A stretch of 64,000 nucleotides of DNA from positions 76,769 to 140,768 of the forward strand of contig CAYRHT010000004.1 in assembly GCA_964424195.1 (NCBI GenBank), given 5' to 3'. The position numbers were made by a program, and so were the translations under genes. Origin of the DNA: an uncultured Gammaproteobacteria bacterium (GTDB lineage: Bacteria > Patescibacteriota > Patescibacteriia > UBA1558 > S5-K13). The notes beneath the pieces are model-generated. The model was not told the origin of the DNA and did no database searches. It was given only the letters and a program-made list of their open reading frames with translations. Below are positions 1 to 64,000 of this stretch, in pieces; positions within the stretch are counted from its first letter, which is position 1; each line of letters begins with the position of its first letter.

Positions 1-335
1 AAACTATTGAGAGAGTAATGGAAGCTGGTGCTAAAGGTGTAAAAATAAAACTATCTGGTCGGTTAAATGGAGTTGAAATTGCTCGAAAAGAAACTTTAGG
101 ACAAGGTAGATTACCATTACATACTTTAAGAGCAAATATTGATTATTCTCGAGGAGCAGCTGCTACAACTTATGGAGCTATTGGAGTTAAAGTATGGATT
201 TATAAAGACAAAGAAAGTGAAGAAAAAGAAACAAGTAATTCAGCTAATGATAGAAAAGGTGGATATAGAGGTAATCGAAATAATAGAAATGACAGAAGAC
301 CAAATGATAAATTTGGATTTAATAATAAGAAATAA
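1..335 (+). CDS. rpsC: 30S ribosomal protein S3, C-terminal part (5' end outside window)
   Basis: Open frame from window edge; ...[22 protein letters not shown]...[12 protein letters not shown] matches S3 C-terminal domain; followed by rplP in canonical order; K/N/R-rich tail. Confidence 0.85.
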
Positions 336-337
336 AT

Positions 338-751
338 ATGTTAGCGCCTAAAAAAGAAAAACACAGAAAGCAATTTAGAGGAGACCAAATTAAAGGAGTT
401 GCCACTCAAGGAAATTCCCTTGCTTTTGGAAGTTTTGGTTTGAAAACTAAAGAAGCTTGCTGGATAACTGCTAGACAAATTGAATCAGCTCGAAGAGCAG
501 TAGTACATCATTTAAATAGAGGCGGTAAATATTGGATTAGAATCTTTCCAGATAAACCAATTACTGCTAAAGGTGGTGAAATTCCCATGGGAAGTGGTAA
601 AGGTGCTGTAGATCATCATGTAGCAGTTGTTAAACCAGGTAATATGTTATTCGAATTAGAAGGTATTGAAGAAAGTATGGCTAAAGAAGCTTTTAAATTA
701 GCAGCATATAAATTACCTGTTAAATGTAGATTTGTAACAAAACAACATTAA
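338..751 (+). CDS. rplP: 50S ribosomal protein L16
   Basis: Full-length L16 signature (ITARQIESARRA...GKYWIRIFPDKP...GKG); operon position. Confidence 0.95.
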   Translation: MLAPKKEKHRKQFRGDQIKGVATQGNSLAFGSFGLKTKEACWITARQIESARRAVVHHLNRGGKYWIRIFPDKPITAKGGEIPMGSGKGAVDHHVAVVKPGNMLFELEGIEESMAKEAFKLAAYKLPVKCRFVTKQH

Positions 752-755
752 AAAT

Positions 756-1031
756 ATGAAAATAAAAGAATTAAGACAAAAAAAAGTTGCGGACTTACAT
801 AAATTACTTAAATCTAATCGAGAAGAGTTAAGAGCTTTAAGATTTAGTATTAGTTCTGAACAAGAAAAAAATGTTAGAAAGATGCGAGATGTCAGAAAAA
901 ATATTGCTAAAATTTTAACTCTTTTAAATAATGAGAATAATAAGAAAGAAGTAATTAAAGAAGAAAAACCTGTTGAAAAGAAAGAAGAAGTTAAAAAAGA
1001 AAAGATTAAAGAAGTTAAAAAAAGTAAATAA
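756..1031 (+). CDS. rpmC: 50S ribosomal protein L29 with Lys/Glu-rich C-terminal extension
   Basis: MKIKELRQK..ADLHKLLKSNREELRALRF motif; operon position. Confidence 0.85.
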   Translation: MKIKELRQKKVADLHKLLKSNREELRALRFSISSEQEKNVRKMRDVRKNIAKILTLLNNENNKKEVIKEEKPVEKKEEVKKEKIKEVKKSK

Positions 1032-1038
1032 TTAATAT

Positions 1039-1308
1039 ATGGATAAAGAAATTAAAAAAACAGAGTCAAATAAGATTTTTAGAGAACTAAAAGGAGTTGT
1101 TGTTAGTACTAAAATGCAAAAAACTGTAGTTGTAGAAGTTAATACTAGTAAGGCTCATAAACTTTATAAAAAAAGATTTACCATCAGCAAAAGATATAAA
1201 GCTCATGATGAAAATAATGAATACAATGTTGGTGATAAAGTTTTAATTAGACAAGTTAGACCTCTTTCTAAAGATAAGAAATGGGCAGTTATTAGAAAGA
1301 TTAAATAA
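1039..1308 (+). CDS. rpsQ: 30S ribosomal protein S17
   Basis: GVVVS.KMQKTVVV...YKKRF..SKRYKAHDE...GD.V.IRQVRPLSK.K.W. Confidence 0.9.
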   Translation: MDKEIKKTESNKIFRELKGVVVSTKMQKTVVVEVNTSKAHKLYKKRFTISKRYKAHDENNEYNVGDKVLIRQVRPLSKDKKWAVIRKIK

Positions 1309-1326
1309 AGTAATCAATATATACGT

Positions 1327-1695
1327 ATGATACAGACAGAATCAATGTTAGGTGTAGCTGATAATAGTGGAGCTAAAAAGGTCCAATGTATTAAGGTACT
1401 TGGAGGTACTAGAAGACGATACGCTCGAGTTGGAGATATTATTGTAATTACTGTAAAAATAGCTCAACCTCATAGTATGGTTAAAAAGAGTGAAGTATTA
1501 AAAGCTGTTGTTGTTAGACAGAAAAAAGAAGTTCGAAGAAAGAACGGTGTTTATGTTAGATTTGATGATAATGCAGTTGTAATTTTAGAAAAAGATAAGG
1601 AGCCTAAGGGTAGTAGAATCTTTGGACCAGTTGCTCGAGAATTAAGAGTAGCAGGGTTTAATAAGATTGTTTCTTTAGCCCCAGAGGTTTTATAA
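1327..1695 (+). CDS. rplN: 50S ribosomal protein L14
   Basis: [23 protein letters not shown] start and full L14 similarity. Confidence 0.95.
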
Positions 1696-1718
1696 TTTAA
1701 TTAAAGATTTTCAATAAT

Positions 1719-2027
1719 ATGAATATTAAGAAAAATGATACAGTAAAAGTAATGGCTGGAAAAGACAAGGGTAAAACTGGAAAAGTTTCTCAAGTTTTTA
1801 AAGTTCTTAATAAAGTAGTAGTTGAAAAATTAAATAAAAGATACAAGAATCTTAGACCTAGAAAAGAAGGTGAAAAAGGTCAAAGAATTGAATTTGATGC
1901 TCCAATGGATGCTTCTAATGTAATGTTGGTATGTAAGAAATGTGCTAAGACTACTAGAGTAGGATATAAAATATCAGGAGATAAAAAGTATCGAGTTTGT
2001 AAAAAATGTAAAGAAACATTAAATTAA
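1719..2027 (+). CDS. rplX: 50S ribosomal protein L24 (KOW) with C-terminal Cys4 zinc-ribbon-like extension
   Basis: KKND.V.V.AGKDKGKTGKV KOW motif; C-terminal CKKC...17 aa...CKKC. Confidence 0.85.
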   Translation: MNIKKNDTVKVMAGKDKGKTGKVSQVFKVLNKVVVEKLNKRYKNLRPRKEGEKGQRIEFDAPMDASNVMLVCKKCAKTTRVGYKISGDKKYRVCKKCKETLN

Positions 2028-2050
2028 TATTTAAAGATTAACTTATCATA

Positions 2051-2644
2051 ATGAAAACAATTAAAGAACAATATAGAAAAGAGATAATTCCTAAGATGAA
2101 GGAAAAATTAGGCTATAAAAATGTTATGGCTATTCCTAAGATTGAAAAGGTTACTTTAAATGTTGGTTTAGGTAAATCTTTAACGAATAAAGAATATGTT
2201 AAAGTTGTCGAAAACACCTTAACTAGAATTTCTGGTCAAAAACCTGTTTTTACTGAAGCTAAGAAATCAATTTCAGCATTTAAGATTAGAGAAGGTATGG
2301 TTGTTGGTGCTAAAGTTACTTTAAGAGGAAAGAAAATGGATGACTTTTTAACAAAATTAGTTCATATTACTTTCCCAAGAATGAAAGATTTTCATGGTAT
2401 AGATGCTTTACATAATCATATTGATCAAAATGGTAATTTCTCATTTGGATTAAAAGAACATACTGTTTTCCCAGAAATTAAAAGTGATGAAGTAGAACAT
2501 GTTCATGGTTTAGAGTTAACTATTACTACTACATCAAAAAACAAAGCAGAATGTTATTTTCTATTAAAATATTTAGGATTTCCATTTATAGTTGATGAAG
2601 ATTTAGAAAAAGAACTTAAGGATAATAATTTTAAAAACAATTAA
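2051..2644 (+). CDS. rplE: 50S ribosomal protein L5
   Basis: L5 family similarity throughout; operon position. Confidence 0.95.
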
Positions 2645-2648
2645 TTTT

Positions 2649-2834
2649 ATGGCTACAAAAGCAAGAATAGCAAAATCAAATAAAACTCCAAAATTTTCTA
2701 CTAGAATTAATAGAAGATGTTGGCGTTGTGGTAGAGGACGAAGTTATATGAGAGACTTTGGACTATGCCGAATTTGTTTTAGAGAATTAGCTACCAAAGG
2801 AGAAATGCCAGGAATTAAGAAATCAAGTTGGTAA
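2649..2834 (+). CDS. rpsN: 30S ribosomal protein S14 type Z (zinc-binding, 61 aa)
   Basis: [26 protein letters not shown] Cys4 short-form S14. Confidence 0.9.
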
Positions 2835-2876
2835 TAAATTAATTAATTATAATAATCAAATAAAAAGTTTAAATAT

Positions 2877-3269
2877 ATGATGACCGATCCAATAGCGGAT
2901 ATGCTAACAAGAATAAGGAATGCTCAAGCTGTTCATAAAGAAGAGTTGGCTTTGCCATTCTCAAAAATGAAATATGAGATTGCTAAATTATTAGCTAGAG
3001 AAAGCTTTATTGAATCAACTGAGAAGATTACAAATAAATTTGATGAAATCAAGATAGTTTTAAAGTATAAAGAAGATGGTCAGCCGAGTATTGAACACAT
3101 TAAGAGAATTAGTAAACCAGGACAAAGAATTTATGTTAAAAAAGATTCGCTTCCTAAAGTTTTAAACGATTTAGGAGTTGCTGTACTTTCTACATCTGAT
3201 GGATTAATGACTAATAAGAAAGCGAGAAGAGTACAAGTAGGTGGTGAATTATTATTTGAAATATGGTAA
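2877..3269 (+). CDS. rpsH: 30S ribosomal protein S8
   Basis: DPIADMLTRIRNA start, S8 family. Confidence 0.95.
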   Translation: MMTDPIADMLTRIRNAQAVHKEELALPFSKMKYEIAKLLARESFIESTEKITNKFDEIKIVLKYKEDGQPSIEHIKRISKPGQRIYVKKDSLPKVLNDLGVAVLSTSDGLMTNKKARRVQVGGELLFEIW

Positions 3270-3289
3270 TCAGTTAAAATATAAAATAT

Positions 3290-3835
3290 ATGTCAAGAAT
3301 AGGAAAACAACCAATAAATACCCCAGAAGGAGTACAAGTATCTATTAAAGATAATGTAATCGAAGTTTCTGGTCCCAAAGGTAAATTAACAGAAAATTTA
3401 GTACCTAATGTTAAGGTTGAAATAAAAGATAAAGAAGTCTTAGTTAGTGTTGAAAATCCAGAAAATAAAGAACAAAGATCAATGTGGGGTTTACAAAGAA
3501 GTTTAATTAACAATATGGTTGTTGGTCTTACTGAAGGTTTCACTAAACAATTAGAAGTTAATGGTGTTGGATACAAAGTAGTTTTACAGGGTAAAAAAAT
3601 AGTTTTAAATGTTGGTTATTCACATCCAGTTAATTATGACTTACCAGAAGGAGTTGATGCTCAAATTGAAAAGAATTTAATTACTTTAAGTAGTTTTAAT
3701 AAACAATTAGTAGGACAAGTTGCTGCTGAAATTAGATCAGTCAGAAAACCAGAACCTTATAAAGGTAAAGGAATTAAATATTTAGAAGAAGTAATTAGAA
3801 GAAAAGAAGGTAAAGTAGCTAAGTCTGGAGAATAA
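3290..3835 (+). CDS. rplF: 50S ribosomal protein L6
   Basis: MSRIGK.PI..P.GV.V tandem L6 domains. Confidence 0.95.
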   Translation: MSRIGKQPINTPEGVQVSIKDNVIEVSGPKGKLTENLVPNVKVEIKDKEVLVSVENPENKEQRSMWGLQRSLINNMVVGLTEGFTKQLEVNGVGYKVVLQGKKIVLNVGYSHPVNYDLPEGVDAQIEKNLITLSSFNKQLVGQVAAEIRSVRKPEPYKGKGIKYLEEVIRRKEGKVAKSGE

Positions 3836-3856
3836 ACTTTAATTAATTAGAATTAT

Positions 3857-4210
3857 ATGGATAAAAATAAGAAAGCAAATATTTTGAAAGCTAGAAGACA
3901 TAATCGAGTTAGATCAGTGGTTAAAGGTACTGCTGAAAGACCTAGGTTAAGTGTTAATTTTAGTTTAAAACATTCTTATGCTCAAATTATTGATGATGAA
4001 AATAGAGTAACTTTAGTTGGTGCTAGTGATAAAGAATTAAAGGCTAATGGTAAGAATATTAAGATTGCAGAAGAATTAGGAAAATTAATTGCTAAGAAAG
4101 CTAAAGATATTAAAATAGAGACAGTTGTTTTTGATAGAGGTTCTAGACAATATCATGGAAAAGTAAAAGCCTTAGCAGATAGTGCTAGAGCAGAAGGATT
4201 AAAATTTTAA
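3857..4210 (+). CDS. rplR: 50S ribosomal protein L18
   Basis: ARRH.RVR....GT.ERPRLSV..S.KH.YAQ.IDD L18 signature. Confidence 0.9.
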   Translation: MDKNKKANILKARRHNRVRSVVKGTAERPRLSVNFSLKHSYAQIIDDENRVTLVGASDKELKANGKNIKIAEELGKLIAKKAKDIKIETVVFDRGSRQYHGKVKALADSARAEGLKF

Positions 4211-4222
4211 TAATATATTTAT

Positions 4223-4762
4223 ATGAGAGACAATAATTATAAAAAAAGAGAAAAACCAGAGTTTGATCAACGATTAGTTGATATTGCTAGAGTTACTAGA
4301 GTTATGGCTGGTGGTAAGAGACTAAGATTCAGAGCCTGTGTTGTAATTGGTAATTTAAATAAAAAAATAGGTTGGGGTGTAGCTAAAGGTGCTGATGTCT
4401 CTATTGCTATTAACAAAGCTGTTGATAAAGCTAAAAAAGACATGATAGTAGTTAATGTTAAAGGTGATACTATCCCTCATGAAGTTATGCATAAATTTAA
4501 AGCAGCTAAAGTTTTTATTAAACCAGCTCCAGAAGGAAGAGGAGTAATTGCTGGTGGTGTTATTCGAGATGTCTTAGAACTAGCTGGTATTAAAGATATT
4601 ATTGCTAAAATGTATGGTTGTAAGAATAAAGTAAATAACGTTAGATGTGTTTTTGAAGCTTTAGGAAAACTTAGAAAAGTAGAAGAAGTAAAGAAAGAAG
4701 TTGCTCCATCTACTAAAGCCCCAGAAATTAAGAAAGAAATTAAAAAAGAAGATAAGAAATAA
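4223..4762 (+). CDS. rpsE: 30S ribosomal protein S5 with Lys-rich C-terminal tail
   Basis: RVTRVMAGGKRLRFRA.VV.GN..GKIGWG.AKG S5 signature; rplO follows after only 23 nt (no rpmD/L30). Confidence 0.9.
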   Translation: MRDNNYKKREKPEFDQRLVDIARVTRVMAGGKRLRFRACVVIGNLNKKIGWGVAKGADVSIAINKAVDKAKKDMIVVNVKGDTIPHEVMHKFKAAKVFIKPAPEGRGVIAGGVIRDVLELAGIKDIIAKMYGCKNKVNNVRCVFEALGKLRKVEEVKKEVAPSTKAPEIKKEIKKEDKK

Positions 4763-4785
4763 ATAAATTTAAATTAATTAAATAT

Positions 4786-5385
4786 ATGTTAACCTTAAGC
4801 AATTTACAAGTACAAAAAGGAGCAAAGAAAAAGAAAATACGTCGAGGAAGAGGTAATGCTTCTGGTTATGGTAATTATTCAGGAAGAGGAATGAAGGGTC
4901 AAAGATCTAGAAGTGGTGGTAAATCAGGTTTAAAGAGATTAGGAATGAAGAAATTAATTATTCAATTACCAAAGAAGAGAGGTTTTAACAGAACTAGTAG
5001 AAGATTCAATGTTATTAATTTAAATATTTTAGAACAAAAATTTAAAGAAGGTGAACAAATAACATTTAAAAAGTTAGCAGCACTTGGTTTAATTTCTAAA
5101 CCTAGAGATGGTGTTAAGATTCTAGCTAAAGGTGATATTAAAAAGAAGCTAACTGTTAAAGCTCATAGTTTTTCAAAATCAGCTAAAGAAGCTATAATTA
5201 AAGCAGGTGGTAAAGTTATTGAAACTCCATTTAAAAGGAGAAGCCTATTAGCTGCTAAAAAGAAAAAGGTAGAAGCTAAAGTAATTAAAAAAGAAGATAC
5301 TAAAGAAGTTAAGAAAGTAGCTCCTAAGAAAGCAAAAGCTGCTCCTAAAAAAGTAGTTAAGAAAACAACTAAAACAAAGAAATAA
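4786..5385 (+). CDS. rplO: 50S ribosomal protein L15 with Lys/Ala-rich C-terminal extension
   Basis: RRGRG.ASG.G..SGRG.KGQ.SRSG L15 N-terminal motif. Confidence 0.9.
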   Translation: MLTLSNLQVQKGAKKKKIRRGRGNASGYGNYSGRGMKGQRSRSGGKSGLKRLGMKKLIIQLPKKRGFNRTSRRFNVINLNILEQKFKEGEQITFKKLAALGLISKPRDGVKILAKGDIKKKLTVKAHSFSKSAKEAIIKAGGKVIETPFKRRSLLAAKKKKVEAKVIKKEDTKEVKKVAPKKAKAAPKKVVKKTTKTKK

Positions 5386-5393
5386 ACCTTATA

Positions 5394-6677
5394 ATGCTTA
5401 TCGAAAGACTAAAACAAATTTTCAAGATTAAAGAGTTAAGAAACGCTATTCTTTTTGTTTTTGCAATGTTAGTTATTAGTAGAATAGCTGCTCATATTCC
5501 TATTCCTGGAGTAGATGTTTCTGGTTTAAAAGATTTCTTTGAATCAAACCAATTACTTGGATTATTAAATATGTTTTCTGGTGGTGGGATGAAGAACTTT
5601 TCTATTGTGATGCTTGGTATTGGACCATATATTACTGCTTCAATTATTATTCAGCTTTTAACAATGGTTATCCCAGCTTTAGAGAATTTATCTAAAGAGG
5701 GTGAAGCTGGAAGAACTAAGATAAACTTATATACAAAATACTTAACTATTCCTTTAGCTTTTGTTCAAGGTTATAGTTTTATTACATTATTACAAAGACA
5801 ATCATCATATCAAATGATTGGACATTTAGATATTATTCAATATGCTATAGCTTTAATTACAATCTGTGCTGGAACAATGTTCCTAGTATGGTTAGGTGAA
5901 CTTATCACACAGAAGAATATTGGTAATGGTATTTCATTATTAATCTTTGCTGGTATAGTTTCTGGATGGCTTACTTCATTACAAAGAGCAATCGCTGTCT
6001 ATGACCCATCAAAGATATTTTCTTTGTTAGTATTTTTAGTAATTGCTCTAGCAACTATAGTTGTAGTAGTAATAATTAATGAAGGACAAAGAAACATTCC
6101 AGTATCCTATGCTCGAAGAGTAAGAGGTAACAAGATGTATGGTGGAGTAAATACTCATTTACCTTTGAAGGTAAATCAATCTGGTGTTATTCCAATCATC
6201 TTTGCTATTTCTTTAGTATTGTTTCCATCAATGGTAGCTAAATTCTTTGCTTCAGCTGGTAATCCAAATGTAGCAGCTTTTGCTAATTGGGTTTTAGATT
6301 TATTCCAAAATCAAGTTTTCTATGGATTTATATACTTTACTTTAGTAGTTGCTTTCACATATTTCTATACAGCAATTGTTTTCCATCCTGATCAAATATC
6401 AGAAAATCTACAGAAACAAGGTGGATTTATTCCTGGAATTAGACCAGGAAATCATACAGCTAGTTATCTCCAAAAGATTGTTACTAGAATTAACTTAGCT
6501 GGTGCATTATTCTTAGGTTGTGTAGCTGTTCTACCAGTTTTAACTCAATCATTTACTCAAGGTATTGGTTCTATGGTTGTTGGTGGAACAAGTATTTTAA
6601 TTGTAGTAGCAGTAGTTATTGAAACAGTTAAATCAATGAATTCTCAATTAACAATGAGAAATTACGAAGAGCTTTAA
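5394..6677 (+). CDS. secY: Preprotein translocase subunit SecY
   Basis: 10-TM protein with SecY family similarity; position after rplO. Confidence 0.95.
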   Translation: MLIERLKQIFKIKELRNAILFVFAMLVISRIAAHIPIPGVDVSGLKDFFESNQLLGLLNMFSGGGMKNFSIVMLGIGPYITASIIIQLLTMVIPALENLSKEGEAGRTKINLYTKYLTIPLAFVQGYSFITLLQRQSSYQMIGHLDIIQYAIALITICAGTMFLVWLGELITQKNIGNGISLLIFAGIVSGWLTSLQRAIAVYDPSKIFSLLVFLVIALATIVVVVIINEGQRNIPVSYARRVRGNKMYGGVNTHLPLKVNQSGVIPIIFAISLVLFPSMVAKFFASAGNPNVAAFANWVLDLFQNQVFYGFIYFTLVVAFTYFYTAIVFHPDQISENLQKQGGFIPGIRPGNHTASYLQKIVTRINLAGALFLGCVAVLPVLTQSFTQGIGSMVVGGTSILIVVAVVIETVKSMNSQLTMRNYEEL

Positions 6678-6701
6678 TTAGTTAAGTTTTTTAGTTATTT
6701 A

Positions 6702-6726
6702 ATCGAGTATTACTCGGTTTTTTTGT
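6702..6726 (+). terminator. Rho-independent terminator after secY
   Basis: Hairpin cgagtattactcg (6704-6716) followed by T7 run. Confidence 0.7.
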
Positions 6727-6739
6727 TGTCTTTAAATGC

Positions 6740-6768
6740 TTGACAAATAACTAAATTAATGATATGAT
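6740..6768 (+). promoter_or_regulatory. Near-consensus sigma70-type promoter
   Basis: TTGACA (6740-6745), 17-nt spacer, TATGAT (6763-6768); AGGAGG RBS at 6839-6844. Confidence 0.6.
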
Positions 6769-6846
6769 AGAGAGTTATGAAAAATAAATAGGCGGTCAGC
6801 TAAAGTTAATTCAGAATGAAATGGTTGTTTAAAATTAGGAGGAGCT

Positions 6847-7752
6847 ATGAAAATGCTCAAATTCAATGCTGACAACAAGGTCGGTATTCAAGTAATTAGA
6901 GACTTAAAAGCAGAAATGTTTTTTAAAGTCAGAGTTGTTTATTGTGAATGGATTGAAACAAATGTTTTTGAAGAAGTTTCGTCAAAAACAAAAAATCCAC
7001 ATCTAGCAAAAGCTAGATTCATTATTCAGAACTATCATTGTGAAGATCGTGAAACTTTGAAGAATGCAAAAGTCGGAGATGAATTTAATTTCAAAGTAGA
7101 AAAAGTTCAGTATACTGAAGTAAAGAAAAAGTTTCAGTTAGTGAAAGTTTTCGGAAGACTTGTACCACCATATTCTAGACATGGATTCAAAGATGGACAA
7201 GAAATTGAAGTTAATTTCAAAGGTATGAAAAATGAAAAACCGGTTTTTAACTTTATGGAATCTTCGGACGAAACAAAAAGACTTTTTGTAACTTTGGACA
7301 GAGAATATCGTAAAGAAAGTATGGAGAAATTGATGTCCAGCGAAGACTACAAAGTCTGGAAAGCCAAAGTACACTTCATTGATGACGATTTCATTACTGT
7401 AGAAATTGTAGGTGAAAAACCAATCCGAGATTCTCATAAGCCGAAGATGGTTACTTTCCCCGGATGTCCTGTAGGAGAAGTAGTGGAAACAAAGGTTTTT
7501 TATTCTGATAGAGGTAGAAAAAATTTCCTTGCTCCTCATAAATTATTTGATCAAAGATTGTCCTTTGTGATAAACAGAAATCAACCAAAAGAAGATCAGG
7601 AAAAACAAGAAGCAGTTTTGCAAAATGCAAGATGTAATACAAAGATAAAGATTCAGATCATGAAGATTGTAAAATCTAAAGCTAAAGAAGATACTAAGAT
7701 AGCTTTTGTGCAGATACTGGATCCGGATGAGGCTAAAGGTGCTATAGCTTAA
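6847..7752 (+). CDS. Hypothetical protein (301 aa), inserted between secY and adk
   Basis: Long ORF with strong AGGAGG SD, own promoter and terminator; no recognised domain. Confidence 0.6.
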   Translation: MKMLKFNADNKVGIQVIRDLKAEMFFKVRVVYCEWIETNVFEEVSSKTKNPHLAKARFIIQNYHCEDRETLKNAKVGDEFNFKVEKVQYTEVKKKFQLVKVFGRLVPPYSRHGFKDGQEIEVNFKGMKNEKPVFNFMESSDETKRLFVTLDREYRKESMEKLMSSEDYKVWKAKVHFIDDDFITVEIVGEKPIRDSHKPKMVTFPGCPVGEVVETKVFYSDRGRKNFLAPHKLFDQRLSFVINRNQPKEDQEKQEAVLQNARCNTKIKIQIMKIVKSKAKEDTKIAFVQILDPDEAKGAIA

Positions 7753-7772
7753 TTCTTAAATATTATCATAAT

Positions 7773-7802
7773 GCTCATCTGAATCAGGTGAGCATTTTTT
7801 AT
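7773..7802 (+). terminator. Rho-independent terminator
   Basis: gctcatctga/tcaggtgagc stem (one G-U pair) plus T-run. Confidence 0.7.
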
Positions 7803-7864
7803 TGTTTTAAAGCTTATTTTATAGTAGTATATAGGTATTATTATAATTTAATTAGGAGGAAATT

Positions 7865-8041
7865 ATGTGTTTTGGATACACAGATGAAGAGGTAAGTGCA
7901 ATTATCAATAATTGTAAAAGAGACATTTTACCTCAAGAAGAAAAGTTATATCCGGATAAGGATTGTTTAGATGTAGTTCAAAAAGGATGTCAAAGTTTGA
8001 ATCTAGAAACTATAAAAGCTCTATTTGCTAATGGAGTATAA
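7865..8041 (+). CDS. Small hypothetical protein (58 aa, 4 Cys)
   Basis: ATG 5 nt after perfect AGGAGG (7854-7859); flanked by terminators; below ORF-track size cutoff. Confidence 0.45.
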   Translation: MCFGYTDEEVSAIINNCKRDILPQEEKLYPDKDCLDVVQKGCQSLNLETIKALFANGV

Positions 8042-8049
8042 ATTTATAA

Positions 8050-8072
8050 GGGCTTCTTCGGAGGCCTTTTTG
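8050..8072 (+). terminator. Rho-independent terminator
   Basis: ggcttc-TTCG-gaggcc hairpin with tetraloop plus TTTTT. Confidence 0.65.
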
Positions 8073-8134
8073 TTTGTTTTAAAGCCTAAAATAGAGTAAT
8101 ATAATAGTATATTACAATTAAGATAAGGATTATT

Positions 8135-8761
8135 ATGAATATTATTTTTCTAGGAATGCCCGGAAGTGGTAAAGGAACTCAGGCTGAATTATTAGCAAAG
8201 AAATTGAATATACCAATAGTTTCAACTGGTAATTGTTTTCGTAAGAATATTAAAGATGAGACAGAATTAGGGTTAAAAGTTAAAGATATTTTAGCCAAAG
8301 GTGATTTAGTCCCTGATGAAATTACTTTTGAAATGTTAAAAGGAGAGATACAAAGCGTGGATACTTCTAATGGTTTAATTTTAGATGGTTATCCTCGGAG
8401 TATAAATCAAGCTGAATTATTAAAAGAATTTTTAAACATTGATATAGTTTTGAATATAGAATTATCAGAGGATCAAGTTTTAATTAGAATTGGTGGTCGA
8501 AGAACTTGTAAATGTGGTGAAACATATCATATTAAGTTTAATCCACCAAAAGAAGAAAATACTTGTGATAAGTGTAGTAAGGAATTATATATCAGAGATG
8601 ATTCTAAAGAAGAAACTATTAAGAATAGATTAAAGGTTTACAATGAACAAACAACTCCTTTAATAGAATTCTACAAAGAAGAAATTGTAAATATAGATGG
8701 TAATCCATCAATCCCAGAAGTGACAGAGGAGATTGATAAAGCATTAAAAATAAATGATTAG
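8135..8761 (+). CDS. adk: Adenylate kinase (zinc-lid form)
   Basis: GMPGSGKGTQA P-loop; lid CKCG...CDKC. Confidence 0.95.
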   Translation: MNIIFLGMPGSGKGTQAELLAKKLNIPIVSTGNCFRKNIKDETELGLKVKDILAKGDLVPDEITFEMLKGEIQSVDTSNGLILDGYPRSINQAELLKEFLNIDIVLNIELSEDQVLIRIGGRRTCKCGETYHIKFNPPKEENTCDKCSKELYIRDDSKEETIKNRLKVYNEQTTPLIEFYKEEIVNIDGNPSIPEVTEEIDKALKIND

Positions 8762-9521
8762 TATTAAAACAAAAGAGGAGATTGAAGTACTGGCTAAAGG
8801 CGGGAAGATTTTAGCTAATATTTTAAAAAGAGTTGGTGAAACTGCTCAGATTGGAGTTAGCACTAAAGAGCTGGATGAAATGGCTGAGAAGTTAATTCTA
8901 GAAGCTGGTGGTATTCCTGCTTTTAAAGGCTATGGAGAACCAGATCCATTTCCAGCTACTCTATGTACTTCAGTTAATGAAGCTATTGTGCATTCTATTC
9001 CCAGTGATTACAAATTAAAAGATGGGGATGTTATTGGTTTAGATATTGGAATGAAATGGCCAGCTCAGGATGGATTATTTACTGACCATGCAATTACAGT
9101 TGCTATTGGTGATACTAAAGCAGAGAATCTAGAATTAATGAGAGTAACTAAAGAATGTTTGAATAAAGCTATTAGTATTTTAAAACCAGGAATGTATATT
9201 AATGATATTGGAAGAGCTATTGAAGAATATGTTAAATCTCAAGGAGATTATGGAATTATTAGAGACCTAGTTGGTCATGGAGTCGGTCATAAAGTTCATG
9301 AAGAACCAAAGATTGTTAATTTTGCTACTAAAGAAAATGGAGCAGAGATTAAAGAAGGAATGGTTTTAGCTATTGAACCAATGATTACTTTAGGAACTCA
9401 CAAGATTAAAGTTGATAGTAATGGTTGGGATATTATTACTCAAGATCGTTCTATATCAGCTCATTTTGAACATACAGTAGCGATTACTAAGACAGGAAAT
9501 AAAATTATAACTAGTATATGA
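8754..9521 (+). CDS. map: Methionine aminopeptidase type I
   Basis: MetAP metal-ligand motifs (DIGMK..., HGVGH.VHE..). Confidence 0.95.
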   Translation: MISIKTKEEIEVLAKGGKILANILKRVGETAQIGVSTKELDEMAEKLILEAGGIPAFKGYGEPDPFPATLCTSVNEAIVHSIPSDYKLKDGDVIGLDIGMKWPAQDGLFTDHAITVAIGDTKAENLELMRVTKECLNKAISILKPGMYINDIGRAIEEYVKSQGDYGIIRDLVGHGVGHKVHEEPKIVNFATKENGAEIKEGMVLAIEPMITLGTHKIKVDSNGWDIITQDRSISAHFEHTVAITKTGNKIITSI

Positions 9522-9949
9522 GATTTTTAGGAATAGATCACGGACAATCAAAGATAGGTTTAGCTTTAGGAGATAATGAAGCTAATTTTTCTTTACCTTA
9601 CAAAATAGTAAAAACAGAGGAGTTTTTTAATGTTATTCATAGTGTTTTAGAAGAAGAAAGTATTGAAGAAATAGTTTTAGGACTACCAAAGAATCTTAAT
9701 AATGAAGAAACTCAACAAACTGCAATAGTATATGATTTTCTAAAAGAATTAAAAGAAGAAGTTAAACTACCAATTCATTTAGAAGATGAAAGAATGACTT
9801 CAGTGATGGGCAAAGGAATGCAAGGTAGATACCTTAGAGAAGATTCTAGAAAAGAGAATAGAAAGGATAAAGTAAAGATTAAATCTGATGAAGATGCTTC
9901 TTCCGCAGCTTTAATATTAGAAACATTTTTAAAGAGAAATTATGAATAG
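9518..9949 (+). CDS. ruvX: Putative pre-16S rRNA nuclease / Holliday-junction resolvase-like YqgF
   Basis: LGIDHGQSKIGLALGD N-terminal RNase H-like motif. Confidence 0.85.
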   Translation: MRFLGIDHGQSKIGLALGDNEANFSLPYKIVKTEEFFNVIHSVLEEESIEEIVLGLPKNLNNEETQQTAIVYDFLKELKEEVKLPIHLEDERMTSVMGKGMQGRYLREDSRKENRKDKVKIKSDEDASSAALILETFLKRNYE

Positions 9950-11027
9950 AATTTATATATACGCTATTATTTTTATTATATCTCTTCTAATGAGTTATTT
10001 TTTAACTTTATTAGCTAAGAAATTATCTTTTAAATTTAAAATACTTGATTACCCTAATGAAGAGAGGAAGATTCATCATCAACCCATAGCTCTTTTAGGT
10101 GGTTGGGCAATCTATCTAAGTTTTTCTATTCTAACTCTATTATTCATTATTTTCTTCCCAGATTTAATCTTAACTTATAATATTAGTTTCTGGCAGGTAA
10201 TTGGAATTATTATTGCTGGTTTAATTTTAATGGTTAGCGGGACCTTTGATGACAAGTATAATTTGAATGCTGGACAACAACTATCTCTAACTATTTTAGC
10301 TTGTCTGGTTATAATTTTTAGTGGAACAACTATTAAATTTATTACTCGACCAGGAGGAGGGATTATAGATTTAGGTGGTTCTCAAATTAGTTTCTTAGGA
10401 CAAGAATTTTATTTAATTGGAACAGTTTTAACTTTCTTTTGGCTTTTAATAATTACTAACACAACTAAGCTTTTAGATGGTCTAGATGGATTAGCTAGTG
10501 GAATCACTGGTATTGGAATGATAATCCTCTTCATAGTTTCTTTATTCTGGGATGCTCCTCAGAGCGGAACTAGTATTTTAATTCTAATGCTAGCTGGTTC
10601 TATATTTGGATTTTTAATATTAAACTTTCATCCAGCTAAGATATTTCTAGGTAATGGCGGAAGTACTTTTCTAGGTTTAGCAATTGGAGTGATGGCAATT
10701 ATTAGTGGAGCTAAGATTGCTACAGCTCTATTAGTCATGGGACTTCCTTTACTTGATATGGTTTGGGTAATTATCCAAAGATTAAGAAAAGGAGAGTCTC
10801 CTTTCAAACATGCTGATCAAAAGCATTTACATTTTCGTCTATTAAGTTTAGGATTAAGTAAGAGGCAAACAGTTTTAAGTTTGTATCTAATTTCATTATT
10901 CTTTGGATTCATTGCTTTATTCCAAGGAACAATAGGGAAGTTAACTAGCTTAACAATCCTAGTTTTATTTATTATAATAATATTTAGTTTTATTTATTAC
11001 CAAAATGAAAAAATTAAAAACAATTAG
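9942..11027 (+). CDS. Glycosyltransferase family 4 polyprenyl-phosphate sugar-1-phosphate transferase (WecA/TagO-like)
   Basis: FDDKYNL, NxxNxxDGLDGL, and C-terminal block resembling WecA (PLLDMVWVIIQRLRKGESPF...H.HHRLL). Confidence 0.75.
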   Translation: MNRIYIYAIIFIISLLMSYFLTLLAKKLSFKFKILDYPNEERKIHHQPIALLGGWAIYLSFSILTLLFIIFFPDLILTYNISFWQVIGIIIAGLILMVSGTFDDKYNLNAGQQLSLTILACLVIIFSGTTIKFITRPGGGIIDLGGSQISFLGQEFYLIGTVLTFFWLLIITNTTKLLDGLDGLASGITGIGMIILFIVSLFWDAPQSGTSILILMLAGSIFGFLILNFHPAKIFLGNGGSTFLGLAIGVMAIISGAKIATALLVMGLPLLDMVWVIIQRLRKGESPFKHADQKHLHFRLLSLGLSKRQTVLSLYLISLFFGFIALFQGTIGKLTSLTILVLFIIIIFSFIYYQNEKIKNN

Positions 11028-11427
11028 TTTAATTCTTTTAATATTATTACTATCAGCTTGTACTAATGATAGTATTGATTTAAAGATTAATGGAGAGGAC
11101 TTACATGTAGATATCTCAGCAGATGCTTTGAGTAGAACTCGAGGATTATCAGGAGTAGAAAGTCTTTGTGATAATTGTGGAATGGTTTTTATATTCGGAG
11201 AAGAGTCTAAATATACTTTTTGGATGAGAGAGATGAATTTCCCATTAGATATTTTGTATATCCAAAAAGATGAAATAGTAGAGATATTTAAAGATGTTCA
11301 GATCTTAAATGACATGGGAGAAATTACAGAAATATTTCCTAATCAGAGCGCTGACAAGGTCTTAGAGCTAAATGCTGGATGGTGTGATGCTCACAATGTT
11401 CAAATAGGTGACAGGATAGAATTATAA
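11005..11427 (+). CDS. DUF192-family lipoprotein
   Basis: Lipobox LLSAC; GMVFIF...FWMREMNFPLDILYI...LELNAGW matches DUF192/COG1430 pattern. Confidence 0.6.
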   Translation: MKKLKTISLILLILLLSACTNDSIDLKINGEDLHVDISADALSRTRGLSGVESLCDNCGMVFIFGEESKYTFWMREMNFPLDILYIQKDEIVEIFKDVQILNDMGEITEIFPNQSADKVLELNAGWCDAHNVQIGDRIEL

Positions 11428-11442
11428 TTAACAGTATAAGAA

Positions 11443-12642
11443 ATGAAATTATCAGAGAGAGCAATAGCTACTCAAGAATCACCAATTAGGAAGTTGAAAC
11501 CTTTAGTAGATCAAGTTGAAGCTAAAGGAATTAAAATATACCGTCTAAATATTGGGCAACCAGATTTAGAAACTCCTAAAGAGATAGTAAAAGTCTACAA
11601 AAAATATCATGAAAAAGTTTTAAGCTATGGTCCAGCTCAAGGCTTAGATTTGTATCGAGAAAATTTAGTAAACTATTACCAAAGAAATAATATTGATATT
11701 AATAAAGATGATATTATTGTCACCACTGCTGGCTCAGAAGCTATTATTTTTGCTTTAATGACAACTTGTAATCCTGGGGATGAGATTATCATTCCTGAAC
11801 CTTTCTATACCAATTACAATGGATTTGCTAAAATGGCTGGAGTTAAAGTAGTTCCTTTAACTACTCATGCTGAGAATGGATATGGTTTACCAAGTGATGA
11901 AAAGATTAAAGAGTTAATTAATGAAAAGACTAAAGCTATTCTAATCTGTAGTCCTAATAATCCTACTGGAGCAGTTTATCCTCGTAAAGATATGGAAAGA
12001 ATTGCTAAAATAGCTCAAGAACATGATCTATTTATAATCTCTGATGAAGTTTATCGAGAATTTATTTACAATGGAGAAGAACAAGTTAGTTTTTTAAATA
12101 TCAAGGATATAGAAGATAAAGTTATCATGGTTGATAGTATCTCTAAGAGGTATAGTGCTTGTGGAGCTAGAATAGGTTGTTTAATTTCTCGGAATAAAGG
12201 AATAATGGCTGCAGCTTTGAAATTTGCTCAAGCTAGACTATGTCCACCAACAATTGATCAATTAGCTGCTAACGCTGCTATTGATATTAAGCCTAGTTAT
12301 TTCAAGAGAGTAATAAAGGAGTATGATAAACGAAGAAATATTGTCTTTAATGCTCTACAAGAGATGGAAGGAGTAATCTGTGAAAAACCAGCTGGTTCTT
12401 TCTATATCATGGCTAAACTACCAATTAAAGACGCAGAAAGCTTTATAAAATGGCTTTTAACAGACTTTGAGATAGATAATGAAACATTGGTACTAGCTCC
12501 AGGAAATGGCTTCTATGCTACTCCAAATGCTGGTAGAGACAAGGTTAGAATAGCCTATGTTTTGAATGAAAAAGACCTAAAGAAAGCAATGTATATTTTA
12601 AAGAAAGGTTTAGAAGAATACAAAAAAATAAATAATAATTAA
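11443..12642 (+). CDS. PLP-dependent class I/II aminotransferase (aspartate/aromatic type)
   Basis: SISKRYSACGARIG PLP-lysine region; fold-type I similarity. Confidence 0.85.
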   Translation: MKLSERAIATQESPIRKLKPLVDQVEAKGIKIYRLNIGQPDLETPKEIVKVYKKYHEKVLSYGPAQGLDLYRENLVNYYQRNNIDINKDDIIVTTAGSEAIIFALMTTCNPGDEIIIPEPFYTNYNGFAKMAGVKVVPLTTHAENGYGLPSDEKIKELINEKTKAILICSPNNPTGAVYPRKDMERIAKIAQEHDLFIISDEVYREFIYNGEEQVSFLNIKDIEDKVIMVDSISKRYSACGARIGCLISRNKGIMAAALKFAQARLCPPTIDQLAANAAIDIKPSYFKRVIKEYDKRRNIVFNALQEMEGVICEKPAGSFYIMAKLPIKDAESFIKWLLTDFEIDNETLVLAPGNGFYATPNAGRDKVRIAYVLNEKDLKKAMYILKKGLEEYKKINNN

Positions 12643-12651
12643 TATAAAAAT

Positions 12652-13950
12652 ATGAAAAAAGCAATTATTTTTGCAATTTGTATAGCATTTCTATGGAATT
12701 TTTCTTTGAGCTTAGTTAAAGCTGAGGAAGTAGATAACGTAGAAGAGGTAGAATCTTATCTAGAAGAAGATATCCAGGAATTTATTGGAGAGAATCAAGT
12801 AATTTTAGATGTTCAAGATATAGAAGGAGTTACTGTTAAAGAGGTTAAAAAGATGCCTAGTAAATTTGGTTTATTTTGGAGAGGAATGAGAGAAAAAGTG
12901 ACAGTAGCTTTAACCTTTAATCCTATAAAAAAGGCAGAAAAAAGATTAATGTTTGCGGGAGAAAAGATTAAATTATCAGAATATATTATAGAAAATTCTG
13001 AGAGTGAAAAAGCACAAGAATTAGCAATAAAAATGTCAGAGAAGGCTAATGAATTTATTCTAAAAATAGAAGAGAATAAAGATAAAATATTAGATAGAGC
13101 TGAAGAGAAAAGGGGAAAGATATTTGAAAATGTATTAAAACACAAGGCTAATCGAGATGCTGTACTAGATAAAATAGAGAATAAGATTCCTACTGAAAAG
13201 TTAGAGAAACTTAATTTAATAAGAGAAAATAATAAGATTGAAGATGAAAAATTAAAAGCAATCTTAAAGAGCAAAAAGCTTCCAGAAATTTACAAGAAAA
13301 AGATTCAAATCCAATATAATAATTTTTCTAATAAGCTAGAATATCATAAAGAATTTATTGAAAAAAATAAGGAATTAATAGAGAAAGCAAAAGAAGGAGA
13401 TAAAGAAGCTAAAGCAGAGTTAACAAAGATAAAAAAAGATACTAAAGAGGAATTAAAAGAGACTGTAGATGCAATTGTTGCTGAGAAGAGAGTAGAGAAA
13501 GATAAGCTATTAATAGAAATTAAAGAAAATAAGAGAGGATCTTATGAATCTTTCAAAAAATCAATGTCTGCTAAAAAGAAGTTGATGGAGAATACTGTAG
13601 GTACTAGTGAAGATGTTAGAGTTCAATTACGAAATAGTAATAAGAAGATAATAGAAGCAAAAAGAAGTGTAATTAAGAAAGAAAGAGCAATTAGATCTAG
13701 TATAGTCCCAACAGAAGTAAAAGGAGCAGAGAAGCTTCATCCTATTGTTGAAAATAATCGTAAATTTTTGGAAAAGCTAGGTGTTGATGTAAATACATGG
13801 TCTAGAAGAGTTACACCTGAATTAGAGAAATGTTTTAGAGGAAAAGTCGGTGAAAAGAGATTTAAAGAAATAGAGAAAAGTTCTTCTGGAGATCCTCAAG
13901 CTCTAAGAGTATCTGATCTTATTAAAGCTAGAAAGTGTGTTAATCAGTAA
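12652..13950 (+). CDS. Secreted Lys/Glu-rich coiled-coil protein, unknown function
   Basis: N-terminal signal peptide then low-complexity K/E-rich helix-prone sequence. Confidence 0.5.
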   Translation: MKKAIIFAICIAFLWNFSLSLVKAEEVDNVEEVESYLEEDIQEFIGENQVILDVQDIEGVTVKEVKKMPSKFGLFWRGMREKVTVALTFNPIKKAEKRLMFAGEKIKLSEYIIENSESEKAQELAIKMSEKANEFILKIEENKDKILDRAEEKRGKIFENVLKHKANRDAVLDKIENKIPTEKLEKLNLIRENNKIEDEKLKAILKSKKLPEIYKKKIQIQYNNFSNKLEYHKEFIEKNKELIEKAKEGDKEAKAELTKIKKDTKEELKETVDAIVAEKRVEKDKLLIEIKENKRGSYESFKKSMSAKKKLMENTVGTSEDVRVQLRNSNKKIIEAKRSVIKKERAIRSSIVPTEVKGAEKLHPIVENNRKFLEKLGVDVNTWSRRVTPELEKCFRGKVGEKRFKEIEKSSSGDPQALRVSDLIKARKCVNQ

Positions 13951-14028
13951 AAAGGGGCTATAGTATTGACTTTTTATCTCTATTGTAGTAAAATTCTATT
14001 ACATTATTAATATAATCTTTATAAAGAT

Positions 14029-14331
14029 ATGAAAATTGCAATAGTAAAAACTGGTGGAAAACAATATAAAGTTAAAGCTGGTGATAAATTTAAAGTAGAA
14101 AAACTAGTTAGTGAAGAAGGTAAATCTATTAAATTAGATGTTCTTTTAATGGCCGATGGAGATAAGGTTGAAGTTGGAACTCCAATGTTAAAAGATAAGG
14201 TTGAAGCTAAAGTTATTCGACAGTTTAGAGATAAAAAGATTAGAGTTGTTAAATACAAGAATAAGACTAGATATTGTAAGGTTTATGGTCACAGACAACA
14301 TTTAACTGAATTAGAAGTTACTAAAGTATAA
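14029..14331 (+). CDS. rplU: 50S ribosomal protein L21
   Basis: MKIAIVKTGGKQYKV.AGD.FKVEKL...YCKVYGHRQHLT. Confidence 0.9.
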   Translation: MKIAIVKTGGKQYKVKAGDKFKVEKLVSEEGKSIKLDVLLMADGDKVEVGTPMLKDKVEAKVIRQFRDKKIRVVKYKNKTRYCKVYGHRQHLTELEVTKV

Positions 14332-14353
14332 TATTTCTAGATAGATATAAAAA

Positions 14354-14380
14354 AGCCTCGTTTCTAACGGGGTTTTTTGG
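14354..14380. terminator. Bidirectional rho-independent terminator (rplU / nudix)
   Basis: cctcgtt-tcta-aacgggg hairpin plus TTTTTT. Confidence 0.65.
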
Positions 14381-14407
14381 TTGACCCAATTACTTTATTA
14401 TCTATTA

Positions 14408-14848
14408 TTACCATCCATACTCGCTATAAAACTTTTTGTCTTTAATTTGCTCAAAGACAAATCTAATATAATCAATAGTATTATCAGGTAGATTATCTAT
14501 TGGAAACCACGACAAATCATCACACTTATTAGGCTCCATGTTTTTGACTTCATCTTGCTGTTTATTAGTTATAAAAAAAGCATCTACCCACTCAACCTTT
14601 TCTTCTGATTTTCGATGCATAATATGTACTATATTTACATCATCTGTTTTTAATGTGATTCCTATTTCTTCTTTAACTTCCCGAATTAAAGTCTGAGTAA
14701 ATGTTTCATTTTTTTCTACATGACCAGAAGGAATGCCATATTTTCCGTCATTATAGCCCGTATTATAACGACGCTGTAATAATACTTTATTATCTTTCAT
14801 TAATATAAGATAAGAGGCGGTCATATTATGGGGTTTCTTTTTATTCAT
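14408..14848 (-). CDS. NUDIX hydrolase
   Basis: Nudix box GHVEKNETFTQTLIREVKEEIGI. Confidence 0.8.
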   Translation of the reverse strand: MNKKKPHNMTASYLILMKDNKVLLQRRYNTGYNDGKYGIPSGHVEKNETFTQTLIREVKEEIGITLKTDDVNIVHIMHRKSEEKVEWVDAFFITNKQQDEVKNMEPNKCDDLSWFPIDNLPDNTIDYIRFVFEQIKDKKFYSEYGW

Positions 14849-14858
14849 GATTTTATAT

Positions 14859-15158
14859 TTAAGTAGCTAATTTAAATTTTTTTACTTTATTTTTTAAAAT
14901 AGGACTGAGAACTCGTCTTTCTTTTTCAAGATTATAATGTAGTTGAAGATTAAGCCAGAATTCAGGAGAATTATTAAAGTATTTTGCTAATCTCAAGGCT
15001 GTATCAGCAGTAATAGCTCTTTTGTTTTTAACAATTTCACTAATTCTAATAGCAGGAACATTAATGTCCTTTGCTAAACGATACATAGTGATATTAAGGG
15101 GTTTTAAAAATTCTTCTTTTAATATTTCACCAGGATGAATTTGTTTTATTTTACTCAT
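14859..15158 (-). CDS. higA: HigA antitoxin (XRE-family HTH)
   Basis: IHPGEILKEEFL.PL.I..YRLAKDI.VPA.RISEIV..KRAITADTALRLAKYF. Confidence 0.85.
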   Translation of the reverse strand: MSKIKQIHPGEILKEEFLKPLNITMYRLAKDINVPAIRISEIVKNKRAITADTALRLAKYFNNSPEFWLNLQLHYNLEKERRVLSPILKNKVKKFKLAT

Positions 15159-15162
15159 ATAT

Positions 15163-15444
15163 TTAATGATAATCTATTATTTGGACTTGATAAGCATGAC
15201 CATTATTCCATTCAAATATTATTCGCCATTGATCGTTGATCCGAATACTATGTTTATTCTTAAATTTACCTTTCATCAGTTTAAGATGATTAGAAGGAGG
15301 AGTATGTAAATCATTTAAAGAAATAGAAGCTTCTAAAATTAATAATTTCATCAAAGCTTTCTTTTGAATTGAAGTAGGTAATTTTTTAGAATATTCATAA
15401 TTGAATATCTTTTTAGTTTCTTTACAATTAAAAGTTTTAATCAT
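15163..15444 (-). CDS. higB: HigB toxin (RelE/ParE superfamily)
   Basis: ...LKLMKGKFKNKHSIRINDQWRIIFEW..GHAYQVQIIDYH; 4 nt upstream of higA. Confidence 0.8.
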   Translation of the reverse strand: MIKTFNCKETKKIFNYEYSKKLPTSIQKKALMKLLILEASISLNDLHTPPSNHLKLMKGKFKNKHSIRINDQWRIIFEWNNGHAYQVQIIDYH

Positions 15445-15507
15445 AATCGCTTTTCTTATTTTTAATAATAACGTAAGACGATAATATTGTCAAGCGTTAT
15501 TAGTCTT

Positions 15508-15600
15508 TTATTCCAACCTCTTCCTATCCTCTAAAGCTGAAGAAAGAGTTAGTTCGTCAGTGTATTTTAAATCAGAGCCCATAGGGATCCCTTGAGATAA
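15508..15600 (-). pseudogene. Duplicated recR 3'-end fragment (encodes ...GIPMGSDLKYTDELTLSSALEDRKRLE-stop)
   Basis: About 73% nt identity to recR 3' end at 16582-16665, with a 22-nt perfect core (15545-15566 = 16604-16625); mostly synonymous differences. Confidence 0.6.
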
Positions 15601-15608
15601 ATGATTTA

Positions 15609-15956
15609 TTATTTAGTATGAGTAGGAGGTATTGAATTTACTTTAGTATTAAATTTAATTATTCCAGGGATAAGTAATGTATTCATGTATGAATTTGACC
15701 TACAATAATTATTTAAACAAAATGTTTTAGCATTACAATGACTATCACATCTTGTACCCATGCTCCATTCATTAGGTTTACAGAACTCAGTAATTCTTTC
15801 TGAAGTACAATCTAAATAGGTATCACAAGGAATATATTTTTTATTCAATTCACAGTTAATTTGATATGAATTTTTTGATAGATAATTATAATATCCATAG
15901 CCCACAAGAATGAAGAGTAATATAATTAACAAAATCCATTTAAGATATTTTTTCAT
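15609..15956 (-). CDS. Small signal-anchored Cys-rich protein (115 aa, 10 Cys)
   Basis: N-terminal hydrophobic helix then Cys-rich domain; unknown family. Confidence 0.5.
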   Translation of the reverse strand: MKKYLKWILLIILLFILVGYGYYNYLSKNSYQINCELNKKYIPCDTYLDCTSERITEFCKPNEWSMGTRCDSHCNAKTFCLNNYCRSNSYMNTLLIPGIIKFNTKVNSIPPTHTK

Positions 15957-16010
15957 ATTATTTTACTCATATATTCACAAGCTTAGCTTAATTTATTTGT
16001 GTATAATGAT

Positions 16011-16271
16011 TTATTGATAAACATCGTGATTTCCTACAGAATGAAAATATACTGTATTTTTCTTTTTACTAAATTCAAAAATTATTCGATATTTATAACC
16101 AATTGAGAATGATAAAAACTTTTTAAGTCTACCTTTTAATTTATGTGTTTTTAGTTTTGGGTTGCGCGGATTTCGACGAAATATTACTTCATGCTCCTCA
16201 GCAATTGTTTTTACAGACGAGGGTAGTTTTCGATATTCTTTGGCAAATTTTGAACTATAGATAATTTTCAT
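16011..16271 (-). CDS. RelE/StbE-family type II toxin
   Basis: ...HKLKGRLKKFLSFSIGYKYRIIFEF....VYFHSVGNH..VY; adjacent antitoxin. Confidence 0.8.
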   Translation of the reverse strand: MKIIYSSKFAKEYRKLPSSVKTIAEEHEVIFRRNPRNPKLKTHKLKGRLKKFLSFSIGYKYRIIFEFSKKKNTVYFHSVGNHDVYQ

Positions 16272-16280
16272 AGATAGTGA

Positions 16281-16496
16281 TTATCTTAAGTTTTTTAGAG
16301 ATTTTAAAGTTTTACCTTTGCCTGATATAATTTCCTGACGACTTTCATTAAGTTCGTTTAATAGTTTTCCGGCTTGCCAATCGCGTAAAAGATCACGAAA
16401 AAATTCACTAGTACTGATATATTGTTCTTTTTTTACAAAAGTTTTTACATTTTTAGCCATTTGAGATGGCATAGAAATATTAATTATTTCTCGCAT
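16281..16496 (-). CDS. Type II antitoxin (RHH, ParD/RelB-like)
   Basis: 71 aa, SEFFRDLLRDW motif; 9 nt upstream of RelE-like toxin. Confidence 0.65.
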   Translation of the reverse strand: MREIINISMPSQMAKNVKTFVKKEQYISTSEFFRDLLRDWQAGKLLNELNESRQEIISGKGKTLKSLKNLR

Positions 16497-16566
16497 AAGT
16501 TTAAATTAATTGTAATATATTGTATTACAATATTAACACACTGTAAATTTTTGTCAATGAGATATT

Positions 16567-17160
16567 CTAATTTAACTTTTTCCTATTCTCCAGAGCAGAG
16601 GAGAGAGTTAGTTCGTCAGTGTATTCTAGGTCTGAACCCATGGGAATACCTCTAGCTAAACGAGTAATAGTTATATTAGAGTTCTTAAAGATGTTTTTTA
16701 AATAAGTAGTAGTAGCTTCTCCTTGAATGTTAGCATCAAATGCTAGAATAATTTCTTTAACATTGTTGTTTTTAATTCTATTTACTAATTCTTTTATAAA
16801 TAGCTTGTCGGGAGTCATACCTGAGAGAGGATCGATAAGACCACCAAGAATATGATAAACTCCATTGAACTTACCAGTAGATTCCATAACTTCTAAGTCG
16901 CTAGTATTAGCAATAACACAAATAGTATCTTTCTGACGATTAGAACTACTACAAATAGGGCAGGGGTTAACATCAGAGAAGTTATTACATAACTGACAGA
17001 CCTTTAGTTCTTTAGTATTATGTAAAGCTCTCATAAAGTCATCTATCTTAGCTTTAGGTTTTGAAGCCAAAAAAAGAGCAAGACGCTCAGCTGATTTAGG
17101 GCCAATGCCCGGCAGAGTCATCAATTGCTCTATTAAGTTTTTTATTATATTTGGATACAT
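16567..17160 (-). CDS. recR: Recombination protein RecR
   Basis: C4 zinc finger CQLCNNFSDVNPCPIC, Toprim domain. Confidence 0.95.
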   Translation of the reverse strand: MYPNIIKNLIEQLMTLPGIGPKSAERLALFLASKPKAKIDDFMRALHNTKELKVCQLCNNFSDVNPCPICSSSNRQKDTICVIANTSDLEVMESTGKFNGVYHILGGLIDPLSGMTPDKLFIKELVNRIKNNNVKEIILAFDANIQGEATTTYLKNIFKNSNITITRLARGIPMGSDLEYTDELTLSSALENRKKLN

Positions 17161-17448
17161 TTAGAAATTGAAGTTAGGCATAGATATTTCTCCATTTTTC
17201 ATCTTCTCAGCCATCATTTTTTGAACCTTATTAGTAGCATTAGAAAATAGTTCAGGAATAATACTTTCAATTGTTGAGTTTTCCATATCTTCTGGAATAC
17301 TTAGAGAAAGTACTTTTTGATTACCATCCATTTTTAAAACAATACCTCTTTGTTCTACTTCTACATTCTCTTGAGAAAGAGTATCTTGCATACTCTTAGC
17401 TTGAGCTTTTAAATCTTTAATTTGGTTTAATTTGGAGAACATATTCAT
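17161..17448 (-). CDS. ybaB: Nucleoid-associated protein YbaB/EbfC
   Basis: YbaB similarity; conserved ybaB-recR pair. Confidence 0.9.
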   Translation of the reverse strand: MNMFSKLNQIKDLKAQAKSMQDTLSQENVEVEQRGIVLKMDGNQKVLSLSIPEDMENSTIESIIPELFSNATNKVQKMMAEKMKNGEISMPNFNF

Positions 17449-17469
17449 AATCTTATCTTTTGTTATTTA

Positions 17470-18885
17470 TTATACTTCTATTGGTTCTGGACTTGCATCT
17501 GCTCGTTTTTCTAGACTCTTGAAACTAACTGTTTCTAGATCGAAAAAGGTTTTAACCATTCCAGTTGGACCATTCCGATGTTTAGCAATATGGATTTCAG
17601 CAATTCCTTTCTCCTCAGGAGTTAGGTCTTCTAAACGATAGTTTCTATCTGCTGCTTTTCGATAGATAAACATTACTACATCAGCATCTTGTTCTATTGT
17701 ACCAGACTCTCGAAGATGAGCCAATTTAGGTATCGCAGGTTTAGTTTGTTCTACAGCACGAGAAAGCTGAGATAGGGCAATGATTGGAATATTTAATTCT
17801 CGAGCAATGTTTTTTAAACCTCTAGTGATTTCAGCAACTTCTTGAACTCGATTCTCTTTATTTCCCTTAGATTCCATCAACTGTAAATAATCAATGATTA
17901 AGAGAGAAAGGTTATGTTCTAATTTTAATCTTCGAGCTTTAGTTCTAATCTGCATGATATTTAGGGAAGCAGAGTCATCGATAAATATCTTTGCTTCAGA
18001 GAGAGTTCCCATAGCATGTCCTATTTTTGGAAAGTCATCATGTTCAGCTTTATCAGATAATCTACCAGTTCTCATTTTCCATAATGATACTCCAGCTTCA
18101 GAACAGAGGATTCTATCCACTAATTCTTCTTTACTCATTTCTAAAGAGAATAGTCCAATTGTTTCTTTACCACTTACAGCAGCATGACGAGCAATATCTA
18201 AAGCTAGAGATGTTTTACCAACAGAGGGCCGAGCCGCGATAATAATTAGGTTAGATTTTTGGAAACCAGCTAGGACATTATCTAAATCAGGAAATCCAGT
18301 TGGAACACCTCTGAGTTTACCTTTATTCTTATGCAATTCATCAATCCTATCAAAAGTATCATTTAAAACACTAGAAATTGGTATAAAGTTTTCTCGGAGG
18401 AACTTTTGGGATATTTGAAAAAGCTTTCTTTCAGAATTATCTAAAACATCATCAACTACATTAGTTTCATCATAGGCTAGACTAATGATCTCTTGAGAGG
18501 CTTTTAATAATCTTCGGAGAGTGGCTTTCTTTTGAACTATTTCAGCGTAGTATTTTACATTACCAGCAGTAACTACAGAGTTAGTTAAACTAGCTAAATA
18601 TGATTTACCACCAATGTTTTCCAATTCTTTTCTGTCTTCTAGAGAGTTAGCAACTGAGAGTAGATCAATTGGTTCTCTTTTTTCATAGAGTTCTAAACAA
18701 GATTCATATATTTTCTGATGAGCATTTCGGTAAAAATCTTCAGGATTTAAAATATCAGCAATCTTGTTAATTGCTTCATCATCAATTAAAATAGAGCCCA
18801 AGACATTAGCTTCAGCTTCTAAATTATGTGGAGGTATCTTATCAATACTTTCAGACTTATTTATAGTAGTTATTTTTTTATTCAT
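17470..18885 (-). CDS. dnaB: Replicative DNA helicase DnaB
   Basis: GFPDLD.., Walker A ARPSVGKTS, full-length DnaB similarity. Confidence 0.95.
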   Translation of the reverse strand: MNKKITTINKSESIDKIPPHNLEAEANVLGSILIDDEAINKIADILNPEDFYRNAHQKIYESCLELYEKREPIDLLSVANSLEDRKELENIGGKSYLASLTNSVVTAGNVKYYAEIVQKKATLRRLLKASQEIISLAYDETNVVDDVLDNSERKLFQISQKFLRENFIPISSVLNDTFDRIDELHKNKGKLRGVPTGFPDLDNVLAGFQKSNLIIIAARPSVGKTSLALDIARHAAVSGKETIGLFSLEMSKEELVDRILCSEAGVSLWKMRTGRLSDKAEHDDFPKIGHAMGTLSEAKIFIDDSASLNIMQIRTKARRLKLEHNLSLLIIDYLQLMESKGNKENRVQEVAEITRGLKNIARELNIPIIALSQLSRAVEQTKPAIPKLAHLRESGTIEQDADVVMFIYRKAADRNYRLEDLTPEEKGIAEIHIAKHRNGPTGMVKTFFDLETVSFKSLEKRADASPEPIEV

Positions 18886-19053
18886 AGTATGTATATTCTA
18901 ACAGAAAAGAATTTCTAGACAAGTCTTTTATATACAGTTTATGCACTTCTTTTAAACATAGAGGAAGTATTGATTTTTTGTGAGATATATGTTATATTCT
19001 ACATAGTAAAAATACAATAAATTGTATTTTTTGTTATAATACATATAGATTAT

Positions 19054-19129
19054 GCGCCGTTAGCTCAGTTGGTAGAGCAGCAGCCTTTTAAGCTGATGGT
19101 CGCAGGTTCGAATCCTGCACGGCGTACCA
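19054..19129 (+). tRNA. tRNA-Lys (anticodon UUU), CCA-encoded
   Basis: 76 nt; near-identical D- and T-arms to E. coli tRNA-Lys; anticodon loop CUUUUAA; TATAAT 14 nt upstream (19036-19041). Confidence 0.9.
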
Positions 19130-19164
19130 CTTAAATATCTAGGAATAGGTATTTTTTTGTTTGA

Positions 19165-19210
19165 ATTAAAAAACCGCGAAAAGTATGAAACTTTCCACGG
19201 TTTGTTTTTA
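19165..19210. terminator. Bidirectional terminator hairpin
   Basis: aaaccgcg...cacggttt hairpin (19170-19203) flanked by T-runs on both strands. Confidence 0.5.
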
Positions 19211-19215
19211 AAGCA

Positions 19216-19479
19216 CTATCTATTGAATGGTCCACATTCTTCGATATGACCTCTTAGTTTTGCGAAAGTATTAACTAAGATAGGAACTGTGAAATATAAT
19301 CCACACTTACTACAAACATATCTATTATAAGCTGGAGCAGTATGATATTTATGAAAGAAACCACCACAATGTTTATGTTTTGTTAAGTGACTATCTAATG
19401 GATCATTTTCGTCATTAACATCTTTGTTTATTAGAGTCTCATCAAAAGGTGTTAATACAACTTCTATACCTTTTTCCAT
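19216..19479 (-). CDS. Small Cys/His-rich (putative Zn-binding) protein, unknown function
   Basis: 87 aa; AGGAGG SD 6 nt upstream; immediately downstream of RND pump gene. Confidence 0.5.
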   Translation of the reverse strand: MEKGIEVVLTPFDETLINKDVNDENDPLDSHLTKHKHCGGFFHKYHTAPAYNRYVCSKCGLYFTVPILVNTFAKLRGHIEECGPFNR

Positions 19480-19519
19480 TTTTCCTCCTAATTTTGTATC
19501 GAGCTAAACTCGAGTGTTT

Positions 19520-22500
19520 TTATTTATTTAAATCTAATTTCAACTGTTTCTTTTTAATTATTTTCTTTACTAAGAATTTAATTAATCTAATTATTTTCTT
19601 TAAAAGTGGTTTACGTTCTTCTTTCTCACCTTCTAACATTACATAAAGAGCAGGAACAACTACTAAAGTTAAAACAGTAGCAAAGGTTAATCCAAAGATA
19701 ATTGAATAACTTAATCCAGCCCAGAAGGGATCAGCAAATGCTAAAGGTAATAATCCAATAACAGTAGTTACGGTTGTTAGAATGATTGGTTGTAATCTAG
19801 ACATGGCTGCTTCATGAATTGCGGGAATAAATTCCATCTTAGTTTTTCGAATGTTGTAATTAATTCGAGAAATTAAAACAATGGCATCATTAACCACAAT
19901 ACCTACTAAGGATATTACCCCAATAAAGGCTGAAATGCTAAAGTTTAATCGTAATATTGTTAATCCGAAGACAACTCCAATTAAAGAGAGTGGTAGAGTG
20001 AACATAATGATTAGAGGTTGCTTGAAAGAGTTGAATTGTAGAACTAAAATAGTAATAATCAAAAGTACAGCTACAATCAAAGTAGTAAACATCTCTTGAA
20101 ATGATTTTTCAATATCTTCTTGCTCTCCACCATATTCGATAAAGTAATTTTTTGGTAATTCGTAAGTTTCTAATTTAGTAGCTAGTTCTTTAAAGGTTTT
20201 AGTAGCGTTATATCCATTCTTCAAAGAAGAGGAGACTCTAATAACTCGTTCTGAATTTTGATGTTGAATTGAAGATACACTTGGTTCAAACCCTATATTT
20301 GAGATAGCTGAAAGAGATATTTGTCCTTTAGGAGAAGATATTAAAATATTCTTTACATCTTCAATATTATCAAAATTATCTTCATCATATTTAACTTGAA
20401 TTTTAATATCTTTTCCTTCTTTAGTAACTTCTGAGGCAGTAGTTCCATAGACTATTTGTCTTAAAGACATGGCTACTTGAGCTACACTTAGATTATAGTA
20501 GCTTAATTTGTTTTGATCTAAGTTGATGACAAATTGTCCAGTAGTATTTTCTAAATCTGTTTCAATATCAATAGGACCATCTATTCCTTCTAAGAATACT
20601 TGAATATCACCAGCTATCTTATTTAGTTCATTTAAATCATCACCAGTAACTCGGACTTCAATTGGAGAGCCAGCTGGAGGACCACCAGCCATTGGTGGAA
20701 TAGTAATCTTAATATCATCTTTATTATATTGTTCAAAGTAATCTCGAGCTTCTTGAGCTAATTCATTACTTGTTTTTTCTCGATCATCTGGATCAATTAA
20801 ATTAACAGTGATATTGGCTAAATGAGTTTTAGTAGAACCACTATCCCAACCCCAACCCTGAGAAGAACCAATGACCATCACATAGTTTTCACATTCTTCA
20901 ATAGATCGAACATATTCTTCAATAGGTTTCATTCTTTCTTCAGTTGTTTCAATGACTGTTCCGTTTGGTGTTTCGATGTTTACAAAAAAGTAATCAAAAT
21001 CAAACTCAGGGAACATTTCTACTTTCATTAATCCAATAATTGGAAAGAGAACAGAGATAACAAATAATCCAATGAATGACCAGATAAGAGTTCTACGATA
21101 TTTTTTACTAGGCAATAGTTTTTTTAATAATATTTCATATTTAGCCTTAACTGGAACTAAAAGTCTTTCTAAAAGAGGAACCTTTGGATTTATAATCTTC
21201 ATTAACTTAGATTTTTGATGAGGCTCATCAGCTTTATCATGTCTATTTTTCTTTCTTCTTAAAATTCGAGAAGCTAGCATCGGTAGGATTGTGAGAGAGA
21301 TGAATAAAGAAGAAGCTAGAGTAAAGAGAATTGTTAAAGGTATATATTTTAAATATTCTCCCATTATTCCAGAAATTAAAAGCATGGGAACAAAGGCAGA
21401 TATAGTAGTCATTGTTCCAGAAATTAAAGCTAATTTAAAAGTAGCTAGAGAGTGCAGAGCAGCATTAAGGGCAGTCATTCCCTTATGCTCCATAGCTTCA
21501 AATATTCCTTCCATAATTACAATGGAAGTATCAACCAGAAGTCCCAGAGATAGTACTAATGAAAAAGTGGTCATACTGTTTAAAGTAAAACCAATTACTT
21601 TCATAAAAAAGAATGATGATAGGAATGCTAGAGGAATTACAAAAACTGCTAAACTGGATTCTTTCCAACCCATAGCAATAAATATAATTAAAATGATTAA
21701 AAAGATTGTTTGAACAGCACTTTTACCTAAAGTATTTAAATCTTTTTCAACATAAACAGAGTTATCATTAGTAATCTTGATGTTTAGATCTTCTGGCACT
21801 CTTTTGTTATCTTTTAATTTATTTACTTCTTGTTTAGCACTTTCTACTATTTTTAAAATATTACCACCTGTTTTTTTATAAACTTGAATAGATATTGTAT
21901 TTTGAGGTTCACCACCAGCAACAGATAATCGAGAGATGGTAGTCTTATCTTTAAAGGTATCTTTAATCTCAGCAATATCTTTTAAATAAATAGGCTGGTC
22001 TTGATTGTAGGTAATGATTAGGTTTTTTAGAGGTTCAATTTCTGTAAAACGACCCTCAGTTCTTAAGCTATATTTATAGCCATCAATTTCAATATTACCT
22101 AAAGGCATATCAATATTTGAAGCAGCAATTATATTACTAACCATTGAGATATCTAAACCATATCCTTGTATTTTTTGTTGATCAATTGTAATTTGATATT
22201 CCTTTTTTAATTCACCAAGAATAGGAGCTTTGGATACTCCAGGGATGTTTTCCAATTTATCTTGCATTAAGTCAGCGTATTCTTGTAATTGAGAATTATT
22301 ATAGTTTCCAAATAAAGAAAAAGTAATTAGAGGAAAATCATTAGCTCTAATTTCAGTAACAATTGGATCTTCTGCTTCATCTGGTAATCTAGGTTTAGCA
22401 GTGTCAACAGCATCACGAAGATTTCGCATAGCTTCTTTCATGTCTACTTCTGGATCAAATTGAACAAAGATAGAAGAGAAGCCAATATTAGAACTAGAAG

Positions 22501-22807
22501 TCATCTCATCTAGATTTTCTAAATTATCTATTTCAGATTCTAATTTATTAGTAATTAAATATTCAATATCTTCTGGAGCAGCTCCAGTATACATTGTATT
22601 TACAACCGCAAAAGGGATTTTAACTTCTGGATCTGATTCTCGGGGTAGAGTAGCTAAACTCATTATTCCGAATAGGAAGATAGCTCCAATGATTAAATAG
22701 GAGAAACGAAAATGTTTAATAAAAAAACCAAAGAAAGAATTAGTACTTTCTAATTCATATTTCTTCTCTGCTTCATTAGAAAAATTAGGAGTGTTATTTA
22801 ATTCCAT
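19520..22807 (-). CDS. RND-superfamily efflux transporter permease (AcrB-like)
   Basis: 1095 aa, 12-TM architecture with two large loops, AcrB-family similarity. Confidence 0.9.
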   Translation of the reverse strand: MELNNTPNFSNEAEKKYELESTNSFFGFFIKHFRFSYLIIGAIFLFGIMSLATLPRESDPEVKIPFAVVNTMYTGAAPEDIEYLITNKLESEIDNLENLDEMTSSSNIGFSSIFVQFDPEVDMKEAMRNLRDAVDTAKPRLPDEAEDPIVTEIRANDFPLITFSLFGNYNNSQLQEYADLMQDKLENIPGVSKAPILGELKKEYQITIDQQKIQGYGLDISMVSNIIAASNIDMPLGNIEIDGYKYSLRTEGRFTEIEPLKNLIITYNQDQPIYLKDIAEIKDTFKDKTTISRLSVAGGEPQNTISIQVYKKTGGNILKIVESAKQEVNKLKDNKRVPEDLNIKITNDNSVYVEKDLNTLGKSAVQTIFLIILIIFIAMGWKESSLAVFVIPLAFLSSFFFMKVIGFTLNSMTTFSLVLSLGLLVDTSIVIMEGIFEAMEHKGMTALNAALHSLATFKLALISGTMTTISAFVPMLLISGIMGEYLKYIPLTILFTLASSLFISLTILPMLASRILRRKKNRHDKADEPHQKSKLMKIINPKVPLLERLLVPVKAKYEILLKKLLPSKKYRRTLIWSFIGLFVISVLFPIIGLMKVEMFPEFDFDYFFVNIETPNGTVIETTEERMKPIEEYVRSIEECENYVMVIGSSQGWGWDSGSTKTHLANITVNLIDPDDREKTSNELAQEARDYFEQYNKDDIKITIPPMAGGPPAGSPIEVRVTGDDLNELNKIAGDIQVFLEGIDGPIDIETDLENTTGQFVINLDQNKLSYYNLSVAQVAMSLRQIVYGTTASEVTKEGKDIKIQVKYDEDNFDNIEDVKNILISSPKGQISLSAISNIGFEPSVSSIQHQNSERVIRVSSSLKNGYNATKTFKELATKLETYELPKNYFIEYGGEQEDIEKSFQEMFTTLIVAVLLIITILVLQFNSFKQPLIIMFTLPLSLIGVVFGLTILRLNFSISAFIGVISLVGIVVNDAIVLISRINYNIRKTKMEFIPAIHEAAMSRLQPIILTTVTTVIGLLPLAFADPFWAGLSYSIIFGLTFATVLTLVVVPALYVMLEGEKEERKPLLKKIIRLIKFLVKKIIKKKQLKLDLNK

Positions 22808-22819
22808 TTTATATTTTTA

Positions 22820-24517
22820 TTAATAATCAGAAATTTCAACTTCTGTGCCTTCGTTTAATAATTTAGCATTTTCAATAGCTATTTGTTCACCCTCTTCTAG
22901 ACCATTACTAATAACTATTTTATCATTAATGATTTGGAGGTATTCAACTATTCTATTAACTATCTTATTATCTTCAATTATTTTTACAGTAGCTGTGTCC
23001 TGTTCTAGGTCTACTGCTTTCAAAGGAATAATATAGATGTTTTCTTGTTCAGCTAATTTACTTAAAGGAATTTGGACATCAGCAAAGGATTCTGGTATTA
23101 AATCTAAATTACTATTATTATATCCTATTTCAATAGTTACTTTTTTACTAACTGGATCAGCAATTGGATTAATTTTACTTAAAGTTCCAGGGAAAATGTT
23201 ATTAATCATTACTTCATCACCAAGAGTTAGGAAACTAACATTTTCAGCTGGAATTGATGTTTCTATTTTAACATGGTTAACAACAGATATTTCAAATAAT
23301 CCTTGGCCAGCATTTACTTCATCACCAATTTCAACCATCTTGTTGGAAATTACTCCAGTGAAAGGAGCAATAATATTTTGTCTAGATTTACTAATTCCAA
23401 CTAGATCTAAATTAGTCTGAGCAGATTGTAAAGAATTCTCTGCTCCACTGATTGCTAGAATCTTTCCTTGGTTAGCATTAGCTAGGGCTGTTTCAGCACT
23501 AGTTAATCCAATTTGAGATAATCTAAGGGCACTATTGATTTGATCTAATAGACCTCTATTAACTAATCTTATACTTTCTATTCCTTGAAGAGTTGTATTA
23601 GCATAACTTAGGTTTGTAGAAACTGTATTTTGATAACTAATAGTACTATTAGTTAAAGTAGATAAAGAAGTTTGATTAAAATCAGAAGAAATTATAGTAG
23701 AGTACATTCCTAAGAGAATTGTATCAATTAAAGATTTAGAGTCTCCTAAGAGCATAATTGTTTCACTAAGAACTTCTTCTATATTATTTTTATTAATTTC
23801 TTGATTATATATTTCTTCATAATCATTTTTCAATCTTTGATATGAAGATTTAGCTTGGTTTTTGTAGCTAAAATTCCGAGCTGAGAATACATTTTCTAAA
23901 CCACTATAAATTACTTGATGATCTACTCCTAAAATACCATCAGCAAAATCTAAAGTATTATAAACATTATTTAAATATCCTTCATTACTAATAATAGAGT
24001 TATTCAAGGTGTCATTTAATGATTTAGTAGTACTTTCAATAGTATCAGTATGAGTAGATTCAGCTAATTGTAGAGATTCTTGAGCTTGTTCTAAAGCTAA
24101 TTTAGCCTGAGTTAGAGTTTCTTCAGCACTAATTAAGCTACTATTGTAGGAATTAAGAGCTGTATTGTAGGAATTAAGAGCTGAAGAATAATTAGTTTCA
24201 GTTCTGGCATCAAAGAGGTAGGCCAATGATTGACCAATTAGTAATTCATCTCCTTGTTCAGCTAGAATGTTAGTTACTGTTCCACCAGTTAGAGCTTTAA
24301 TAACTACAGATTTTAGAGGTTTAATAGTTCCAGTAATTTCCATCATTACTGTTTCACTTTGTTTAGAAACAGTCATAACTTGGATTTTAGGTTTAATAGT
24401 TTCAATTACCTCTTTATCAGTATCCTTGTTAGAACAAGCAGTTAAAGAGAATAACAAAACTAAGGTCATTAGAATAGCGACTTGTTTTCGGTATTTATTG
24501 ATCATATATTTAATCAT
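22820..24517 (-). CDS. Efflux adaptor / membrane-fusion protein (HlyD-like) lipoprotein
   Basis: Lipobox LTAC, long coiled-coil, C-terminal beta-barrel block IIAPFTGVIS...VEIGDEV; upstream of RND gene. Confidence 0.8.
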   Translation of the reverse strand: MIKYMINKYRKQVAILMTLVLLFSLTACSNKDTDKEVIETIKPKIQVMTVSKQSETVMMEITGTIKPLKSVVIKALTGGTVTNILAEQGDELLIGQSLAYLFDARTETNYSSALNSYNTALNSYNSSLISAEETLTQAKLALEQAQESLQLAESTHTDTIESTTKSLNDTLNNSIISNEGYLNNVYNTLDFADGILGVDHQVIYSGLENVFSARNFSYKNQAKSSYQRLKNDYEEIYNQEINKNNIEEVLSETIMLLGDSKSLIDTILLGMYSTIISSDFNQTSLSTLTNSTISYQNTVSTNLSYANTTLQGIESIRLVNRGLLDQINSALRLSQIGLTSAETALANANQGKILAISGAENSLQSAQTNLDLVGISKSRQNIIAPFTGVISNKMVEIGDEVNAGQGLFEISVVNHVKIETSIPAENVSFLTLGDEVMINNIFPGTLSKINPIADPVSKKVTIEIGYNNSNLDLIPESFADVQIPLSKLAEQENIYIIPLKAVDLEQDTATVKIIEDNKIVNRIVEYLQIINDKIVISNGLEEGEQIAIENAKLLNEGTEVEISDY

Positions 24518-24595
24518 TTTAATTATAATAATTAGGTTATTTTAGCTTAAATAAGGGAAAAGTCAAGGGTTTTTAGAATTTGATTATTCAAAAAA

Positions 24596-24632
24596 GACTT
24601 TAATAAATTAAAGCCTTTTTATTAATCTTTAT
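24596..24632 (-). terminator. Probable terminator after CorC-like gene
   Basis: Minus-strand hairpin aaggctttaa/ttaaagtctt plus T-run. Confidence 0.4.
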
Positions 24633-24638
24633 AATAAT

Positions 24639-25664
24639 TTAATCATCACTTTCATCAGCAATATCACCAACTATTTCTTCTAAAATATCCTCTAGGGTTA
24701 TAAGTCCTAATATTTGACCATCTTTTCTAGTAACTAATGAGATATGGCTATTACTCTTAATCATTTTCTTGAAAGTAGAGTTTATCTTTTTGTGTTCGTC
24801 AGTATTAATTAAAGCTTGAACATATTTTTCTAAAGTGTTCTCTCTTTCATCACTATTTAGAATCTTCATAATATCTTTAATATGAACATAACCAATAATA
24901 TTGTCTTTGTTATTCTTGTAGACTGGATATCGACTATGTTGCTCGTGAGCCATATAGTAAGCAACTTGATCAACTTCAGCATCATGATTAACAGAATTAA
25001 CTTTGTAAAAAGGAGTCATTACTTCTTTGACTGTTTTGTCATTAAAGTTAAGAATATTCATAATCATTTCATGTTCTTTGAATTCAATGGTTCCACTTTC
25101 TACAGCCATTCTACTCATAGCTTTAAATTCAGTTTCTGAAACAATTTCAGCTTTACTATTGGTTAAAAGATTTAATATTTTTTCTAAGATCCAAATTATT
25201 GGATAAAGGATTATTTCTAAACTATAAACAAGGGGGGCAAATCTTAAAGCTATTTTTTCAGCATTAATTTGGAAATAGGCTTTAGGCCACATTTCACCAA
25301 AGATTAAAATTAAAAGAGTGACAACTCCAGTTGCTATTCCAATAGCAGCAGAGCCAAACCTTTCTTGAATCCAAACAGTAGTTAAGGCAGCAGTAAAAAC
25401 ATTTACTAAGTTATTACCTAATAATATTACAACTAAAAGTTTATTCTTTTTGTTTAATAATTTTTCTACTAACTTAGCATTTTTCTTTTCTTCTTCAACT
25501 AAAGCTTTAACTTTGGCAGAGGAGAGAGAAAAAAGAGCAATTTCCATTCCAGAGAACCAGGCTGAGAGAGTTAGTAAGATAACTAAATACAATAACATCA
25601 TAATTGATTTGGTTATTTTTAATCTATATATGTATATAGTATAAAAAATAGAGGGATAAGGCAA
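24639..25664 (-). CDS. CNNM/CorC-family transporter (DUF21 + CBS pair); likely start at internal Met (25601)
   Basis: DUF21 4-TM region followed by tandem CBS domains. Confidence 0.85.
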   Translation of the reverse strand: MPYPSIFYTIYIYRLKITKSIMMLLYLVILLTLSAWFSGMEIALFSLSSAKVKALVEEEKKNAKLVEKLLNKKNKLLVVILLGNNLVNVFTAALTTVWIQERFGSAAIGIATGVVTLLILIFGEMWPKAYFQINAEKIALRFAPLVYSLEIILYPIIWILEKILNLLTNSKAEIVSETEFKAMSRMAVESGTIEFKEHEMIMNILNFNDKTVKEVMTPFYKVNSVNHDAEVDQVAYYMAHEQHSRYPVYKNNKDNIIGYVHIKDIMKILNSDERENTLEKYVQALINTDEHKKINSTFKKMIKSNSHISLVTRKDGQILGLITLEDILEEIVGDIADESDD

Positions 25665-25665
25665 T

Positions 25666-28380
25666 TTGTATTTTCATGTTTTGATAATTATTTGTTATAA
25701 TTCAAACATGAAAAAGAATTATTATCATCAAACAGTAAAAGCAGTTATCTCTGAACTTAAATCAAGTACTGAAGGTTTGAGTACTAAAGAGGTGAAGAAG
25801 AAAAAGCTTAAATATGGTTTGAATAAATTAATTGAACAAAAGAAAGTTTCTAAATTCTTTATTTTCCTCAGTCAATTTCATAGCATTCTAATTTATGTTT
25901 TAATCTTAGCTTCAGGGATTTCTTTTTTATTCCATGAATATATTGATGCTGTTGTAATTATGGCAGCTGTTTTTTTAAATGCTTTAATTGGTTACTTTCA
26001 AGAGAATAAAGCTAATAGTGATTTATCTAAATTAAGAACATATATTAAAAGGGAAGTGTTTGTAAGGAGAGATGGAAAGCAATTTTTAATTGATGTTCAG
26101 AATCTAGTTCCAGGGGATATAGTTTTGTTACAAGCTGGTTCTAGAATTTCAGCTGATGCTCGAATTATTGAATCCAATGAATTAAAAGTTGATGAATCAG
26201 TTTTAACTGGAGAATCTATTGCCGTGGACAAGAGTAGTCAGAAAGTTTCTGTGGGAGCTGCTACTGGAGACCGAAGCTCTATGGTCTATATGGGAACTAC
26301 AGTAGTTAAAGGAAATGCTGTAGCTATTGTTACTGCCACAGGAATGAAGACAGAGATAGGTAAAATTGCTGGTTATGTTAGTCAAACTAAAGATGAAGAT
26401 ACTCCTTTACAAATTAGATTAAAAAAATTAGGGAAGTTAATTGGAATAGTAGCAGTTGTTATTTGTTTAATTATTTTTGTTTTAGGAATACTCTTAGGTA
26501 GATCAACTTTAGAAATGTTTTTAATTAGTGTAGCTATTGCTGTGTCTTCTATTCCAGAAGGATTACCAGTAGCAATTACAGTAGTTCTAGCTATTGGAAT
26601 GCAAAGGATATTGAAAGAGAAATCTTTAGTTCGAAGATTAGTGGCTGCTGAAACCTTGGGTTCCACAACTGTAATTTGTACTGACAAGACTGGAACTTTA
26701 ACTCTGGGGAAGATGAAAATCTCTAGTGTTATCTTAGATAATGAAATTGTTGATTTATTCTCTAGAAAGAAAGAAGTTCCTCAGAGAGTAGAAGAGATTC
26801 TGCGAACCGGTTTGTTATGCAATGATGCTTTTTTTGAAAATAATTGTGTTTCAGAAGAATGCTTAAAAGAATGGAAAGTTTCTGGTTCACCTACTGATCA
26901 AGCCTTACTTTTGTCAGGAGTAGAATTGGGATTAGATTTAGACAAAGAACAAAAGAAATATTCTAGAATAGATGAAGTTACTTTTGATTCTTCTAAGAAG
27001 TATATGATGACTTTGCATAAGTATACTAATCTTAAGAGTGATGATCGGTTAATATTATGTAAAGGAGCTCCAGAAGTTGTTTTAGAACATTGTTCCTTTA
27101 TGGAGACAGCTCAAGGAGTTAAGAAACTTACAGAAAAGAAGAGAGAAGAGTTAAAAAAGATTGAGGATAAATTGACAGCTCAAGGTTTAAGATTATTAGC
27201 TGTTGCTCAAAGGAGAATAAATTCTAAACTTTTGAAAGAAAATTTAGATGATAATTTTGAAGCTTTAACTTTCCTTGGTTTTGTAACCTTGCGGGATCCT
27301 TTGAGAGAGACCTCTCGTCAAACTATTAAGACTTGTATGCAAGCTGGTATTCGACCAATAATTATTACTGGAGATCATAAATTAACTGCTCGAGCTATTG
27401 CTAATGAAGTAGGATTGAAAGTAGCAGCTGAAAATATTTTAGTGGGAAAAGATTTGGATAGTTTAAGTGACGATGATTTAAGAGAGAAAGTTAAAAAGGT
27501 TAGTCTTTATGCTCGAGTTAGTCCTCATCACAAGTTAAGAATTATTCAAGCTCTGCAGGAGAATAATGAAGTAGTAGCTATGGCGGGAGATGGTATTAAT
27601 GATGCTCCAGCAATTCAGATGGCTGATATTGGAATAGCTTTAGGTTCAGGAACAGATATTGCTAAAGAGACAGCAGAGATTGTTTTGTTAGAGAATAATT
27701 TCTCAGTAATTGTTCAAGCTATTAAACAAGGAAGAATTATTTTTGATAATCTGAGGAAGATAATTGTCTATCTCTTGTCAGATTCTTTCTCAGGGATGCT
27801 CTTGGTTGTTTCGGCGGTTATTCTGGGAATGCCTTTACCTTTGATTCCAGCTCAGATTTTGTGGATTAATATTGTAAATGACTCTTTGCCGAACTTTGCT
27901 TTAGCTTTTGAAAAGGGGGATAAGGATATTATGAAGCGGAAGCCTTTGAAAAAGAATGAACCAATTTTGAATAAGGAGATGAAGTTTTTAATTTTTGTGA
28001 TTGGAGTTTTTACTGATATTGGTATTTTATCCCTATTCATTTATCTCTTTAAAACAGGTTTAGACATTGAGCATATTCGAACATTTATGTTTGCTGCTTT
28101 AGGAATTGATTCTCTAATTTATGTATATTCTTGTAAGAACCTAAAGAGACAGATTTGGAATTACAAGTTGTTTGATAACAAACTTTTAATTATAGGAACA
28201 TTGATTAGTTTTGCAATGCTAATGGCTGGAATCTATCTTCCTTTCTTTCAAGGAGTCTTAAGAACAGTACCTCTAGGAGCAGAGGGTTGGTTAATTATGG
28301 CGGGAGTAGCTGTATTTGAAGTATTTTCTATTGAACTTGGTAAATGGTTATTTATTCATCGCTGGAGAAAGAAGAAATAG
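25666..28380 (+). CDS. P-type cation-transporting ATPase (P2-type; likely start at Met 25708)
   Basis: ICTDKTGTLT phosphorylation site, PEGLP, MAGDGINDAPA. Confidence 0.9.
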   Translation: MYFHVLIIICYNSNMKKNYYHQTVKAVISELKSSTEGLSTKEVKKKKLKYGLNKLIEQKKVSKFFIFLSQFHSILIYVLILASGISFLFHEYIDAVVIMAAVFLNALIGYFQENKANSDLSKLRTYIKREVFVRRDGKQFLIDVQNLVPGDIVLLQAGSRISADARIIESNELKVDESVLTGESIAVDKSSQKVSVGAATGDRSSMVYMGTTVVKGNAVAIVTATGMKTEIGKIAGYVSQTKDEDTPLQIRLKKLGKLIGIVAVVICLIIFVLGILLGRSTLEMFLISVAIAVSSIPEGLPVAITVVLAIGMQRILKEKSLVRRLVAAETLGSTTVICTDKTGTLTLGKMKISSVILDNEIVDLFSRKKEVPQRVEEILRTGLLCNDAFFENNCVSEECLKEWKVSGSPTDQALLLSGVELGLDLDKEQKKYSRIDEVTFDSSKKYMMTLHKYTNLKSDDRLILCKGAPEVVLEHCSFMETAQGVKKLTEKKREELKKIEDKLTAQGLRLLAVAQRRINSKLLKENLDDNFEALTFLGFVTLRDPLRETSRQTIKTCMQAGIRPIIITGDHKLTARAIANEVGLKVAAENILVGKDLDSLSDDDLREKVKKVSLYARVSPHHKLRIIQALQENNEVVAMAGDGINDAPAIQMADIGIALGSGTDIAKETAEIVLLENNFSVIVQAIKQGRIIFDNLRKIIVYLLSDSFSGMLLVVSAVILGMPLPLIPAQILWINIVNDSLPNFALAFEKGDKDIMKRKPLKKNEPILNKEMKFLIFVIGVFTDIGILSLFIYLFKTGLDIEHIRTFMFAALGIDSLIYVYSCKNLKRQIWNYKLFDNKLLIIGTLISFAMLMAGIYLPFFQGVLRTVPLGAEGWLIMAGVAVFEVFSIELGKWLFIHRWRKKK

Positions 28381-28440
28381 TTTTCTTTGAATATAGTAAA
28401 TCTCGTTGAAAGCGGGGTTTTTTTTGTTTCTTAATATGAG

Positions 28441-28468
28441 TTGACAAATCGTACCAATATGCTATAAT
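28441..28468 (+). promoter_or_regulatory. Consensus sigma70-type promoter
   Basis: TTGACA (28441-28446), 16-nt spacer, TATAAT (28463-28468). Confidence 0.65.
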
Positions 28469-28474
28469 AATCTA

Positions 28475-28642
28475 TTCTTCAAATACCAGAAGAATTGCGT
28501 TGGAAACGTAGAGGATAACCTAAAGGTCACTGGAAGTGACTGGTTATCGCTTGGGATGTGCCGGAGGCACAAGTATATTGTTCTTCAGGAGAAGTTATCA
28601 ATATACTAGCAGTTTAAAAAAACCAAGAAAAAAGGAGGAAAG
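28475..28642 (+). ncRNA. Structured GC-enriched 5' leader / candidate cis-regulatory RNA upstream of 28643 gene
   Basis: Several strong stem-loops (GGAUAACC...GGUUAUC enclosing GUCAC/GUGAC; UGUGCC-GGA-GGCACA; UAUAUUG...CAAUAUA); alternative UUCUUC/GAAGAA pairings; ends at AAGGAGG SD. Confidence 0.4.
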
Positions 28643-29692
28643 ATGAAAATGATCTTTCAAAAAGCAGTACTGAGTTTTTTAGAAGAGAACAAGATGAAGC
28701 AAACATATCTTCTTCTCTTAAGTCTCGCGAGAGGTAAGCATGATATCGAAGAATTACATGGTTTACTTCGAGCAAATTGTCGTTTAGATAGAGAAGAGCT
28801 GTCTCTATTAAAGAGGGCTTGGAATAATCTCTATTCAGGTAATCCTCCCCAAGGAGGAATAAGACCTTCAAATGAAACTTGTCGAGAAATGTTTGAGAAA
28901 TGTTGTCCAGAGAAAGGATTAACAAAACATTATTTTAAGAAATTGATAGAGAATAGTATTTCTAGAGAGAGAAATCATCAGTATGGTAATCTTTATGCTT
29001 CTCATGTACCTGTCTATTTTTTTAAATTAACTTTCTTTCGTGAATTTATCAGTCTGAAATTATTTGATCAAAAATTCAAAGTACAATTTGATATTTTAGA
29101 TGATGAATTAGTGATTCAATTAATAATTTCTCAAGAAAAACTAACAGAGAAAGTAACTCATCAATTAATAAGTGAAATACCAGATTATTTTTGGGATCAT
29201 TACAAAATGACTTCTTCTAATACCTTTCTTAAATTTATATATTCAGTGAAATTATCTGAGCATAATAAACTTAAGAATATTATCCGCAGAGAGAAAGGGG
29301 AGGTAAAAAAAGATATTTATCTTGTCTCTGGTCATTGGGAATTTGTTTACTTCTTGCAAAATGTTTTGAAAGAAATTGGACTACCGATTACTGAAATTTT
29401 ATTTTCTTTTCCCGATACCTATACTTTTGTTAAAAAGTGTATCTTAGAGCTTGGTCCGAAAAATAATATGGAATTACCGGGTGGTAAAATTTTAGAATGC
29501 AAACAATTGGGTGCTGTGGATGGCGAACATGAAATTGATATCTATGCTCCGAAATATGAGATACCAACAAAGAAATTGAAGGAATGCATTCGTTCTTTAG
29601 TAGATGATGGTAAATCAATAGTTATTGCTTCTGGTAATGATGAAGATTATGAGGAATTGAGATGGACATTGTTAGATAAAATATCTGATTAG
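28643..29692 (+). CDS. Hypothetical protein (349 aa)
   Basis: Long ORF behind strong SD and structured leader; no recognised domain. Confidence 0.55.
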   Translation: MKMIFQKAVLSFLEENKMKQTYLLLLSLARGKHDIEELHGLLRANCRLDREELSLLKRAWNNLYSGNPPQGGIRPSNETCREMFEKCCPEKGLTKHYFKKLIENSISRERNHQYGNLYASHVPVYFFKLTFFREFISLKLFDQKFKVQFDILDDELVIQLIISQEKLTEKVTHQLISEIPDYFWDHYKMTSSNTFLKFIYSVKLSEHNKLKNIIRREKGEVKKDIYLVSGHWEFVYFLQNVLKEIGLPITEILFSFPDTYTFVKKCILELGPKNNMELPGGKILECKQLGAVDGEHEIDIYAPKYEIPTKKLKECIRSLVDDGKSIVIASGNDEDYEELRWTLLDKISD

Positions 29693-29713
29693 TGTTCAAA
29701 AGTAATTAATATT

Positions 29714-29748
29714 TGGAACCGATTAAGTTAGTCGGTTCCATTTTTTAT
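29714..29748 (+). terminator. Rho-independent terminator
   Basis: Perfect 8-bp stem ggaaccga/tcggttcc plus T-run. Confidence 0.75.
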
Positions 29749-29823
29749 TTCTTAAATTTTATTGACTAATTTACATTAATGAACTAAGTTAGGAAAAGAA
29801 TAAATAAAAAAATAGGAGGATAT

Positions 29824-30807
29824 ATGAAAACAATTATTGTTGGTGCTGTGGGAAGATGGGGATATGGCATCCTTCATCTAGTAAAGAAATTTTCTAAAAT
29901 TATCGCTGTTGATTTTAGTAAAGATGTTCAAACTTTAATGCAAGATGAAGCAGTTTTGTATTGCGTTCAGAAACTAAGCCAGCTCCAGAGAGCTAATATT
30001 GATTATAATGCGGAATTAATGATTATTGCTATTCCTGGACAATACTTTCGTAAGTTTTTAAAAGATAATATTGATTTTCTAAAAGCCTATTCAGGTATTG
30101 TAGTTTTACAGATGAAGGCTTTGGAAGTTGGAACTGGCAAGACTTTAACTGAGATTTGGGATGAAATTATTGGTACTAATCGTAGAGTTGTCTTAGTCGG
30201 ACCAGTTCATTCTGAGTACCTTGTTGAAGGTAAACCAGTTTCTATGGTTTTGTTAGCTGAAAAAGAAAATCAAGATGTTATTGATCAAGTATTAGAACTG
30301 TACAAACACCCTTCTTTAAAGTTAAGAATTCAGCATGATGTCCAAGGAGGTCAAATAGGTTCATCTTTAAAGAATCCAGTGGGAATAATGGTTGGTGTGG
30401 CAATTGGTTCAGGATATGAATCTTTAGTGGGCGACTTAATTACCCGATCTTTAAAAGAAGTTAGTGAAGTAATTGTTCTGAAAGGTGGTCAGAAAGAAAC
30501 TGCCTATGGACTTTCTCATTTAGGAGATTATGCTGCCACTGCTTTTTGTGATTTAAGTCATAATCGGAAATACGGAGAATTTTTAGCTACTGGCAGTGGT
30601 AAATGGCGAGGAGGTTTAGTAGAGGGTATTAAAACTACTGGAGCTTTTTGGTCTTCGGTGAGTGATATTGAGTCAGTTGAAAAATCAACTACTAGTAATT
30701 CTCGATTTCCATTATTTAGAGCTCTCTATGGAATCTTGTTTGAAGGATATGATATTGAAGATTCTATTAAAGCATTGCGCGCTAGAGAAATAAAAGAAGA
30801 ATTTTAA
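29824..30807 (+). CDS. Divergent NAD(P)H-dependent glycerol-3-phosphate dehydrogenase (GpsA)-like protein
   Basis: Rossmann N-terminus; GPVHSEYL...; LKNPVGIMVGVAIGSGYE...LITRSLKE aligns with GpsA KNVIAIAAG...ALITRGLAE block. Confidence 0.65.
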   Translation: MKTIIVGAVGRWGYGILHLVKKFSKIIAVDFSKDVQTLMQDEAVLYCVQKLSQLQRANIDYNAELMIIAIPGQYFRKFLKDNIDFLKAYSGIVVLQMKALEVGTGKTLTEIWDEIIGTNRRVVLVGPVHSEYLVEGKPVSMVLLAEKENQDVIDQVLELYKHPSLKLRIQHDVQGGQIGSSLKNPVGIMVGVAIGSGYESLVGDLITRSLKEVSEVIVLKGGQKETAYGLSHLGDYAATAFCDLSHNRKYGEFLATGSGKWRGGLVEGIKTTGAFWSSVSDIESVEKSTTSNSRFPLFRALYGILFEGYDIEDSIKALRAREIKEEF

Positions 30808-30813
30808 GAAAGT

Positions 30814-30847
30814 GATGGTCTCTTACTTAGGGACCATCTTTTTATTT
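30814..30847 (+). terminator. Rho-independent terminator
   Basis: gatggtc...gaccatc stem plus T-run. Confidence 0.7.
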
Positions 30848-30949
30848 GATTTTATTTAAAATATGTGTTAATATATCTATACTTTTAGCTAAAAAAGCCC
30901 ATGGAATAGGCTTGAAATAGGTATTTTTAGAACAATAATATTTAATAGA

Positions 30950-31717
30950 ATGGTAGAAGAAAAAGGTCCAAAGATTGAAGAAGAAGTAATTAAAGAAGAT
31001 TCTTTAGTATCTAAAAAAAGTTTTTGGAAATCATTTTTTGGTTTTATCACTGATGGAATAAAGGTTATCTTTTCTTTGTTTTTTATTTCTAATTCAGCAA
31101 AACCACTTACTAGTGAAGAGCTTAAGCCTTTAACACCTAAAACTAGCTTTTGGAAGTCTGCTCTTAGTTTTAGTTTAGAGATCTTAAAGACAGTTATTAT
31201 TTCTCTAGCTATTATTCTGCCAATTAGATATTTTGTAATTCAACCTTTCATGGTTGATGGAGCTTCAATGGAACCTAACTTTTACAATAAACAATACTTA
31301 GTGATTAATGAAATTTCATATCGTTTTCAAGAACCTAGTAGAGGAGAAGTAGTAGTTTTCAAGAATCCTCAAAATACAAAAGAATACTATATTAAAAGAA
31401 TTATTGCTTTACCAGGTGAAACTGTGAAAGTAGAGGGTGGAGAAATATATGTTCAAGAGATTGCTAAAGATGATTTTGTTCAAATTAAAGAGTTTGATTA
31501 TTTACCAGAAGATACTAAGACTTTTGGGAATATTCAGAATTTAGAATTGGGAAATGATGAATATTTTGTTTTAGGAGATAATCGGAAGAATTCTAAGGAT
31601 TCTAGAATATTAGGACCAATAAAGAGAGAGTTAATTACTGGTAAAGTTTGGGTGAGAGGTTTTCCTTTTAAAGAAGCTCAAATATTTAATTTTTCAGAAT
31701 ATGATTACGGATTGTAA
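30950..31717 (+). CDS. lepB: Signal peptidase I with about 100-aa N-terminal extension
   Basis: Catalytic Ser (DGASMEPN) and Lys (YIKRIIALPGE), GDNR box. Confidence 0.85.
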   Translation: MVEEKGPKIEEEVIKEDSLVSKKSFWKSFFGFITDGIKVIFSLFFISNSAKPLTSEELKPLTPKTSFWKSALSFSLEILKTVIISLAIILPIRYFVIQPFMVDGASMEPNFYNKQYLVINEISYRFQEPSRGEVVVFKNPQNTKEYYIKRIIALPGETVKVEGGEIYVQEIAKDDFVQIKEFDYLPEDTKTFGNIQNLELGNDEYFVLGDNRKNSKDSRILGPIKRELITGKVWVRGFPFKEAQIFNFSEYDYGL

Positions 31718-31738
31718 ATTTATAATTTAAATAATATT

Positions 31739-33115
31739 ATGGCCAAAAAGCCAGTTAAAAAAACAACTAAAGCTAAGCCTAAAGCAAAGAGTCCTACTAA
31801 GTCAAAGAAAAGAAAATTTTCTTTGGTTAAGGGTTTTAAAGATATCCTGCCAGTAGATCAAATGTATTGGAATTTTGTAAGAGAGAAGTTTACTAGTATT
31901 TCTCATTCTTATGGTTTTCAAAGAATAGATATTCCAATTGTTGAAGAAACAGGTTTGTTTGCTCGAGGAATTGGAGAAGAAACAGATGTAGTTTCTAAAG
32001 AAATGTTTTCTTTTAAAACTTTAGGAAAAGAAGAAGTAAGTTTAAGACCAGAAGGAACAGCTGGTGTTGTTCGAGCATATATTGAACATGGAATGTTGAA
32101 TAAGCCAAAGCCAGTGAAAGTATACTATACTGGTCCAATGTTTAGATATGATCGTCCTCAAGCTGGTCGTTATCGACAATTCTATCAATTTGGTTTAGAA
32201 GCTATTGGAGATGATGATCCAATTATTGATGCTCAGCTAATATATCTATGTAAACAAATGTATAGTGATATTGGTATTCCAGTCGAGATACAGATTAATA
32301 GTATTGGTTGTAAAAAATGTAGAAAAGCATATATTAAAGTATTAAAGAATTATTTAAAGAAAAATAGAAATAAGCTTTGTACTAATTGTAAGAATCGTTA
32401 TTTGAAAAATCCTCTACGAGTATTAGATTGTAAGGAAAAGAAATGTAAAGAAGTAGTAGTAGATGCTCCGCAGATAGTTGATCACTTATGTGAAGACTGT
32501 AATAATCATTTTGTAAAAGTCTTAGAATATTTAGAAGATGCAGAAACACCTTATGTTTTAAATCCTTTTATTGTTCGAGGTTTAGATTATTACAATAGAA
32601 CAACTTTTGAAGTATTTCCTCAGGGAGATGAAGGAAGTCAAAGTGCTTTGGCTGGAGGAGGTCGTTATGATACTCTAATCAAAACTCTTTGTGGTCAAGA
32701 AACTCCAGCAATTGGTTTGGCTATTGGAATGGAAAGAACCATTGCTAAGCTAAGAGAAAAAGAAGAAACTCCAGGAGTAAAGAAAAACAAAGAAATTGTT
32801 AAAAGTAATCGTTGTGATATTTTTGTGGCTCAGTTAGGAGAACAAGCTCGAAAGAAAGCTTTAGTTCTATTTGAAGACTTAAGAAAAGCTGGATTCAATG
32901 TTGGAGAAAGTCTTTCTAAGTCAGCATTAAAAGCTCAGCTAGAAGCTTCGAATAGAAAGAAGGCTAAGTTGAGTATTATTATTGGTCAAAAGGAAATATT
33001 GGATAAAACAATTTTAATTAGAGATATGGAAAGTGGAAATCAAGAAATTGTTCCGGAAGATCAAATATTAAAAGTATTAAAAAGAAGGTTACATAGTTTA
33101 AATATAAAAAAATAA
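31739..33115 (+). CDS. hisS: Histidine--tRNA ligase with Lys-rich N-terminal tail and Cys-rich insertion
   Basis: Class II motifs (RPEGTAGVVR, YTGPMFRYDRPQAGRYRQFYQ, GGGRYD). Confidence 0.9.
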   Translation: MAKKPVKKTTKAKPKAKSPTKSKKRKFSLVKGFKDILPVDQMYWNFVREKFTSISHSYGFQRIDIPIVEETGLFARGIGEETDVVSKEMFSFKTLGKEEVSLRPEGTAGVVRAYIEHGMLNKPKPVKVYYTGPMFRYDRPQAGRYRQFYQFGLEAIGDDDPIIDAQLIYLCKQMYSDIGIPVEIQINSIGCKKCRKAYIKVLKNYLKKNRNKLCTNCKNRYLKNPLRVLDCKEKKCKEVVVDAPQIVDHLCEDCNNHFVKVLEYLEDAETPYVLNPFIVRGLDYYNRTTFEVFPQGDEGSQSALAGGGRYDTLIKTLCGQETPAIGLAIGMERTIAKLREKEETPGVKKNKEIVKSNRCDIFVAQLGEQARKKALVLFEDLRKAGFNVGESLSKSALKAQLEASNRKKAKLSIIIGQKEILDKTILIRDMESGNQEIVPEDQILKVLKRRLHSLNIKK

Positions 33116-33147
33116 TCAAGTTTAACTTGAAAACATAAAGAAAGGAA

Positions 33148-33375
33148 GTGAATCCAATGGTAGAAGTAAAAAACAAAGGTAATGAACCATTTGAAAGATT
33201 ATTAAGAAGATTTACAAAGAAAATAATTCAAAGTGGTAAGTTGCTTCAAGCTCGAAAAGTTAGATTTAAGAAGAAAGCTAAGACTAAAAGAGAGTATAAA
33301 GAAGCATCTACATATAAAAGAAATATGCAGGATGAGAGAGATTATCTTAGAAAAATTGGTAAACTAGAAGATTAA
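33148..33375 (+). CDS. rpsU: 30S ribosomal protein S21 (GTG at 33148 or more likely ATG at 33157)
   Basis: NEPFERLLRRF..K....G.L...R...F.KK S21 pattern; yqeY-like gene follows. Confidence 0.75.
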   Translation: MNPMVEVKNKGNEPFERLLRRFTKKIIQSGKLLQARKVRFKKKAKTKREYKEASTYKRNMQDERDYLRKIGKLED

Positions 33376-33412
33376 AAACAAGTTCCTCATTTAATTATTA
33401 TAAAGCAAATAA

Positions 33413-33859
33413 ATGAGTTTAAAGGAAACAATTGATAAAGATTTAATTTCAGCACTGAAATCAAGAGATGAAAAGGTGGTGTTAGTTTTAAGGTCGCTGA
33501 AGAATTCTTTGAACAATAAAGAAAAAGAAGAAAAGAAAGATTTAAATGATCAAGAAATAATTAAAATCCTCCTATCAGAATCTAAAAAGCGGAAAGATAG
33601 TATTGAACAATTCAAAAAAGGTGGGCGAGAAGATTTAGTAGTCCAAGAAACTAAAGAAGTAGAAATTATTCAAAAGTATCTTCCAGAAATGAAGTCGGAA
33701 GAAGAGACAAAAAGCATAGTTTGTGATATAATAAAGTCAGAAGACATTGAGAAATCAATGAGTAATTTTGGGCAAGTCATGAAATCTGCTATGCAGAAAT
33801 TAGATGGTCAAGCCGAAGGAAATATAGTTTCCAAAGTTGTTAAAGAAGAATTAAATTAG
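33413..33859 (+). CDS. GatB/YqeY-domain protein
   Basis: YqeY family similarity; conserved rpsU-yqeY neighbourhood. Confidence 0.8.
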   Translation: MSLKETIDKDLISALKSRDEKVVLVLRSLKNSLNNKEKEEKKDLNDQEIIKILLSESKKRKDSIEQFKKGGREDLVVQETKEVEIIQKYLPEMKSEEETKSIVCDIIKSEDIEKSMSNFGQVMKSAMQKLDGQAEGNIVSKVVKEELN

Positions 33860-33888
33860 AGAAAACAAAAATAAATAAGTTTAAATTA

Positions 33889-35496
33889 ATGTTTTTGTCA
33901 AAAAACAATAAAGTTAATTTTAAAGTAACTGTTGCCAGTTTAGTTTTGGTATCAACAGTTATTTTTTTTATACCTTTAATTTCATCAGCTCAAATATTAG
34001 TTCCTCAAGTTGCTAATCTAGGAACAGCAGATATTAAAACAATGGCTGGAACACTTATTCAAGTATTCCTAGGTCTTTTAGGTTTAATTGCTTTAGTGAT
34101 AATTATTTATGGTGGATATGTTTGGATGACTTCTGGTGGTAATGAAGAAAAAGTTACTCAAGCTAAGAAAATATTAACATCAGCAGTGATTGGCATTATA
34201 ATTATTATGACTTCCTATGTTATAACTAGTTTTATATTAGAATCTGTTCAAAATAATTCTGGTAATAATGGTTCTAATAATCCGAATGGTAACAACATTA
34301 GTACTGGTTTAGGAAGCGGGGCTTTAGGAGGTGGTTTAATTGAATATCACTATCCAGAAAGAGATGCTGACGATGTTCCTCGAAATACTATGATTATGAT
34401 TACTTTTAAAACACCAATAGCTTTAGAGAGTGTTATTGATGGTAATTTTGGAAATGATGCTACTTGTGATCCTTATATCACAGAAGAAGGAATTGAGTGT
34501 GGAAAGTTAAGTGAAAAGATTCAAATTTTAGATAATGGATTTTTAAGAGATAATGAAATGATTATTGCTGTTTTAACTGCAGATGCTCAAAGAGTTTTAA
34601 TTAAACCAATAGAGGCTCTAGGAAATGAAGATTCAAATACTAATACTACTATTCGTTTAGCTTCTGATATGGAAAGTGTCGAAGGACAGACCTTATTTCC
34701 AGGATTAGAAAATGGTTATAGTTGGCAATTTGAAATTAGTACCTTTCTAGATTTAACTCCTCCAGAAGTTACTTTTGTTTGGCCAGCTCAAGATGATATA
34801 GTAGCTCGAAATGCAATTGTGCAAATTAATTTTTCAGAACCAATAAACATTTTAAGTGTTGATGGTAATATTCTTATTCAAGATGATGATAATTTAACAG
34901 GTGAGCTAAAAATTAGTAATCAATATCGAACTGTAGAATTTTTATCAGATGGAGACTGTGGTGGAGTAAATATCAATTCTTGTGGTGAGAAGGTTTTCTG
35001 TTTACCAGCTACTTCTTTAATTAGAGGAGTTGTTGATAATATTGGTGATGCTTCGGGAAATATTATGTCCGAAGAATATCTTTGGACTTTTAGCACTAGT
35101 AATGAAGTAAATACTACTGCTCCAGAAATTACTAATGTTTCTCCAAGTACAATTAATGTTCAAATCAATCCTAATCCTCAAATTTCAGCAATTTTTGATA
35201 AAGTTATTAGTCCGAGTTCTTTAAATACGGATAATTTTTATATCTATAATAATAGTGCTTGTGATGGAGAAGAATATGAAGATCAAGAAGGAAAGAGTCG
35301 AATCAATAATATTTGTTTGCCATCCTATTCAGTTTTTGCGAACGAAGATAATCATAGATGTAATATTAAATTGTATGCACCATACTTAGATCAATTTTCT
35401 AATTATCGTCCTCGTTTAACTTCAGAAATTAAAGATTCTTATGGAAATTGTTTTAATAGTGCTATTGGACCAGGTGGTAGTGGACAACAAAATTAG
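33889..35496 (+). CDS. Surface protein: signal peptide + two-helix pilin-like N-module, then Ig-like (Big_5-type) repeats (535 aa)
   Basis: N-terminal 115 aa about 80% identical to start of next gene; PPEVT/APEIT Big-like repeat starts. Confidence 0.6.
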   Translation: MFLSKNNKVNFKVTVASLVLVSTVIFFIPLISSAQILVPQVANLGTADIKTMAGTLIQVFLGLLGLIALVIIIYGGYVWMTSGGNEEKVTQAKKILTSAVIGIIIIMTSYVITSFILESVQNNSGNNGSNNPNGNNISTGLGSGALGGGLIEYHYPERDADDVPRNTMIMITFKTPIALESVIDGNFGNDATCDPYITEEGIECGKLSEKIQILDNGFLRDNEMIIAVLTADAQRVLIKPIEALGNEDSNTNTTIRLASDMESVEGQTLFPGLENGYSWQFEISTFLDLTPPEVTFVWPAQDDIVARNAIVQINFSEPINILSVDGNILIQDDDNLTGELKISNQYRTVEFLSDGDCGGVNINSCGEKVFCLPATSLIRGVVDNIGDASGNIMSEEYLWTFSTSNEVNTTAPEITNVSPSTINVQINPNPQISAIFDKVISPSSLNTDNFYIYNNSACDGEEYEDQEGKSRINNICLPSYSVFANEDNHRCNIKLYAPYLDQFSNYRPRLTSEIKDSYGNCFNSAIGPGGSGQQN

Positions 35497-35525
35497 ATTA
35501 ATATATATATTAAATTTTTAAATTA

Positions 35526-38500
35526 ATGATCAAGAAGAAAAAGAATATATTTAGATTATTAACCCTTTCGATGATAGGTATTTTTGCTTTACCTTTAGTT
35601 TCTTTTGCTCAAATATTAGTTCCGCAGGTTGCTGGTTTAGGAACAGCAGATATTAAAACAGTAGCTGGAACACTTATTCAAGTATTCTTAGGTCTCTTAG
35701 GTTTAATTGCTTTAGTAATTGTTTTAGTCGCTGGTTTTAAATGGATGACTTCTGGTGGTAATGAAGAAAAAGTGTCAGAAGCTAAGAAAATGTTAATAGC
35801 AGGAGTAATTGGTCTAGTAATTATTATGGCTTCTTATGTAATAACTAGTTTTATATTAGATAGTATTCAGGGAGCTATAGATGGTCCAGGAGAAGATGAT
35901 CAAACTTGTTCAGTTGGAGTCTGTTATACTTGTAATCGATGTGATTCTGATGGTGATTTAATCTACGACAATACTTGTCCGGGGTGTAATAATTCAATAG
36001 CTGATTTTAATTTTAGAACAAATTGGTATAGTCCTCAGAGCAATAATGTTTCACTTTGTTCAATGATTCAAATTAAGTTTAATGCTAATCTAGATCAAGA
36101 TTATTTTAATGATAATATTAAGCCTGGTTCAACACCAATTGGAACCAGTCAATCTCAAAGTCTCTTTCATTTTTATGAATGTTTAGAATATGCTGATAAT
36201 CAGTGTGTTAAAGTAAGCGATGATTTAGTAGAAAATAGTTCTCAATTTACAATTAATGAAAATATTTTACAATTTAGATTAGGGGAAGATTATGCGGAAG
36301 ATACTTATTATGTTGTTGATTTACCTTTGAAGGGCATTAAGCAAGAAGGAGAGAGTAAGTATTTAAGTAATAATTTAACCTGGACTTTTAAAACTGGAAA
36401 AGAAACAGATATTAATCCACCAACAGTCATTAATGTTTTTCCAGGACCAGAAGGAGAGGTTTGTTTAAATTCTTATATCGAGATTGAATTTTCTGAGGAT
36501 ATGGATTTGAATTCCTTAAAAGACCTAGAAGCTTTCCGTTTATATGAAAATATACCAGATAATTTAAGTGATATAGAGTTTTTACATAGTGTTCAGAATG
36601 ATAAGTTAATTGTTCATCCAGATCGGAATTATAATTTAAATCATAATTACTTCCCAGTATTAAATGGGGATGTTATTAAAGATACTTGTGGTAATTTACT
36701 AGATGGTGATTTTGATGGAAAATCAGAATATGCTCCAACAGATGATTATCCAACTAATGGTCCTAGTGTTGCTTGGAATTTTAAAACTGGAGAAAATGAA
36801 TATTGTCAGCCTCAGATTACTGGAGTAACTTCTGAAACATATTATGATGATGATTCACCTTTAACTATAACTGGTCATTATTTATCAGGCGGAACTACTT
36901 TGGTTTTTAATGATGATCTTGTAATTGATGAAAACAGTAATCTATGTTTAAACGATTCCTATTGGCCAGATGATTTATGTGCTGCTGGAACCTGGGAAGT
37001 CAATGAAATAAATACCTTTATTCCAGCTGATGGAGGAGATAGTTTTGGAGTAATAGCTGAGAAACCTTCTATTAAAATTCAAACAGATCAGGGTTCAACA
37101 GAGGAAAACTTTGCTTTATTAAGTCCAAGAATAGTTAAAATATCACCAGACAGAGGTGGTAAAGGACAATATATTAGTGTTCTAGGTAATAATTTTGATG
37201 AATTTCAGGATATTAATTTTGCAGAATCTAAAATCTTTTTTAGATCAGAAAGTGATGAATATTTAGAAGCTGATTTACCATGTGATAAAGAAGGATGGAA
37301 AAATAATTCTATTGTTATAACTGCACCAGAAGGACTGGAAGTTAATAGTTCTTACAGAATTCAAATTAAAAAAGTTTTAGTAAATGATGTCGAATACTGG
37401 AGTAATTTAGGAGATTATTATTATAATGAAGAAGATGCTGGTCCAGGTTTATGTTCTATTAACAAAGAGACTATTGAATATGAAGACGAGTTTATTTTAG
37501 ACGGTTTTAAATTAGGAGATTCTAATATAGAGAGAAGAGTTGTTTTAGGAGATGACTATAATTCTACTTCAGCACCAACAATTAATTGGGGAGATCCAGT
37601 AGATGGACAAGATACTAGAGTTGTAGCTCAAGCGCCTAATCTAGCTAGTGCTGATGATATTGGTGTTCGAGTAGCAGTAGAAATAGATGGTGAATTAAGA
37701 TTTAGTAATTATTTAAATGTAGATGTTCTGTCTGATTTTTCAGATCAATTTTATATAAGTTATATTTCTCCAGAAGTAGCTTCAGTAGGTGAGTATATTA
37801 CTATCTATGGTTCAGGATTTGGTAATAGTCAAGGAGATCAAACAGTTAGATTTTATAACAATACATTCACTTGGCCAGAAGGAGATTTTAATTTTCCAGA
37901 AGCTTGCTCTAGTGTTTACTGGCAGGATGATCAGATCATTGTTAAAGTACCAGAAATATTTACTACTCTTCCTTTTGAGTCTCAGATTAAAGTTGTTAAT
38001 GATCAAATTGAAACTGCTGCAGTTGCAGTAGAAATTGATGATGAAGATCCTGCTCCTTCAATTTGTAGTGTTAATCCAGAACTTGGAACTTTGGGAGATG
38101 AATTAGAAATTATTGGGGAATATTTAAATGATGTTGATTGGCTTACCTTTGCTTATGAAACAGATGATGCTTTGGATATTAGACCAAATAGTACTAATAA
38201 AGGTGTAGTTGAAGTTAGTGTTCCAGAAACTAATACTGGTTTAATCTCTGCTCATAATACTAGCGGTTATGGAAATACTTGGAATTTTGAATATCAAAAA
38301 GTAGAAGAAGGTCCAGCAGAAGAATGGGATTTCTATGGTTGGGAGTTTACTACTTGTACTCAATGTGAGAGTCCGCGAGTCAGAGTTCAATCTTGTGATG
38401 CTGAACTTAAGTTTTCACCTTCACCTGCTCCAGGGAATAAATTTGTACCTTTAGGTTCTAATGTTTATATCGAATTTGAATATCAAGATGAAGATCCTGC

Positions 38501-41500
38501 GGAAATGAATATTAGGAGTTATCAGAATAATTTTAATATTTATGAATGTTCTGATGGAGACGCACCTCTAGAGTTAGAATATTGTAATGAGCTTAAATCT
38601 TTTAATTCTGTAGAAGCGAATACTTTTTTAGAAATAAATACTTTAGATTTTCAAGCAGGATATTGGTATCGAGGAGAGTTATTAGACGAGATTAAAGATA
38701 TAGAAGGTTCTAGTTTAAATGAATATTCTTGGTATTTTAGAATAGATCCTTATGGGGCAATATGTGAACCAGATACTTTAAATATTGAACCTAATAATTT
38801 TGTAAAGACCTATGTAGCTAATGATACTCTTACTTATACAGGATTGTTAGTTGATAGTGAAAATTGTTATGTTTGTGCTAGTGATGGTTATGATTATGAT
38901 TGGGAGAGTAGTGATACAAGTTTAGCTACTATTGCTAATAATAATACTTCAGAAACTGATGTAACTTTAAATGATTATTATAATTTTGGTAATTTAGAAA
39001 TTAGAGCTACTTCTACTTTAGATACTTTAGAGTTAGCTGATGATACAAATTTATACATCGTAGCTAATTGTTCTATTTATGAAGACTCAACAACTTGTCA
39101 TGATAGTGGAGAATGTTGTTGGGATGGAGAAACTTGTGGTTCAGATATGAGTGTTTGTGATGAAGATTGTTTAGTCTATACAGAAGTAGATACTTGTGAA
39201 GCTGATACTTGTTGTTGGGCTAACGAAGAATGTCTCTTTGAAAATAATCCAGATTGTGGTTTACCAATAGATTGTTCTATTTATGAAGACTCAAAAACCT
39301 GTCATGAGAGCGGTGAGTGTTGTTGGGATAGTGGTGATATTTACTCAACTACACCTGAAGGAGGTATTTGTAGTGATGATATGACAGCTTGTGATGAAGA
39401 TTGTTTAGTATATAAAGAAGTAGAGACTTGTGAAGCTGATGCTTGTTGTTGGGCTAATGAAGAGTGTTTATTTGAGAATAATTCAGCTTGTGATTTTGAG
39501 ATAGAAGATCCGGAAGTTGATCCAGTTCTAGATGATTTAATGATCTTATCAAATTATCCAAGAAATGAATCTTCTAATATTTGTCCTAATACTTTGATTA
39601 AAGTGGAATTTGATTTACCAGTAGATGCTGATAGCTTAGAGGGTAATATTGAGTTATTAGAGAGTTCAAGTTTTGGTTCTGCGGCAAATATTGATTTTAC
39701 CTATTCTTCTTACAGAAGATATGATGGAACTTCCGTTTTAGAAATAATTCCTCAAGGGATTTTAGATTCAACAACAATATATCAAGTTAATCTATTAGAT
39801 GGTGAAAATGGTATTAAATCTAATGAGGGTGGGGGATTATCTTGTGATAGTTCTTCTAATGGTAGTATTAATAATGGAAGATGTGATTGGAGTTTTACTA
39901 CAGCTGCTAATGTTTGTGATTTAAGTTATGTGAAAATAGTTAATCCAGTAGATAATTATTATGAATTTAATACTCCAATGATTGGAGAAACCTTTATTGC
40001 TGAAGCTAGAACAATTTCTGGAGATCCAATAGTATCAGTAGCTGGAGTCTATGATTGGCAATGGAAGTGGGAATCTTTTGATGAATCATTAGTGACTTTA
40101 GCAGGAGATAATTCTGATTCTGTTTTAGTTATGCCAGCTAATAATAATGGTACAACAATAGTTGAAGTTAATGCTCTTCAAATTCCATCAGAATCAATTT
40201 GTAATGATTATAGTCAGGCAAGTTGTGAAATTAATTCTTGTTGTTGGGTAGATGGTGTTTGTAGTGCAAATCTAGAAACTTGTGAAGAAAATTTATTAAG
40301 TTTTGCTGGTAAATCTGGTTACAAGGGAATAACTTTGAGTGATGAAGTAGAAGTTGAATTATTTATGTGTGAAAATTCTTGGGCATTTGAAGATAGAAAT
40401 TTTAATTTTAAGTTTAAATATTGTCGAGATGGAGGACTACCTTATTTAGCAGATTCTTTAGAAAATGGTTTGATTATAAATGATTTTGAAGCGGTAGAGG
40501 GAGAAGATTCTTTATTAAGAGAATATATATTTAAATATATACCTGATCCTAATCAACAGGCTAATTCAGGAAATTATAATTTAGTAGATGCTAAATCAAA
40601 TAATAGTCTTATGTCAGAAGTAGGAATTTCTGGTTTAGCAGATAATCAATTAGGATTTAAATTCTTGTCTAAAATATTTAGAGGAGCTGTTTCTTATTTT
40701 TCTAATAATAGAGTTTTGGCAGCCACTCCATCAGGTCAAGGAATTTTACCAAACGATATCTTGGGTTTAAGAATATATCAGAACAAGAATCATTATTCTC
40801 CTATTGCTTGGTATTCTTCTACTAATGTAGTTAATTTTAAAGGTTCACCAAATCCTATTTCGATAAATGGTTATCAAGGTCTTAAAGATGGTCGAACCAC
40901 TTATGTTAATGCTGCTAACAAAGTAGATAATAGTATTTATACAAACATTTCCTTAATTTCTCATAATCAAGATGCTATCTTAGAAACTGTAAATATATTT
41001 AATCAGTTAGTAGATAATTGGAAGTTTAATATTAATATGCGTCCTGATTCTAAATCTCAACTAATTGAAGATGTTCAAAGATGGGAAGATTTAAGAAGAA
41101 TGGAAAGTAATTTAGATAATTATGCTGCTCAGAATAAATATTGTGCTTATGTTTCTGATCCTGTGGCTGGAGCTTGTGGTACCTATCCAATTCAATATTA
41201 TCATTTTGATTTAAATGGTAACAAGACTATTGATTCAGCAGAATGCTATAACGTTTCTGCAACAAAATCATGTAGTAGTGACTCTGAATGTCAGAATAAT
41301 GATATGGGTTATGATCAGTGTGTAGGTGTTTATCCAGAGCTTAATGAAGGAACTTATGTTCAAGGAATATCAACTTCTGCTTGGCCTTCTTGGAATTCTA
41401 CTTTGGCTAATCAAATGGGAACCTCTTTACCAATTGATCCTGTAAATGAATTTAATTCTTGTAGTGCTTCTTATGATCAGCAAACTTGTTGGGATGTTGA

Positions 41501-44500
41501 AGGACAGACATTCTCTTGTCCAAGAGATTCACATATTTATTATTATCAAGCAAGTAATAGTAATAATATAGATAAAAGAGCTTTAAGTTTTAATTTATAC
41601 AGTTTATTTAATTTTAATACTAAGAATGATAGTTATTGGAATGGTAGTGGTATAAATAGGACTTTTAATTCAGCAATTAATAGTTTTAATAGTCTTAACT
41701 TAAATAATTATGATGTTTGTAATGATCAAGTTTCAGCTACTTGTGGAAACGGTATTAAGGAATTAGGAGAAGAGTGTGAGTACGGTCAAACATTATCTTT
41801 GTGCAGTAACATTACCCATAGAGGATATTATAATCCTACTGAAGTTGGTTGTCGTTATGATTGTCAGTGGCCAGCTCATATCAATGATCCAGAAGATTGT
41901 TTAAGTTGTGGAGATGGTGTATTTAGTCCAGAATATGGAGAAGTTTGTGAACTTGGTCAATCAGAGATGTTCTGTGAAGACAGTTGGAATCCTCAAGAAG
42001 TTTCTTGTGTTGCTTGTCAGTGGCCAGATTTAGATGAATGTGAATATTGTGGAGATGGTGTTTGTGATATTGATCTTGATAATAATGGTGTTCCTTTTGA
42101 AGGAAGTGATCCAGGAGAAGATAATTTTTGTTATCAAGATTGTGAAGATGGATGTGGTGATGGTATTTGTGATCATGAGTTTGAAGATGCTTATTCTTGC
42201 TATATTGATTGTGGTGATTGTGGTGATGAAATAGTATCTGGCTGGGAGGAATGCGATTTGAATATTGGTGAAGAATGTTTAGCTGGTGATTATGGTGGAC
42301 ATTATCAATGCATAAATAGTGGAGATGATGAATGTACTTGGTCTGATGAATGTACTCCAGATGGTAATTGTGGTGACGGAGTTGTAAATGGTAATGAATT
42401 ATGTGAAATTAATGATATTGGTCCACAGTGTGAGAGAAATACGGATGCTTATTGGGGTAATCGGGAATGTATTGTTACTACTGAAACTCAACCATATAAT
42501 TCAGAAGATTGTTTTTGGCATCTTAATACAGAAGAGGATAATATTTGGTGTCCAACAGATGAATCATGTGGTGACGGAGCTATTAATGGTCTTGAAGAAT
42601 GTGACGATGGAAATAATGCAAATGAAGATGGTTGTGATTCTAATTGTTTATTAGAATGTGGTAATGGTGAGATTGAGCCTTTAGAAGAATGTGACGATGG
42701 AAATAATGTAAATGAAGATGGTTGTGATTCTAATTGTTTGTTTGAATGTGGTAATAGTCAACATGAATATTGGGAAGTTTGTGACGAAGGATCTTATAAT
42801 AACGATGATTGCTCTCCTTATTATCAATTTGAACAATCTGGACATACTTATTGTCAGACTGATTGTTTGTCTGAGTGTACGGTACAAGGTAATTATTGTG
42901 GTGATGGAATTGTTCAATCTTCTTATGAGGACTGTGATACTCCTGGTTTATTAGAAATTTATACAGAGAAGAAGATGGAGATAGTATTTATTTTTGATAT
43001 GACTTCTAGTATGGGTGATGCTGCAACTGAATTATGTGGTGCTTTAGGGTCTGTAGCGTCAGATTTATATGAAAGAAAAGAAAACAATGAAATACAAGAT
43101 TATAAAATTACAGTTATGACATTGGGTGATTTAGAAGATGGAATTTTGAATAATAATCCTAATGATAACATTATTAGGACTGATGGTAATAATCCTTTGG
43201 TGTTTAATAATTTAGTTACTAATTGTGGAGTTTATCAAAATCTTAATAATTCATCTTATCCAGAATATGATAATATATCATATGCGAGTTTTTGGGATAA
43301 TGATAATAATAATTTAAATATTAATTTACCATCAGATGATAGTGAATGGTTTAATAATCTTTGTGGCCCAAATGGTCAAGGAGATACACAAGAGCATTGG
43401 GGATATGCAGTTGAAAAAGTAGCAACAAATTATAATTGGGAAAATGATTATCAAAGAATAATTATACCAGTTAGTGATGAGGCTGCTTATTGTGGAAATG
43501 ATTTTAATGATTATGATGATTATGATGAATCGACTTCTAATGGTAATGCATTGGATGGTTGGAATTTTACGGAAATATTAGTAGATACTGTTAACGCTTG
43601 TAATAATTCTGATCAACAAATTTATTTAAATCCCGTATTAATAAATACTGAACTTGCTGGTTTGTATTATAGCGGTCATCCTAGTTATAATGTAGCACAG
43701 GCAATTGCTGATGATACCGGAGGTGTTTTTAATAATACTACAGATAATTGGGCAGAAAGTATTATAAGTCTTGTTGATCACCTTTTCTGTGATGGTAATG
43801 GTGATGGTTATATGGATTGTTTTTTTAGTGGTGATATTCAAGATGTATGTACTTCCTGGACTTATTCAGCATGGAGTGAGTGTATAAATGGTCAACAAAC
43901 AAGAAGTATTCTTTCTTCTTCTCCAGATGACTGTATTAATGGAAATTCTATTTTAACTCAAAATTGTGACGTGTGCGTTTCCTGGACTTATTCAGCATGG
44001 AGTGAGTGTATAAATGGTCAACAAACAAGAGAGGTTTTAACTTCTTATCCATATAATTGTATTGATGGAGATCCTGTTTTAACTCAAAATTGTGCCGGAG
44101 AGGACGAATGTGCAAATAACTATGTTACAAATGGTAATTTTTCATCTGGTTTTAATTGTTGGAATTCAAGTACAAATTTTGAGAATATGAATACTGATAA
44201 TAATATATTTGAAGTAAATATTATTGGTGGAGGGAGTAATAATATGTATTTTTCATATGATAATTTTCTTTTTATAGAAGGTGAAACATATAAATTATCT
44301 TTTGATTATGATACAACATCTGATCTTGTGCTTGGAGTTAGTAGTGTTTCTGGTTCTTCTATGCCTATTGGTGTAATGAGTTCTTATTGTACTGTTGATA
44401 GTTGTGAGTGGATTTTTACAGCATCTTCTCAGCAATTCCTATTTTCATTCCCACCAAATGTAAATAATCAGACAATGCATTTAGATAATATTGAGATTGT

Positions 44501-44516
44501 CCATATACCCGATTAA
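35526..44516 (+). CDS. Giant (2,996 aa) multi-domain surface protein: pilin-like N-module, Ig-like repeats, Cys-rich repeats, VWA, TSP1-like repeats, CBM-like tail
   Basis: Uninterrupted 8,991-nt ORF; CG[DN]G..EECDDGN.NEDGCDSNC repeats; MIDAS FDMTSSM; W-S-x-W-S-E-C repeats. Confidence 0.75.
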   Translation: MIKKKKNIFRLLTLSMIGIFALPLVSFAQILVPQVAGLGTADIKTVAGTLIQVFLGLLGLIALVIVLVAGFKWMTSGGNEEKVSEAKKMLIAGVIGLVIIMASYVITSFILDSIQGAIDGPGEDDQTCSVGVCYTCNRCDSDGDLIYDNTCPGCNNSIADFNFRTNWYSPQSNNVSLCSMIQIKFNANLDQDYFNDNIKPGSTPIGTSQSQSLFHFYECLEYADNQCVKVSDDLVENSSQFTINENILQFRLGEDYAEDTYYVVDLPLKGIKQEGESKYLSNNLTWTFKTGKETDINPPTVINVFPGPEGEVCLNSYIEIEFSEDMDLNSLKDLEAFRLYENIPDNLSDIEFLHSVQNDKLIVHPDRNYNLNHNYFPVLNGDVIKDTCGNLLDGDFDGKSEYAPTDDYPTNGPSVAWNFKTGENEYCQPQITGVTSETYYDDDSPLTITGHYLSGGTTLVFNDDLVIDENSNLCLNDSYWPDDLCAAGTWEVNEINTFIPADGGDSFGVIAEKPSIKIQTDQGSTEENFALLSPRIVKISPDRGGKGQYISVLGNNFDEFQDINFAESKIFFRSESDEYLEADLPCDKEGWKNNSIVITAPEGLEVNSSYRIQIKKVLVNDVEYWSNLGDYYYNEEDAGPGLCSINKETIEYEDEFILDGFKLGDSNIERRVVLGDDYNSTSAPTINWGDPVDGQDTRVVAQAPNLASADDIGVRVAVEIDGELRFSNYLNVDVLSDFSDQFYISYISPEVASVGEYITIYGSGFGNSQGDQTVRFYNNTFTWPEGDFNFPEACSSVYWQDDQIIVKVPEIFTTLPFESQIKVVNDQIETAAVAVEIDDEDPAPSICSVNPELGTLGDELEIIGEYLNDVDWLTFAYETDDALDIRPNSTNKGVVEVSVPETNTGLISAHNTSGYGNTWNFEYQKVEEGPAEEWDFYGWEFTTCTQCESPRVRVQSCDAELKFSPSPAPGNKFVPLGSNVYIEFEYQDEDPAEMNIRSYQNNFNIYECSDGDAPLELEYCNELKSFNSVEANTFLEINTLDFQAGYWYRGELLDEIKDIEGSSLNEYSWYFRIDPYGAICEPDTLNIEPNNFVKTYVANDTLTYTGLLVDSENCYVCASDGYDYDWESSDTSLATIANNNTSETDVTLNDYYNFGNLEIRATSTLDTLELADDTNLYIVANCSIYEDSTTCHDSGECCWDGETCGSDMSVCDEDCLVYTEVDTCEADTCCWANEECLFENNPDCGLPIDCSIYEDSKTCHESGECCWDSGDIYSTTPEGGICSDDMTACDEDCLVYKEVETCEADACCWANEECLFENNSACDFEIEDPEVDPVLDDLMILSNYPRNESSNICPNTLIKVEFDLPVDADSLEGNIELLESSSFGSAANIDFTYSSYRRYDGTSVLEIIPQGILDSTTIYQVNLLDGENGIKSNEGGGLSCDSSSNGSINNGRCDWSFTTAANVCDLSYVKIVNPVDNYYEFNTPMIGETFIAEARTISGDPIVSVAGVYDWQWKWESFDESLVTLAGDNSDSVLVMPANNNGTTIVEVNALQIPSESICNDYSQASCEINSCCWVDGVCSANLETCEENLLSFAGKSGYKGITLSDEVEVELFMCENSWAFEDRNFNFKFKYCRDGGLPYLADSLENGLIINDFEAVEGEDSLLREYIFKYIPDPNQQANSGNYNLVDAKSNNSLMSEVGISGLADNQLGFKFLSKIFRGAVSYFSNNRVLAATPSGQGILPNDILGLRIYQNKNHYSPIAWYSSTNVVNFKGSPNPISINGYQGLKDGRTTYVNAANKVDNSIYTNISLISHNQDAILETVNIFNQLVDNWKFNINMRPDSKSQLIEDVQRWEDLRRMESNLDNYAAQNKYCAYVSDPVAGACGTYPIQYYHFDLNGNKTIDSAECYNVSATKSCSSDSECQNNDMGYDQCVGVYPELNEGTYVQGISTSAWPSWNSTLANQMGTSLPIDPVNEFNSCSASYDQQTCWDVEGQTFSCPRDSHIYYYQASNSNNIDKRALSFNLYSLFNFNTKNDSYWNGSGINRTFNSAINSFNSLNLNNYDVCNDQVSATCGNGIKELGEECEYGQTLSLCSNITHRGYYNPTEVGCRYDCQWPAHINDPEDCLSCGDGVFSPEYGEVCELGQSEMFCEDSWNPQEVSCVACQWPDLDECEYCGDGVCDIDLDNNGVPFEGSDPGEDNFCYQDCEDGCGDGICDHEFEDAYSCYIDCGDCGDEIVSGWEECDLNIGEECLAGDYGGHYQCINSGDDECTWSDECTPDGNCGDGVVNGNELCEINDIGPQCERNTDAYWGNRECIVTTETQPYNSEDCFWHLNTEEDNIWCPTDESCGDGAINGLEECDDGNNANEDGCDSNCLLECGNGEIEPLEECDDGNNVNEDGCDSNCLFECGNSQHEYWEVCDEGSYNNDDCSPYYQFEQSGHTYCQTDCLSECTVQGNYCGDGIVQSSYEDCDTPGLLEIYTEKKMEIVFIFDMTSSMGDAATELCGALGSVASDLYERKENNEIQDYKITVMTLGDLEDGILNNNPNDNIIRTDGNNPLVFNNLVTNCGVYQNLNNSSYPEYDNISYASFWDNDNNNLNINLPSDDSEWFNNLCGPNGQGDTQEHWGYAVEKVATNYNWENDYQRIIIPVSDEAAYCGNDFNDYDDYDESTSNGNALDGWNFTEILVDTVNACNNSDQQIYLNPVLINTELAGLYYSGHPSYNVAQAIADDTGGVFNNTTDNWAESIISLVDHLFCDGNGDGYMDCFFSGDIQDVCTSWTYSAWSECINGQQTRSILSSSPDDCINGNSILTQNCDVCVSWTYSAWSECINGQQTREVLTSYPYNCIDGDPVLTQNCAGEDECANNYVTNGNFSSGFNCWNSSTNFENMNTDNNIFEVNIIGGGSNNMYFSYDNFLFIEGETYKLSFDYDTTSDLVLGVSSVSGSSMPIGVMSSYCTVDSCEWIFTASSQQFLFSFPPNVNNQTMHLDNIEIVHIPD

Positions 44517-44553
44517 TTTGAATAATAATATTTATATTCTTATTTTTTTATGT

Positions 44554-44583
44554 TATAATTAAATCACTAATCAATTAGTGATT
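44554..44583 (+). promoter_or_regulatory. Extended -10 promoter element followed by a 10-2-10 inverted repeat
   Basis: TGtTATAAT (44551-44559) then aatcactaat-ca-attagtgatt (44562-44583) overlapping the putative start. Confidence 0.4.
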
Positions 44584-45780
44584 TTTATGTTTGAAGATCA
44601 AGACTTACAAAATAAAAAAGAGGATAATACTTTGAACAATAAAGTAGTTCAAAAGGATAATCAAGCTCAGACATCTTATCAAGATAAATTACGTGATAAC
44701 AAAATTGCGGAAGATATTTTTGAAGATGCAGATAAGATACCTGCTGTTGATCAGAAGGTTATAAAGTCAGGTAATGTTCAAGATCCTAGCATCTCTCCAG
44801 TACAGCCTTTAACAGACTATCAAGATCTAGTACAAGAGAGTCAAAATTTAAAAAGTGATAAAATTAAGCCACGGTATTTTATGATTGGTTTAGCAGTTAT
44901 TTTGATTATAATTTCTTGGTTTGGATTTTGGATTTATAAACAATTCTTTACTGGAACTAGAGAAACTGGAGAGGTAATATTAAATACAGAGTCAGAAGAG
45001 ATTAATTTAGATAGCATTTCTGATGAAAATGACAAAATAATAGAAGAAGGTATTAATGTAAATTCTAGTGCTATTTCTAATGATATTGATGGAGATGGTC
45101 TAAGCAATGAAGAGGAAGAAATATTAGGAACAGATCTTAAGAGTTCAGATACAGATAATGATGGTTTATCTGATCGAGAGGAAGTAAAAATATATCATAC
45201 TGATCCGCTTAATGAAGATTCTGATTCAGATACTTATTTAGATGGAGAAGAAGTTGAGAATGGTTACAATCCTTTAGGTAGTGGTAAGTTATTTGATTTT
45301 AGTTTAATCACCGATGAATCTTCTGAAGAAATAGAAACAACTATTAAAGAATTAATAAAGCCAAATATTGATACTAGTGATTGGTCTAGTTTTGGAACAA
45401 GAGTTTTTAATTTGAGTTTTCAGTATCCATTTGATTGGAGTATTAATGAACTGGAGGATAAAGTTGTTATCAGTCCCCTGGATGATCAAATTAGTGATTA
45501 TATAGAGATTGAAGTAAGAGATAATATATTTCAACTTGATTTAGTGGACTGGTTAAGTACTCAAGAAGATTATCCAGACTTTACTCAAGATCAATTAAAA
45601 ATAAATGAAGATCTTGGCTTGGTTGTTAATAGTGATAATCCAGATTGGAAGTTTATAAGTTCAATGTTTATTAGTCGAGGAAGTAAAGTGTATAATTTTA
45701 ATCTATTTAGTGAAAATGATACTAGTGATGGTTTTAATATATTTCAAGCAGTTGTTTTATTAACTGAATTTGGAATTTAA
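44578..45780 (+). CDS. Bitopic membrane protein with TSP3-like Asp-rich repeats (start GTG 44578 or ATG 44587)
   Basis: One TM helix; DIDGDGLSNEEE / DTDNDGLSDREE / DSDSDTYLDGEE repeats. Confidence 0.55.
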   Translation: MIFMFEDQDLQNKKEDNTLNNKVVQKDNQAQTSYQDKLRDNKIAEDIFEDADKIPAVDQKVIKSGNVQDPSISPVQPLTDYQDLVQESQNLKSDKIKPRYFMIGLAVILIIISWFGFWIYKQFFTGTRETGEVILNTESEEINLDSISDENDKIIEEGINVNSSAISNDIDGDGLSNEEEEILGTDLKSSDTDNDGLSDREEVKIYHTDPLNEDSDSDTYLDGEEVENGYNPLGSGKLFDFSLITDESSEEIETTIKELIKPNIDTSDWSSFGTRVFNLSFQYPFDWSINELEDKVVISPLDDQISDYIEIEVRDNIFQLDLVDWLSTQEDYPDFTQDQLKINEDLGLVVNSDNPDWKFISSMFISRGSKVYNFNLFSENDTSDGFNIFQAVVLLTEFGI

Positions 45781-45805
45781 TAAATTTATATGAATTTTAA
45801 ATAGT

Positions 45806-47197
45806 ATGTTTAATGAAAAAGCTCCGGCAACAAATAATAATCAAGAAGGGGAAAGACTTATTGTAAATGAATCTAATGAGGTTTATGATCGAGCTTTTGA
45901 TTCTCCTAGTTCTAATCAAAAAGAACAGAAGAATGATTCTTTACAACAAGTTCCAAATACTCAAGAAGTTTCTTTAGAAAAAAGAGAATTGAAGATAAAA
46001 GATTCTGACATTCACCATATGCCAGATAAATTTCTGAAACCAGAAGGAAAACCCAAAAAAGAGAAAAATATTTTTATAATCCTAGGAATTATTTTAGGAG
46101 TGATAGTGATCGGAATAGTTGCTGCTTTTGCTTTCTTTGCTTTACAGGGAGGAGAGGTGCCCGAGAATAATGAAGTTTTAAATCTGAATGAGAATATTAC
46201 TCCTAGTGAAGAAATGGAAGCTATTGATTCTGAGGAAATGAACTTAGTGACAGCCCAGGGAAGAGATGAAAAAAGAATAAAAGATATTTTAGATATTAGA
46301 AGTGCTTTATCATTTTATTATCAAGACATTGAAAAATATCCTTACCAATTATCTAGTTTAAAAAAATATTTACCAGAAGTTCCTAAGAATCCCGAACCAA
46401 GAGGGGAAGATTATTATTACAAAGTAGATGATGACGGAAGTGTTTATTCTCTAACTTTTGTATTAGAAGAGGGGGTTGAACTTGATAATTTAGTTTTATC
46501 AAGTGGAAAATATGAATTAACTCCTAACTTTGGTATTAGTGCTTATATTGATATTTCCGAGCCAGAAGTAGAACCAGAAATAGTAGAACCAGAACCAGAG
46601 AATGATCCAGGGTCAGGACTATTACCAATACCAAAAATAGGTAATGATAATGATAATGATGGTTTAACTAATATAGAAGAGCTATTATTTGGTACAAAGT
46701 TTGGTCTACCAGATAGTGATTTTGATGGATACATAGATAGTGAAGAATTAATAGCCTTATATGATCCTTTGACAGACGGAGCTATGTTAATTGATAATAG
46801 TGAGATAGTAAGCGTTTATGATAATGAAATATTTAATTATTCTGTTTTATATCCAGCTAAATGGTTAGTTGAAGAAAAGACAGTTGATTTTAAAGAAGTT
46901 ATTTTTTATGATGATGAGAATGGAGACTTCTTCAAGATTCAAATAATTGATAATCCTCAAGGTTTATCAATTCAGGAATGGTATTCATATTTTTCTCCTG
47001 GTTCTAGTCTTAGTAATTTAGAGTATTTTGAAAATGGTAATTTAGTAGGAGTTAAAACAAAAGATGGACTTAATATTTATATATCTAGTGAAAATCAAGT
47101 TTATATAATTTCATATATTATAATTAATACTGAAGAATTAAATTATTCTAAAACTTTTGAAATGTTTAGTAATAGTTTTAAAATGATTGAGTCATGA
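45806..47197 (+). CDS. Bitopic membrane protein with GspG/type-IV-pilin-like globular signature and Asp-rich repeat; paralog of previous
   Basis: TM helix; GRDEKRIKDILDIRSALSFYYQDIEKYP...PRGEDYYYKVDDDGSVYSLTF; NDNDNDGLTNIEE. Confidence 0.55.
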   Translation: MFNEKAPATNNNQEGERLIVNESNEVYDRAFDSPSSNQKEQKNDSLQQVPNTQEVSLEKRELKIKDSDIHHMPDKFLKPEGKPKKEKNIFIILGIILGVIVIGIVAAFAFFALQGGEVPENNEVLNLNENITPSEEMEAIDSEEMNLVTAQGRDEKRIKDILDIRSALSFYYQDIEKYPYQLSSLKKYLPEVPKNPEPRGEDYYYKVDDDGSVYSLTFVLEEGVELDNLVLSSGKYELTPNFGISAYIDISEPEVEPEIVEPEPENDPGSGLLPIPKIGNDNDNDGLTNIEELLFGTKFGLPDSDFDGYIDSEELIALYDPLTDGAMLIDNSEIVSVYDNEIFNYSVLYPAKWLVEEKTVDFKEVIFYDDENGDFFKIQIIDNPQGLSIQEWYSYFSPGSSLSNLEYFENGNLVGVKTKDGLNIYISSENQVYIISYIIINTEELNYSKTFEMFSNSFKMIES

Positions 47198-47616
47198 AAA
47201 GTAATATAAATATTTTAATTAGAAGTTTTAAACTTAAAACTTGGTTTGAAAAAGTAGTTCAAAGATTAGAGAAAGTAGAGAAAATAAAATCAGATCAAAT
47301 GTCAGTAGTTATTGTAGCTGATCAGAGAATTAAAACTTTAAACAGAAAGTATCGGAAAAAGAATAAAGTTACAGATGTCTTAAGTTTTGTAGAGAGTGAT
47401 ATTAATCAGAAGTATAAATTATCAAATGATAGTTATTTAGGAGAGATATTTATTAACTTTAGACAAGCTGAGAGACAAGCCAAAGATCTGAAGACGGAAA
47501 TGTTAAATCTATTAGTACATGGATATTTACATTTACGAGGCTATACTCATGATAATGATCGAGAGATGAAAAGAATAAAAGAATTGACCGAGAAGATAAT
47601 TAAAAAGATTAAATAA
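47194..47616 (+). CDS. ybeY: rRNA maturation endoribonuclease YbeY
   Basis: HGYLHLRGYTHD zinc-binding motif. Confidence 0.85.
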   Translation: MKSNINILIRSFKLKTWFEKVVQRLEKVEKIKSDQMSVVIVADQRIKTLNRKYRKKNKVTDVLSFVESDINQKYKLSNDSYLGEIFINFRQAERQAKDLKTEMLNLLVHGYLHLRGYTHDNDREMKRIKELTEKIIKKIK

Positions 47617-47620
47617 TAAA

Positions 47621-48001
47621 ATGAATCTCTTTAGTGTTAAAAGATTTTTAAGAAGTTTGAAGTGTGCTAGTAGAGGATTAGTTTCAGTCTACAAAACAGA
47701 ACAGAATTTTCGTTTTCAAATATTAATTTCTATAGTTGTTTTGATTGCTATGTTGGGTTTTGGAGTTACTAGAAAAGAAGCAGTTTTATTAATTCTAATG
47801 ATAGCTTTTGTTTTAGTGATGGAGATTATTAATTCTGTTTTTGAAAAGATTTCAGACATGATGAAACCACGAATTCATGTTTATGCTAAGCTGATTAAAG
47901 ATATTATGTCTGGTGCAGTTTTAATTACAGCTTTAGTATCATTAGCAATTGGATTAATAATTTTCATACCTTATTTTATAAATTTATTCAATAATTTTTA
48001 A
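47621..48001 (+). CDS. dgkA: Diacylglycerol/undecaprenol kinase DgkA family
   Basis: 3-TM, ASRGL...EQNFR...E.INS.FE motifs; follows ybeY. Confidence 0.8.
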   Translation: MNLFSVKRFLRSLKCASRGLVSVYKTEQNFRFQILISIVVLIAMLGFGVTRKEAVLLILMIAFVLVMEIINSVFEKISDMMKPRIHVYAKLIKDIMSGAVLITALVSLAIGLIIFIPYFINLFNNF

Positions 48002-48072
48002 TTTAACAATTCATTGTTTTTAGGCTATAATTAAGGCAATGAAATTAATATTTTCTTAATTTTTATAATATT

Positions 48073-49311
48073 ATGAATCGTCAACAAATAATAACAGGAC
48101 TAGATATCGGCTCTAACAAGATTAGAATAGCTGTCGGGCAATATGATGGAGATAGTGGTGAATTACACATTATTGGAGCAACTGAACATCCTTCTAACGG
48201 TATTATTAATGGTAATATAGTTAGCGTAGAAGATGTAGTTAGTTCTATTTCTGCTGTTTTAGAAAAAGTAGAAAGAATTGTAGGAATGCCGGTAGAAAAA
48301 GCAGTAATTGGAATATCAGGACCTCATGTTAAATCTATTACTAGTCAAGGAGTCATAGCAGTTGCTAAAGCAGATGGAGAGATTAAAGATGAGGATTTAG
48401 ATCGAGTTCTAGAAGCAGCTCAAGCTGTAGCTACTCCTCCAAATTATGAAATTCTTCATGTTGTTCCTCGAGACTACAAAGTAGATAATCAAGAAGATGT
48501 TAAAGATCCTATTGGAATGAATGGAGTTCGTTTAGAAGTTAATGCTCAGATTATTATGGCTTTATCTTCTCAAATTAAAACTATTACTAAATGTGTTTAT
48601 CGAACTGGAGTTGATGTTCAAGATTTAGTCTTTTCAATCTTAGCTGATTCTGAATCTGTTTTAAACAAAGAGCAAAAAGAATTGGGAGTAGTATTGGTTA
48701 ATATTGGAGCTTCTACTACTGGTATTGCTGTTTTTGAAGAGGGAGAATTATTACATACTACTGTTTTACCAATAGGTAGTTCTCATATTACTAATGATTT
48801 AGCTATTGGATTAAGAACTTCAATTAAAGTAGCTGAACAAGTTAAATTAGAATATGCTTCTTGTGTGACTGATGATATTAGGAAGAGAGATGATGTTGAT
48901 TTAAATAGTATTGATCAAGAAGAAGGTAAGAGAACTATGGTTTCTAAATATGAAATTGCTAAAATAACTCAAGCTCGAGTAGAAGAAATCTTTGATATGG
49001 TTGGGAAAGAATTAAAAGAGATTGATAGGTTTGGAATGCTTCCTTCAGGGATTGTTTTAACTGGTGGAGGAGCTAAGTTAAACGGGATAGTTGAATTAGC
49101 TAAAAAACAATTACAATTACCAGCATTTTTAGCTAAACCTAAGAAGATTAGTACAGTGGTTGATAAGATATATGATTTAAGTTATAGCAATGCTTTAGGT
49201 TTAATTTTGTGGGAGAATAAGAATAAAGGTGATGCGGGATGGACTTCTTCCATGAATTTAGGTGGTTTAATGTCAAAGGTTCCGAAATGGCTTAAATCTT
49301 TAATGCCTTAA
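48073..49311 (+). CDS. ftsA: Cell division protein FtsA
   Basis: Actin-fold ATPase with FtsA similarity; upstream of ftsZ. Confidence 0.9.
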   Translation: MNRQQIITGLDIGSNKIRIAVGQYDGDSGELHIIGATEHPSNGIINGNIVSVEDVVSSISAVLEKVERIVGMPVEKAVIGISGPHVKSITSQGVIAVAKADGEIKDEDLDRVLEAAQAVATPPNYEILHVVPRDYKVDNQEDVKDPIGMNGVRLEVNAQIIMALSSQIKTITKCVYRTGVDVQDLVFSILADSESVLNKEQKELGVVLVNIGASTTGIAVFEEGELLHTTVLPIGSSHITNDLAIGLRTSIKVAEQVKLEYASCVTDDIRKRDDVDLNSIDQEEGKRTMVSKYEIAKITQARVEEIFDMVGKELKEIDRFGMLPSGIVLTGGGAKLNGIVELAKKQLQLPAFLAKPKKISTVVDKIYDLSYSNALGLILWENKNKGDAGWTSSMNLGGLMSKVPKWLKSLMP

Positions 49312-49335
49312 ATTATTAATATTAAAATTTCAAAT

Positions 49336-50508
49336 ATGAAAAAATCTAAAGAAATAAAACCAGAGATTGAAACATTTGCTAAGATAAAAGTAGTAGGTGT
49401 TGGTGGTTCAGGTGGTTCAGCTATAAATAGAATGATAGATGATAAAATTAGAGGTGTAGAATTCATAGCAGTTAATACAGATGCTCAAGCCCTGTCTTCT
49501 TCTAAAGCTAAGACTAAAGTTCAAATTGGTATTGATACTACCAAAGGTTTAGGTGCTGGAATGGATCCAGATACAGGAGCTAGATCAGCAGAAGAAAATA
49601 TTGATGATATTGAAAAATCACTTTCTGATTCAGATATGGTTTTTATAACTTGTGGATTAGGTGGTGGAACTGGTACAGGAGCTGCTCCGGTAGTTGCTGA
49701 TATTGCTAAGAATCAAGATGCTCTAACCGTAGCAGTAGTTACTAAGCCCTTTAATTTTGAAGGAGCTCAAAGAAAGAGTATTGCAGAGAGAGGTTTAGAT
49801 GAATTAGAGAGTAGAGTAGATACAATCATTACTATTCCTAATGATCGAATATTGAGTATTATAGATCGTAAGACTTCTTTGTTAGAATCTTTTAAAACAG
49901 TTGATGATATATTACATCAAGGTATTCAAGGTATTTCTGAAATAATTACCGTTCCTGGTTTAGTTAATGTAGATTTTGCTGATGTAAAAGCTATTATGGC
50001 TGATGCTGGTTCGGCTTTAATGGGAATTGGTAAAGCAGCTGGTGAAGATCGAGCTAAAAGAGCTGCTAAAGAAGCAGTAGATAGTCCATTACTAGATGTA
50101 TCAATTGCTGGTGCTAAGGGTATATTATTCACAGTTACTGGTGGTGCAGACTTAACTATGTTTGAAGTTAATGAAATAGCAGAAATTATTACTGCTTCAG
50201 CTGATGGTAATGCTAAAATTATCTTTGGAACTGTGATAGATGAATCTATGAAAGGTGATATTAAAGTTATGGTAATTGCTACTGGTTTTGAAAGTTTTGA
50301 TATTTCTCAAAAAGAAATTAAAGGATCACATTCTTCATATACTCCTAATCAATATATTTCTAAGACTAATAAAGTAGAGGATGACGAAGATGATGATAAC
50401 GCTATAGAAATTAGTGATGACGAAGATGATGACGAGTCAGTAGAAGAGGTAGCTGAAGTTGAAAATGAATTAGATATTCCGGCTTTTATTCGAAAGAAAA
50501 TGAAGTAA
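49336..50508 (+). CDS. ftsZ: Cell division protein FtsZ with acidic C-terminal tail
   Basis: GVGGSGGSAINRM tubulin signature, T7 loop. Confidence 0.95.
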   Translation: MKKSKEIKPEIETFAKIKVVGVGGSGGSAINRMIDDKIRGVEFIAVNTDAQALSSSKAKTKVQIGIDTTKGLGAGMDPDTGARSAEENIDDIEKSLSDSDMVFITCGLGGGTGTGAAPVVADIAKNQDALTVAVVTKPFNFEGAQRKSIAERGLDELESRVDTIITIPNDRILSIIDRKTSLLESFKTVDDILHQGIQGISEIITVPGLVNVDFADVKAIMADAGSALMGIGKAAGEDRAKRAAKEAVDSPLLDVSIAGAKGILFTVTGGADLTMFEVNEIAEIITASADGNAKIIFGTVIDESMKGDIKVMVIATGFESFDISQKEIKGSHSSYTPNQYISKTNKVEDDEDDDNAIEISDDEDDDESVEEVAEVENELDIPAFIRKKMK

Positions 50509-50527
50509 TATAATATAACTTAAAATT

Positions 50528-50986
50528 ATGAAATGTCCTGTTTGTGGTAATGATAATACTAGAGTCTTAGATTCAAGAGTCGCTTCTGATGGAGTTACTG
50601 TTAGAAGAAGAAGAGAATGTTCTAAGAAAAAATGTAGTTTTCGTTTTTCAACAATTGAGGAGATTGAGATTTTAGATTTTACCATAGTAAAAAGGAATGA
50701 CAAGAAAGAAACATATAATAAAGAGAAATTGAAGTCAGGAATTAAAAAAGCTTTAGAAAAAAGACCACATACTGATGAAGAAGTAGCTCAGTTAATTAGA
50801 GATATTGAGATGGACTTACAGAAGACTAAGAAGAGTGAAGTGGGGTCAGAAGTTTTAGGAGACATTGTAATGGATAATTTAAGAAAGTTTGATAAAGTAG
50901 CATATATTCGTTATGCTTCTGTCTATCGTTCATTTGAAGATGTTAAAACATTTGAAAAAGAACTTAGAGATTTAAAAAAGAAATAA
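50528..50986 (+). CDS. nrdR: Transcriptional repressor NrdR
   Basis: MKCP.CG...RV.DSR zinc ribbon + ATP-cone. Confidence 0.9.
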   Translation: MKCPVCGNDNTRVLDSRVASDGVTVRRRRECSKKKCSFRFSTIEEIEILDFTIVKRNDKKETYNKEKLKSGIKKALEKRPHTDEEVAQLIRDIEMDLQKTKKSEVGSEVLGDIVMDNLRKFDKVAYIRYASVYRSFEDVKTFEKELRDLKKK

Positions 50987-51283
50987 ATGCCAGAATTAAA
51001 ATCAAAACCAGCAGATCATTCATCTGTAGAAAGACTTCTGAAAGAGAATATAGAGTTGAATGAAAAGATCTATGAAAGTTGTCAAAAAACAGAGAAGTAT
51101 ATTCACTTTGTAAAAGCTTTTAGTATATTTAAATTTATTGTAATTTTGATTCCAGTTATTGTTGGTATTTTATATTTACTTCCAGTAGTAGGGGACTTTT
51201 TGGAGATATATAAAGGATTCTTCACTAGTGCAGGAGAAATGACTGGTGTTTTAGATGCTGTGAAAGATATTCAAGGTTTGTAA
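50987..51283 (+). CDS. Small membrane protein, unknown
   Basis: 98 aa, one TM; start abuts nrdR stop. Confidence 0.4.
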   Translation: MPELKSKPADHSSVERLLKENIELNEKIYESCQKTEKYIHFVKAFSIFKFIVILIPVIVGILYLLPVVGDFLEIYKGFFTSAGEMTGVLDAVKDIQGL

Positions 51284-51305
51284 TTAGATACTCCTAATGT
51301 TAATA

Positions 51306-51333
51306 GGACTCATTAAGAAAGTGAGTTTTTTAT
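51306..51333 (+). terminator. Rho-independent terminator
   Basis: actcat...gtgagt hairpin plus T6. Confidence 0.6.
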
Positions 51334-51354
51334 TTTACTAAAACCCTAATTTAT
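51328..51354 (+). repeat. 27-bp direct repeat copy 1 (TTTTATTTTACTAAAACCCTAATTTAT)
   Basis: Identical 27-mer at 54994-55020; both directly follow terminator hairpins. Confidence 0.85.
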
Positions 51355-51508
51355 TTAATTTAAATTCTAAATTTATCAATTATTTTTATATAAATAATAT
51401 CTTTTATATATATATGAATTAATAGATTATTAAATAGTTTTTTGATATACTTATACTAAGTAAATATATATTATTTATATAACATAAATTACATTAATTA
51501 TAAAAAAT

Positions 51509-54500
51509 ATGAAAGAAGAAAATAGAACAGGGATTACTACTCAAGTAGCTCAAAGAGTGTCAACAAAAACCAAAGTTCTGGTAGGTGTAGTAATGGGTTT
51601 AGCTATTGTTGGAATGTTTGCTTTTGTAGGAATGGCTTTTGAAAATGTTAAAAATTCAGATTATTATAAAAAATTAAATATTCAAGTTCAGTTAAAGAAA
51701 AAAGGATATTTTGTAAATCAAGATATGGATTCTTATGCTAGTTTTGATAATTTAGGTCAGGATATGATGGATAGAAGTTTCAATGATAGAGAGGAAAAGG
51801 AATTAGGTATTAAAGATATTCAAGGGGTTTTAGAGAAAAAAGGAACATTGTGGCAAGGGGTAGATAATAAAATTTTTAAATTGAATAAAGAAAAAAAAGA
51901 AAATCTTTTAGGTTTAGAAATAACAGAAGAAGAATTAAGAGAAGCTAAAGAAAGAGAAAGAAATCAAATAGTATCAAGAGATGGTGAATTACCTAATTTT
52001 TTTGATTGGAGAGATTTGCATGGTGGTTTAGATTATACGACTCCTGTTAGAGATCAGGGAAATTGTGGTTCTTGTTGGTCTTTTGCAGCTTTAGGAGCTT
52101 TTGAGGCTAATATAGAAGCTTATTATAATAATCCTAATTTAAATATTGATTTATCTGAACAGGATTTAGTTTCTTGTTATTTAGGAGATGGATGTAATGG
52201 TGCCTATACAGGCGAGATTGAATCATTATTTAATGATTATTTTCAAAATACAGGAGTTGCTAATGAGACTTGTTTTCCATATACAGAAACTGATATCGAT
52301 TGTGAAAATAAATGTTCTGATTGGCAAAATGAAGCTTGGAAAACCGTATCTTTTGTAAGTTCAGAAATGACAATTGATGACATTAAAACAGCTTTAATAG
52401 AGAACGGACCTTTAGAAGTTGGTATGGAAGTTTATGCTGATTTTCCTGCTTATGATAATGGAATATATCATCATGTTACTGGCGATCTTTTAGGTTATCA
52501 TGCAGTTTTAATAGTGGGTTATGGGGTTTATGATGGAATGGATTACTGGATTGTTAAAAATTCTTGGGGTGAAGATTGGGGTGATAATGGTTATTTTAAA
52601 ATTTTAGCGGGAGATTCATTAATAGATTCTTTATTTGCTTATGGTATAGAGCAACCAGAAAAATTAATTGAAGATAGTCCAGAAAGATTATGTGTAGATC
52701 AGGATGAAGATGGTTATTGTTATTGGGGTTTAGGTGATGTGCCAAGTACTTGCTCTTCTACTTGTATTCTAGATATTTCGGATTGTAATGATGCTAATGA
52801 AGGAATATTTGAAGATTGCGGGGAAAATACAGAGACTACTGGATTTTTAAATATTACTTCTGAACCGTCTGATGCTGAAGTTTATATTAAAGATTTAGAT
52901 TCTAACAATTGGATCTATCGAGGGAATACACCATTAGAGATTGAGTTAAATGTTGGAGAAAGAGAAGTTTTAGTTTCTAAAGAGGATTATATTGATGATG
53001 AAGAAATTGTGTTAATAAATGAAGATAGTACAGGAAATTATTTTGTTGAATTAAATTTAGCACCTAAATTGATAAGTCCAGAGAATAGAGATATACTGAG
53101 AGCAGGAGGAATTATTGAAATAATTGGTACTGTACCAGGACCAGATTTAGAGAGTTTTTCAATAGAATATGGTTTAGGTGAAAATCCAACAGAATGGTTT
53201 ACTGAAGGAATAGATTTAATAAATAATGGTCAAGTTCCAATTGTAGAAGATGTTTTAGCTACTTGGAATACTAGTTTTATTACTGAAGATAATTTTTATA
53301 CATTAAGATTGATAATAAATTTTACTAATGAAGGAGAAACTTTTTATATTGAAAATCTTTATTTAGATTCTACTTTAAAAGAAGGATGGCCTATTAAATT
53401 GGATAATAGAGAAAGTGATGTATATTGGGGTCTTTTTCAACCTTCTGTGGCTGATTTAAATAATGATGGAAATAAAGAAATTATAGTATATGAAGCAGGT
53501 AATGATAATAAATTATATGTATATGATTATGCAGGGAATATATTACCAAATTTTCCAGTAAATTTACCAAGTGATGGATTGGAAAGCATTGTTGTTCTGC
53601 CGGCAATAGGGGATATAAATAATGATGGTTTTAAGGAGATAATAATACTAGGAGGAAATATTTACACTGTTGATTGTGGAAGGGCTCCTCTAATTTTAAT
53701 TTATGATTATTATGGAAATCAATTAGATTCATTTCCTCTAGCATATCCTGATTTGCCTTATGGTTGTGATACTTTTTCCATAGATCAACCAGCAATATCT
53801 TTAGCAGATTTAAATCAAGATGGAAATTTAGAAATAATAGTATTAGGAGGCACAGCAATTACTATATTAGATAATTTTGGGAATACTTTTAATGGTTGGC
53901 CTAAATATCTTTCTGGTTGGGTAGGAGGAACTCATGAGAGTAGTCCAGCAGTTGGAAATCTAGATGATGACGATGATTTAGAAATTATAGTTTCTAAAGA
54001 TTGGGCTCCGACACAAGGTAATCCAGTTGATAATAAGGGAATGATTTATGTTTGGAATTTTAATGGAACTAATGTTCCAGGATGGCCTATTGAGACTCAT
54101 GGATATTCTCATTCTTCAGCTACCATAGGAGATATAGATAATGATGGAGAAAATGAAGTAGTTGTGGGATTTAATTATGATGAAAATCCTCCTAACGATT
54201 ATGGTATATATATTTACGATAACAATGGAAATGTTTTAGATGGTTGGCCTCAACTTTACAATAAAGAGGTATGGAGTAATCCCGTTTTAGGTGATTTTGA
54301 TAATAATAATGAATTAGAGATAATTGTTAGTAGTTTTTATCATCCATATGAAACATATATATTTGATAACAATGGAAATGTTTTAGATGGTTGGCCTCAG
54401 CAAATGTGTTATGCAGATTGGTATTCACCTATAGTTTCTGATATTACTGGGGATGGTATTTTAGATGTTATAACTAATAATAATTTTGATAGTGATTGTT

Positions 54501-54952
54501 CTATTTATGCTTGGAATTATGACGGTAGTTTAATTAATAATTTTCCTAAAATAACACAATCTTCAGTATATTCTCCAGTTGTTATTTCTGATATTGATAA
54601 TAATAATTTTTTAGAATTAATTGCTACATCTAATTCATTCAATTATGAAGATGGGATAGTTGAAAGAGTTATTTATGTTTGGGATTTAGATGCTTCTTCT
54701 AATTCTAATGAATTATCTTGGTCGCAATTTAGGCATGACAATCAAAATACTGGTAATTATAATTTTAGAAGATGTTCTAATGAAGTAGCTTATAGCGAAT
54801 GTTCTAGTGAGCAACCATTATTTTGTAGTAATGGAGAATTGATAGATGATTGTCAGGAATGTGGATGTCCAATGGATGAATCTTGTCAGGAAGACGGAAG
54901 TTGCGATTTGACTAAATCTAAAGAGACAGAAGCAACACCTAATACTCGTTAA
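51509..54952 (+). CDS. Membrane-anchored papain-like (C1) cysteine protease fused to PEGA domain and FG-GAP-type beta-propeller, Cys-rich C-terminus
   Basis: QGNCGSCWSFA (Cys), GYHAVLIVGYG (His), WIVKNSWGEDWGDNGY (Asn); PEGA-like block; at least 8 D.NNDG..E repeats. Confidence 0.8.
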   Translation: MKEENRTGITTQVAQRVSTKTKVLVGVVMGLAIVGMFAFVGMAFENVKNSDYYKKLNIQVQLKKKGYFVNQDMDSYASFDNLGQDMMDRSFNDREEKELGIKDIQGVLEKKGTLWQGVDNKIFKLNKEKKENLLGLEITEEELREAKERERNQIVSRDGELPNFFDWRDLHGGLDYTTPVRDQGNCGSCWSFAALGAFEANIEAYYNNPNLNIDLSEQDLVSCYLGDGCNGAYTGEIESLFNDYFQNTGVANETCFPYTETDIDCENKCSDWQNEAWKTVSFVSSEMTIDDIKTALIENGPLEVGMEVYADFPAYDNGIYHHVTGDLLGYHAVLIVGYGVYDGMDYWIVKNSWGEDWGDNGYFKILAGDSLIDSLFAYGIEQPEKLIEDSPERLCVDQDEDGYCYWGLGDVPSTCSSTCILDISDCNDANEGIFEDCGENTETTGFLNITSEPSDAEVYIKDLDSNNWIYRGNTPLEIELNVGEREVLVSKEDYIDDEEIVLINEDSTGNYFVELNLAPKLISPENRDILRAGGIIEIIGTVPGPDLESFSIEYGLGENPTEWFTEGIDLINNGQVPIVEDVLATWNTSFITEDNFYTLRLIINFTNEGETFYIENLYLDSTLKEGWPIKLDNRESDVYWGLFQPSVADLNNDGNKEIIVYEAGNDNKLYVYDYAGNILPNFPVNLPSDGLESIVVLPAIGDINNDGFKEIIILGGNIYTVDCGRAPLILIYDYYGNQLDSFPLAYPDLPYGCDTFSIDQPAISLADLNQDGNLEIIVLGGTAITILDNFGNTFNGWPKYLSGWVGGTHESSPAVGNLDDDDDLEIIVSKDWAPTQGNPVDNKGMIYVWNFNGTNVPGWPIETHGYSHSSATIGDIDNDGENEVVVGFNYDENPPNDYGIYIYDNNGNVLDGWPQLYNKEVWSNPVLGDFDNNNELEIIVSSFYHPYETYIFDNNGNVLDGWPQQMCYADWYSPIVSDITGDGILDVITNNNFDSDCSIYAWNYDGSLINNFPKITQSSVYSPVVISDIDNNNFLELIATSNSFNYEDGIVERVIYVWDLDASSNSNELSWSQFRHDNQNTGNYNFRRCSNEVAYSECSSEQPLFCSNGELIDDCQECGCPMDESCQEDGSCDLTKSKETEATPNTR

Positions 54953-54961
54953 TAATGCTAA

Positions 54962-54998
54962 ATCCCTCCAACTTTTAATCAAGTTGAAGGGATTTTTA
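54962..54998 (+). terminator. Rho-independent terminator
   Basis: 13-bp stem (one mismatch) atccctccaactt/aagttgaagggat plus T5. Confidence 0.65.
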
Positions 54999-55020
54999 TT
55001 TTACTAAAACCCTAATTTAT
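54994..55020 (+). repeat. 27-bp direct repeat copy 2
   Basis: Perfect match to 51328-51354. Confidence 0.85.
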
Positions 55021-55064
55021 GGGAAAATATAGATAGAAGGATTTTTTAATTCCTAATTTTAGAT

Positions 55065-55451
55065 ATGAAAATAAAGCAAACTAGTTTCAATATTTTTAAA
55101 TTAATCTTTGTAGATTTAATTTTAGAAATTATCTATTTTCCATTTTGGTGGTATTCTTCTGGTTTGTATCGAACTGGAGCTTTTTCTTTAAAACAAATAG
55201 CTCAACAATGGAATAATATGGGAATGGGTATTCATTTTAAGTTTCTATTTAAACCAATGTATGCTCAAAGGGATTTTAGTGGTCGAGTAATTAGTTTCTT
55301 TGCTCGTTTTATACAACTAATTTTTAAATTAGTTGTTTTTTTAATACTTATTTTAATATTCTTAGCACTCTTCTTGTTATGGATAATCTTACCGATTATT
55401 ATTATTTGGCAGATAAAGTTAAATTATGAATTTATAAGAAATGTTGGATAA
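55065..55451 (+). CDS. Small polytopic membrane protein, unknown; overlaps next gene by 11 nt
   Basis: 128 aa, several hydrophobic helices; likely translational coupling. Confidence 0.45.
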   Translation: MKIKQTSFNIFKLIFVDLILEIIYFPFWWYSSGLYRTGAFSLKQIAQQWNNMGMGIHFKFLFKPMYAQRDFSGRVISFFARFIQLIFKLVVFLILILIFLALFLLWIILPIIIIWQIKLNYEFIRNVG

Positions 55452-58113
55452 AAATATAATAATTAGCTGTGATAAATGTAATGGTGATGTAAAATGTCCA
55501 AATTGTTTAGGTCATCAAAATTATATTAAACTAGGTAATTTTTTAATTTATTGGGATAAAGATTATAGTGATTTAAATGTTTTAGTTGATCAAACTAGAA
55601 AGGTTATTAAAGTAGTGATGAATTTGATATTAATTATCTTTTTAGTTATGGGTTTATTTGCTTTGATTTACCATCTTTATTTATTAATGAATTCTGATAG
55701 TAATTTATTAGTTTTAGGTAATTGGCAGGGTATTTATTTGCTTATATTTTGGCTTAGTCTATTCTTCGATATGTTTTTATTCTATAGATTAAAGAAGCAT
55801 CGGTTTGAAATTGAAAAAGTAGTAAAGGTAAGTTCTTTTGATGAGGATAGGGATAAAATAATTGAGAAGAATATCTATAAATCTTTAAGTAAGGATGTAA
55901 AAAAACTTCTTTTAAGATCTTGGTTTGCATCTAAGAAAAGTAAAGCAAAAGCAATTGATCCTTTATATCTATTTTTATCATTATTAGGAAATCCAAATAT
56001 TAGTTTAATTTTTAGTCGTTTAGGAATTAATAAAGATAGTTTTAAAAAGAAGTTAGAGAGATTAATAGAAGAAAGAGGAGAAGTAAAACAAAAAGAGTTT
56101 GATTTAAATGTTATTATGTTTAACTCCTATCTAATAGCTCATCGATCTATGTCATCTCAAGTTATGGTTAGTCATATCTTAGAATCTTTAGCTCTGAGTA
56201 ATGAAAATGTATTAGAATTGTTCTTAGATTCAGGTGTGAGTGTTGATCAGATTAATAATGTTATCATGTGGGTAAAATTAGGTGAGAGTTTAAGGGATAA
56301 ATACAAGAGGTATAAAGCTCGTTCTGTATTTAAACCTAAAGGAGCTATGAATAGGTCAATGACTGCCATTGCTACACCATTGTTAGATAGATTTAGTCAG
56401 GATATGACTTATCTAGCTAAAATGGGTTATTTAGGACTAAATATAGCTCGAGGAAGTAAAATAGAAGAGATTTATCGAATTATAGAAACTGGAAGTAATG
56501 GAGTAATGTTAGTAGGTCAACCAGGAGTTGGTAAAGATAGTGTGATTGAAGGTTTAGCAAATAGAATGGCTGCTGAGGAAGTTCCTAAGCATTTACAAGA
56601 TAAAAGATTAGTTAGTCTATCTCTTTCAAGTTTAGTTTCTAAATCTTCAGTAGAGGGACAGGTAGAGAATAATCTTTTGAGAATAGTAAATGAAGTAGTT
56701 AGATCTGGTAATATAATTTTAATTATTCAAGATATTCATAATATTGTGGGAGTGACATCAGCTGGGACTGAAAATGTAGATTTGTCAGAAGTTCTAGCAG
56801 ATGTAATTGCTAAGTATAATATCATGATTATTGGAACTACAACTCCAAATGATTATACTAAATACCTAGAAAGAAATCCTTTATCTTCTAATTTATTAAA
56901 AGTAGATTTACCAGAACCTAATTTTAATGAAACAGTTCAAATCTTAGAAGCTAAAACTTTTGCTATTGAGAATAAGTATAAAGTATATTTCTCCTATCAA
57001 GCTATTGAAAAGATTGTGAAATTAACTACTAACTATATCCATGATCGTTTTCAACCTAGTAAATCTATTAAAATATTAGAAGAAGTAGCTGTGATGGTTA
57101 AAAAAGCAAAGGGTAAGAATCGTTTAGTAACCATTGAAGATGTTTCAAAGATTGTTTCTGAAAAAGTAAATATTCCTTTGGAAAGCGTTAGTGATTCAGA
57201 GAGTGATAAGCTAATGAATTTAGAGGAATTAATTCATAAAAGAGTTATTGGACAGCATGAAGCGGTGAAAATGGTTTCTTCAGCTCTTAGAAGAGCTCGA
57301 GCTGAACTAAGAGATGAGGATAAACCAATTACTAACTTATTGTTTTTAGGTCCTACTGGTGTTGGTAAAACAGAATTAGCTAAGACAGTTTCCCAAATAT
57401 TTTTTAATAGCGAAGATGATTTAATTAGATTGGATATGTCTGAATATCAAGAGAGAACTAGCTTGGGTCGTTTAATTGGTATGGAAGGAAGTACAGAAGG
57501 TGGAGTTTTAACTGAAGCTATTCGAAAGAATCCTTTTTCATTATTATTACTAGATGAGATTGAAAAAGCTCATCCAGATATATTGAATATATTTTTACAA
57601 GTTATGGATGATGGTCGTCTAACCGATTCTAGTGGACGAACTATAGATTTTTCAAATTGTATCATTATTGCTACTTCTAATGCTGCAGCTTTTTATATCC
57701 AAGATCAAGTAGCTCTAGGTACTGATTTAGAGAAAATAAAACAAGATTTATTACAGAATGAATTAAGATCTAATTTTAGACCTGAGTTTTTAAATCGTTT
57801 TAATGGTGTTGTGCTATTCAAACCTCTAACTCCTAAAGAAATAGAGCAAATTACAGTCTTAATGTTGAAGAAAGTAGCTAAGAGATTAGAAAAGAAAGGA
57901 ATTAATTTTAGGGCTTCTGAAGAAGCTATTAAAGAGTTAGCAGAAGTTGGTTTTTCTAAAGAATTTGGAGCTCGACCTTTAGCAAGAGCTATCCAACAAA
58001 GAGTAGATAATTCTCTTGCTAATTTTTTACTTACTGGTAAAATTGGAAGACGAGACAAGGTTGTTCTAGAAAAAGGAGGGGAAATTAGAATTGAAAAAGC
58101 TAAAAAGTTTTAA
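55441..58113 (+). CDS. Membrane-anchored Hsp100/Clp-family AAA+ ATPase (N-terminal Zn-ribbon + 2 TM; degenerate NBD1; canonical NBD2 motifs; no pore-loop Tyr)
   Basis: CDKC...CPNC; two TM; Clp_N-like repeats; NBD1 GQPGVGKDS / IIQDIH; NBD2 GPTGVGKT, LLLLDEIEKAHPD, ATSN, GARPL. Confidence 0.8.
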   Translation: MLDKNIIISCDKCNGDVKCPNCLGHQNYIKLGNFLIYWDKDYSDLNVLVDQTRKVIKVVMNLILIIFLVMGLFALIYHLYLLMNSDSNLLVLGNWQGIYLLIFWLSLFFDMFLFYRLKKHRFEIEKVVKVSSFDEDRDKIIEKNIYKSLSKDVKKLLLRSWFASKKSKAKAIDPLYLFLSLLGNPNISLIFSRLGINKDSFKKKLERLIEERGEVKQKEFDLNVIMFNSYLIAHRSMSSQVMVSHILESLALSNENVLELFLDSGVSVDQINNVIMWVKLGESLRDKYKRYKARSVFKPKGAMNRSMTAIATPLLDRFSQDMTYLAKMGYLGLNIARGSKIEEIYRIIETGSNGVMLVGQPGVGKDSVIEGLANRMAAEEVPKHLQDKRLVSLSLSSLVSKSSVEGQVENNLLRIVNEVVRSGNIILIIQDIHNIVGVTSAGTENVDLSEVLADVIAKYNIMIIGTTTPNDYTKYLERNPLSSNLLKVDLPEPNFNETVQILEAKTFAIENKYKVYFSYQAIEKIVKLTTNYIHDRFQPSKSIKILEEVAVMVKKAKGKNRLVTIEDVSKIVSEKVNIPLESVSDSESDKLMNLEELIHKRVIGQHEAVKMVSSALRRARAELRDEDKPITNLLFLGPTGVGKTELAKTVSQIFFNSEDDLIRLDMSEYQERTSLGRLIGMEGSTEGGVLTEAIRKNPFSLLLLDEIEKAHPDILNIFLQVMDDGRLTDSSGRTIDFSNCIIIATSNAAAFYIQDQVALGTDLEKIKQDLLQNELRSNFRPEFLNRFNGVVLFKPLTPKEIEQITVLMLKKVAKRLEKKGINFRASEEAIKELAEVGFSKEFGARPLARAIQQRVDNSLANFLLTGKIGRRDKVVLEKGGEIRIEKAKKF

Positions 58114-58124
58114 TAATAAAAAAT

Positions 58125-58613
58125 ATGAAGATTCAGATTTTTGCTACTGGTGGTACGTTTGATAAAGAGTATAACGAAGTTACAGAGAAACTCTATTTTG
58201 ATCGTACTCATTTAACAGAAATGTTAAAGACTGCTCGTTGTCAGTTAAAAGTAGACATCAAGAAATTAATGATGATTGATAGTTTAGATATGAAGAAAAA
58301 AGAACGAGAGGTAATTTTAAAGAATTGTCAGAAATCTAAGAGTAATAAGATAGTGATTACTCATGGAACTGGAACAATGGATAAGACTGCTAAGTTATTG
58401 GATAAAAATATTAAAGATAAAACTATTATAATTACTGGAGCAATGATTCCCTATCGTTTTGGTAAATCTGATGGAGTATTTAATTTGGGAAGCGCTTTAG
58501 CTTTAGTTCAAGTACTAGATCCTGGTATTTATATAGTAATGAATGGAGAATATTTTAGAGCTGGTACTTTTAAGAAGAATCAATTAAAAGGTAAATTTGA
58601 GAAAATTAAATAA
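58125..58613 (+). CDS. L-asparaginase N-terminal-domain-like protein (162 aa, single domain)
   Basis: IFATGGTFDK and ITHGTGTMDKTA motifs; lacks C-terminal domain. Confidence 0.55.
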   Translation: MKIQIFATGGTFDKEYNEVTEKLYFDRTHLTEMLKTARCQLKVDIKKLMMIDSLDMKKKEREVILKNCQKSKSNKIVITHGTGTMDKTAKLLDKNIKDKTIIITGAMIPYRFGKSDGVFNLGSALALVQVLDPGIYIVMNGEYFRAGTFKKNQLKGKFEKIK

Positions 58614-58619
58614 TATATT

Positions 58620-60002
58620 ATGTCTAAAGAAAATAATAAAATGGATCAAATAATATCTCTAGCTAAGAGAAGAGGTTTTGTTTTTCCATCTTCAGAAATT
58701 TATGGTGGATTTGCAGCTGTTTATGATTATGGTCCTTACGGAGTAGAATTGATTAATAATATTAAAGAAGCTTGGTGGAAGTATATGGTCCGAAATAGAG
58801 AGGATATTATTGGTTTAGATTCAGCAATCTTTATGAGTCCTAAAGTTTGGGAAGCTAGTGGTCATGTGGGAGGTTTCTCTGATCCTTTAGCAGAGTGTAA
58901 GAAATGTCATTCTCGAATTAGGGTAGATGCTCTTTTAGAAGATATTGGTGTTCAAGCTGATGAAAAGATGAGTGAAGAAGAGATTAACAAGCTTTTTAAA
59001 GAAAATAAAGATAAAGTTAAATGTCCCAAGTGTGGTCAGAAAGAATTTACAGAAGCTAAGAGCTTTAATCTTTTAGTTAAATCTAATCTAGGTAACTTTA
59101 CTGGAGATTGGGACCAAGAACCAGTATATTTAAGAGGAGAGACTTGTCAGGGTATATATATCAATTTTAAAAATGTTTTAGATTCAACTAGAATGAAAGT
59201 TCCCTTTGGGATTGCTCAAGTTGGGAAAGCTTTTCGAAATGAAATTACAGCTCGACAATTTATCTTTAGAACTAGAGAATTTGAACAAATGGAGATGCAA
59301 TATTTTGTTAAACCAGAAGAAGAAATGAAAGAGTATGAGAAATTAAGAGAGTATCGATGGAATTTCTATCTTCATTTAGGAATAGATAAAAAGAATTTAA
59401 AATGGCATAAACATGAGAATTTAGTTTTTTATGCTAAAGAAGCTTACGATATTGAATACAACTTTCCCTTTGGATTTAAAGAGTTAGAAGGTTTACATGC
59501 TCGAGGAGATTATGATTTAACTCAACATATTAAGCATTCTAAACAAAAATTAGATTATTTAGATCCTTATACCAATGAAAAGTATATTCCTCATATAGTA
59601 GAAGCATCAGCTGGTGTAGGTCGAACATTCTTAGCACTATTATCAGAAGCATATACGGAAGAGAAAGTAGATGGAGAAGAAAGGGTAGTTTTAAAACTTA
59701 AACCAGAAATAGCTCCAATTAAGATAGCTGTATTTCCTTTGTTAAAGAATAAGCCAGATTTAGTTGATAAGGCTAAAGAGATTTTTGATAATTTGAAGAC
59801 TAAGCATATGTGTGAGTTTGATGATAATGGTAATGTTGGTAAAAGGTATAGAAGACAAGATGAAATTGGTACTCCATATTGTATTACTGTTGATTTTGAA
59901 GGTTTAGATGATGATACAGTTACTGTGCGGGATCGAGATACTATGAAGCAAGAGAGAATAAAGGTAGAAGAGTTGGAGAGTTATTTTAGAGAGAGATTAT
60001 AA
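58620..60002 (+). CDS. glyQS: Glycine--tRNA ligase (dimeric class II type)
   Basis: FVFPSSEIYGG..., class II motifs, anticodon-binding C-terminus. Confidence 0.9.
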   Translation: MSKENNKMDQIISLAKRRGFVFPSSEIYGGFAAVYDYGPYGVELINNIKEAWWKYMVRNREDIIGLDSAIFMSPKVWEASGHVGGFSDPLAECKKCHSRIRVDALLEDIGVQADEKMSEEEINKLFKENKDKVKCPKCGQKEFTEAKSFNLLVKSNLGNFTGDWDQEPVYLRGETCQGIYINFKNVLDSTRMKVPFGIAQVGKAFRNEITARQFIFRTREFEQMEMQYFVKPEEEMKEYEKLREYRWNFYLHLGIDKKNLKWHKHENLVFYAKEAYDIEYNFPFGFKELEGLHARGDYDLTQHIKHSKQKLDYLDPYTNEKYIPHIVEASAGVGRTFLALLSEAYTEEKVDGEERVVLKLKPEIAPIKIAVFPLLKNKPDLVDKAKEIFDNLKTKHMCEFDDNGNVGKRYRRQDEIGTPYCITVDFEGLDDDTVTVRDRDTMKQERIKVEELESYFRERL

Positions 60003-60022
60003 TAATAATTTATGGTATTTTA

Positions 60023-60052
60023 AAAGCTCAACTTATTAAGTTGAGCTTTTTA
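60023..60052 (+). terminator. Rho-independent terminator after glyQS
   Basis: Perfect 11-bp stem aagctcaactt/aagttgagctt plus T-run. Confidence 0.75.
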
Positions 60053-60133
60053 GATAAAAGAAAACCCACAATTACTACATTGTGGGTTTAGCCTCATCCT
60101 AGGTAAAGGACAAGATTTCATAAACCATTTCAT
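60050..60133 (-). CDS. Candidate small ORF (27 aa, MKWFMKSCPLPRMRLNPQCSNCGFSFI)
   Basis: ATG 6 nt after perfect AAGGAGGT; contains 10-bp perfect hairpin (60063-60089); not in ORF track (too short). Confidence 0.3.
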   Translation of the reverse strand: MKWFMKSCPLPRMRLNPQCSNCGFSFI

Positions 60134-60252
60134 ATTTACCTCCTTGTGAAATAATTTATATTATTGTGCTCTCTTCGATTCTTTTTATCACCACTTCCTT
60201 TGAGCGTTGGTTAGAGCGATGGTTATCTGGAATAAGATTAAAGGAGCTTAAT

Positions 60253-60816
60253 TTATTTTTTTATATACTCTTCTATGCCCATTTTTTTTGAATAGTTATA
60301 AAAGTTCATAGTTCTTCTACAGTTTGTTCCAATAGAATAACTTTCCATCCCAATTACATCTCCATTTCTTTTTTCTTTTTTATCTGGATGAATAAATCCT
60401 ATTTGACATTTATGGTTGTGGAATTTACTTTTGTCAATTTTTTTGAAATTTACCAACCAGTTGTCTGGACATTCGTTTGCGATAATTTTTTGAATGAATT
60501 TTAATCCAATGTTGAAGTTATGAATGAATTCATTTGTAGCTTCATCAAACCGATGGAATTGTTCCTTCCCTTTTTCAATGGAAATTTCTTTTAAAGGTAC
60601 AAGAGAAAGAATATCCTTTTTATTTTTGCCCTTGCATTCATTGATTACAAATTCATGCGCATGTTCAAAAATATGGTTTCCATCAGTTACACCTTCCTTT
60701 TCATACTCTTTTTGTAGAATAATTGCTTTTGGTATTAAATCCATTTTTTCCTCCATTAGTACTATAAAGTACCGACTACAACCTGCCATTTCTGGTTCAG
60801 GATTTATCGTAGCCAT
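60253..60816 (-). CDS. Hypothetical protein (likely start at Met 60744 after GGAGGA SD), atypical codon usage
   Basis: ORF with internal SD+ATG; no recognised domain. Confidence 0.5.
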   Translation of the reverse strand: MATINPEPEMAGCSRYFIVLMEEKMDLIPKAIILQKEYEKEGVTDGNHIFEHAHEFVINECKGKNKKDILSLVPLKEISIEKGKEQFHRFDEATNEFIHNFNIGLKFIQKIIANECPDNWLVNFKKIDKSKFHNHKCQIGFIHPDKKEKRNGDVIGMESYSIGTNCRRTMNFYNYSKKMGIEEYIKK

Positions 60817-61190
60817 GATGAGTTTTTTTGACTCGTCAATCAGCTTAATCGCTTCTAATGTGTCTTTGGACGAGCACTATTTAACTCTCAATCAGCTATA
60901 TGTTGTCATAAGGACAACAAGGCGCTTCTAATGGAAGTTCATTACCTCTTCCTTTTAATAAACAAGTTAATTATTTACTAGAAAGAAGAGATAATGTATT
61001 TAGTTTTTAAAGAACTTCATTAATATTGAGAGTAGTAGAGGAGATTTAAATCTGCCGTTATATAATATATGTGCAGTAATCTCCTTCACTACTCTTAACG
61101 TTAATATTTAATTATAGCATATTATTAGAATAATGTCAAGTATTTATTTATCTAGTTTATTGATATACTGAAATAGTAAAATCTAATTAT

Positions 61191-62534
61191 ATGTCAAAAA
61201 TAAAAACAATTTATTCTTGTTCTAAATGTGGATCTCAAACTCCTAAATGGGAAGGTCGTTGTTCAGAGTGTGGAGGATGGGGAACTCTAGAAAAAGAAAC
61301 CCTTTCTGATTCTGATAAGAAAGAAAAACAAAATCAACTCCAAGATTTGAAAGTTGATTTTATTGACCTTGCTAAAGTTAAGAAGAGTGATGCTCAGAGA
61401 TTAAAAACTGGTCTAGATTCTTTTAATACAGCAATTAATGGTGGAATAGTAAGAGCTTCTCTGGTTTTAATTGGTGGTAATCCGGGAATTGGTAAATCAA
61501 CTATTATTTCTCAAATAGTTTCAGATAAGTTTAAAACTCTTTATGTTTCTGGGGAAGAAACTGCTTCTTCAGTTAAATCTAGAATGGATAGATTAGATGT
61601 AAATATTAAAGATTTAAAGTTTTTAGCTGAGAATAATTTAGAAAAGATATTAGCGGGAGCAATGAAAGCTAAACCAGATTTGTTAATCATTGATTCTATT
61701 CAAACGGTATATACTTCAGAAATAGATTCAGATGCTGGGGGAGTTTCTCAAGTCAGAGCTTGTACTGTGAAATTAATGGAAATAGCTCGGAAATTAAATA
61801 TGGCAGTTTTAATTGCTAGTCATGTTAACAAAGCGGGAGATTTAGCTGGACCAAAAGCTTTAGAGCATTTAGTTGATTGTGTGATTAATTTAGAAGGGGA
61901 CAGGTTAAATAGATACAGAATGTTGAGGGTTATTAAGAATCGTTATGGTTCTACTGATAATTCAGAAGTTCTAGAGATGACTAGTAAAGGTTTTAAAAAA
62001 GTATTGAATCCATCAAATATTTATCTTTCTAATTCTAGTATTGATAAAGGAACAGTGATAACTTCAATTATGGATGGTTCTCAAGTTTTAATGTTAGAAC
62101 TTCAAGCTTTAGTGAATAAAACTAATTTTGGTTATCCTAAAAGAACAACTTCTGGTTTTGATCAGAAGCGTTTAGAATTATTATTAGCTGTATTATCTAA
62201 AAAAGCAGGTTTAAAGTTAGGAGCTTATGATGTGTATATTAATTTAACTGGTGGTTTTAATGTTAAAGATCGTTCTCTAGATTTATCAGTTTGTTTAGCT
62301 ATTATGTCTGCCTATCATGACAAAGTAGTTAAAGAAAATACTATTGTTTTTGGAGAAGTTGGTTTAAGTGGAGAAGTTCGTTCTATTCCTAAAACTAAAG
62401 AAAGAATCAAAGAAGCTCTAGCTTTAGGGTTTAAAAATATTATTGTTCCTAAGTTTGATAAGAAGGTAGATGTGAAAGGAGTTAATTTAATTGAAGTAGA
62501 GAAGATTAAAGATTTAGAAAAGTATTTGAAATAA
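61191..62534 (+). CDS. radA: DNA repair protein RadA/Sms
   Basis: C4 zinc finger, RecA-like GGNPGIGKST, KNRYG, Lon-like C-terminal domain. Confidence 0.95.
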   Translation: MSKIKTIYSCSKCGSQTPKWEGRCSECGGWGTLEKETLSDSDKKEKQNQLQDLKVDFIDLAKVKKSDAQRLKTGLDSFNTAINGGIVRASLVLIGGNPGIGKSTIISQIVSDKFKTLYVSGEETASSVKSRMDRLDVNIKDLKFLAENNLEKILAGAMKAKPDLLIIDSIQTVYTSEIDSDAGGVSQVRACTVKLMEIARKLNMAVLIASHVNKAGDLAGPKALEHLVDCVINLEGDRLNRYRMLRVIKNRYGSTDNSEVLEMTSKGFKKVLNPSNIYLSNSSIDKGTVITSIMDGSQVLMLELQALVNKTNFGYPKRTTSGFDQKRLELLLAVLSKKAGLKLGAYDVYINLTGGFNVKDRSLDLSVCLAIMSAYHDKVVKENTIVFGEVGLSGEVRSIPKTKERIKEALALGFKNIIVPKFDKKVDVKGVNLIEVEKIKDLEKYLK

Positions 62535-62558
62535 ATATAAATAATTAAAATAAATTAT

Positions 62559-64000
62559 ATGGAAGAAGAAAAAACTACTTACGATAATGTAGGTAATGAG
62601 AATTTTAAAGGTAAATTATTAATTGGAATTATTATTTTATTAGTAGCGAGTAATCTAGGAATGTTTTATTTTTATCAGAAATCATTAAATAATATCTCTA
62701 ATGTTGTAGATGATACTCAGACTATGACACAGAATCCTCTAAATCAAGAAGTAAGTTTAGATGATGATTTAGACGCTTTAGAAGAGAAAGAGCTAGAAAT
62801 TAATGAGATTTTGGTTGATTGGAATGAAGAAGCAGTGGAAGTAGATGATATTTGGACAATAATTGATAGTAACGAAGTGGAACAAATTATGAATGATATG
62901 AAAGAGAATTCTCAAACTGCATATTTTAATTTTGAACACTTTGAAGAATACCATCAATTTTATGAAGTTGGAAAAATTGAAAACAGTGATTATTTAGGTG
63001 CTAGATTATATATTGTTAGAGTTTTAATTCCGGGAATGGGAGCATATCCAGTTTCTTTTAATGTCATTAAAATTAAAGATGATTTAATTTATCTTAGTAA
63101 AAATGCTTTTTTAAATATAGAAAAAGCAGCCTTTAAAGATGTTTATAAAAATATTTTTCAAATTGATAATGTAAGTAGAATTATTAATTTAGAATCACCA
63201 CAAAGAATTAGTATTCCAGAGTCTGATTCAAGTTTATTAAAAACGATGGTTTTTCGTGATAATTATTCTCAGATACATGGTTGGTTAAGTGAGTATATTG
63301 ATGGAGAAAAATCTTTCGAATATCAAGAAGAGAAATATGTTTACAGAAAAGGTAACTGTTTTATTGTCGGTGCTAATGATGGTACAGTAAGAGGATATCA
63401 TTTAGATCTCAATTTTGCCAAAGAAATGGAAGAAAGAAGTCATTATTTGGGTGCAATTCCATATTTGTTAGATTTTAAGTTTTCGAATGGAGAGCAAAAT
63501 CAAAACGAGTATATTTTTCAGAGCGGAGGACATTTTCATATTAACTATTGTTATAATTATGCACATTATATAAATAATGATAGTCAATTGAGTGTTATCG
63601 GTTATTTAGATTCTGGGGAGTTAGTTTATGTTCTTAAAGATATAAATACTAAAGAAAGAGTTCAAGATCAAAACAGTATTTTACAAACAATGTATGACAT
63701 GTATTATCCTGGCTACAACAGTGAAACACAAGAAAGGAAAGAAAAAGTTTCTTTTGAAGAATTTTTGGAAGAATATCCATTAATTTTTGTAAAGGATCCT
63801 TTTGGAGATTATATAGAAATGAAAAATGCTAAATATTTACCAGCTGTAGAAATGGGAAAACCAGTGATTTATCTTTATCCGGAAACTGAAATGGATATTT
63901 CTGTACAAGTAGAACCGAAAGGTGGATTTTCAATTACTGAACCAACTTATAATAATGGTTGGTTAGTAAAAGCTAATCCAAATGGAGAATTATTTAATTA
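62559..64000 (+). CDS. Hypothetical membrane-anchored protein, partial (3' end beyond window)
   Basis: ATG at 62559, frame open to window end (over 480 codons); one N-terminal TM helix. Confidence 0.55.
   Translation, partial: MEEEKTTYDNVGNENFKGKLLIGIIILLVASNLGMFYFYQKSLNNISNVVDDTQTMTQNPLNQEVSLDDDLDALEEKELEINEILVDWNEEAVEVDDIWTIIDSNEVEQIMNDMKENSQTAYFNFEHFEEYHQFYEVGKIENSDYLGARLYIVRVLIPGMGAYPVSFNVIKIKDDLIYLSKNAFLNIEKAAFKDVYKNIFQIDNVSRIINLESPQRISIPESDSSLLKTMVFRDNYSQIHGWLSEYIDGEKSFEYQEEKYVYRKGNCFIVGANDGTVRGYHLDLNFAKEMEERSHYLGAIPYLLDFKFSNGEQNQNEYIFQSGGHFHINYCYNYAHYINNDSQLSVIGYLDSGELVYVLKDINTKERVQDQNSILQTMYDMYYPGYNSETQERKEKVSFEEFLEEYPLIFVKDPFGDYIEMKNAKYLPAVEMGKPVIYLYPETEMDISVQVEPKGGFSITEPTYNNGWLVKANPNGELFN

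Follow-up and report, generated by a model that had tools for sequence, protein, structure and literature searches.

Patescibacteria, which are ultra-small bacteria, encode a family of small VirB2-like pilins (PF18895, T4SS_pilin). The members known so far stand alone, at about 100-200 aa, and their genes often lie near virB4. Arrays of 2-11 such genes were surveyed by Quinonero-Coronel et al. (2025), and both essential pilin arrays and a relaxase-less type IV secretion system (T4SS) of undefined role have been reported (PMC10633639; PMC12102498). We found no imaged pilus of PF18895 proteins in the literature, and "pilin" is an unproven label for the family. For type IV pili (T4P), modular examples from Falkowbacteria and Magasanikbacteria were already noted by Raynaud et al. 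(2021; PMC8179133). We found no paper on VirB2-type pilins fused to large payloads. The original prediction for the locus analyzed here spoke of pilin-like anchors as described on large surface proteins of CPR bacteria, a description that we could not trace in the literature.

Locus organization and conservation

We verified four co-directional plus-strand ORFs, here genes A to D, by ORF calls on the window (the whole stretch of 64,000 nucleotides that was analyzed). Gene A (33889-35496, +) and gene B (35526-44516, +) encode modular VirB2-type pilins of 535 and 2,996 aa, respectively, the second a giant. Genes C and D encode bitopic proteins. The ORF of gene C spans 44578-45780 (+), and its true start is the ATG at 44587 (MFEDQ..., kept in orthologues), which gives a gene at 44587-45780 and a product of 397 aa. 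Gene D (45806-47197, +) encodes 463 aa. With C starting at 44587, the intergenic gaps A/B, B/C, C/D, and D/ybeY are 29, 70, 25, and -4 nt, the last being a 4-nt overlap of the D stop codon with the ybeY start.

The genes are embedded between two conserved flanks. Upstream (30950-33859, +) are lepB, encoding signal peptidase I (30950-31717, +), hisS (31739-33115, +), a 72-aa ORF (33157-33375, +), and yqeY (33413-33859, +). Downstream (47194-50986, +) are ybeY, dgkA, ftsA, ftsZ, and nrdR. No plus-strand terminator-like site was found between genes from lepB to ftsZ, and the sole such site in this interval (36651-36670) lies within gene B. Genes for T4SS or T4P assembly, virB4, virB6, and virB3 included, were found neither within the window nor beside the eight orthologous loci (8/8).

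The order lepB-hisS-(small ORF)-yqeY-A-B-C-D-ybeY-dgkA-ftsA-ftsZ is kept in all eight giant loci that were looked up individually. Among species-representative genomes, the cassette (PIL+A, PIL-B, mid, C, and D) occurs in at least 40 of 78 loci of other species. Both the cassette and its position are conserved: in dozens of related genomes the four genes occupy one and the same chromosomal place, and they are best read as a module inherited vertically within a large clade of Patescibacteria. Named relatives in this clade are Komeili-, Falkow-, Magasanik-, Uhr-, and Kerfeldbacteria.

The pilin modules of A and B

The N-terminal modules of A and B belong to PF18895 (41.8 and 37.1 bits, respectively, against a Pfam gathering cut-off of 26.6 bits; profile positions 4-71 of 71), and the VirB2/TrbC-type assignment guessed for them holds at this level. 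Both proteins stay below the cut-off of the TrbC/VirB2 family itself (PF04956; 17.4 and 21.4 bits vs 27.9). All 38 of the nearest module relatives match PF18895 and 17 of them also match TrbC/VirB2 (E <= 0.01, best 6.8e-9); the TrbC link is thus one at the family level only. A pilin-like conjugal transfer profile from a Mycoplasma ICE (NF045849, Mbov_0395) is matched at 29-31 bits (cut-off 40; positions 9-79 of 80). The nearest relatives retrieved when the module by itself was the query are mostly 106-219 aa long, a few being fragments of A-like proteins; A and B are not small stand-alone proteins of this kind. No N-methylation-motif or type IV pilin family was matched by A or B in Pfam at E <= 0.01.

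Hydropathy, alignment, and an AF2 model agree on the layout proposed earlier, namely a signal peptide, a helix, a charged loop, and a second helix. Hydropathy profiles of A and B contain three hydrophobic segments (signal peptide, helix 1, and helix 2) and none further downstream. The AF2 model of the N-module has helices at residues 8-40, 49-80, and 86-124 that form a helical hairpin (pLDDT 84-96 across residues 51-120). Comparison with the PDB by Foldseek returned generic helical hairpins (best E 0.66), with no conjugative pilin among the 50 matches listed, and a profile search against PDB sequences returned nothing relevant. An xA↓Q cleavage site is kept in the alignment, and the Sec-type signal peptides end in SSA↓Q in A and SFA↓Q in B. 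In A, the predicted signal peptide (aa 1-34) is followed by the pilin hairpin (aa ~35-118), a G/N/S-rich linker, and Big_5 Ig-like domains. The core LGLLG...WMTSGGNEEKV..AKK..L...IGL is common to the A and B modules and to free-standing pilins.

The high identity between the two modules, which had been remarked on before, is confirmed: 70 of 91 aligned residues are identical, and the DNA is 83.5% identical over 285 nt. This likeness is confined to a homogenized tract of ~300 nt within the pilin module of A (33952-34251, +) and its counterpart in B (35571-35870, +). Per 30-nt window, 18-27 positions are identical inside the tract (21-27 in all windows but one) vs 7-10 outside it, and the same codon is used at 54 of 70 conserved residues vs 37.1 expected. 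Across 42 genomes, the median A-B module identity within a genome is 61%, compared with 45-46% for A-A, B-B, and A-B pairs between genomes; A finds its best match in the B of its own genome in 23 of the 42, and that B ranks among the top three in 34. By these comparisons, the A and B pilin modules evolve in concert, along a ~300-nt tract with sharp edges.

Payloads and families of A and B

Relatives of A number 654 at E <= 1e-30 (50%-identity cluster representatives). About 143 of the best 150 of these align from a pilin module at their own N-terminus, and most relatives align only to about aa 380 of A. For B, 55 related giants of 1.9-4.6 kaa were retrieved, with PF18895 in 48, and pilin-headed giants of B-like build are present in many Patescibacteria. 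Given these numbers, the architecture is not rare. The payloads of A and B had been taken to differ completely, whereas the two proteins are weakly homologous up to about aa 324/331.

Ig-like Big_5 domains were matched by Pfam in both A, where such repeats had been expected, and B; TIG domains were matched in B. A conserved scaffold of B (35862-41735, +; aa ~113-2070) is colinear with all orthologues at 36-67% identity. It includes a Cys knot, Big_5 domains (aa ~295-395 and 1340-1459), TIG domains (aa ~536-665 and 744-830), and a Cys-rich module (aa 1178-1327) that is tandemly duplicated as predicted, its copies (aa 1178-1249 and 1246-1327) being 62% identical. The scaffold ends in a mid domain (40323-41729, +; aa 1600-2068), which is conserved more widely than any other payload domain of the family. 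This domain is a separate gene in many relatives and is encoded in 211 stretches of the species-representative genome collection. Part of it has a Mog1/PsbP/LpqN-like alpha/beta fold. By eye, one of its motifs (KRWEDLR...YP.L..GT...WPSW...LP.DP.N...Y.Y) resembles T2SS-G pseudopilins.

Next follows a Cys-rich acidic repeat region (41706-42968, +; aa ~2061-2481; DUF4215/myxo_disulf_rpt) that only closer orthologues share. Here the Myxococcus-type Cys repeats that had been recognized in the sequence are matched by PF13948 and TIGR02232 (44.5 bits vs 20.8). Big_5, TIG, DUF4215, and the mid domain all follow the pilin module in B, as non-pilin modules grafted C-terminally. Neither A (...GPGGSGQQN) nor B (...NIEIVHIPD) ends in an LPXTG signal or a C-terminal hydrophobic segment, and no RTX family was present in the Pfam results for A and B.

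Unlike aa 1-2070, which are colinear with orthologues, the last 520 aa of B have no homologue in the 55 related giants. This lineage-specific tip (42951-44513, +; aa 2476-2996) gives the protein a conserved stalk and a variable end. A VWA domain had been proposed for it, but apart from a VWA-like beta1-MIDAS motif (IVFIFDMTSSM), the stretch at aa 2476-2770 is an orphan. No VWA match was obtained in Pfam at E <= 1 or among PDB sequences, and alignment to the VWA segments of six related giants (hhalign 45%, E 2e-4) covers only 43 columns around this motif. Related giants carry VWA at the same C-terminal position. Two 41-aa repeats of the form C.SWTYSAWSECINGQQTR follow (aa 2775-2857; nt 43848-44096). 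These were taken for thrombospondin type 1 repeats, a match that falls below the Pfam cut-off (PF00090, E 0.1, 13.3 bits vs 21.6); the two-copy repeat itself is real, is frequent among other surface proteins of CPR bacteria, and was found in 46 further proteins, of which the named ones are from CPR. The supposed CBM-like tail amounts to a weak galactose-binding-like match (GalBD_like, E = 0.01).

The bitopic proteins C and D

A single TM helix and a pair of DxDxDG repeats, spaced 22 residues apart, are present in both C and D, which are paralogous (BLAST E 9e-10; hhalign 97%), in line with the original prediction. In C, the TM helix (nt 44878-44934) precedes two TSP3-type repeats (nt 45082-45183) and a C-terminal domain shared with D and the mid domain. 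In D, the TM helix (nt 46070-46126) is followed by a weakly T2SS-G-like stretch (nt 46262-46423), the two DxDxDG repeats (nt 46646-46747), and the shared C-terminal domain (nt ~46808-47191). TSP3_bac (PF18884) is matched by C at 54.2 bits (vs 25) and by D below threshold (E 0.5), and all D orthologues carry two DxDxDG motifs. The ectodomain of C also matches Myxococcus TSP3 proteins (NF033765, E 1.8e-7; NF047639, E 1e-3).

Homology links the C-terminal domain of C to that of D (hhalign 97%, E 5e-11), and the D domain aligns with aa 1742-1835 of B (hhalign 93%, E 2.6e-7). By these profile alignments, one Mog1/PsbP-like domain is common to B, C, and D. The cytoplasmic tails carry short motifs, MFED... 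and ..EDIFEDAD in C and a conserved IHxMPDKF in D, which across orthologues read MFxD...DDIF and IHxMP(D/E)(K/R)F, respectively.

Possible roles of the four proteins

A surface or attachment role is plausible, as predicted from topology and domain content. The account that we favor, by a modest degree of belief, is that A and B are pilin-hairpin-anchored, Ig-stalked surface fibres with a variable tip, in a four-gene contact apparatus. From the sequences we infer how the proteins lie in the membrane, that the hairpin serves as a membrane anchor, that all four proteins interact physically, and that they function in adhesion or host contact. A and B would be exported via Sec and cut by signal peptidase I at the conserved xA↓Q site, and the VirB2-like two-helix hairpin would keep them in the cytoplasmic membrane. 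With the N-terminus outside, the KK-rich loop inside, and the C-terminus outside, as the hairpin is predicted to lie, the whole C-terminal payload would be extracellular. It would form a long stalk of Ig-like (Big_5/TIG) and Cys-knot domains, conserved from one species to another, with an end that is specific to each species and probably binds the ligand. C and D would act as bitopic partners, each combining a short conserved cytoplasmic motif with putatively calcium-binding TSP3 repeats and a Mog1/PsbP-like ectodomain, and would probably dock or organize the fibre at the envelope through the domain shared with the giant.

The matched A and B modules and the loop motif are not obviously needed by a plain anchor, and fit co-assembly at least as well. 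It is possible, though we hold it with distinctly less confidence, that A and B are instead modular minor pilins of a patescibacterial T4SS pilus, their modules being pulled out of the membrane by the T4SS machinery and polymerized with free pilins of the genome. The Ig stalk and tip would then sit on a filament, at its end or as sparse decoration, and the pilus would be an adhesin-display device comparable to that of T4P PilB/PilC. Both modules belong fully to the pilin family and retain the loop motif that free pilins also have, and their matching within each genome is expected of subunits that pack together or use one machine. Patescibacterial pilin arrays and a relaxase-less T4SS are on record (PMC10633639; PMC12102498), and adhesive modules grafted on pilins are established for T4P (PMC8179133). 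On a 952-kb contig that includes the cassette, eight free PF18895 pilins are also encoded in a tandem array; one of these (arr3, P0011) has 49-56% identity with the A and B modules. However, this array lies ~300 kb from the cassette and has no VirB4 within 10 kb, and in the loci examined the cassette is never beside T4SS genes or pilin arrays. The array pilin arr3 is no closer to A and B of its own genome than to those of a related genome, and thus gives no signal of three-way co-evolution. Gene conversion between adjacent paralogous tracts can moreover be neutral, the cassette has conserved partners of its own in C and D, and a 2,900-aa payload is without precedent on a conjugative-type pilus.

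The cassette is always linked to ybeY-dgkA-ftsA-ftsZ, which could hint at a role in the envelope or in division. We consider it unlikely that the four proteins are a structural part of the envelope (a surface coat, or a scaffold at the pole or septum that is tied to growth and division) rather than a host adhesin, with the cytoplasmic motifs of C and D linking the cassette to cytoskeletal proteins such as FtsA. That linkage is invariant, co-directional, and operon-like, down to the overlap of the D stop with the ybeY start; the short tail motifs of C and D are conserved, and the scaffold of B is kept across the whole clade. The synteny may nevertheless only reflect insertion into an ancestral yqeY...ybeY-dgkA operon, and a tip that is specific to the species and quickly replaced is more in keeping with the recognition of an external partner than with a housekeeping scaffold.

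More improbable still is that the pilin-like module serves only as an export or targeting signal, and that the payload is cut away after secretion and set free as a soluble exoprotein or toxin-like effector. Helix 2 is directly followed by the flexible G/N/S-rich linker in A and by the Cys knot in B. The distal half of the giant, from the mid domain onward, is a separate gene in many relatives (the L009 copy has no hydrophobic helix), so this part can function without a covalent pilin anchor. Against release, the cassette has no conserved protease site or protease gene, neither A nor B gave a match to an enzymatic or toxin domain, and an Ig-repeat stalk is typical of retained adhesins.

Finally, the notion that the giant ORF is a chimera of collapsed repeats or a frameshift, for which only its internal repeats speak, is effectively refuted: the exact A protein is found on at least 24 independently assembled contigs and the exact 2,996-aa B protein (P0037) on 15 from four sources (JGI, ENA, and NCBI among the databases), the locus is identical in the 952-kb JGI contig and an independent ENA assembly, and B orthologues of 2.9-3.2 kaa are colinear across at least 2,400 aa.

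Comparison with known systems

The A and B modules share their Pfam family, their layout, and the LGLLG...WMTSGGNEEKV core with PF18895 pilins, including those of the essential array of Ca. Southlakia epibionticum. Unlike these pilins, they head proteins of 535 and 2,996 aa, whose locus is a separate one, has partner genes of its own, and lies beside no T4SS genes. If an HMM census applied its coverage threshold to the profile, as in Quinonero-Coronel et al. (2025), it would probably count A and B as ordinary pilins and as an array of two genes.

TrbC/VirB2 pilins (PF04956) and the Mycoplasma NF045849 proteins are matched over their full length below threshold, and resemble A and B in having two hydrophobic helices behind a long signal peptide. 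The mature N-terminal Gln of A and B presumably resembles VirB2 processing. In contrast to TrbC/VirB2 pilins, A and B lack a mating-pair-formation gene context, and their C-terminal fusion is incompatible with head-to-tail cyclization of the VirB2/TrbC type unless the payload is removed.

Modular type IV pilins, such as PilB (vWA) and PilC (lectin) of Streptococcus sanguinis, have the same design of a small pilin plus a C-terminal adhesive module (Raynaud et al., 2021; PMC8179133). Type IV pilins differ in their class III signal peptide, single N-terminal helix, and T4P assembly, whereas A and B have a Sec signal and a two-helix hairpin of the VirB2 type. Payloads in the present locus exceed several-fold the 860-residue protein that is the most extreme case of Raynaud et al. 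(2021; PMC8179133).

Giant Ig-repeat adhesins (SiiE and the 7,651-aa Mobiluncus adhesin) present distal binding modules on a long Ig-like stalk, as would B, which is likely one of the largest proteins of its proteome. Those adhesins are anchored by T1SS retention or by sortase and LPXTG, whereas A and B would be held by an N-terminal pilin hairpin. The ectodomain of C matches the TSP3 repeat region of Myxococcus CglD and MtsD, named for gliding-motility adhesion and cell-cell cohesion. Only this repeat region is matched (29 bits vs a cut-off of 400), and C and D differ in being small and bitopic with another C-terminal domain. New findings of this analysis are the fixed place of the cassette, the concerted evolution of the A and B modules, and the Mog1/PsbP-like domain shared by B, C, and D.

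Genomic Setting and Distribution of the Cassette

The four genes of the cassette are encoded in the same direction. Gene A (33889-35496; 535 aa) and the giant gene B (35526-44516; 2,996 aa) encode proteins headed by a VirB2-like pilin module, and are followed by C (listed as 44578-45780, with a GTG start) and D (45806-47197; 463 aa), which encode bitopic proteins. The GTG start of C is probably wrong because all orthologues open with MF(E/D)D; a start at the ATG at 44587 would give a protein of 397 aa, which is also the length called by JGI. Identical copies of the A protein were found on at least 24 contigs and of the B protein on 15 (sources JGI, ENA, NCBI, and GEM), the carriers including a JGI contig of 952,420 bp, and B was called at the same 2,996 aa in an independent ENA assembly. 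The locus is therefore real, as originally predicted, and its origin as an assembly or frameshift artefact, a possibility raised at the time, is excluded.

Upstream of the cassette are the housekeeping genes lepB, hisS, a 72-aa ORF, and yqeY, and downstream are ybeY, dgkA, ftsA, ftsZ, and nrdR. The intergenic gaps are 29, 70, 25, and -4 nt (A-B, B-C, C-D, and D-ybeY, respectively), and a terminator scan based on consensus match only detected no terminator-like site between genes on the + strand from lepB to ftsZ, the single one lying inside B. Gene spacing and terminator scan fit co-transcription of A-D with their neighbors. A promoter scan of this AT-rich DNA returned sites barely more numerous than in shuffled sequence. 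No genes for assembly of a type IV secretion system (T4SS) or type IV pili occur within the 64-kb window.

A homologue search with B recovered 55 other giants of 1.9-4.6 kaa, 48 of which combine the pilin family PF18895 (T4SS_pilin) with Big_5 and TIG domains; some also have DUF4215, VWA, LamG, FN3, or Kazal domains. Their source names include Komeili-, Uhr-, Kerfeld-, and Magasanikbacteria and "Parcubacteria group." In all eight giants whose contigs were inspected (window included), the place and neighbors are the same, down to 23-25% identity: lepB, hisS, a small ORF (S21 in one case) and yqeY, both in parentheses in the consensus order, a pilin and Big_5 protein of 535-831 aa, the pilin-headed giant, one or two TSP3 bitopic proteins, a protein of 325-500 aa, and then ybeY, dgkA, ftsA, and ftsZ. 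The 72-aa ORF (33157-33375, + strand) between hisS and yqeY keeps its position in all relatives; the ORF at this position in one of them (L009) matches ribosomal protein S21, and that of the window has no Pfam match at E ≤ 0.001.

We also scanned one-genome-per-species contigs with a short, close block from the most conserved (mid) region of the giant (mid domain, B aa 1600-2068). This block is encoded in 211 stretches, and at least 40 of the 78 loci retrieved show the order pilin-headed A, pilin-headed B, mid domain, C, D; complete genomes with the cassette include CP066698.1 and OW818634.1, and the window's own genome is absent from the best 80 loci, the best match being 56% identical. In many relatives, several of them titled Falkowbacteria, two genes take the place of the giant: one for a pilin-headed protein of ~1,900 aa and, directly 3' of it, one for a mid-domain protein of 1,000-1,600 aa (L009:17709-21509; L022-L088). 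In the lineage of the window the two parts are fused in one protein. In a few loci, pairs of a mid-domain protein and a TSP3 bitopic protein recur with no pilin gene nearby (L035, L037, L042, and L068). Given the separate mid genes and these pilin-less pairs, the mid domain and C-type proteins appear to form their own unit.

The pilin-headed architecture is common in sequence databases: A has 654 relatives at E ≤ 1e-30 (representatives of 50%-identity clusters), and ~143 of the best 150, mostly 530-1,000 aa long, align from a pilin module at their own N-terminus. The combination of modules had been thought rare or undescribed; at the database level, rarity is wrong. Many cassette-bearing contigs (L011-L088) are titled "uncultured Gammaproteobacteria bacterium" (binchicken/SRP co-assemblies), and two carry the titles Helarchaeota (L084) and Saccharimonadales (L080). 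Judging from gene content and synteny, such titles are probably placeholder labels or belong to mis-binned contigs.

Two further loci in the window deserve mention. Just downstream of ftsZ and nrdR, a gene on the + strand (51509-54952) encodes a 1,147-aa, probably extracellular protein with a papain-family C1 peptidase, PEGA, and several FG-GAP repeats. On the - strand (19520-24517), an AcrB-type RND transporter (1,095 aa) is encoded with a HlyD-like membrane-fusion protein (565 aa) in an otherwise small, monoderm-type genome.

Pilin Modules of A and B

A and B can be aligned without a gap over their first ~115 residues, and 70 of 91 core residues are identical (83.5% DNA identity over 285 nt). 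Both modules match PF18895 over the whole profile (A 41.8 bits, B 37.1 bits; curated cut-off 26.6), and PF04956 (TrbC/VirB2) matches them over its full length below threshold. When aligned with their nearest relatives, 38 of 38 sequences match PF18895 and 17 also TrbC (best E 6.8e-9), and in NCBIfam there is a full-length, sub-threshold match to the "Mbov_0395 family pilin-like conjugal transfer protein" of Mycoplasma ICEs. The core, LGLLG-helix-G(G/F)xWMTSGGNEEKVxxAKKxL-helix, is strongly conserved and common to fusions and free-standing pilins. The AF2 model has helices at residues 8-40 (signal peptide and N-segment), 49-80, and 86-124, with pLDDT of 84-96 across residues 51-120. Fold comparison with solved structures (Foldseek/PDB) and a profile search of PDB sequences spoke neither for nor against pilin membership because a bare helical hairpin is too generic. 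The shared N-module of the original prediction holds, and its VirB2/TrbC-type assignment is supported through PF18895. A and B have the profile and layout of that family, and lack its small size and T4SS gene context; they do not reach the curated TrbC/VirB2 threshold and are not type IV pilins.

A six-frame phmmer search found no third copy of the module in the window. The same contig also carries, ~300 kb away, eight PF18895 genes in tandem that encode short pilins of 116-194 aa (L003:8897-12720; JGI Ga0233431_1000003, ~196.9-200.7 kb), with no VirB4-like gene within 10 kb. The third of these encodes P0011 (131 aa), which among free-standing pilins comes nearest to the modules of A and B (49-56% identity).

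Concerted Evolution of the Two Modules

Had the two genes split only once, before speciation, each A module should be closer to the A of other genomes than to its own B. We find the opposite. In the first six genomes, A and B are 62-87% identical within a genome vs. 44-68% between orthologues. Over 42 genomes, the A and B of one genome have a median identity of 61% (range 48-89), and between-genome medians are 45% (A-A), 46% (B-B), and 45% (A-B), values so alike that the module carries no A- or B-specific signature. The best match to A among the 42 is the B of its own genome in 23 genomes, and own B ranks among the first three in 34. In the window, A and B encode 54 of their 70 conserved residues with the same codon, where codon usage would predict 37.1. 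Nucleotide identity between A and B rises from 9/30 to 18-27/30 over ~300 nt and falls again to 7-10/30, with sharp edges; inside this tract it is 21-27/30 in all but one 30-nt interval. The payloads are orthologous between genomes (e.g., P0093, a relative of A, is 61% identical to full-length A). This pattern bears the signature of repeated gene conversion, or of strong co-selection, confined to the pilin module. Three-way co-evolution with P0011 gave no signal, the array pilin being as similar to the modules of a related genome as to its own.

A Conserved Stalk and a Variable Tip

Behind the pilin module, A and B have Big_5 Ig-like domains, and B also TIG domains. Other features predicted for B were recovered as well, namely a Cys-rich module in tandem (aa 1178-1249 vs. 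1246-1327, 62% identical) and Myxococcus-type Cys-rich acidic repeats (PF13948; TIGR02232, 44.5 bits). B is colinear with all orthologues over aa 1-2070 (36-67% identity), and the Cys repeats of aa 2070-2475 are common to closer orthologues. Its last 520 residues (tip, aa 2476-2996) have no detectable homologue among the 55 related giants, and most relatives of A align with it only up to about residue 380. B thus has a conserved stalk with a private, variable tip.

The VWA, TSP-1, and CBM calls for the tip fared less well, none gaining support from Pfam (searched with cut pieces) or PDB sequences. Related giants have a Pfam-detectable VWA at the equivalent distal position, and hhalign of the B tip against these segments gave 45% probability, over the beta1-MIDAS stretch only; all three calls stay unproven. 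With a homologue search of the tip added, only the repeat was verified as a recurrent module: the "WSxWSEC" units belong to a genuine 41-aa repeat in two copies (nt 43848-44096; B aa 2775-2857), whose match to TSP_1 has E = 0.1. Tandem copies of this Cys/Trp repeat (C.SWTYSAWSECINGQQTR...C) are also present in 46 other proteins of 300-830 aa (all named ones are CPR), together with varied domains (beta-helix, peptidoglycan-binding, and trypsin). Several matches bear the Pfam accession PF28492, which is absent from the present Pfam scan results.

The Membrane Proteins C and D

As predicted, C and D are paralogous, each with one TM helix and two DxDxDG repeats spaced 22 residues apart; C passes TSP3_bac with 54 bits. 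Profile-profile comparisons showed C and D to have homologous C-terminal domains (97%, E 5e-11), the one in D being homologous also to B aa 1742-1835 (93%, E 2.6e-7). Since pilin and Ig modules link A with B and this second module links B, C, and D, we infer that the four products work together. Both cytoplasmic tails carry motifs present in orthologues across L011-L088: an N-terminal MF(E/D)D plus (D/E)D(I/M)F(x)(D/E)T(D/E) in C (44587-44877), and [IV][HY]x[MI]P(D/E)(K/R)F in D (45806-46069), which reads IHHMPDKF in the window. They look like docking peptides for a putative cytoplasmic partner. The gene ftsA lies two genes downstream on the D-ybeY side of the cassette.

Possible Modes of Action

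A and B would be exported by Sec and then cut by signal peptidase I at a conserved xA|Q site; a gene for a signal peptidase, lepB, always neighbors the locus. The hairpin is predicted to lie with its N-terminus out, KK-rich loop in, and C-terminus out, which would place the entire payload outside the cell. We favor, with moderate confidence, a reading in which the hairpin is the membrane root of two surface fibers, whose Ig/Cys-knot stalks would carry the species-specific tip outward for display, with C and D as calcium-binding, membrane-spanning partners. The main arguments are that the cassette is autonomous and, in the loci inspected, is never next to T4SS genes. The latter also counts against the main rival, which is less probable, that A and B are modular minor pilins polymerised by a T4SS with the free pilins of the genome. 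That reading fits well with the retained pilin-specific loop and the matched A and B modules, and it can draw on the eight-gene array ~300 kb away on the same contig, one member of which, P0011, is 49-56% identical to the modules.

A bolder and more doubtful extension is that VirB2-type pilins have a modular form and that the T4SS serves at least in part to build an adhesin-display pilus. The relaxase-less T4SS would then make a pilus bearing A and B as giant species-specific adhesins for host-cell contact, and C and D would couple the structure to an actin-like ATPase (FtsA or PilM, for example) by way of their conserved cytoplasmic peptides (IHxMP(D/E)(K/R)F; DDIF). If true, this would be the first conjugative-type pilus to serve as an adhesin scaffold and would provide a concrete function for the T4SS of Patescibacteria. 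An envelope or division-linked structural role, to which both the invariant linkage to ftsA/ftsZ and the motifs conserved in the C and D cytoplasmic tails could point, receives minor weight here, as does release of the payload as an exoprotein.

Comparison With Known Systems

VirB2-like pilins (PF18895/PF04956) have been reported from 1,948 Patescibacteria assemblies, with arrays comprising 2-11 genes. Ca. Southlakia epibionticum has a pilin array that is essential, and what the T4SS and its VirB2-like pilins do in Patescibacteria is described as unknown (PMC12102498, PMC10633639, PMC12857230, PMC11665869). A relaxase-less T4SS was essential in the one species tested. Patescibacteria need contact with other cells, and in the literature consulted the attachment or contact molecules implicated are mainly type IV pili. 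Here, the same pilin module heads large surface proteins that are conserved, vertically inherited, pairwise matched, and species-specific at their tips, and are thus concrete candidates for host-recognition molecules, through which a link of the pilin family to adhesion can be tested. With its fixed address near ftsA/ftsZ and its conserved stalk with variable tip, the cassette lends itself to easy detection and to easy comparison across populations in studies of host range.

The census in PMC12102498 required HMM coverage >50%, and we infer that it would count A and B as ordinary pilins. Not every PF18895 match is a small pilus subunit, a caution for HMM censuses. We found no prior description of VirB2-type pilins fused to large payloads, which is weak evidence given the incompleteness of the searchable literature. 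Overall, the original prediction was largely confirmed, and four elements appear new within that literature: the recognition of a class of modular VirB2-type pilins, their fixed four-gene cassette, the way its two pilin modules evolve in concert, and its conserved stalk with variable tip. The concept that comes nearest is the "modular pilin" described for type IV pili, represented by PilB and PilC of S. sanguinis (PMC8179133). A and B share its design logic, yet belong to a different pilin superfamily and a different machinery.

Follow-up and report, generated by a model that had tools for sequence, protein, structure and literature searches.

Cwp84 of Clostridioides difficile is a C1A surface protease synthesized as an inactive proenzyme; its substrate is the S-layer precursor SlpA (PMC4089489). 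The 1147-aa protein analyzed here resembles it in being bacterial and in the order of its parts, with an export signal, a propeptide (only predicted here), a papain fold, a carbohydrate- or Ca-type domain, and C-terminal surface-binding modules (PMC4089489). While Cwp84 is cathepsin-L-like and has three CWB2 (PF04122) repeats, our protein is cathepsin-B/DPP1-like and has PEGA, sandwich, and propeller domains; no match to PF04122 is found in it at E-values up to 1. The gene here is accessory rather than conserved.

The best matches in both sequence and structure are cathepsin B and DPP1 (cathepsin C), eukaryotic C1A enzymes with the same catalytic residues. The Cys equivalents of the papain 22-63 disulfide and of Cys56 are also kept, as in both enzymes (by motif, the conserved C186, C223, and C229 correspond to papain Cys 22, 56, and 63). 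In cathepsin B, carboxydipeptidase activity comes from the occluding loop, about 20 inserted residues that include two His. This loop is absent here. Between the aligned blocks this region has 46 residues compared with 72 in cathepsin B (about 26 fewer), and the catalytic domain as a whole is about 225 aa long compared with about 254 aa. The exclusion domain of DPP1 is also absent, because residues 1-160 consist of a membrane segment, a disordered spacer, and a short pro-region. Unlike either enzyme, the protein has about 760 additional residues of C-terminal modules.

An eight-bladed propeller of the FG-GAP/VCBS type is shared with Bap1 and RbmC, the biofilm matrix adhesins of Vibrio cholerae. 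The Bap1 propeller binds exopolysaccharide directly and tethers further functional domains to this polymer (PMC10102183). While Bap1 and RbmC have beta-prism lectins and no protease domain, the protein here has a protease head. Four metagenomic S8 proteases (P0336, P0344, P0314, and P0361) have the same sandwich-propeller module (positions of about 500-1065 in the family profile) and a secreted head with its own prodomain. They belong to the serine rather than the cysteine class and have neither PEGA nor the Cys-rich linker; our searches found no experimental characterization of them. Protease and adhesion domains are also combined on the surface of ultra-small symbionts in the SPEARE proteins of Nanohaloarchaeota (DPANN), which have been suggested to attach to the host and break down its S-layer, a function that is only proposed, as it is here (PMC6642349). 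SPEARE proteins, likened here by description, are much larger (3,000-8,500 aa); they combine a serine protease with laminin-G, toxin-like, and intracellular restriction-enzyme domains, and their membrane anchor is C-terminal.

Catalytic domain, pro-region, and export segment

The gene is found at 51509..54952 (+ strand) of the window (the whole stretch of 64,000 nucleotides analyzed) and starts with ATG. Based on Pfam and homolog alignments, this CDS encodes a multidomain protease precursor of the C1A family, with an N-terminal hydrophobic segment, a pro-region, Peptidase_C1, a six-Cys linker, PEGA, a beta-sandwich, an eight-bladed propeller, and an eight-Cys tail. The preliminary description called for domain prediction, and the Pfam matches to Peptidase_C1, PEGA, FG-GAP_3, and FG-GAP are all above cut-off. 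The domains it listed are as described, but its list omitted the pro-region (residues ~98-160), the six-Cys linker (395-437), and the beta-sandwich (517-625). Public databases already label the protein as a C1A protease; no published description of an architecture with C1A, PEGA, and propeller was found in the literature. About 50 cluster representatives, from CPR bacteria and from DPANN or other archaea, have the full architecture. The identical protein with the same neighbors is found on all 24 contigs read, which come from independent assemblies and more than one sample.

The papain-fold catalytic domain (residues 161-385; 51989..52663, + strand) is delimited by PF00112, by the DPP1 and cathepsin B alignments, and by invariant residues. 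PF00112 (Peptidase_C1) matches residues 161-369 with an E-value of 3.3e-56 and 191.3 bits (cut-off 20.7), covering profile positions 1-206 of 220. In papain numbering, Gln183 is Q19, Cys186 is C22 (a disulfide Cys), Cys189 is C25 (the nucleophile), His331 is H159, Asn351 is N175, and Trp353 is W177. On the + strand, the catalytic codons are at 52055-52057 (Q183), 52073-52075 (the nucleophile C189), 52499-52501 (H331), and 52559-52561 (N351). The catalytic motifs match those of DPP1 and cathepsin B residue for residue, and all six residues show no variation in an alignment of 38 homologs. The complete C1 set of Gln, Cys, His, Asn, and Trp that had been read from the DNA is thus confirmed against active enzymes. 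Because this set is intact and conserved, the protein is, as judged from its sequence, an intact papain-type enzyme and not a pseudo-protease. The DPP1 alignment (E 1e-46, 38% identity) is confined to residues 207-421 of the DPP1 chain, which make up its catalytic part. In the AlphaFold model, pLDDT is above 90 across residues 160-385, and Foldseek aligns this predicted model to mature cathepsin B with an rmsd of 2.5 A over 255 columns (TM 0.78). A phylogeny of the C1 domain had been suggested as a check; in a rough tree, the domain belongs to a prokaryotic clade separate from the eukaryotic cathepsins.

Residues 23-45 (51575..51643, + strand) form a single hydrophobic export segment (Kyte-Doolittle maximum 2.56; model helix 20-41), and the N-tail ahead of it has a net positive charge. 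This segment may be a stable signal anchor, a signal peptide of the uncleaved type, or a cleaved signal peptide. An N-terminal hydrophobic segment is found in 36 of the 38 homologs and a C-terminal one in none; the hydropathy scan found no C-terminal one in the 1147-aa protein. The protease is likely to be extracytoplasmic, since the export segment is so widely kept, the disulfide-type Cys are conserved, and Ca-loop motifs are present.

Following a spacer that is disordered in the AlphaFold model, residues ~98-160 (51800..51988, + strand) probably form a folded, cathepsin-B-like pro-region, as indicated by the model, Foldseek, and conservation. The model has helices at 101-111, 127-133, and 140-151 and a strand at 114-117, with pLDDT of 85-92 for residues 100-150. 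The best Foldseek matches are procathepsin B zymogens, aligned over the pro-region and the enzyme together (about 310 columns, TM 0.74-0.79). In the 38-homolog alignment the pro-region segment is conserved throughout and W115 is invariant. The protein is therefore probably a zymogen, a claim that rests on predicted structure because the Pfam propeptide families I29 and Propeptide_C1 do not match the pro-region. As the membrane segment is N-terminal to the pro-region, activation in the C1A style would probably cut the mature enzyme off its anchor. Retention of the enzyme after activation would then depend on the C-terminal modules. The enzyme had been described as membrane-anchored outside the cell. 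The location is likely, but an anchored state is, by this analogy and from the position of the pro-region, probably true only of the inactive precursor and not of the active protease.

C-terminal modules and their exchange among homologs

The Cys/Asp-rich linker (residues 386-443; 52664..52837, + strand) was recognized in the homolog alignment, where Cys 395, 404, 415, 419, 426, and 437 as well as D399 and D401 are invariant among the 38 homologs. Its residues 422-439 have pLDDT below 50. A Pfam search of residues 381-445 at E-values up to 10 gave no match, PF11617 included, and PF11617 is annotated in some homologs only; we take residues 395-437 to resemble the MopE-type Cys/Asp metal-binding motif of this family. 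The next domain (residues 444-516; 52838..53056, + strand), described earlier as PEGA-like, is indeed matched by PF08308 (PEGA) at residues 446-516 (E 2.9e-7, 30.7 bits, cut-off 20.8), and it is modeled as an all-beta sandwich with pLDDT above 90. A second beta-sandwich (residues 517-625; 53057..53383, + strand) is modeled with pLDDT of 90-97. It has no Pfam match, its presence varies among the homologs, and it is missing in the closest one, P0002.

Residues 626-1070 (53384..54718, + strand) form an eight-bladed FG-GAP-type beta-propeller, as defined by Pfam, loop motifs, and strand groups. FG-GAP_3 scores 83.4 bits (cut-off 26.9) in seven stretches and FG-GAP scores 47.9 bits (cut-off 22.1). 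Blade loops are found at residues 649, 702, 767, 817, 875, 929, 978, and 1028, and both AlphaFold models show eight strand groups. The preliminary description had counted at least eight integrin-alpha-like blades with a D-x-[ND]-x-D-G-x-x-[DE] loop. The number of blades is right, but only four loops (649, 702, 767, and 875) have the strict D-x-N-x-D-G-x-x-E pattern and the other four are degenerate. Nor does the propeller have the seven blades of integrin alpha subunits; the closest solved structure is that of Bap1, an adhesin with eight blades. In the PDB, the C-terminal model (PEGA, sandwich, propeller, and tail) is matched best by Bap1 (6mlt, E 1e-11). With 16% sequence identity and a global TM-score of 0.33-0.37, which is low because both proteins are multi-domain, this match is silent on which ligand is bound. 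After the propeller comes the closing motif WSQFRHDNQNTGNY, read from the sequence, and then the tail (residues 1071-1147, closing motif included; 54719..54949, + strand). The tail, described earlier as CxxC-rich, has eight Cys within 1089-1132 but CxxC just once (CQEC). It is modeled with low AlphaFold confidence and has no Pfam match.

Comparison with the homologous locus L084 divides the gene. The head (51493-52996) and the tail (54734-54909) are 85% identical to L084 DNA, while blastn finds no nucleotide similarity to L084 across the intervening 1.7 kb. Based on blastn and per-segment identity, the swapped segment is 52997..54733 (+ strand), comprising the end of PEGA, the beta-sandwich, and the propeller. 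The tail is 84% identical to that of P0002, and the nearest relatives of head and tail are discordant with those of sandwich and propeller. These patterns are best explained if the propeller is an exchangeable targeting part that has been swapped between close relatives. While the parts of the gene are individually ordinary, the gene itself is, from these alignments, a chimera with a propeller from another lineage.

Sharing of these modules is not limited to C1 proteases. Many proteins match the family profile at positions 500-1065 only, and in five of the nine tested among them the head is Peptidase_S8 and comes with its own prodomain. The propeller also matches an M6-like family; NCBIfam lists an "inactivated" M6-like protease family with this kind of propeller. 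The presence of the sandwich-propeller module behind subtilisin heads suggests that targeting and cutting modules are mixed and matched. No conserved neighbor genes that would tie the enzyme to a host were seen at the homolog loci.

A variable slot between conserved genes

The neighbors of the insert encode NrdR, small membrane ORFs, and a ClpC-like ATPase, and the insert consists of the protease gene alone. Homology to the sister genomes stops at 51276-51282 and restarts at 54982-55000. Near the left edge, a weak terminator-like hairpin (51305..51329, + strand; -8 kcal/mol, z -1.3) follows the upstream 98-aa gene and is itself followed by a T-run. A homologous hairpin, ACTCATTAGGAATGAGT, occurs at the empty site of the sister locus L095. 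A repeat search found a perfect 28-nt direct repeat, TTTTTATTTTACTAAAACCCTAATTTAT, with a left copy at 51327..51354 and a right copy at 54993..55020 (both + strand). The right copy continues into GGGAAAATATAGATAG, a motif that every sister genome keeps upstream of its 128-aa/ClpC-like genes. Only these two copies exist in the 64 kb even when three mismatches are allowed (shuffles expect 0), and the empty site in L095 has one copy of the repeat motif.

Within the insert, the AT-rich 154 nt upstream of the gene (51355..51508, + strand) show no similarity to the sister genomes. This region presumably holds the gene's own promoter; a promoter scan of it scored not above chance. The gene ends in a strong hairpin with a U-run, resembling an intrinsic terminator (54960..54995, + strand; -15.7 kcal/mol, z -4.55), and none of 200 shuffles folds as well. 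An unrelated 228-aa cargo at L088 ends with a similar hairpin. In four sister lineages the slot is empty or has other cargo while the same flanking genes, including that of a giant protein, are kept; the protease gene is found in only one of the five congeneric lineages sampled. The best explanation is that the protease gene is an accessory single-gene insertion flanked by a 28-nt duplication, at a hot spot between conserved genes. Its codon usage is native-like, and the insertion is therefore either not recent or from a similar genome. The gene had been called a mobile-looking unit. The flanking hairpins, the repeat, and the variable slot support this, but no integrase or transposase is found in or beside the insert or at the homolog loci. 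Because no recombinase gene lies alongside, "mobile" is better read as a variable inserted cassette than as a demonstrated mobile element.

Proposed mode of action and alternatives

On balance, we consider it reasonably probable that the gene encodes an exported, zymogen-type C1A endopeptidase of a CPR (Patescibacteria) bacterium with a tiny genome, an enzyme that is targeted by its propeller and carried as an accessory insertion. The N-terminal hydrophobic segment would export the protein and keep the precursor at the membrane, where the cathepsin-B-like pro-region is predicted to block the active site. By analogy with other C1A enzymes, removal of the pro-region would activate the enzyme and at the same time sever the anchor. 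The disulfide-rich linker, PEGA, the second sandwich, the Ca-loop propeller (Bap1-like and possibly glycan-binding), and the Cys-rich tail would position the mature enzyme, which could cleave extracellular proteins wherever the propeller binds, on a surface or in a matrix. The likeliest targets would be the cell envelope of a host or partner, or else proteinaceous matter that is scavenged as an amino-acid source. The organism is placed in the CPR by the relatives of its FtsZ and by the contigs with the gene, which reach about 0.95 Mb; its lifestyle is assumed here to be that of its phylum.

Alternatively, the protein may be a freely secreted nutritional protease that loses its signal peptide and digests environmental protein, its C-terminal domains stabilizing it or binding particulate substrate without a partner-specific role. 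Pathways for many amino acids are generally absent from CPR bacteria. In many homologs the hydrophobic segment begins at residues 4-7, as in a conventional signal peptide, GMA|F (residues 42-45) can be read from the sequence as a possible signal-peptidase site, and S8 proteases of the digestive type carry the same C-terminal module. However, the hydrophobic stretch here is a long one of about 23 residues that begins at residue 23 behind a charged tail, more like a signal anchor. Moreover, about 700 aa of adhesin-type modules are conserved and are replaced wholesale by recombination, which suggests that targeting matters. We regard this alternative as unlikely; if it is true, the finding is an ordinary one.

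Still less likely is that, as a Cwp84-like enzyme held on its own surface by PEGA and propeller, the protein matures its own envelope by processing precursors of the S-layer, pilins, or giant surface proteins. PEGA domains are typical of S-layer-type proteins, and a 2996-aa surface protein is encoded 7 kb upstream of the protease gene in the window. The logic is also that of Cwp84, in which a signal peptide, propeptide, C1A domain, lectin-like domain, and surface-binding repeats serve SlpA cleavage (PMC4089489). A core maturation function is nevertheless improbable, since four congeneric lineages retain the flanking genes, that of the giant protein included, but do not have this gene. Furthermore, no substrate gene is conserved beside the homologs, CWB2 repeats are absent from the protein, and the propeller swap between close homologs agrees better with external targets that vary than with one fixed target on the cell itself. 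A catalytically dead adhesin is already disfavored and very improbable, as is an artefact of gene fusion or assembly: although the gene is a mosaic when compared with its closest homolog and an "inactivated" M6-like family has the same kind of propeller, the catalytic residues are invariant and aligned with active enzymes, the protein and its neighbors recur on every contig read, and the full architecture recurs in the cluster representatives.

Returning to the propeller-targeted endopeptidase, CPR bacteria and DPANN archaea are generally regarded as living in attachment to other cells, and to our knowledge very few of the molecules by which they act on these partners have been identified. The gene is a concrete candidate for such a partner-directed molecule, and it can be expressed in the laboratory. 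A more speculative extension, to which we give little weight, is that C1 or S8 heads with exchangeable eight-bladed propellers form a toolkit traded horizontally among ultra-small symbionts (CPR and DPANN), in which the propeller would pick the partner glycan, the protease would open the envelope, and cassettes would be loaded by a recombinase acting in trans. If so, propeller swaps or cassette gains would change host range, and the 28-nt repeat, together with the conserved hairpin at the cassette end, would be the signature of this integration system, by which cassettes of one gene each enter a fixed hot spot in the chromosome. Knowing what the propeller binds and what the protease cuts could indicate which organism is the partner and how contact or feeding works. 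The propeller differs between near-identical genes.

Catalytic domain and C-terminal modules

The ORF at 51509..54952 (plus strand, ATG start) codes for a protein of 1147 aa. Against Pfam it matches Peptidase_C1 at residues 161-369 (E 3.3e-56; 191 bits vs a curated cut-off of 20.7), PEGA at residues 446-516 (30.7 bits vs a cut-off of 20.8), FG-GAP_3 over seven stretches (83 bits), and FG-GAP (48 bits). The domains named in the preliminary description, including the one it called PEGA-like, are thus all recovered. The sole NCBIfam match is to the propeller part of 'T9SS-dependent M6-like inactivated metalloprotease' and lies far under the family threshold. Among solved structures, dipeptidyl peptidase I (E 1e-46, ~38% identity) and cathepsin B are closest in sequence, and their active-site motifs align with the motifs first read from the protease sequence. 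In papain numbering, we take Gln183 to be Q19, Cys186 the disulfide Cys22, Cys189 the nucleophile Cys25, His331 H159, Asn351 N175, and Trp353 W177. None of the six residues varies across 38 aligned homologs with the full architecture. Between the blocks aligned with cathepsin B there are 46 residues in the query vs 72 in cathepsin B. Since the occluding loop of cathepsin B falls in this region, the loop is absent from the protease. The sequence suggests a cleft of the endopeptidase type.

The whole protein was modeled with AlphaFold from the family alignment (mean pLDDT 78.5). The model is confident for the papain fold (160-385), PEGA (444-515), a second beta-sandwich (517-635), the propeller (640-1065), and, ahead of these, a small helical/strand unit (~residues 100-150). 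It is of low confidence for residues 1-20 and 35-97, for the tail, and for a stretch of the linker (422-439). The top Foldseek matches in the PDB are procathepsin B zymogens (5fpw, 4i04, and 1mir). These alignments extend over ~310 columns (TM 0.74-0.79 normalised to the zymogen), and therefore include the pro-region. Residues 98-160 are best read as a cathepsin-B-like pro-region. Because no Pfam propeptide model matches it, this reading rests on the predicted structure and on family conservation (W115 is invariant).

The linker (residues 386-443) has six Cys and two Asp that are invariant in the 38-homolog alignment. The pro-region, Cys linker, second sandwich, and tail give no Pfam match at E up to 10. 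A MopE-like identity for the linker and a named family for the tail were dropped on this ground. BLAST of each segment against all ORFs of the window finds nothing meaningful; the only similarity, of Cys repeats to a 2996-aa neighbour, is weak (E 8e-4, uncorrected for composition). This giant ORF (35526-44516, plus strand) has the JGI name 'cysteine-rich repeat protein' and precomputed Pfam matches to T4SS_pilin, DUF4215, Big_5, and TIG; counterparts of 2957-2965 aa exist in some sister genomes.

At least eight propeller blades with a D-x-[ND]-x-D-G-x-x-[DE] loop had been claimed. Eight loops are found (residues 649, 702, 767, 817, 875, 929, 978, and 1028), but the strict pattern D-x-N-x-D-G-x-x-E is present in four only and the other four are degenerate. 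The AlphaFold model of residues 440-1147 alone (pLDDT 82, pTM 0.82) has eight strand groups, and its top solved match is the biofilm adhesin Bap1 of Vibrio cholerae (6mlt, E 1e-11), which outranks teneurins and integrin alpha chains. The tail contains eight Cys across residues 1089-1132. It is Cys-rich but not CxxC-rich as first described, with just one CxxC. Bap1/RbmC have an eight-bladed propeller with Velcro closure that binds Vibrio exopolysaccharide directly (PMC10102183); the propeller is of the same kind as that of the protease, while Bap1/RbmC have no protease domain.

Membrane segment and proposed role

The sole hydrophobic segment, a putative stable signal anchor or cleavable signal peptide, is at residues 23-45; the C-terminus has none. 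An N-terminal hydrophobic segment exists in 36 of the 38 homologs, and none has a C-terminal anchor. While the segment of the protease is long and starts from residue 23, in many homologs it starts from residues 4-7 and resembles an ordinary signal peptide. In C1A enzymes the pro-region is normally removed on activation, as established for the family (PMC4089489). If activation of this type applies, the anchor holds the inactive precursor only, because the membrane segment is N-terminal to the pro-region. By analogy, the segment would tether the precursor, removal of the pro-region would free the enzyme from it, and only the C-terminal modules could then keep the mature enzyme in place. The N-terminal TM anchor of the preliminary description thus survives as a hydrophobic segment that would tether the precursor only.

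The best-supported reading is an exported, zymogen-type endopeptidase of the papain family, with adhesin-type modules that would position the mature enzyme. Its likeliest targets would be envelope proteins of a partner cell or scavenged environmental protein. Cwp84 follows the same logic, although its surface-binding modules differ (PMC4089489). A Cwp84-like role, i.e., maturation of the producer's own surface proteins, is less likely because there are sister lineages without the protease gene. A catalytically dead enzyme is very unlikely; the claim of a complete C1 catalytic set is borne out by the alignment with dipeptidyl peptidase I and cathepsin B and by the invariance in the 38 homologs. 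A further parallel is found in the SPEARE proteins of Nanohaloarchaeota, in which a symbiont's protease goes together with adhesion domains, though SPEARE function is proposed only.

Family distribution and a chimeric gene

Every constituent family is already known and the protein is auto-annotated. An identical protein exists in public databases (JGI name 'C1A family cysteine protease') and occurs on each of the 24 contigs examined; among those listed, the maximum length is 953,322 nt. The C1, PEGA, and FG-GAP architecture is common to ~45 proteins with 31-52% identity. Where the organism is named, it belongs to Patescibacteria (Buchananbacteria, Jacksonbacteria, and Parcubacteria), to archaea (Nanoarchaeota and Pacearchaeota, besides bins with the label Methanobacteriota, Euryarchaeota, or just archaeon), or, in a small number of cases, to WOR-3 or Cloacimonadota among the remaining bacteria. 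When 1.84 billion representatives are searched with a profile, the whole architecture recurs in ~50 cluster representatives; in the literature searched, no paper was found on this architecture or on papain-like proteases of CPR. By neighbour-joining of C1 domains (a rough tree that has no support values), the protease belongs to a prokaryotic clade apart from eukaryotic cathepsins. Archaeal and bacterial C1 domains are interleaved within this clade.

Many proteins in the same profile search match positions 500-1065 only, i.e., the second sandwich and the propeller. Five of nine such proteins examined have Peptidase_S8 heads with I9 or fervidolysin-type prodomains. Therefore, the unit is a C-terminal partner common to exported proteases of differing catalytic classes. 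The novelty lies in a combination: a probable C1A zymogen bearing an eight-bladed propeller of the adhesin type that S8 proteases also have, exchange of this propeller as a block, and insertion of the gene into a hot spot with duplication of 28 nt. A protein with C1 and an NHL propeller (P0113) was considered as a same-genome paralog and rejected, since it belongs to another CPR genome. In another Patescibacteria genome (locus L093, 5001-9464), a C1 peptidase of 1487 aa is fused to an NHL/SGL-repeat propeller, and its gene is directly 3' of one for a TrwB-like type IV coupling protein.

The closest homolog, P0002, is encoded on a 6-kb contig (locus L084) with neighbours unlike those in the window. 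Window 51493-52996, which covers the membrane segment, pro-region, C1, linker, and most of PEGA, is 85.3% identical to L084 in nucleotides and 81% in amino acids, and the Cys-rich tail (54734-54909) is 85.2% and 84% identical. Between them (52997-54733; the end of PEGA, second sandwich, and propeller) nucleotide similarity is undetectable; the second sandwich is missing from P0002 and the propeller is only 33% identical in amino acids. The breakpoints are inside PEGA (residue ~496) and at the propeller end (residue ~1076). Across the family, the head and tail are nearest to P0002, P0012, P0014, and P0015, the set without the second sandwich, while the sandwich and propeller are nearest to P0003 and P0004. 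The discordant nearest relatives and the similarity break imply that the targeting half was replaced as a block. L084 also has at 5675-5740, ~30 nt 3' of the P0002 stop, a ~50-nt copy of the gene's 5' end (ATGAAAAAAGAATCAAGTAAGGTTGCTACTCAAGTAGCTCAGGGGGTTAC) leading into no open frame, which is a further trace of recombination. A metagenome scan with the head (residues 1-485) found a single locus, 52% identical, and no further mosaic partners.

A variable slot with a 28-nt repeat

GC of the window is ~30%, and the contig given for the protease gene measures 952 kb. The organism is placed by its FtsZ, whose nearest relatives are from Patescibacteria: identity is 73% to that of a 'Patescibacteria group bacterium' and 61-65% to those of Komeilibacteria, Nomurabacteria, and Buchananbacteria. 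The neighbours of the protease gene are NrdR and a 98-aa membrane ORF at one end, and at the other a 128-aa membrane ORF and a ClpC-like ATPase. This gene order is kept in genomes with FtsA or FtsZ 80-91% identical, but the slot content varies: an unrelated 228-aa ORF (L088 and L094), ~360 nt with no long ORF (L089, L090, and L091), 103 nt only (L095 and L096), or three minus-strand genes and a LOOT RNA (L097 and L098). Nucleotide homology between the window and sister genomes (~80-88% in the flanks) ends at 51276-51282 and restarts at 54982-55000.

A perfect 28-nt direct repeat, TTTTTATTTTACTAAAACCCTAATTTAT, is found at 51327-51354 and 54993-55020, with no further copy in the 64 kb when three mismatches are allowed (expectation zero). 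The empty site of L095 consists of a hairpin (ACTCATTAGGAATGAGT), TTTTTGTTTTACTAAAAGCTCAATTTAT-GGGAAAATATAGATA, and the 128-aa gene, and equals the left junction of the window fused directly to the right one with a single motif copy. The window state is therefore a single-gene insertion of 3,666 bp with a 28-bp duplication. Every relative has the motif TTTACTAAAA(C/G)C..AATTTATG.GAAAATATA 5' of the 128-aa gene, where it probably serves as the promoter of that operon. The insertion with its duplication is compatible with a circular piece having integrated at a short shared core, or with recombination across the core. Neither the slot and its surroundings nor the homolog loci contain an integrase or transposase, and the gene shows no compositional sign of foreign origin (GC 0.304, GC3 0.124, native-like codon usage). 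The mobile-looking unit of the preliminary description is thus upheld as a single-gene insertion with a 28-nt repeat in a variable slot, but without a recombinase and with native-like codons. The gene is best read as accessory, inserted, and recombining. Exact look-up of the two flanking small proteins recovers the same arrangement only and no empty allele in the same population. Direct repeats of at least 14 nt flank the gene at none of nine other C1-protease loci (L084 excepted, where the downstream copy is the 5'-end remnant) and at neither of two sister-genome slot loci.

A weak hairpin (-8 kcal/mol) lies upstream of the gene and a strong one (-15.7 kcal/mol, z -4.55), with a U-run after it, downstream. 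A promoter/terminator scan gives nothing beyond chance, and Rfam finds only tRNA-Lys in the window. The hairpin ending the L088 cargo is very similar to that ending the protease gene, though the cargos are unrelated. L088 14075-14130 and window 54960-55020 have a hairpin AAATCC(C/T)TC...GTTGAAGG, and the T-run and motif after it are also the same in both. Either an element marking cassette ends or a relic left when cargo was replaced could account for this.

In L089, the conserved promoter-like motif is separated from the 128-aa gene by a GC-richer insert of ~230 nt (13590-13800). The insert contains no ORF, gives no Rfam match at gathering threshold, and could be a structured RNA. The L097/L098 slot genes encode a Zn-ribbon/tRNA_anti-like protein, a 350-aa unknown, and an HSDR_N_2 nuclease-like protein. 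The LOOT RNA (RF03000; L097 12730-12853, minus strand, and also in L098) scores 74 bits vs a gathering score of 46.4. The 128-aa membrane ORF (55065-55451, plus strand) overlaps by 11 nt the start of the ClpC/ClpB-like ORF (55441-58113, plus strand), and the pair is kept in all sister genomes. The latter encodes a double-AAA+ protein of 890 aa with an odd N-terminus: a zinc-ribbon-like CxxC...CxxC (residues 10-22), hydrophobic segments (~57-115), and then a weak Clp_N. A second variable slot exists at window 60003-61185. Its 187-aa ORF (60253-60816, minus strand) has no Pfam match, and no other ORF of the window has codon usage as atypical (GC3 0.25, distance 0.141). L088 and L089 lack it; there, the gene for glycyl-tRNA synthetase directly adjoins a RadA-like gene.
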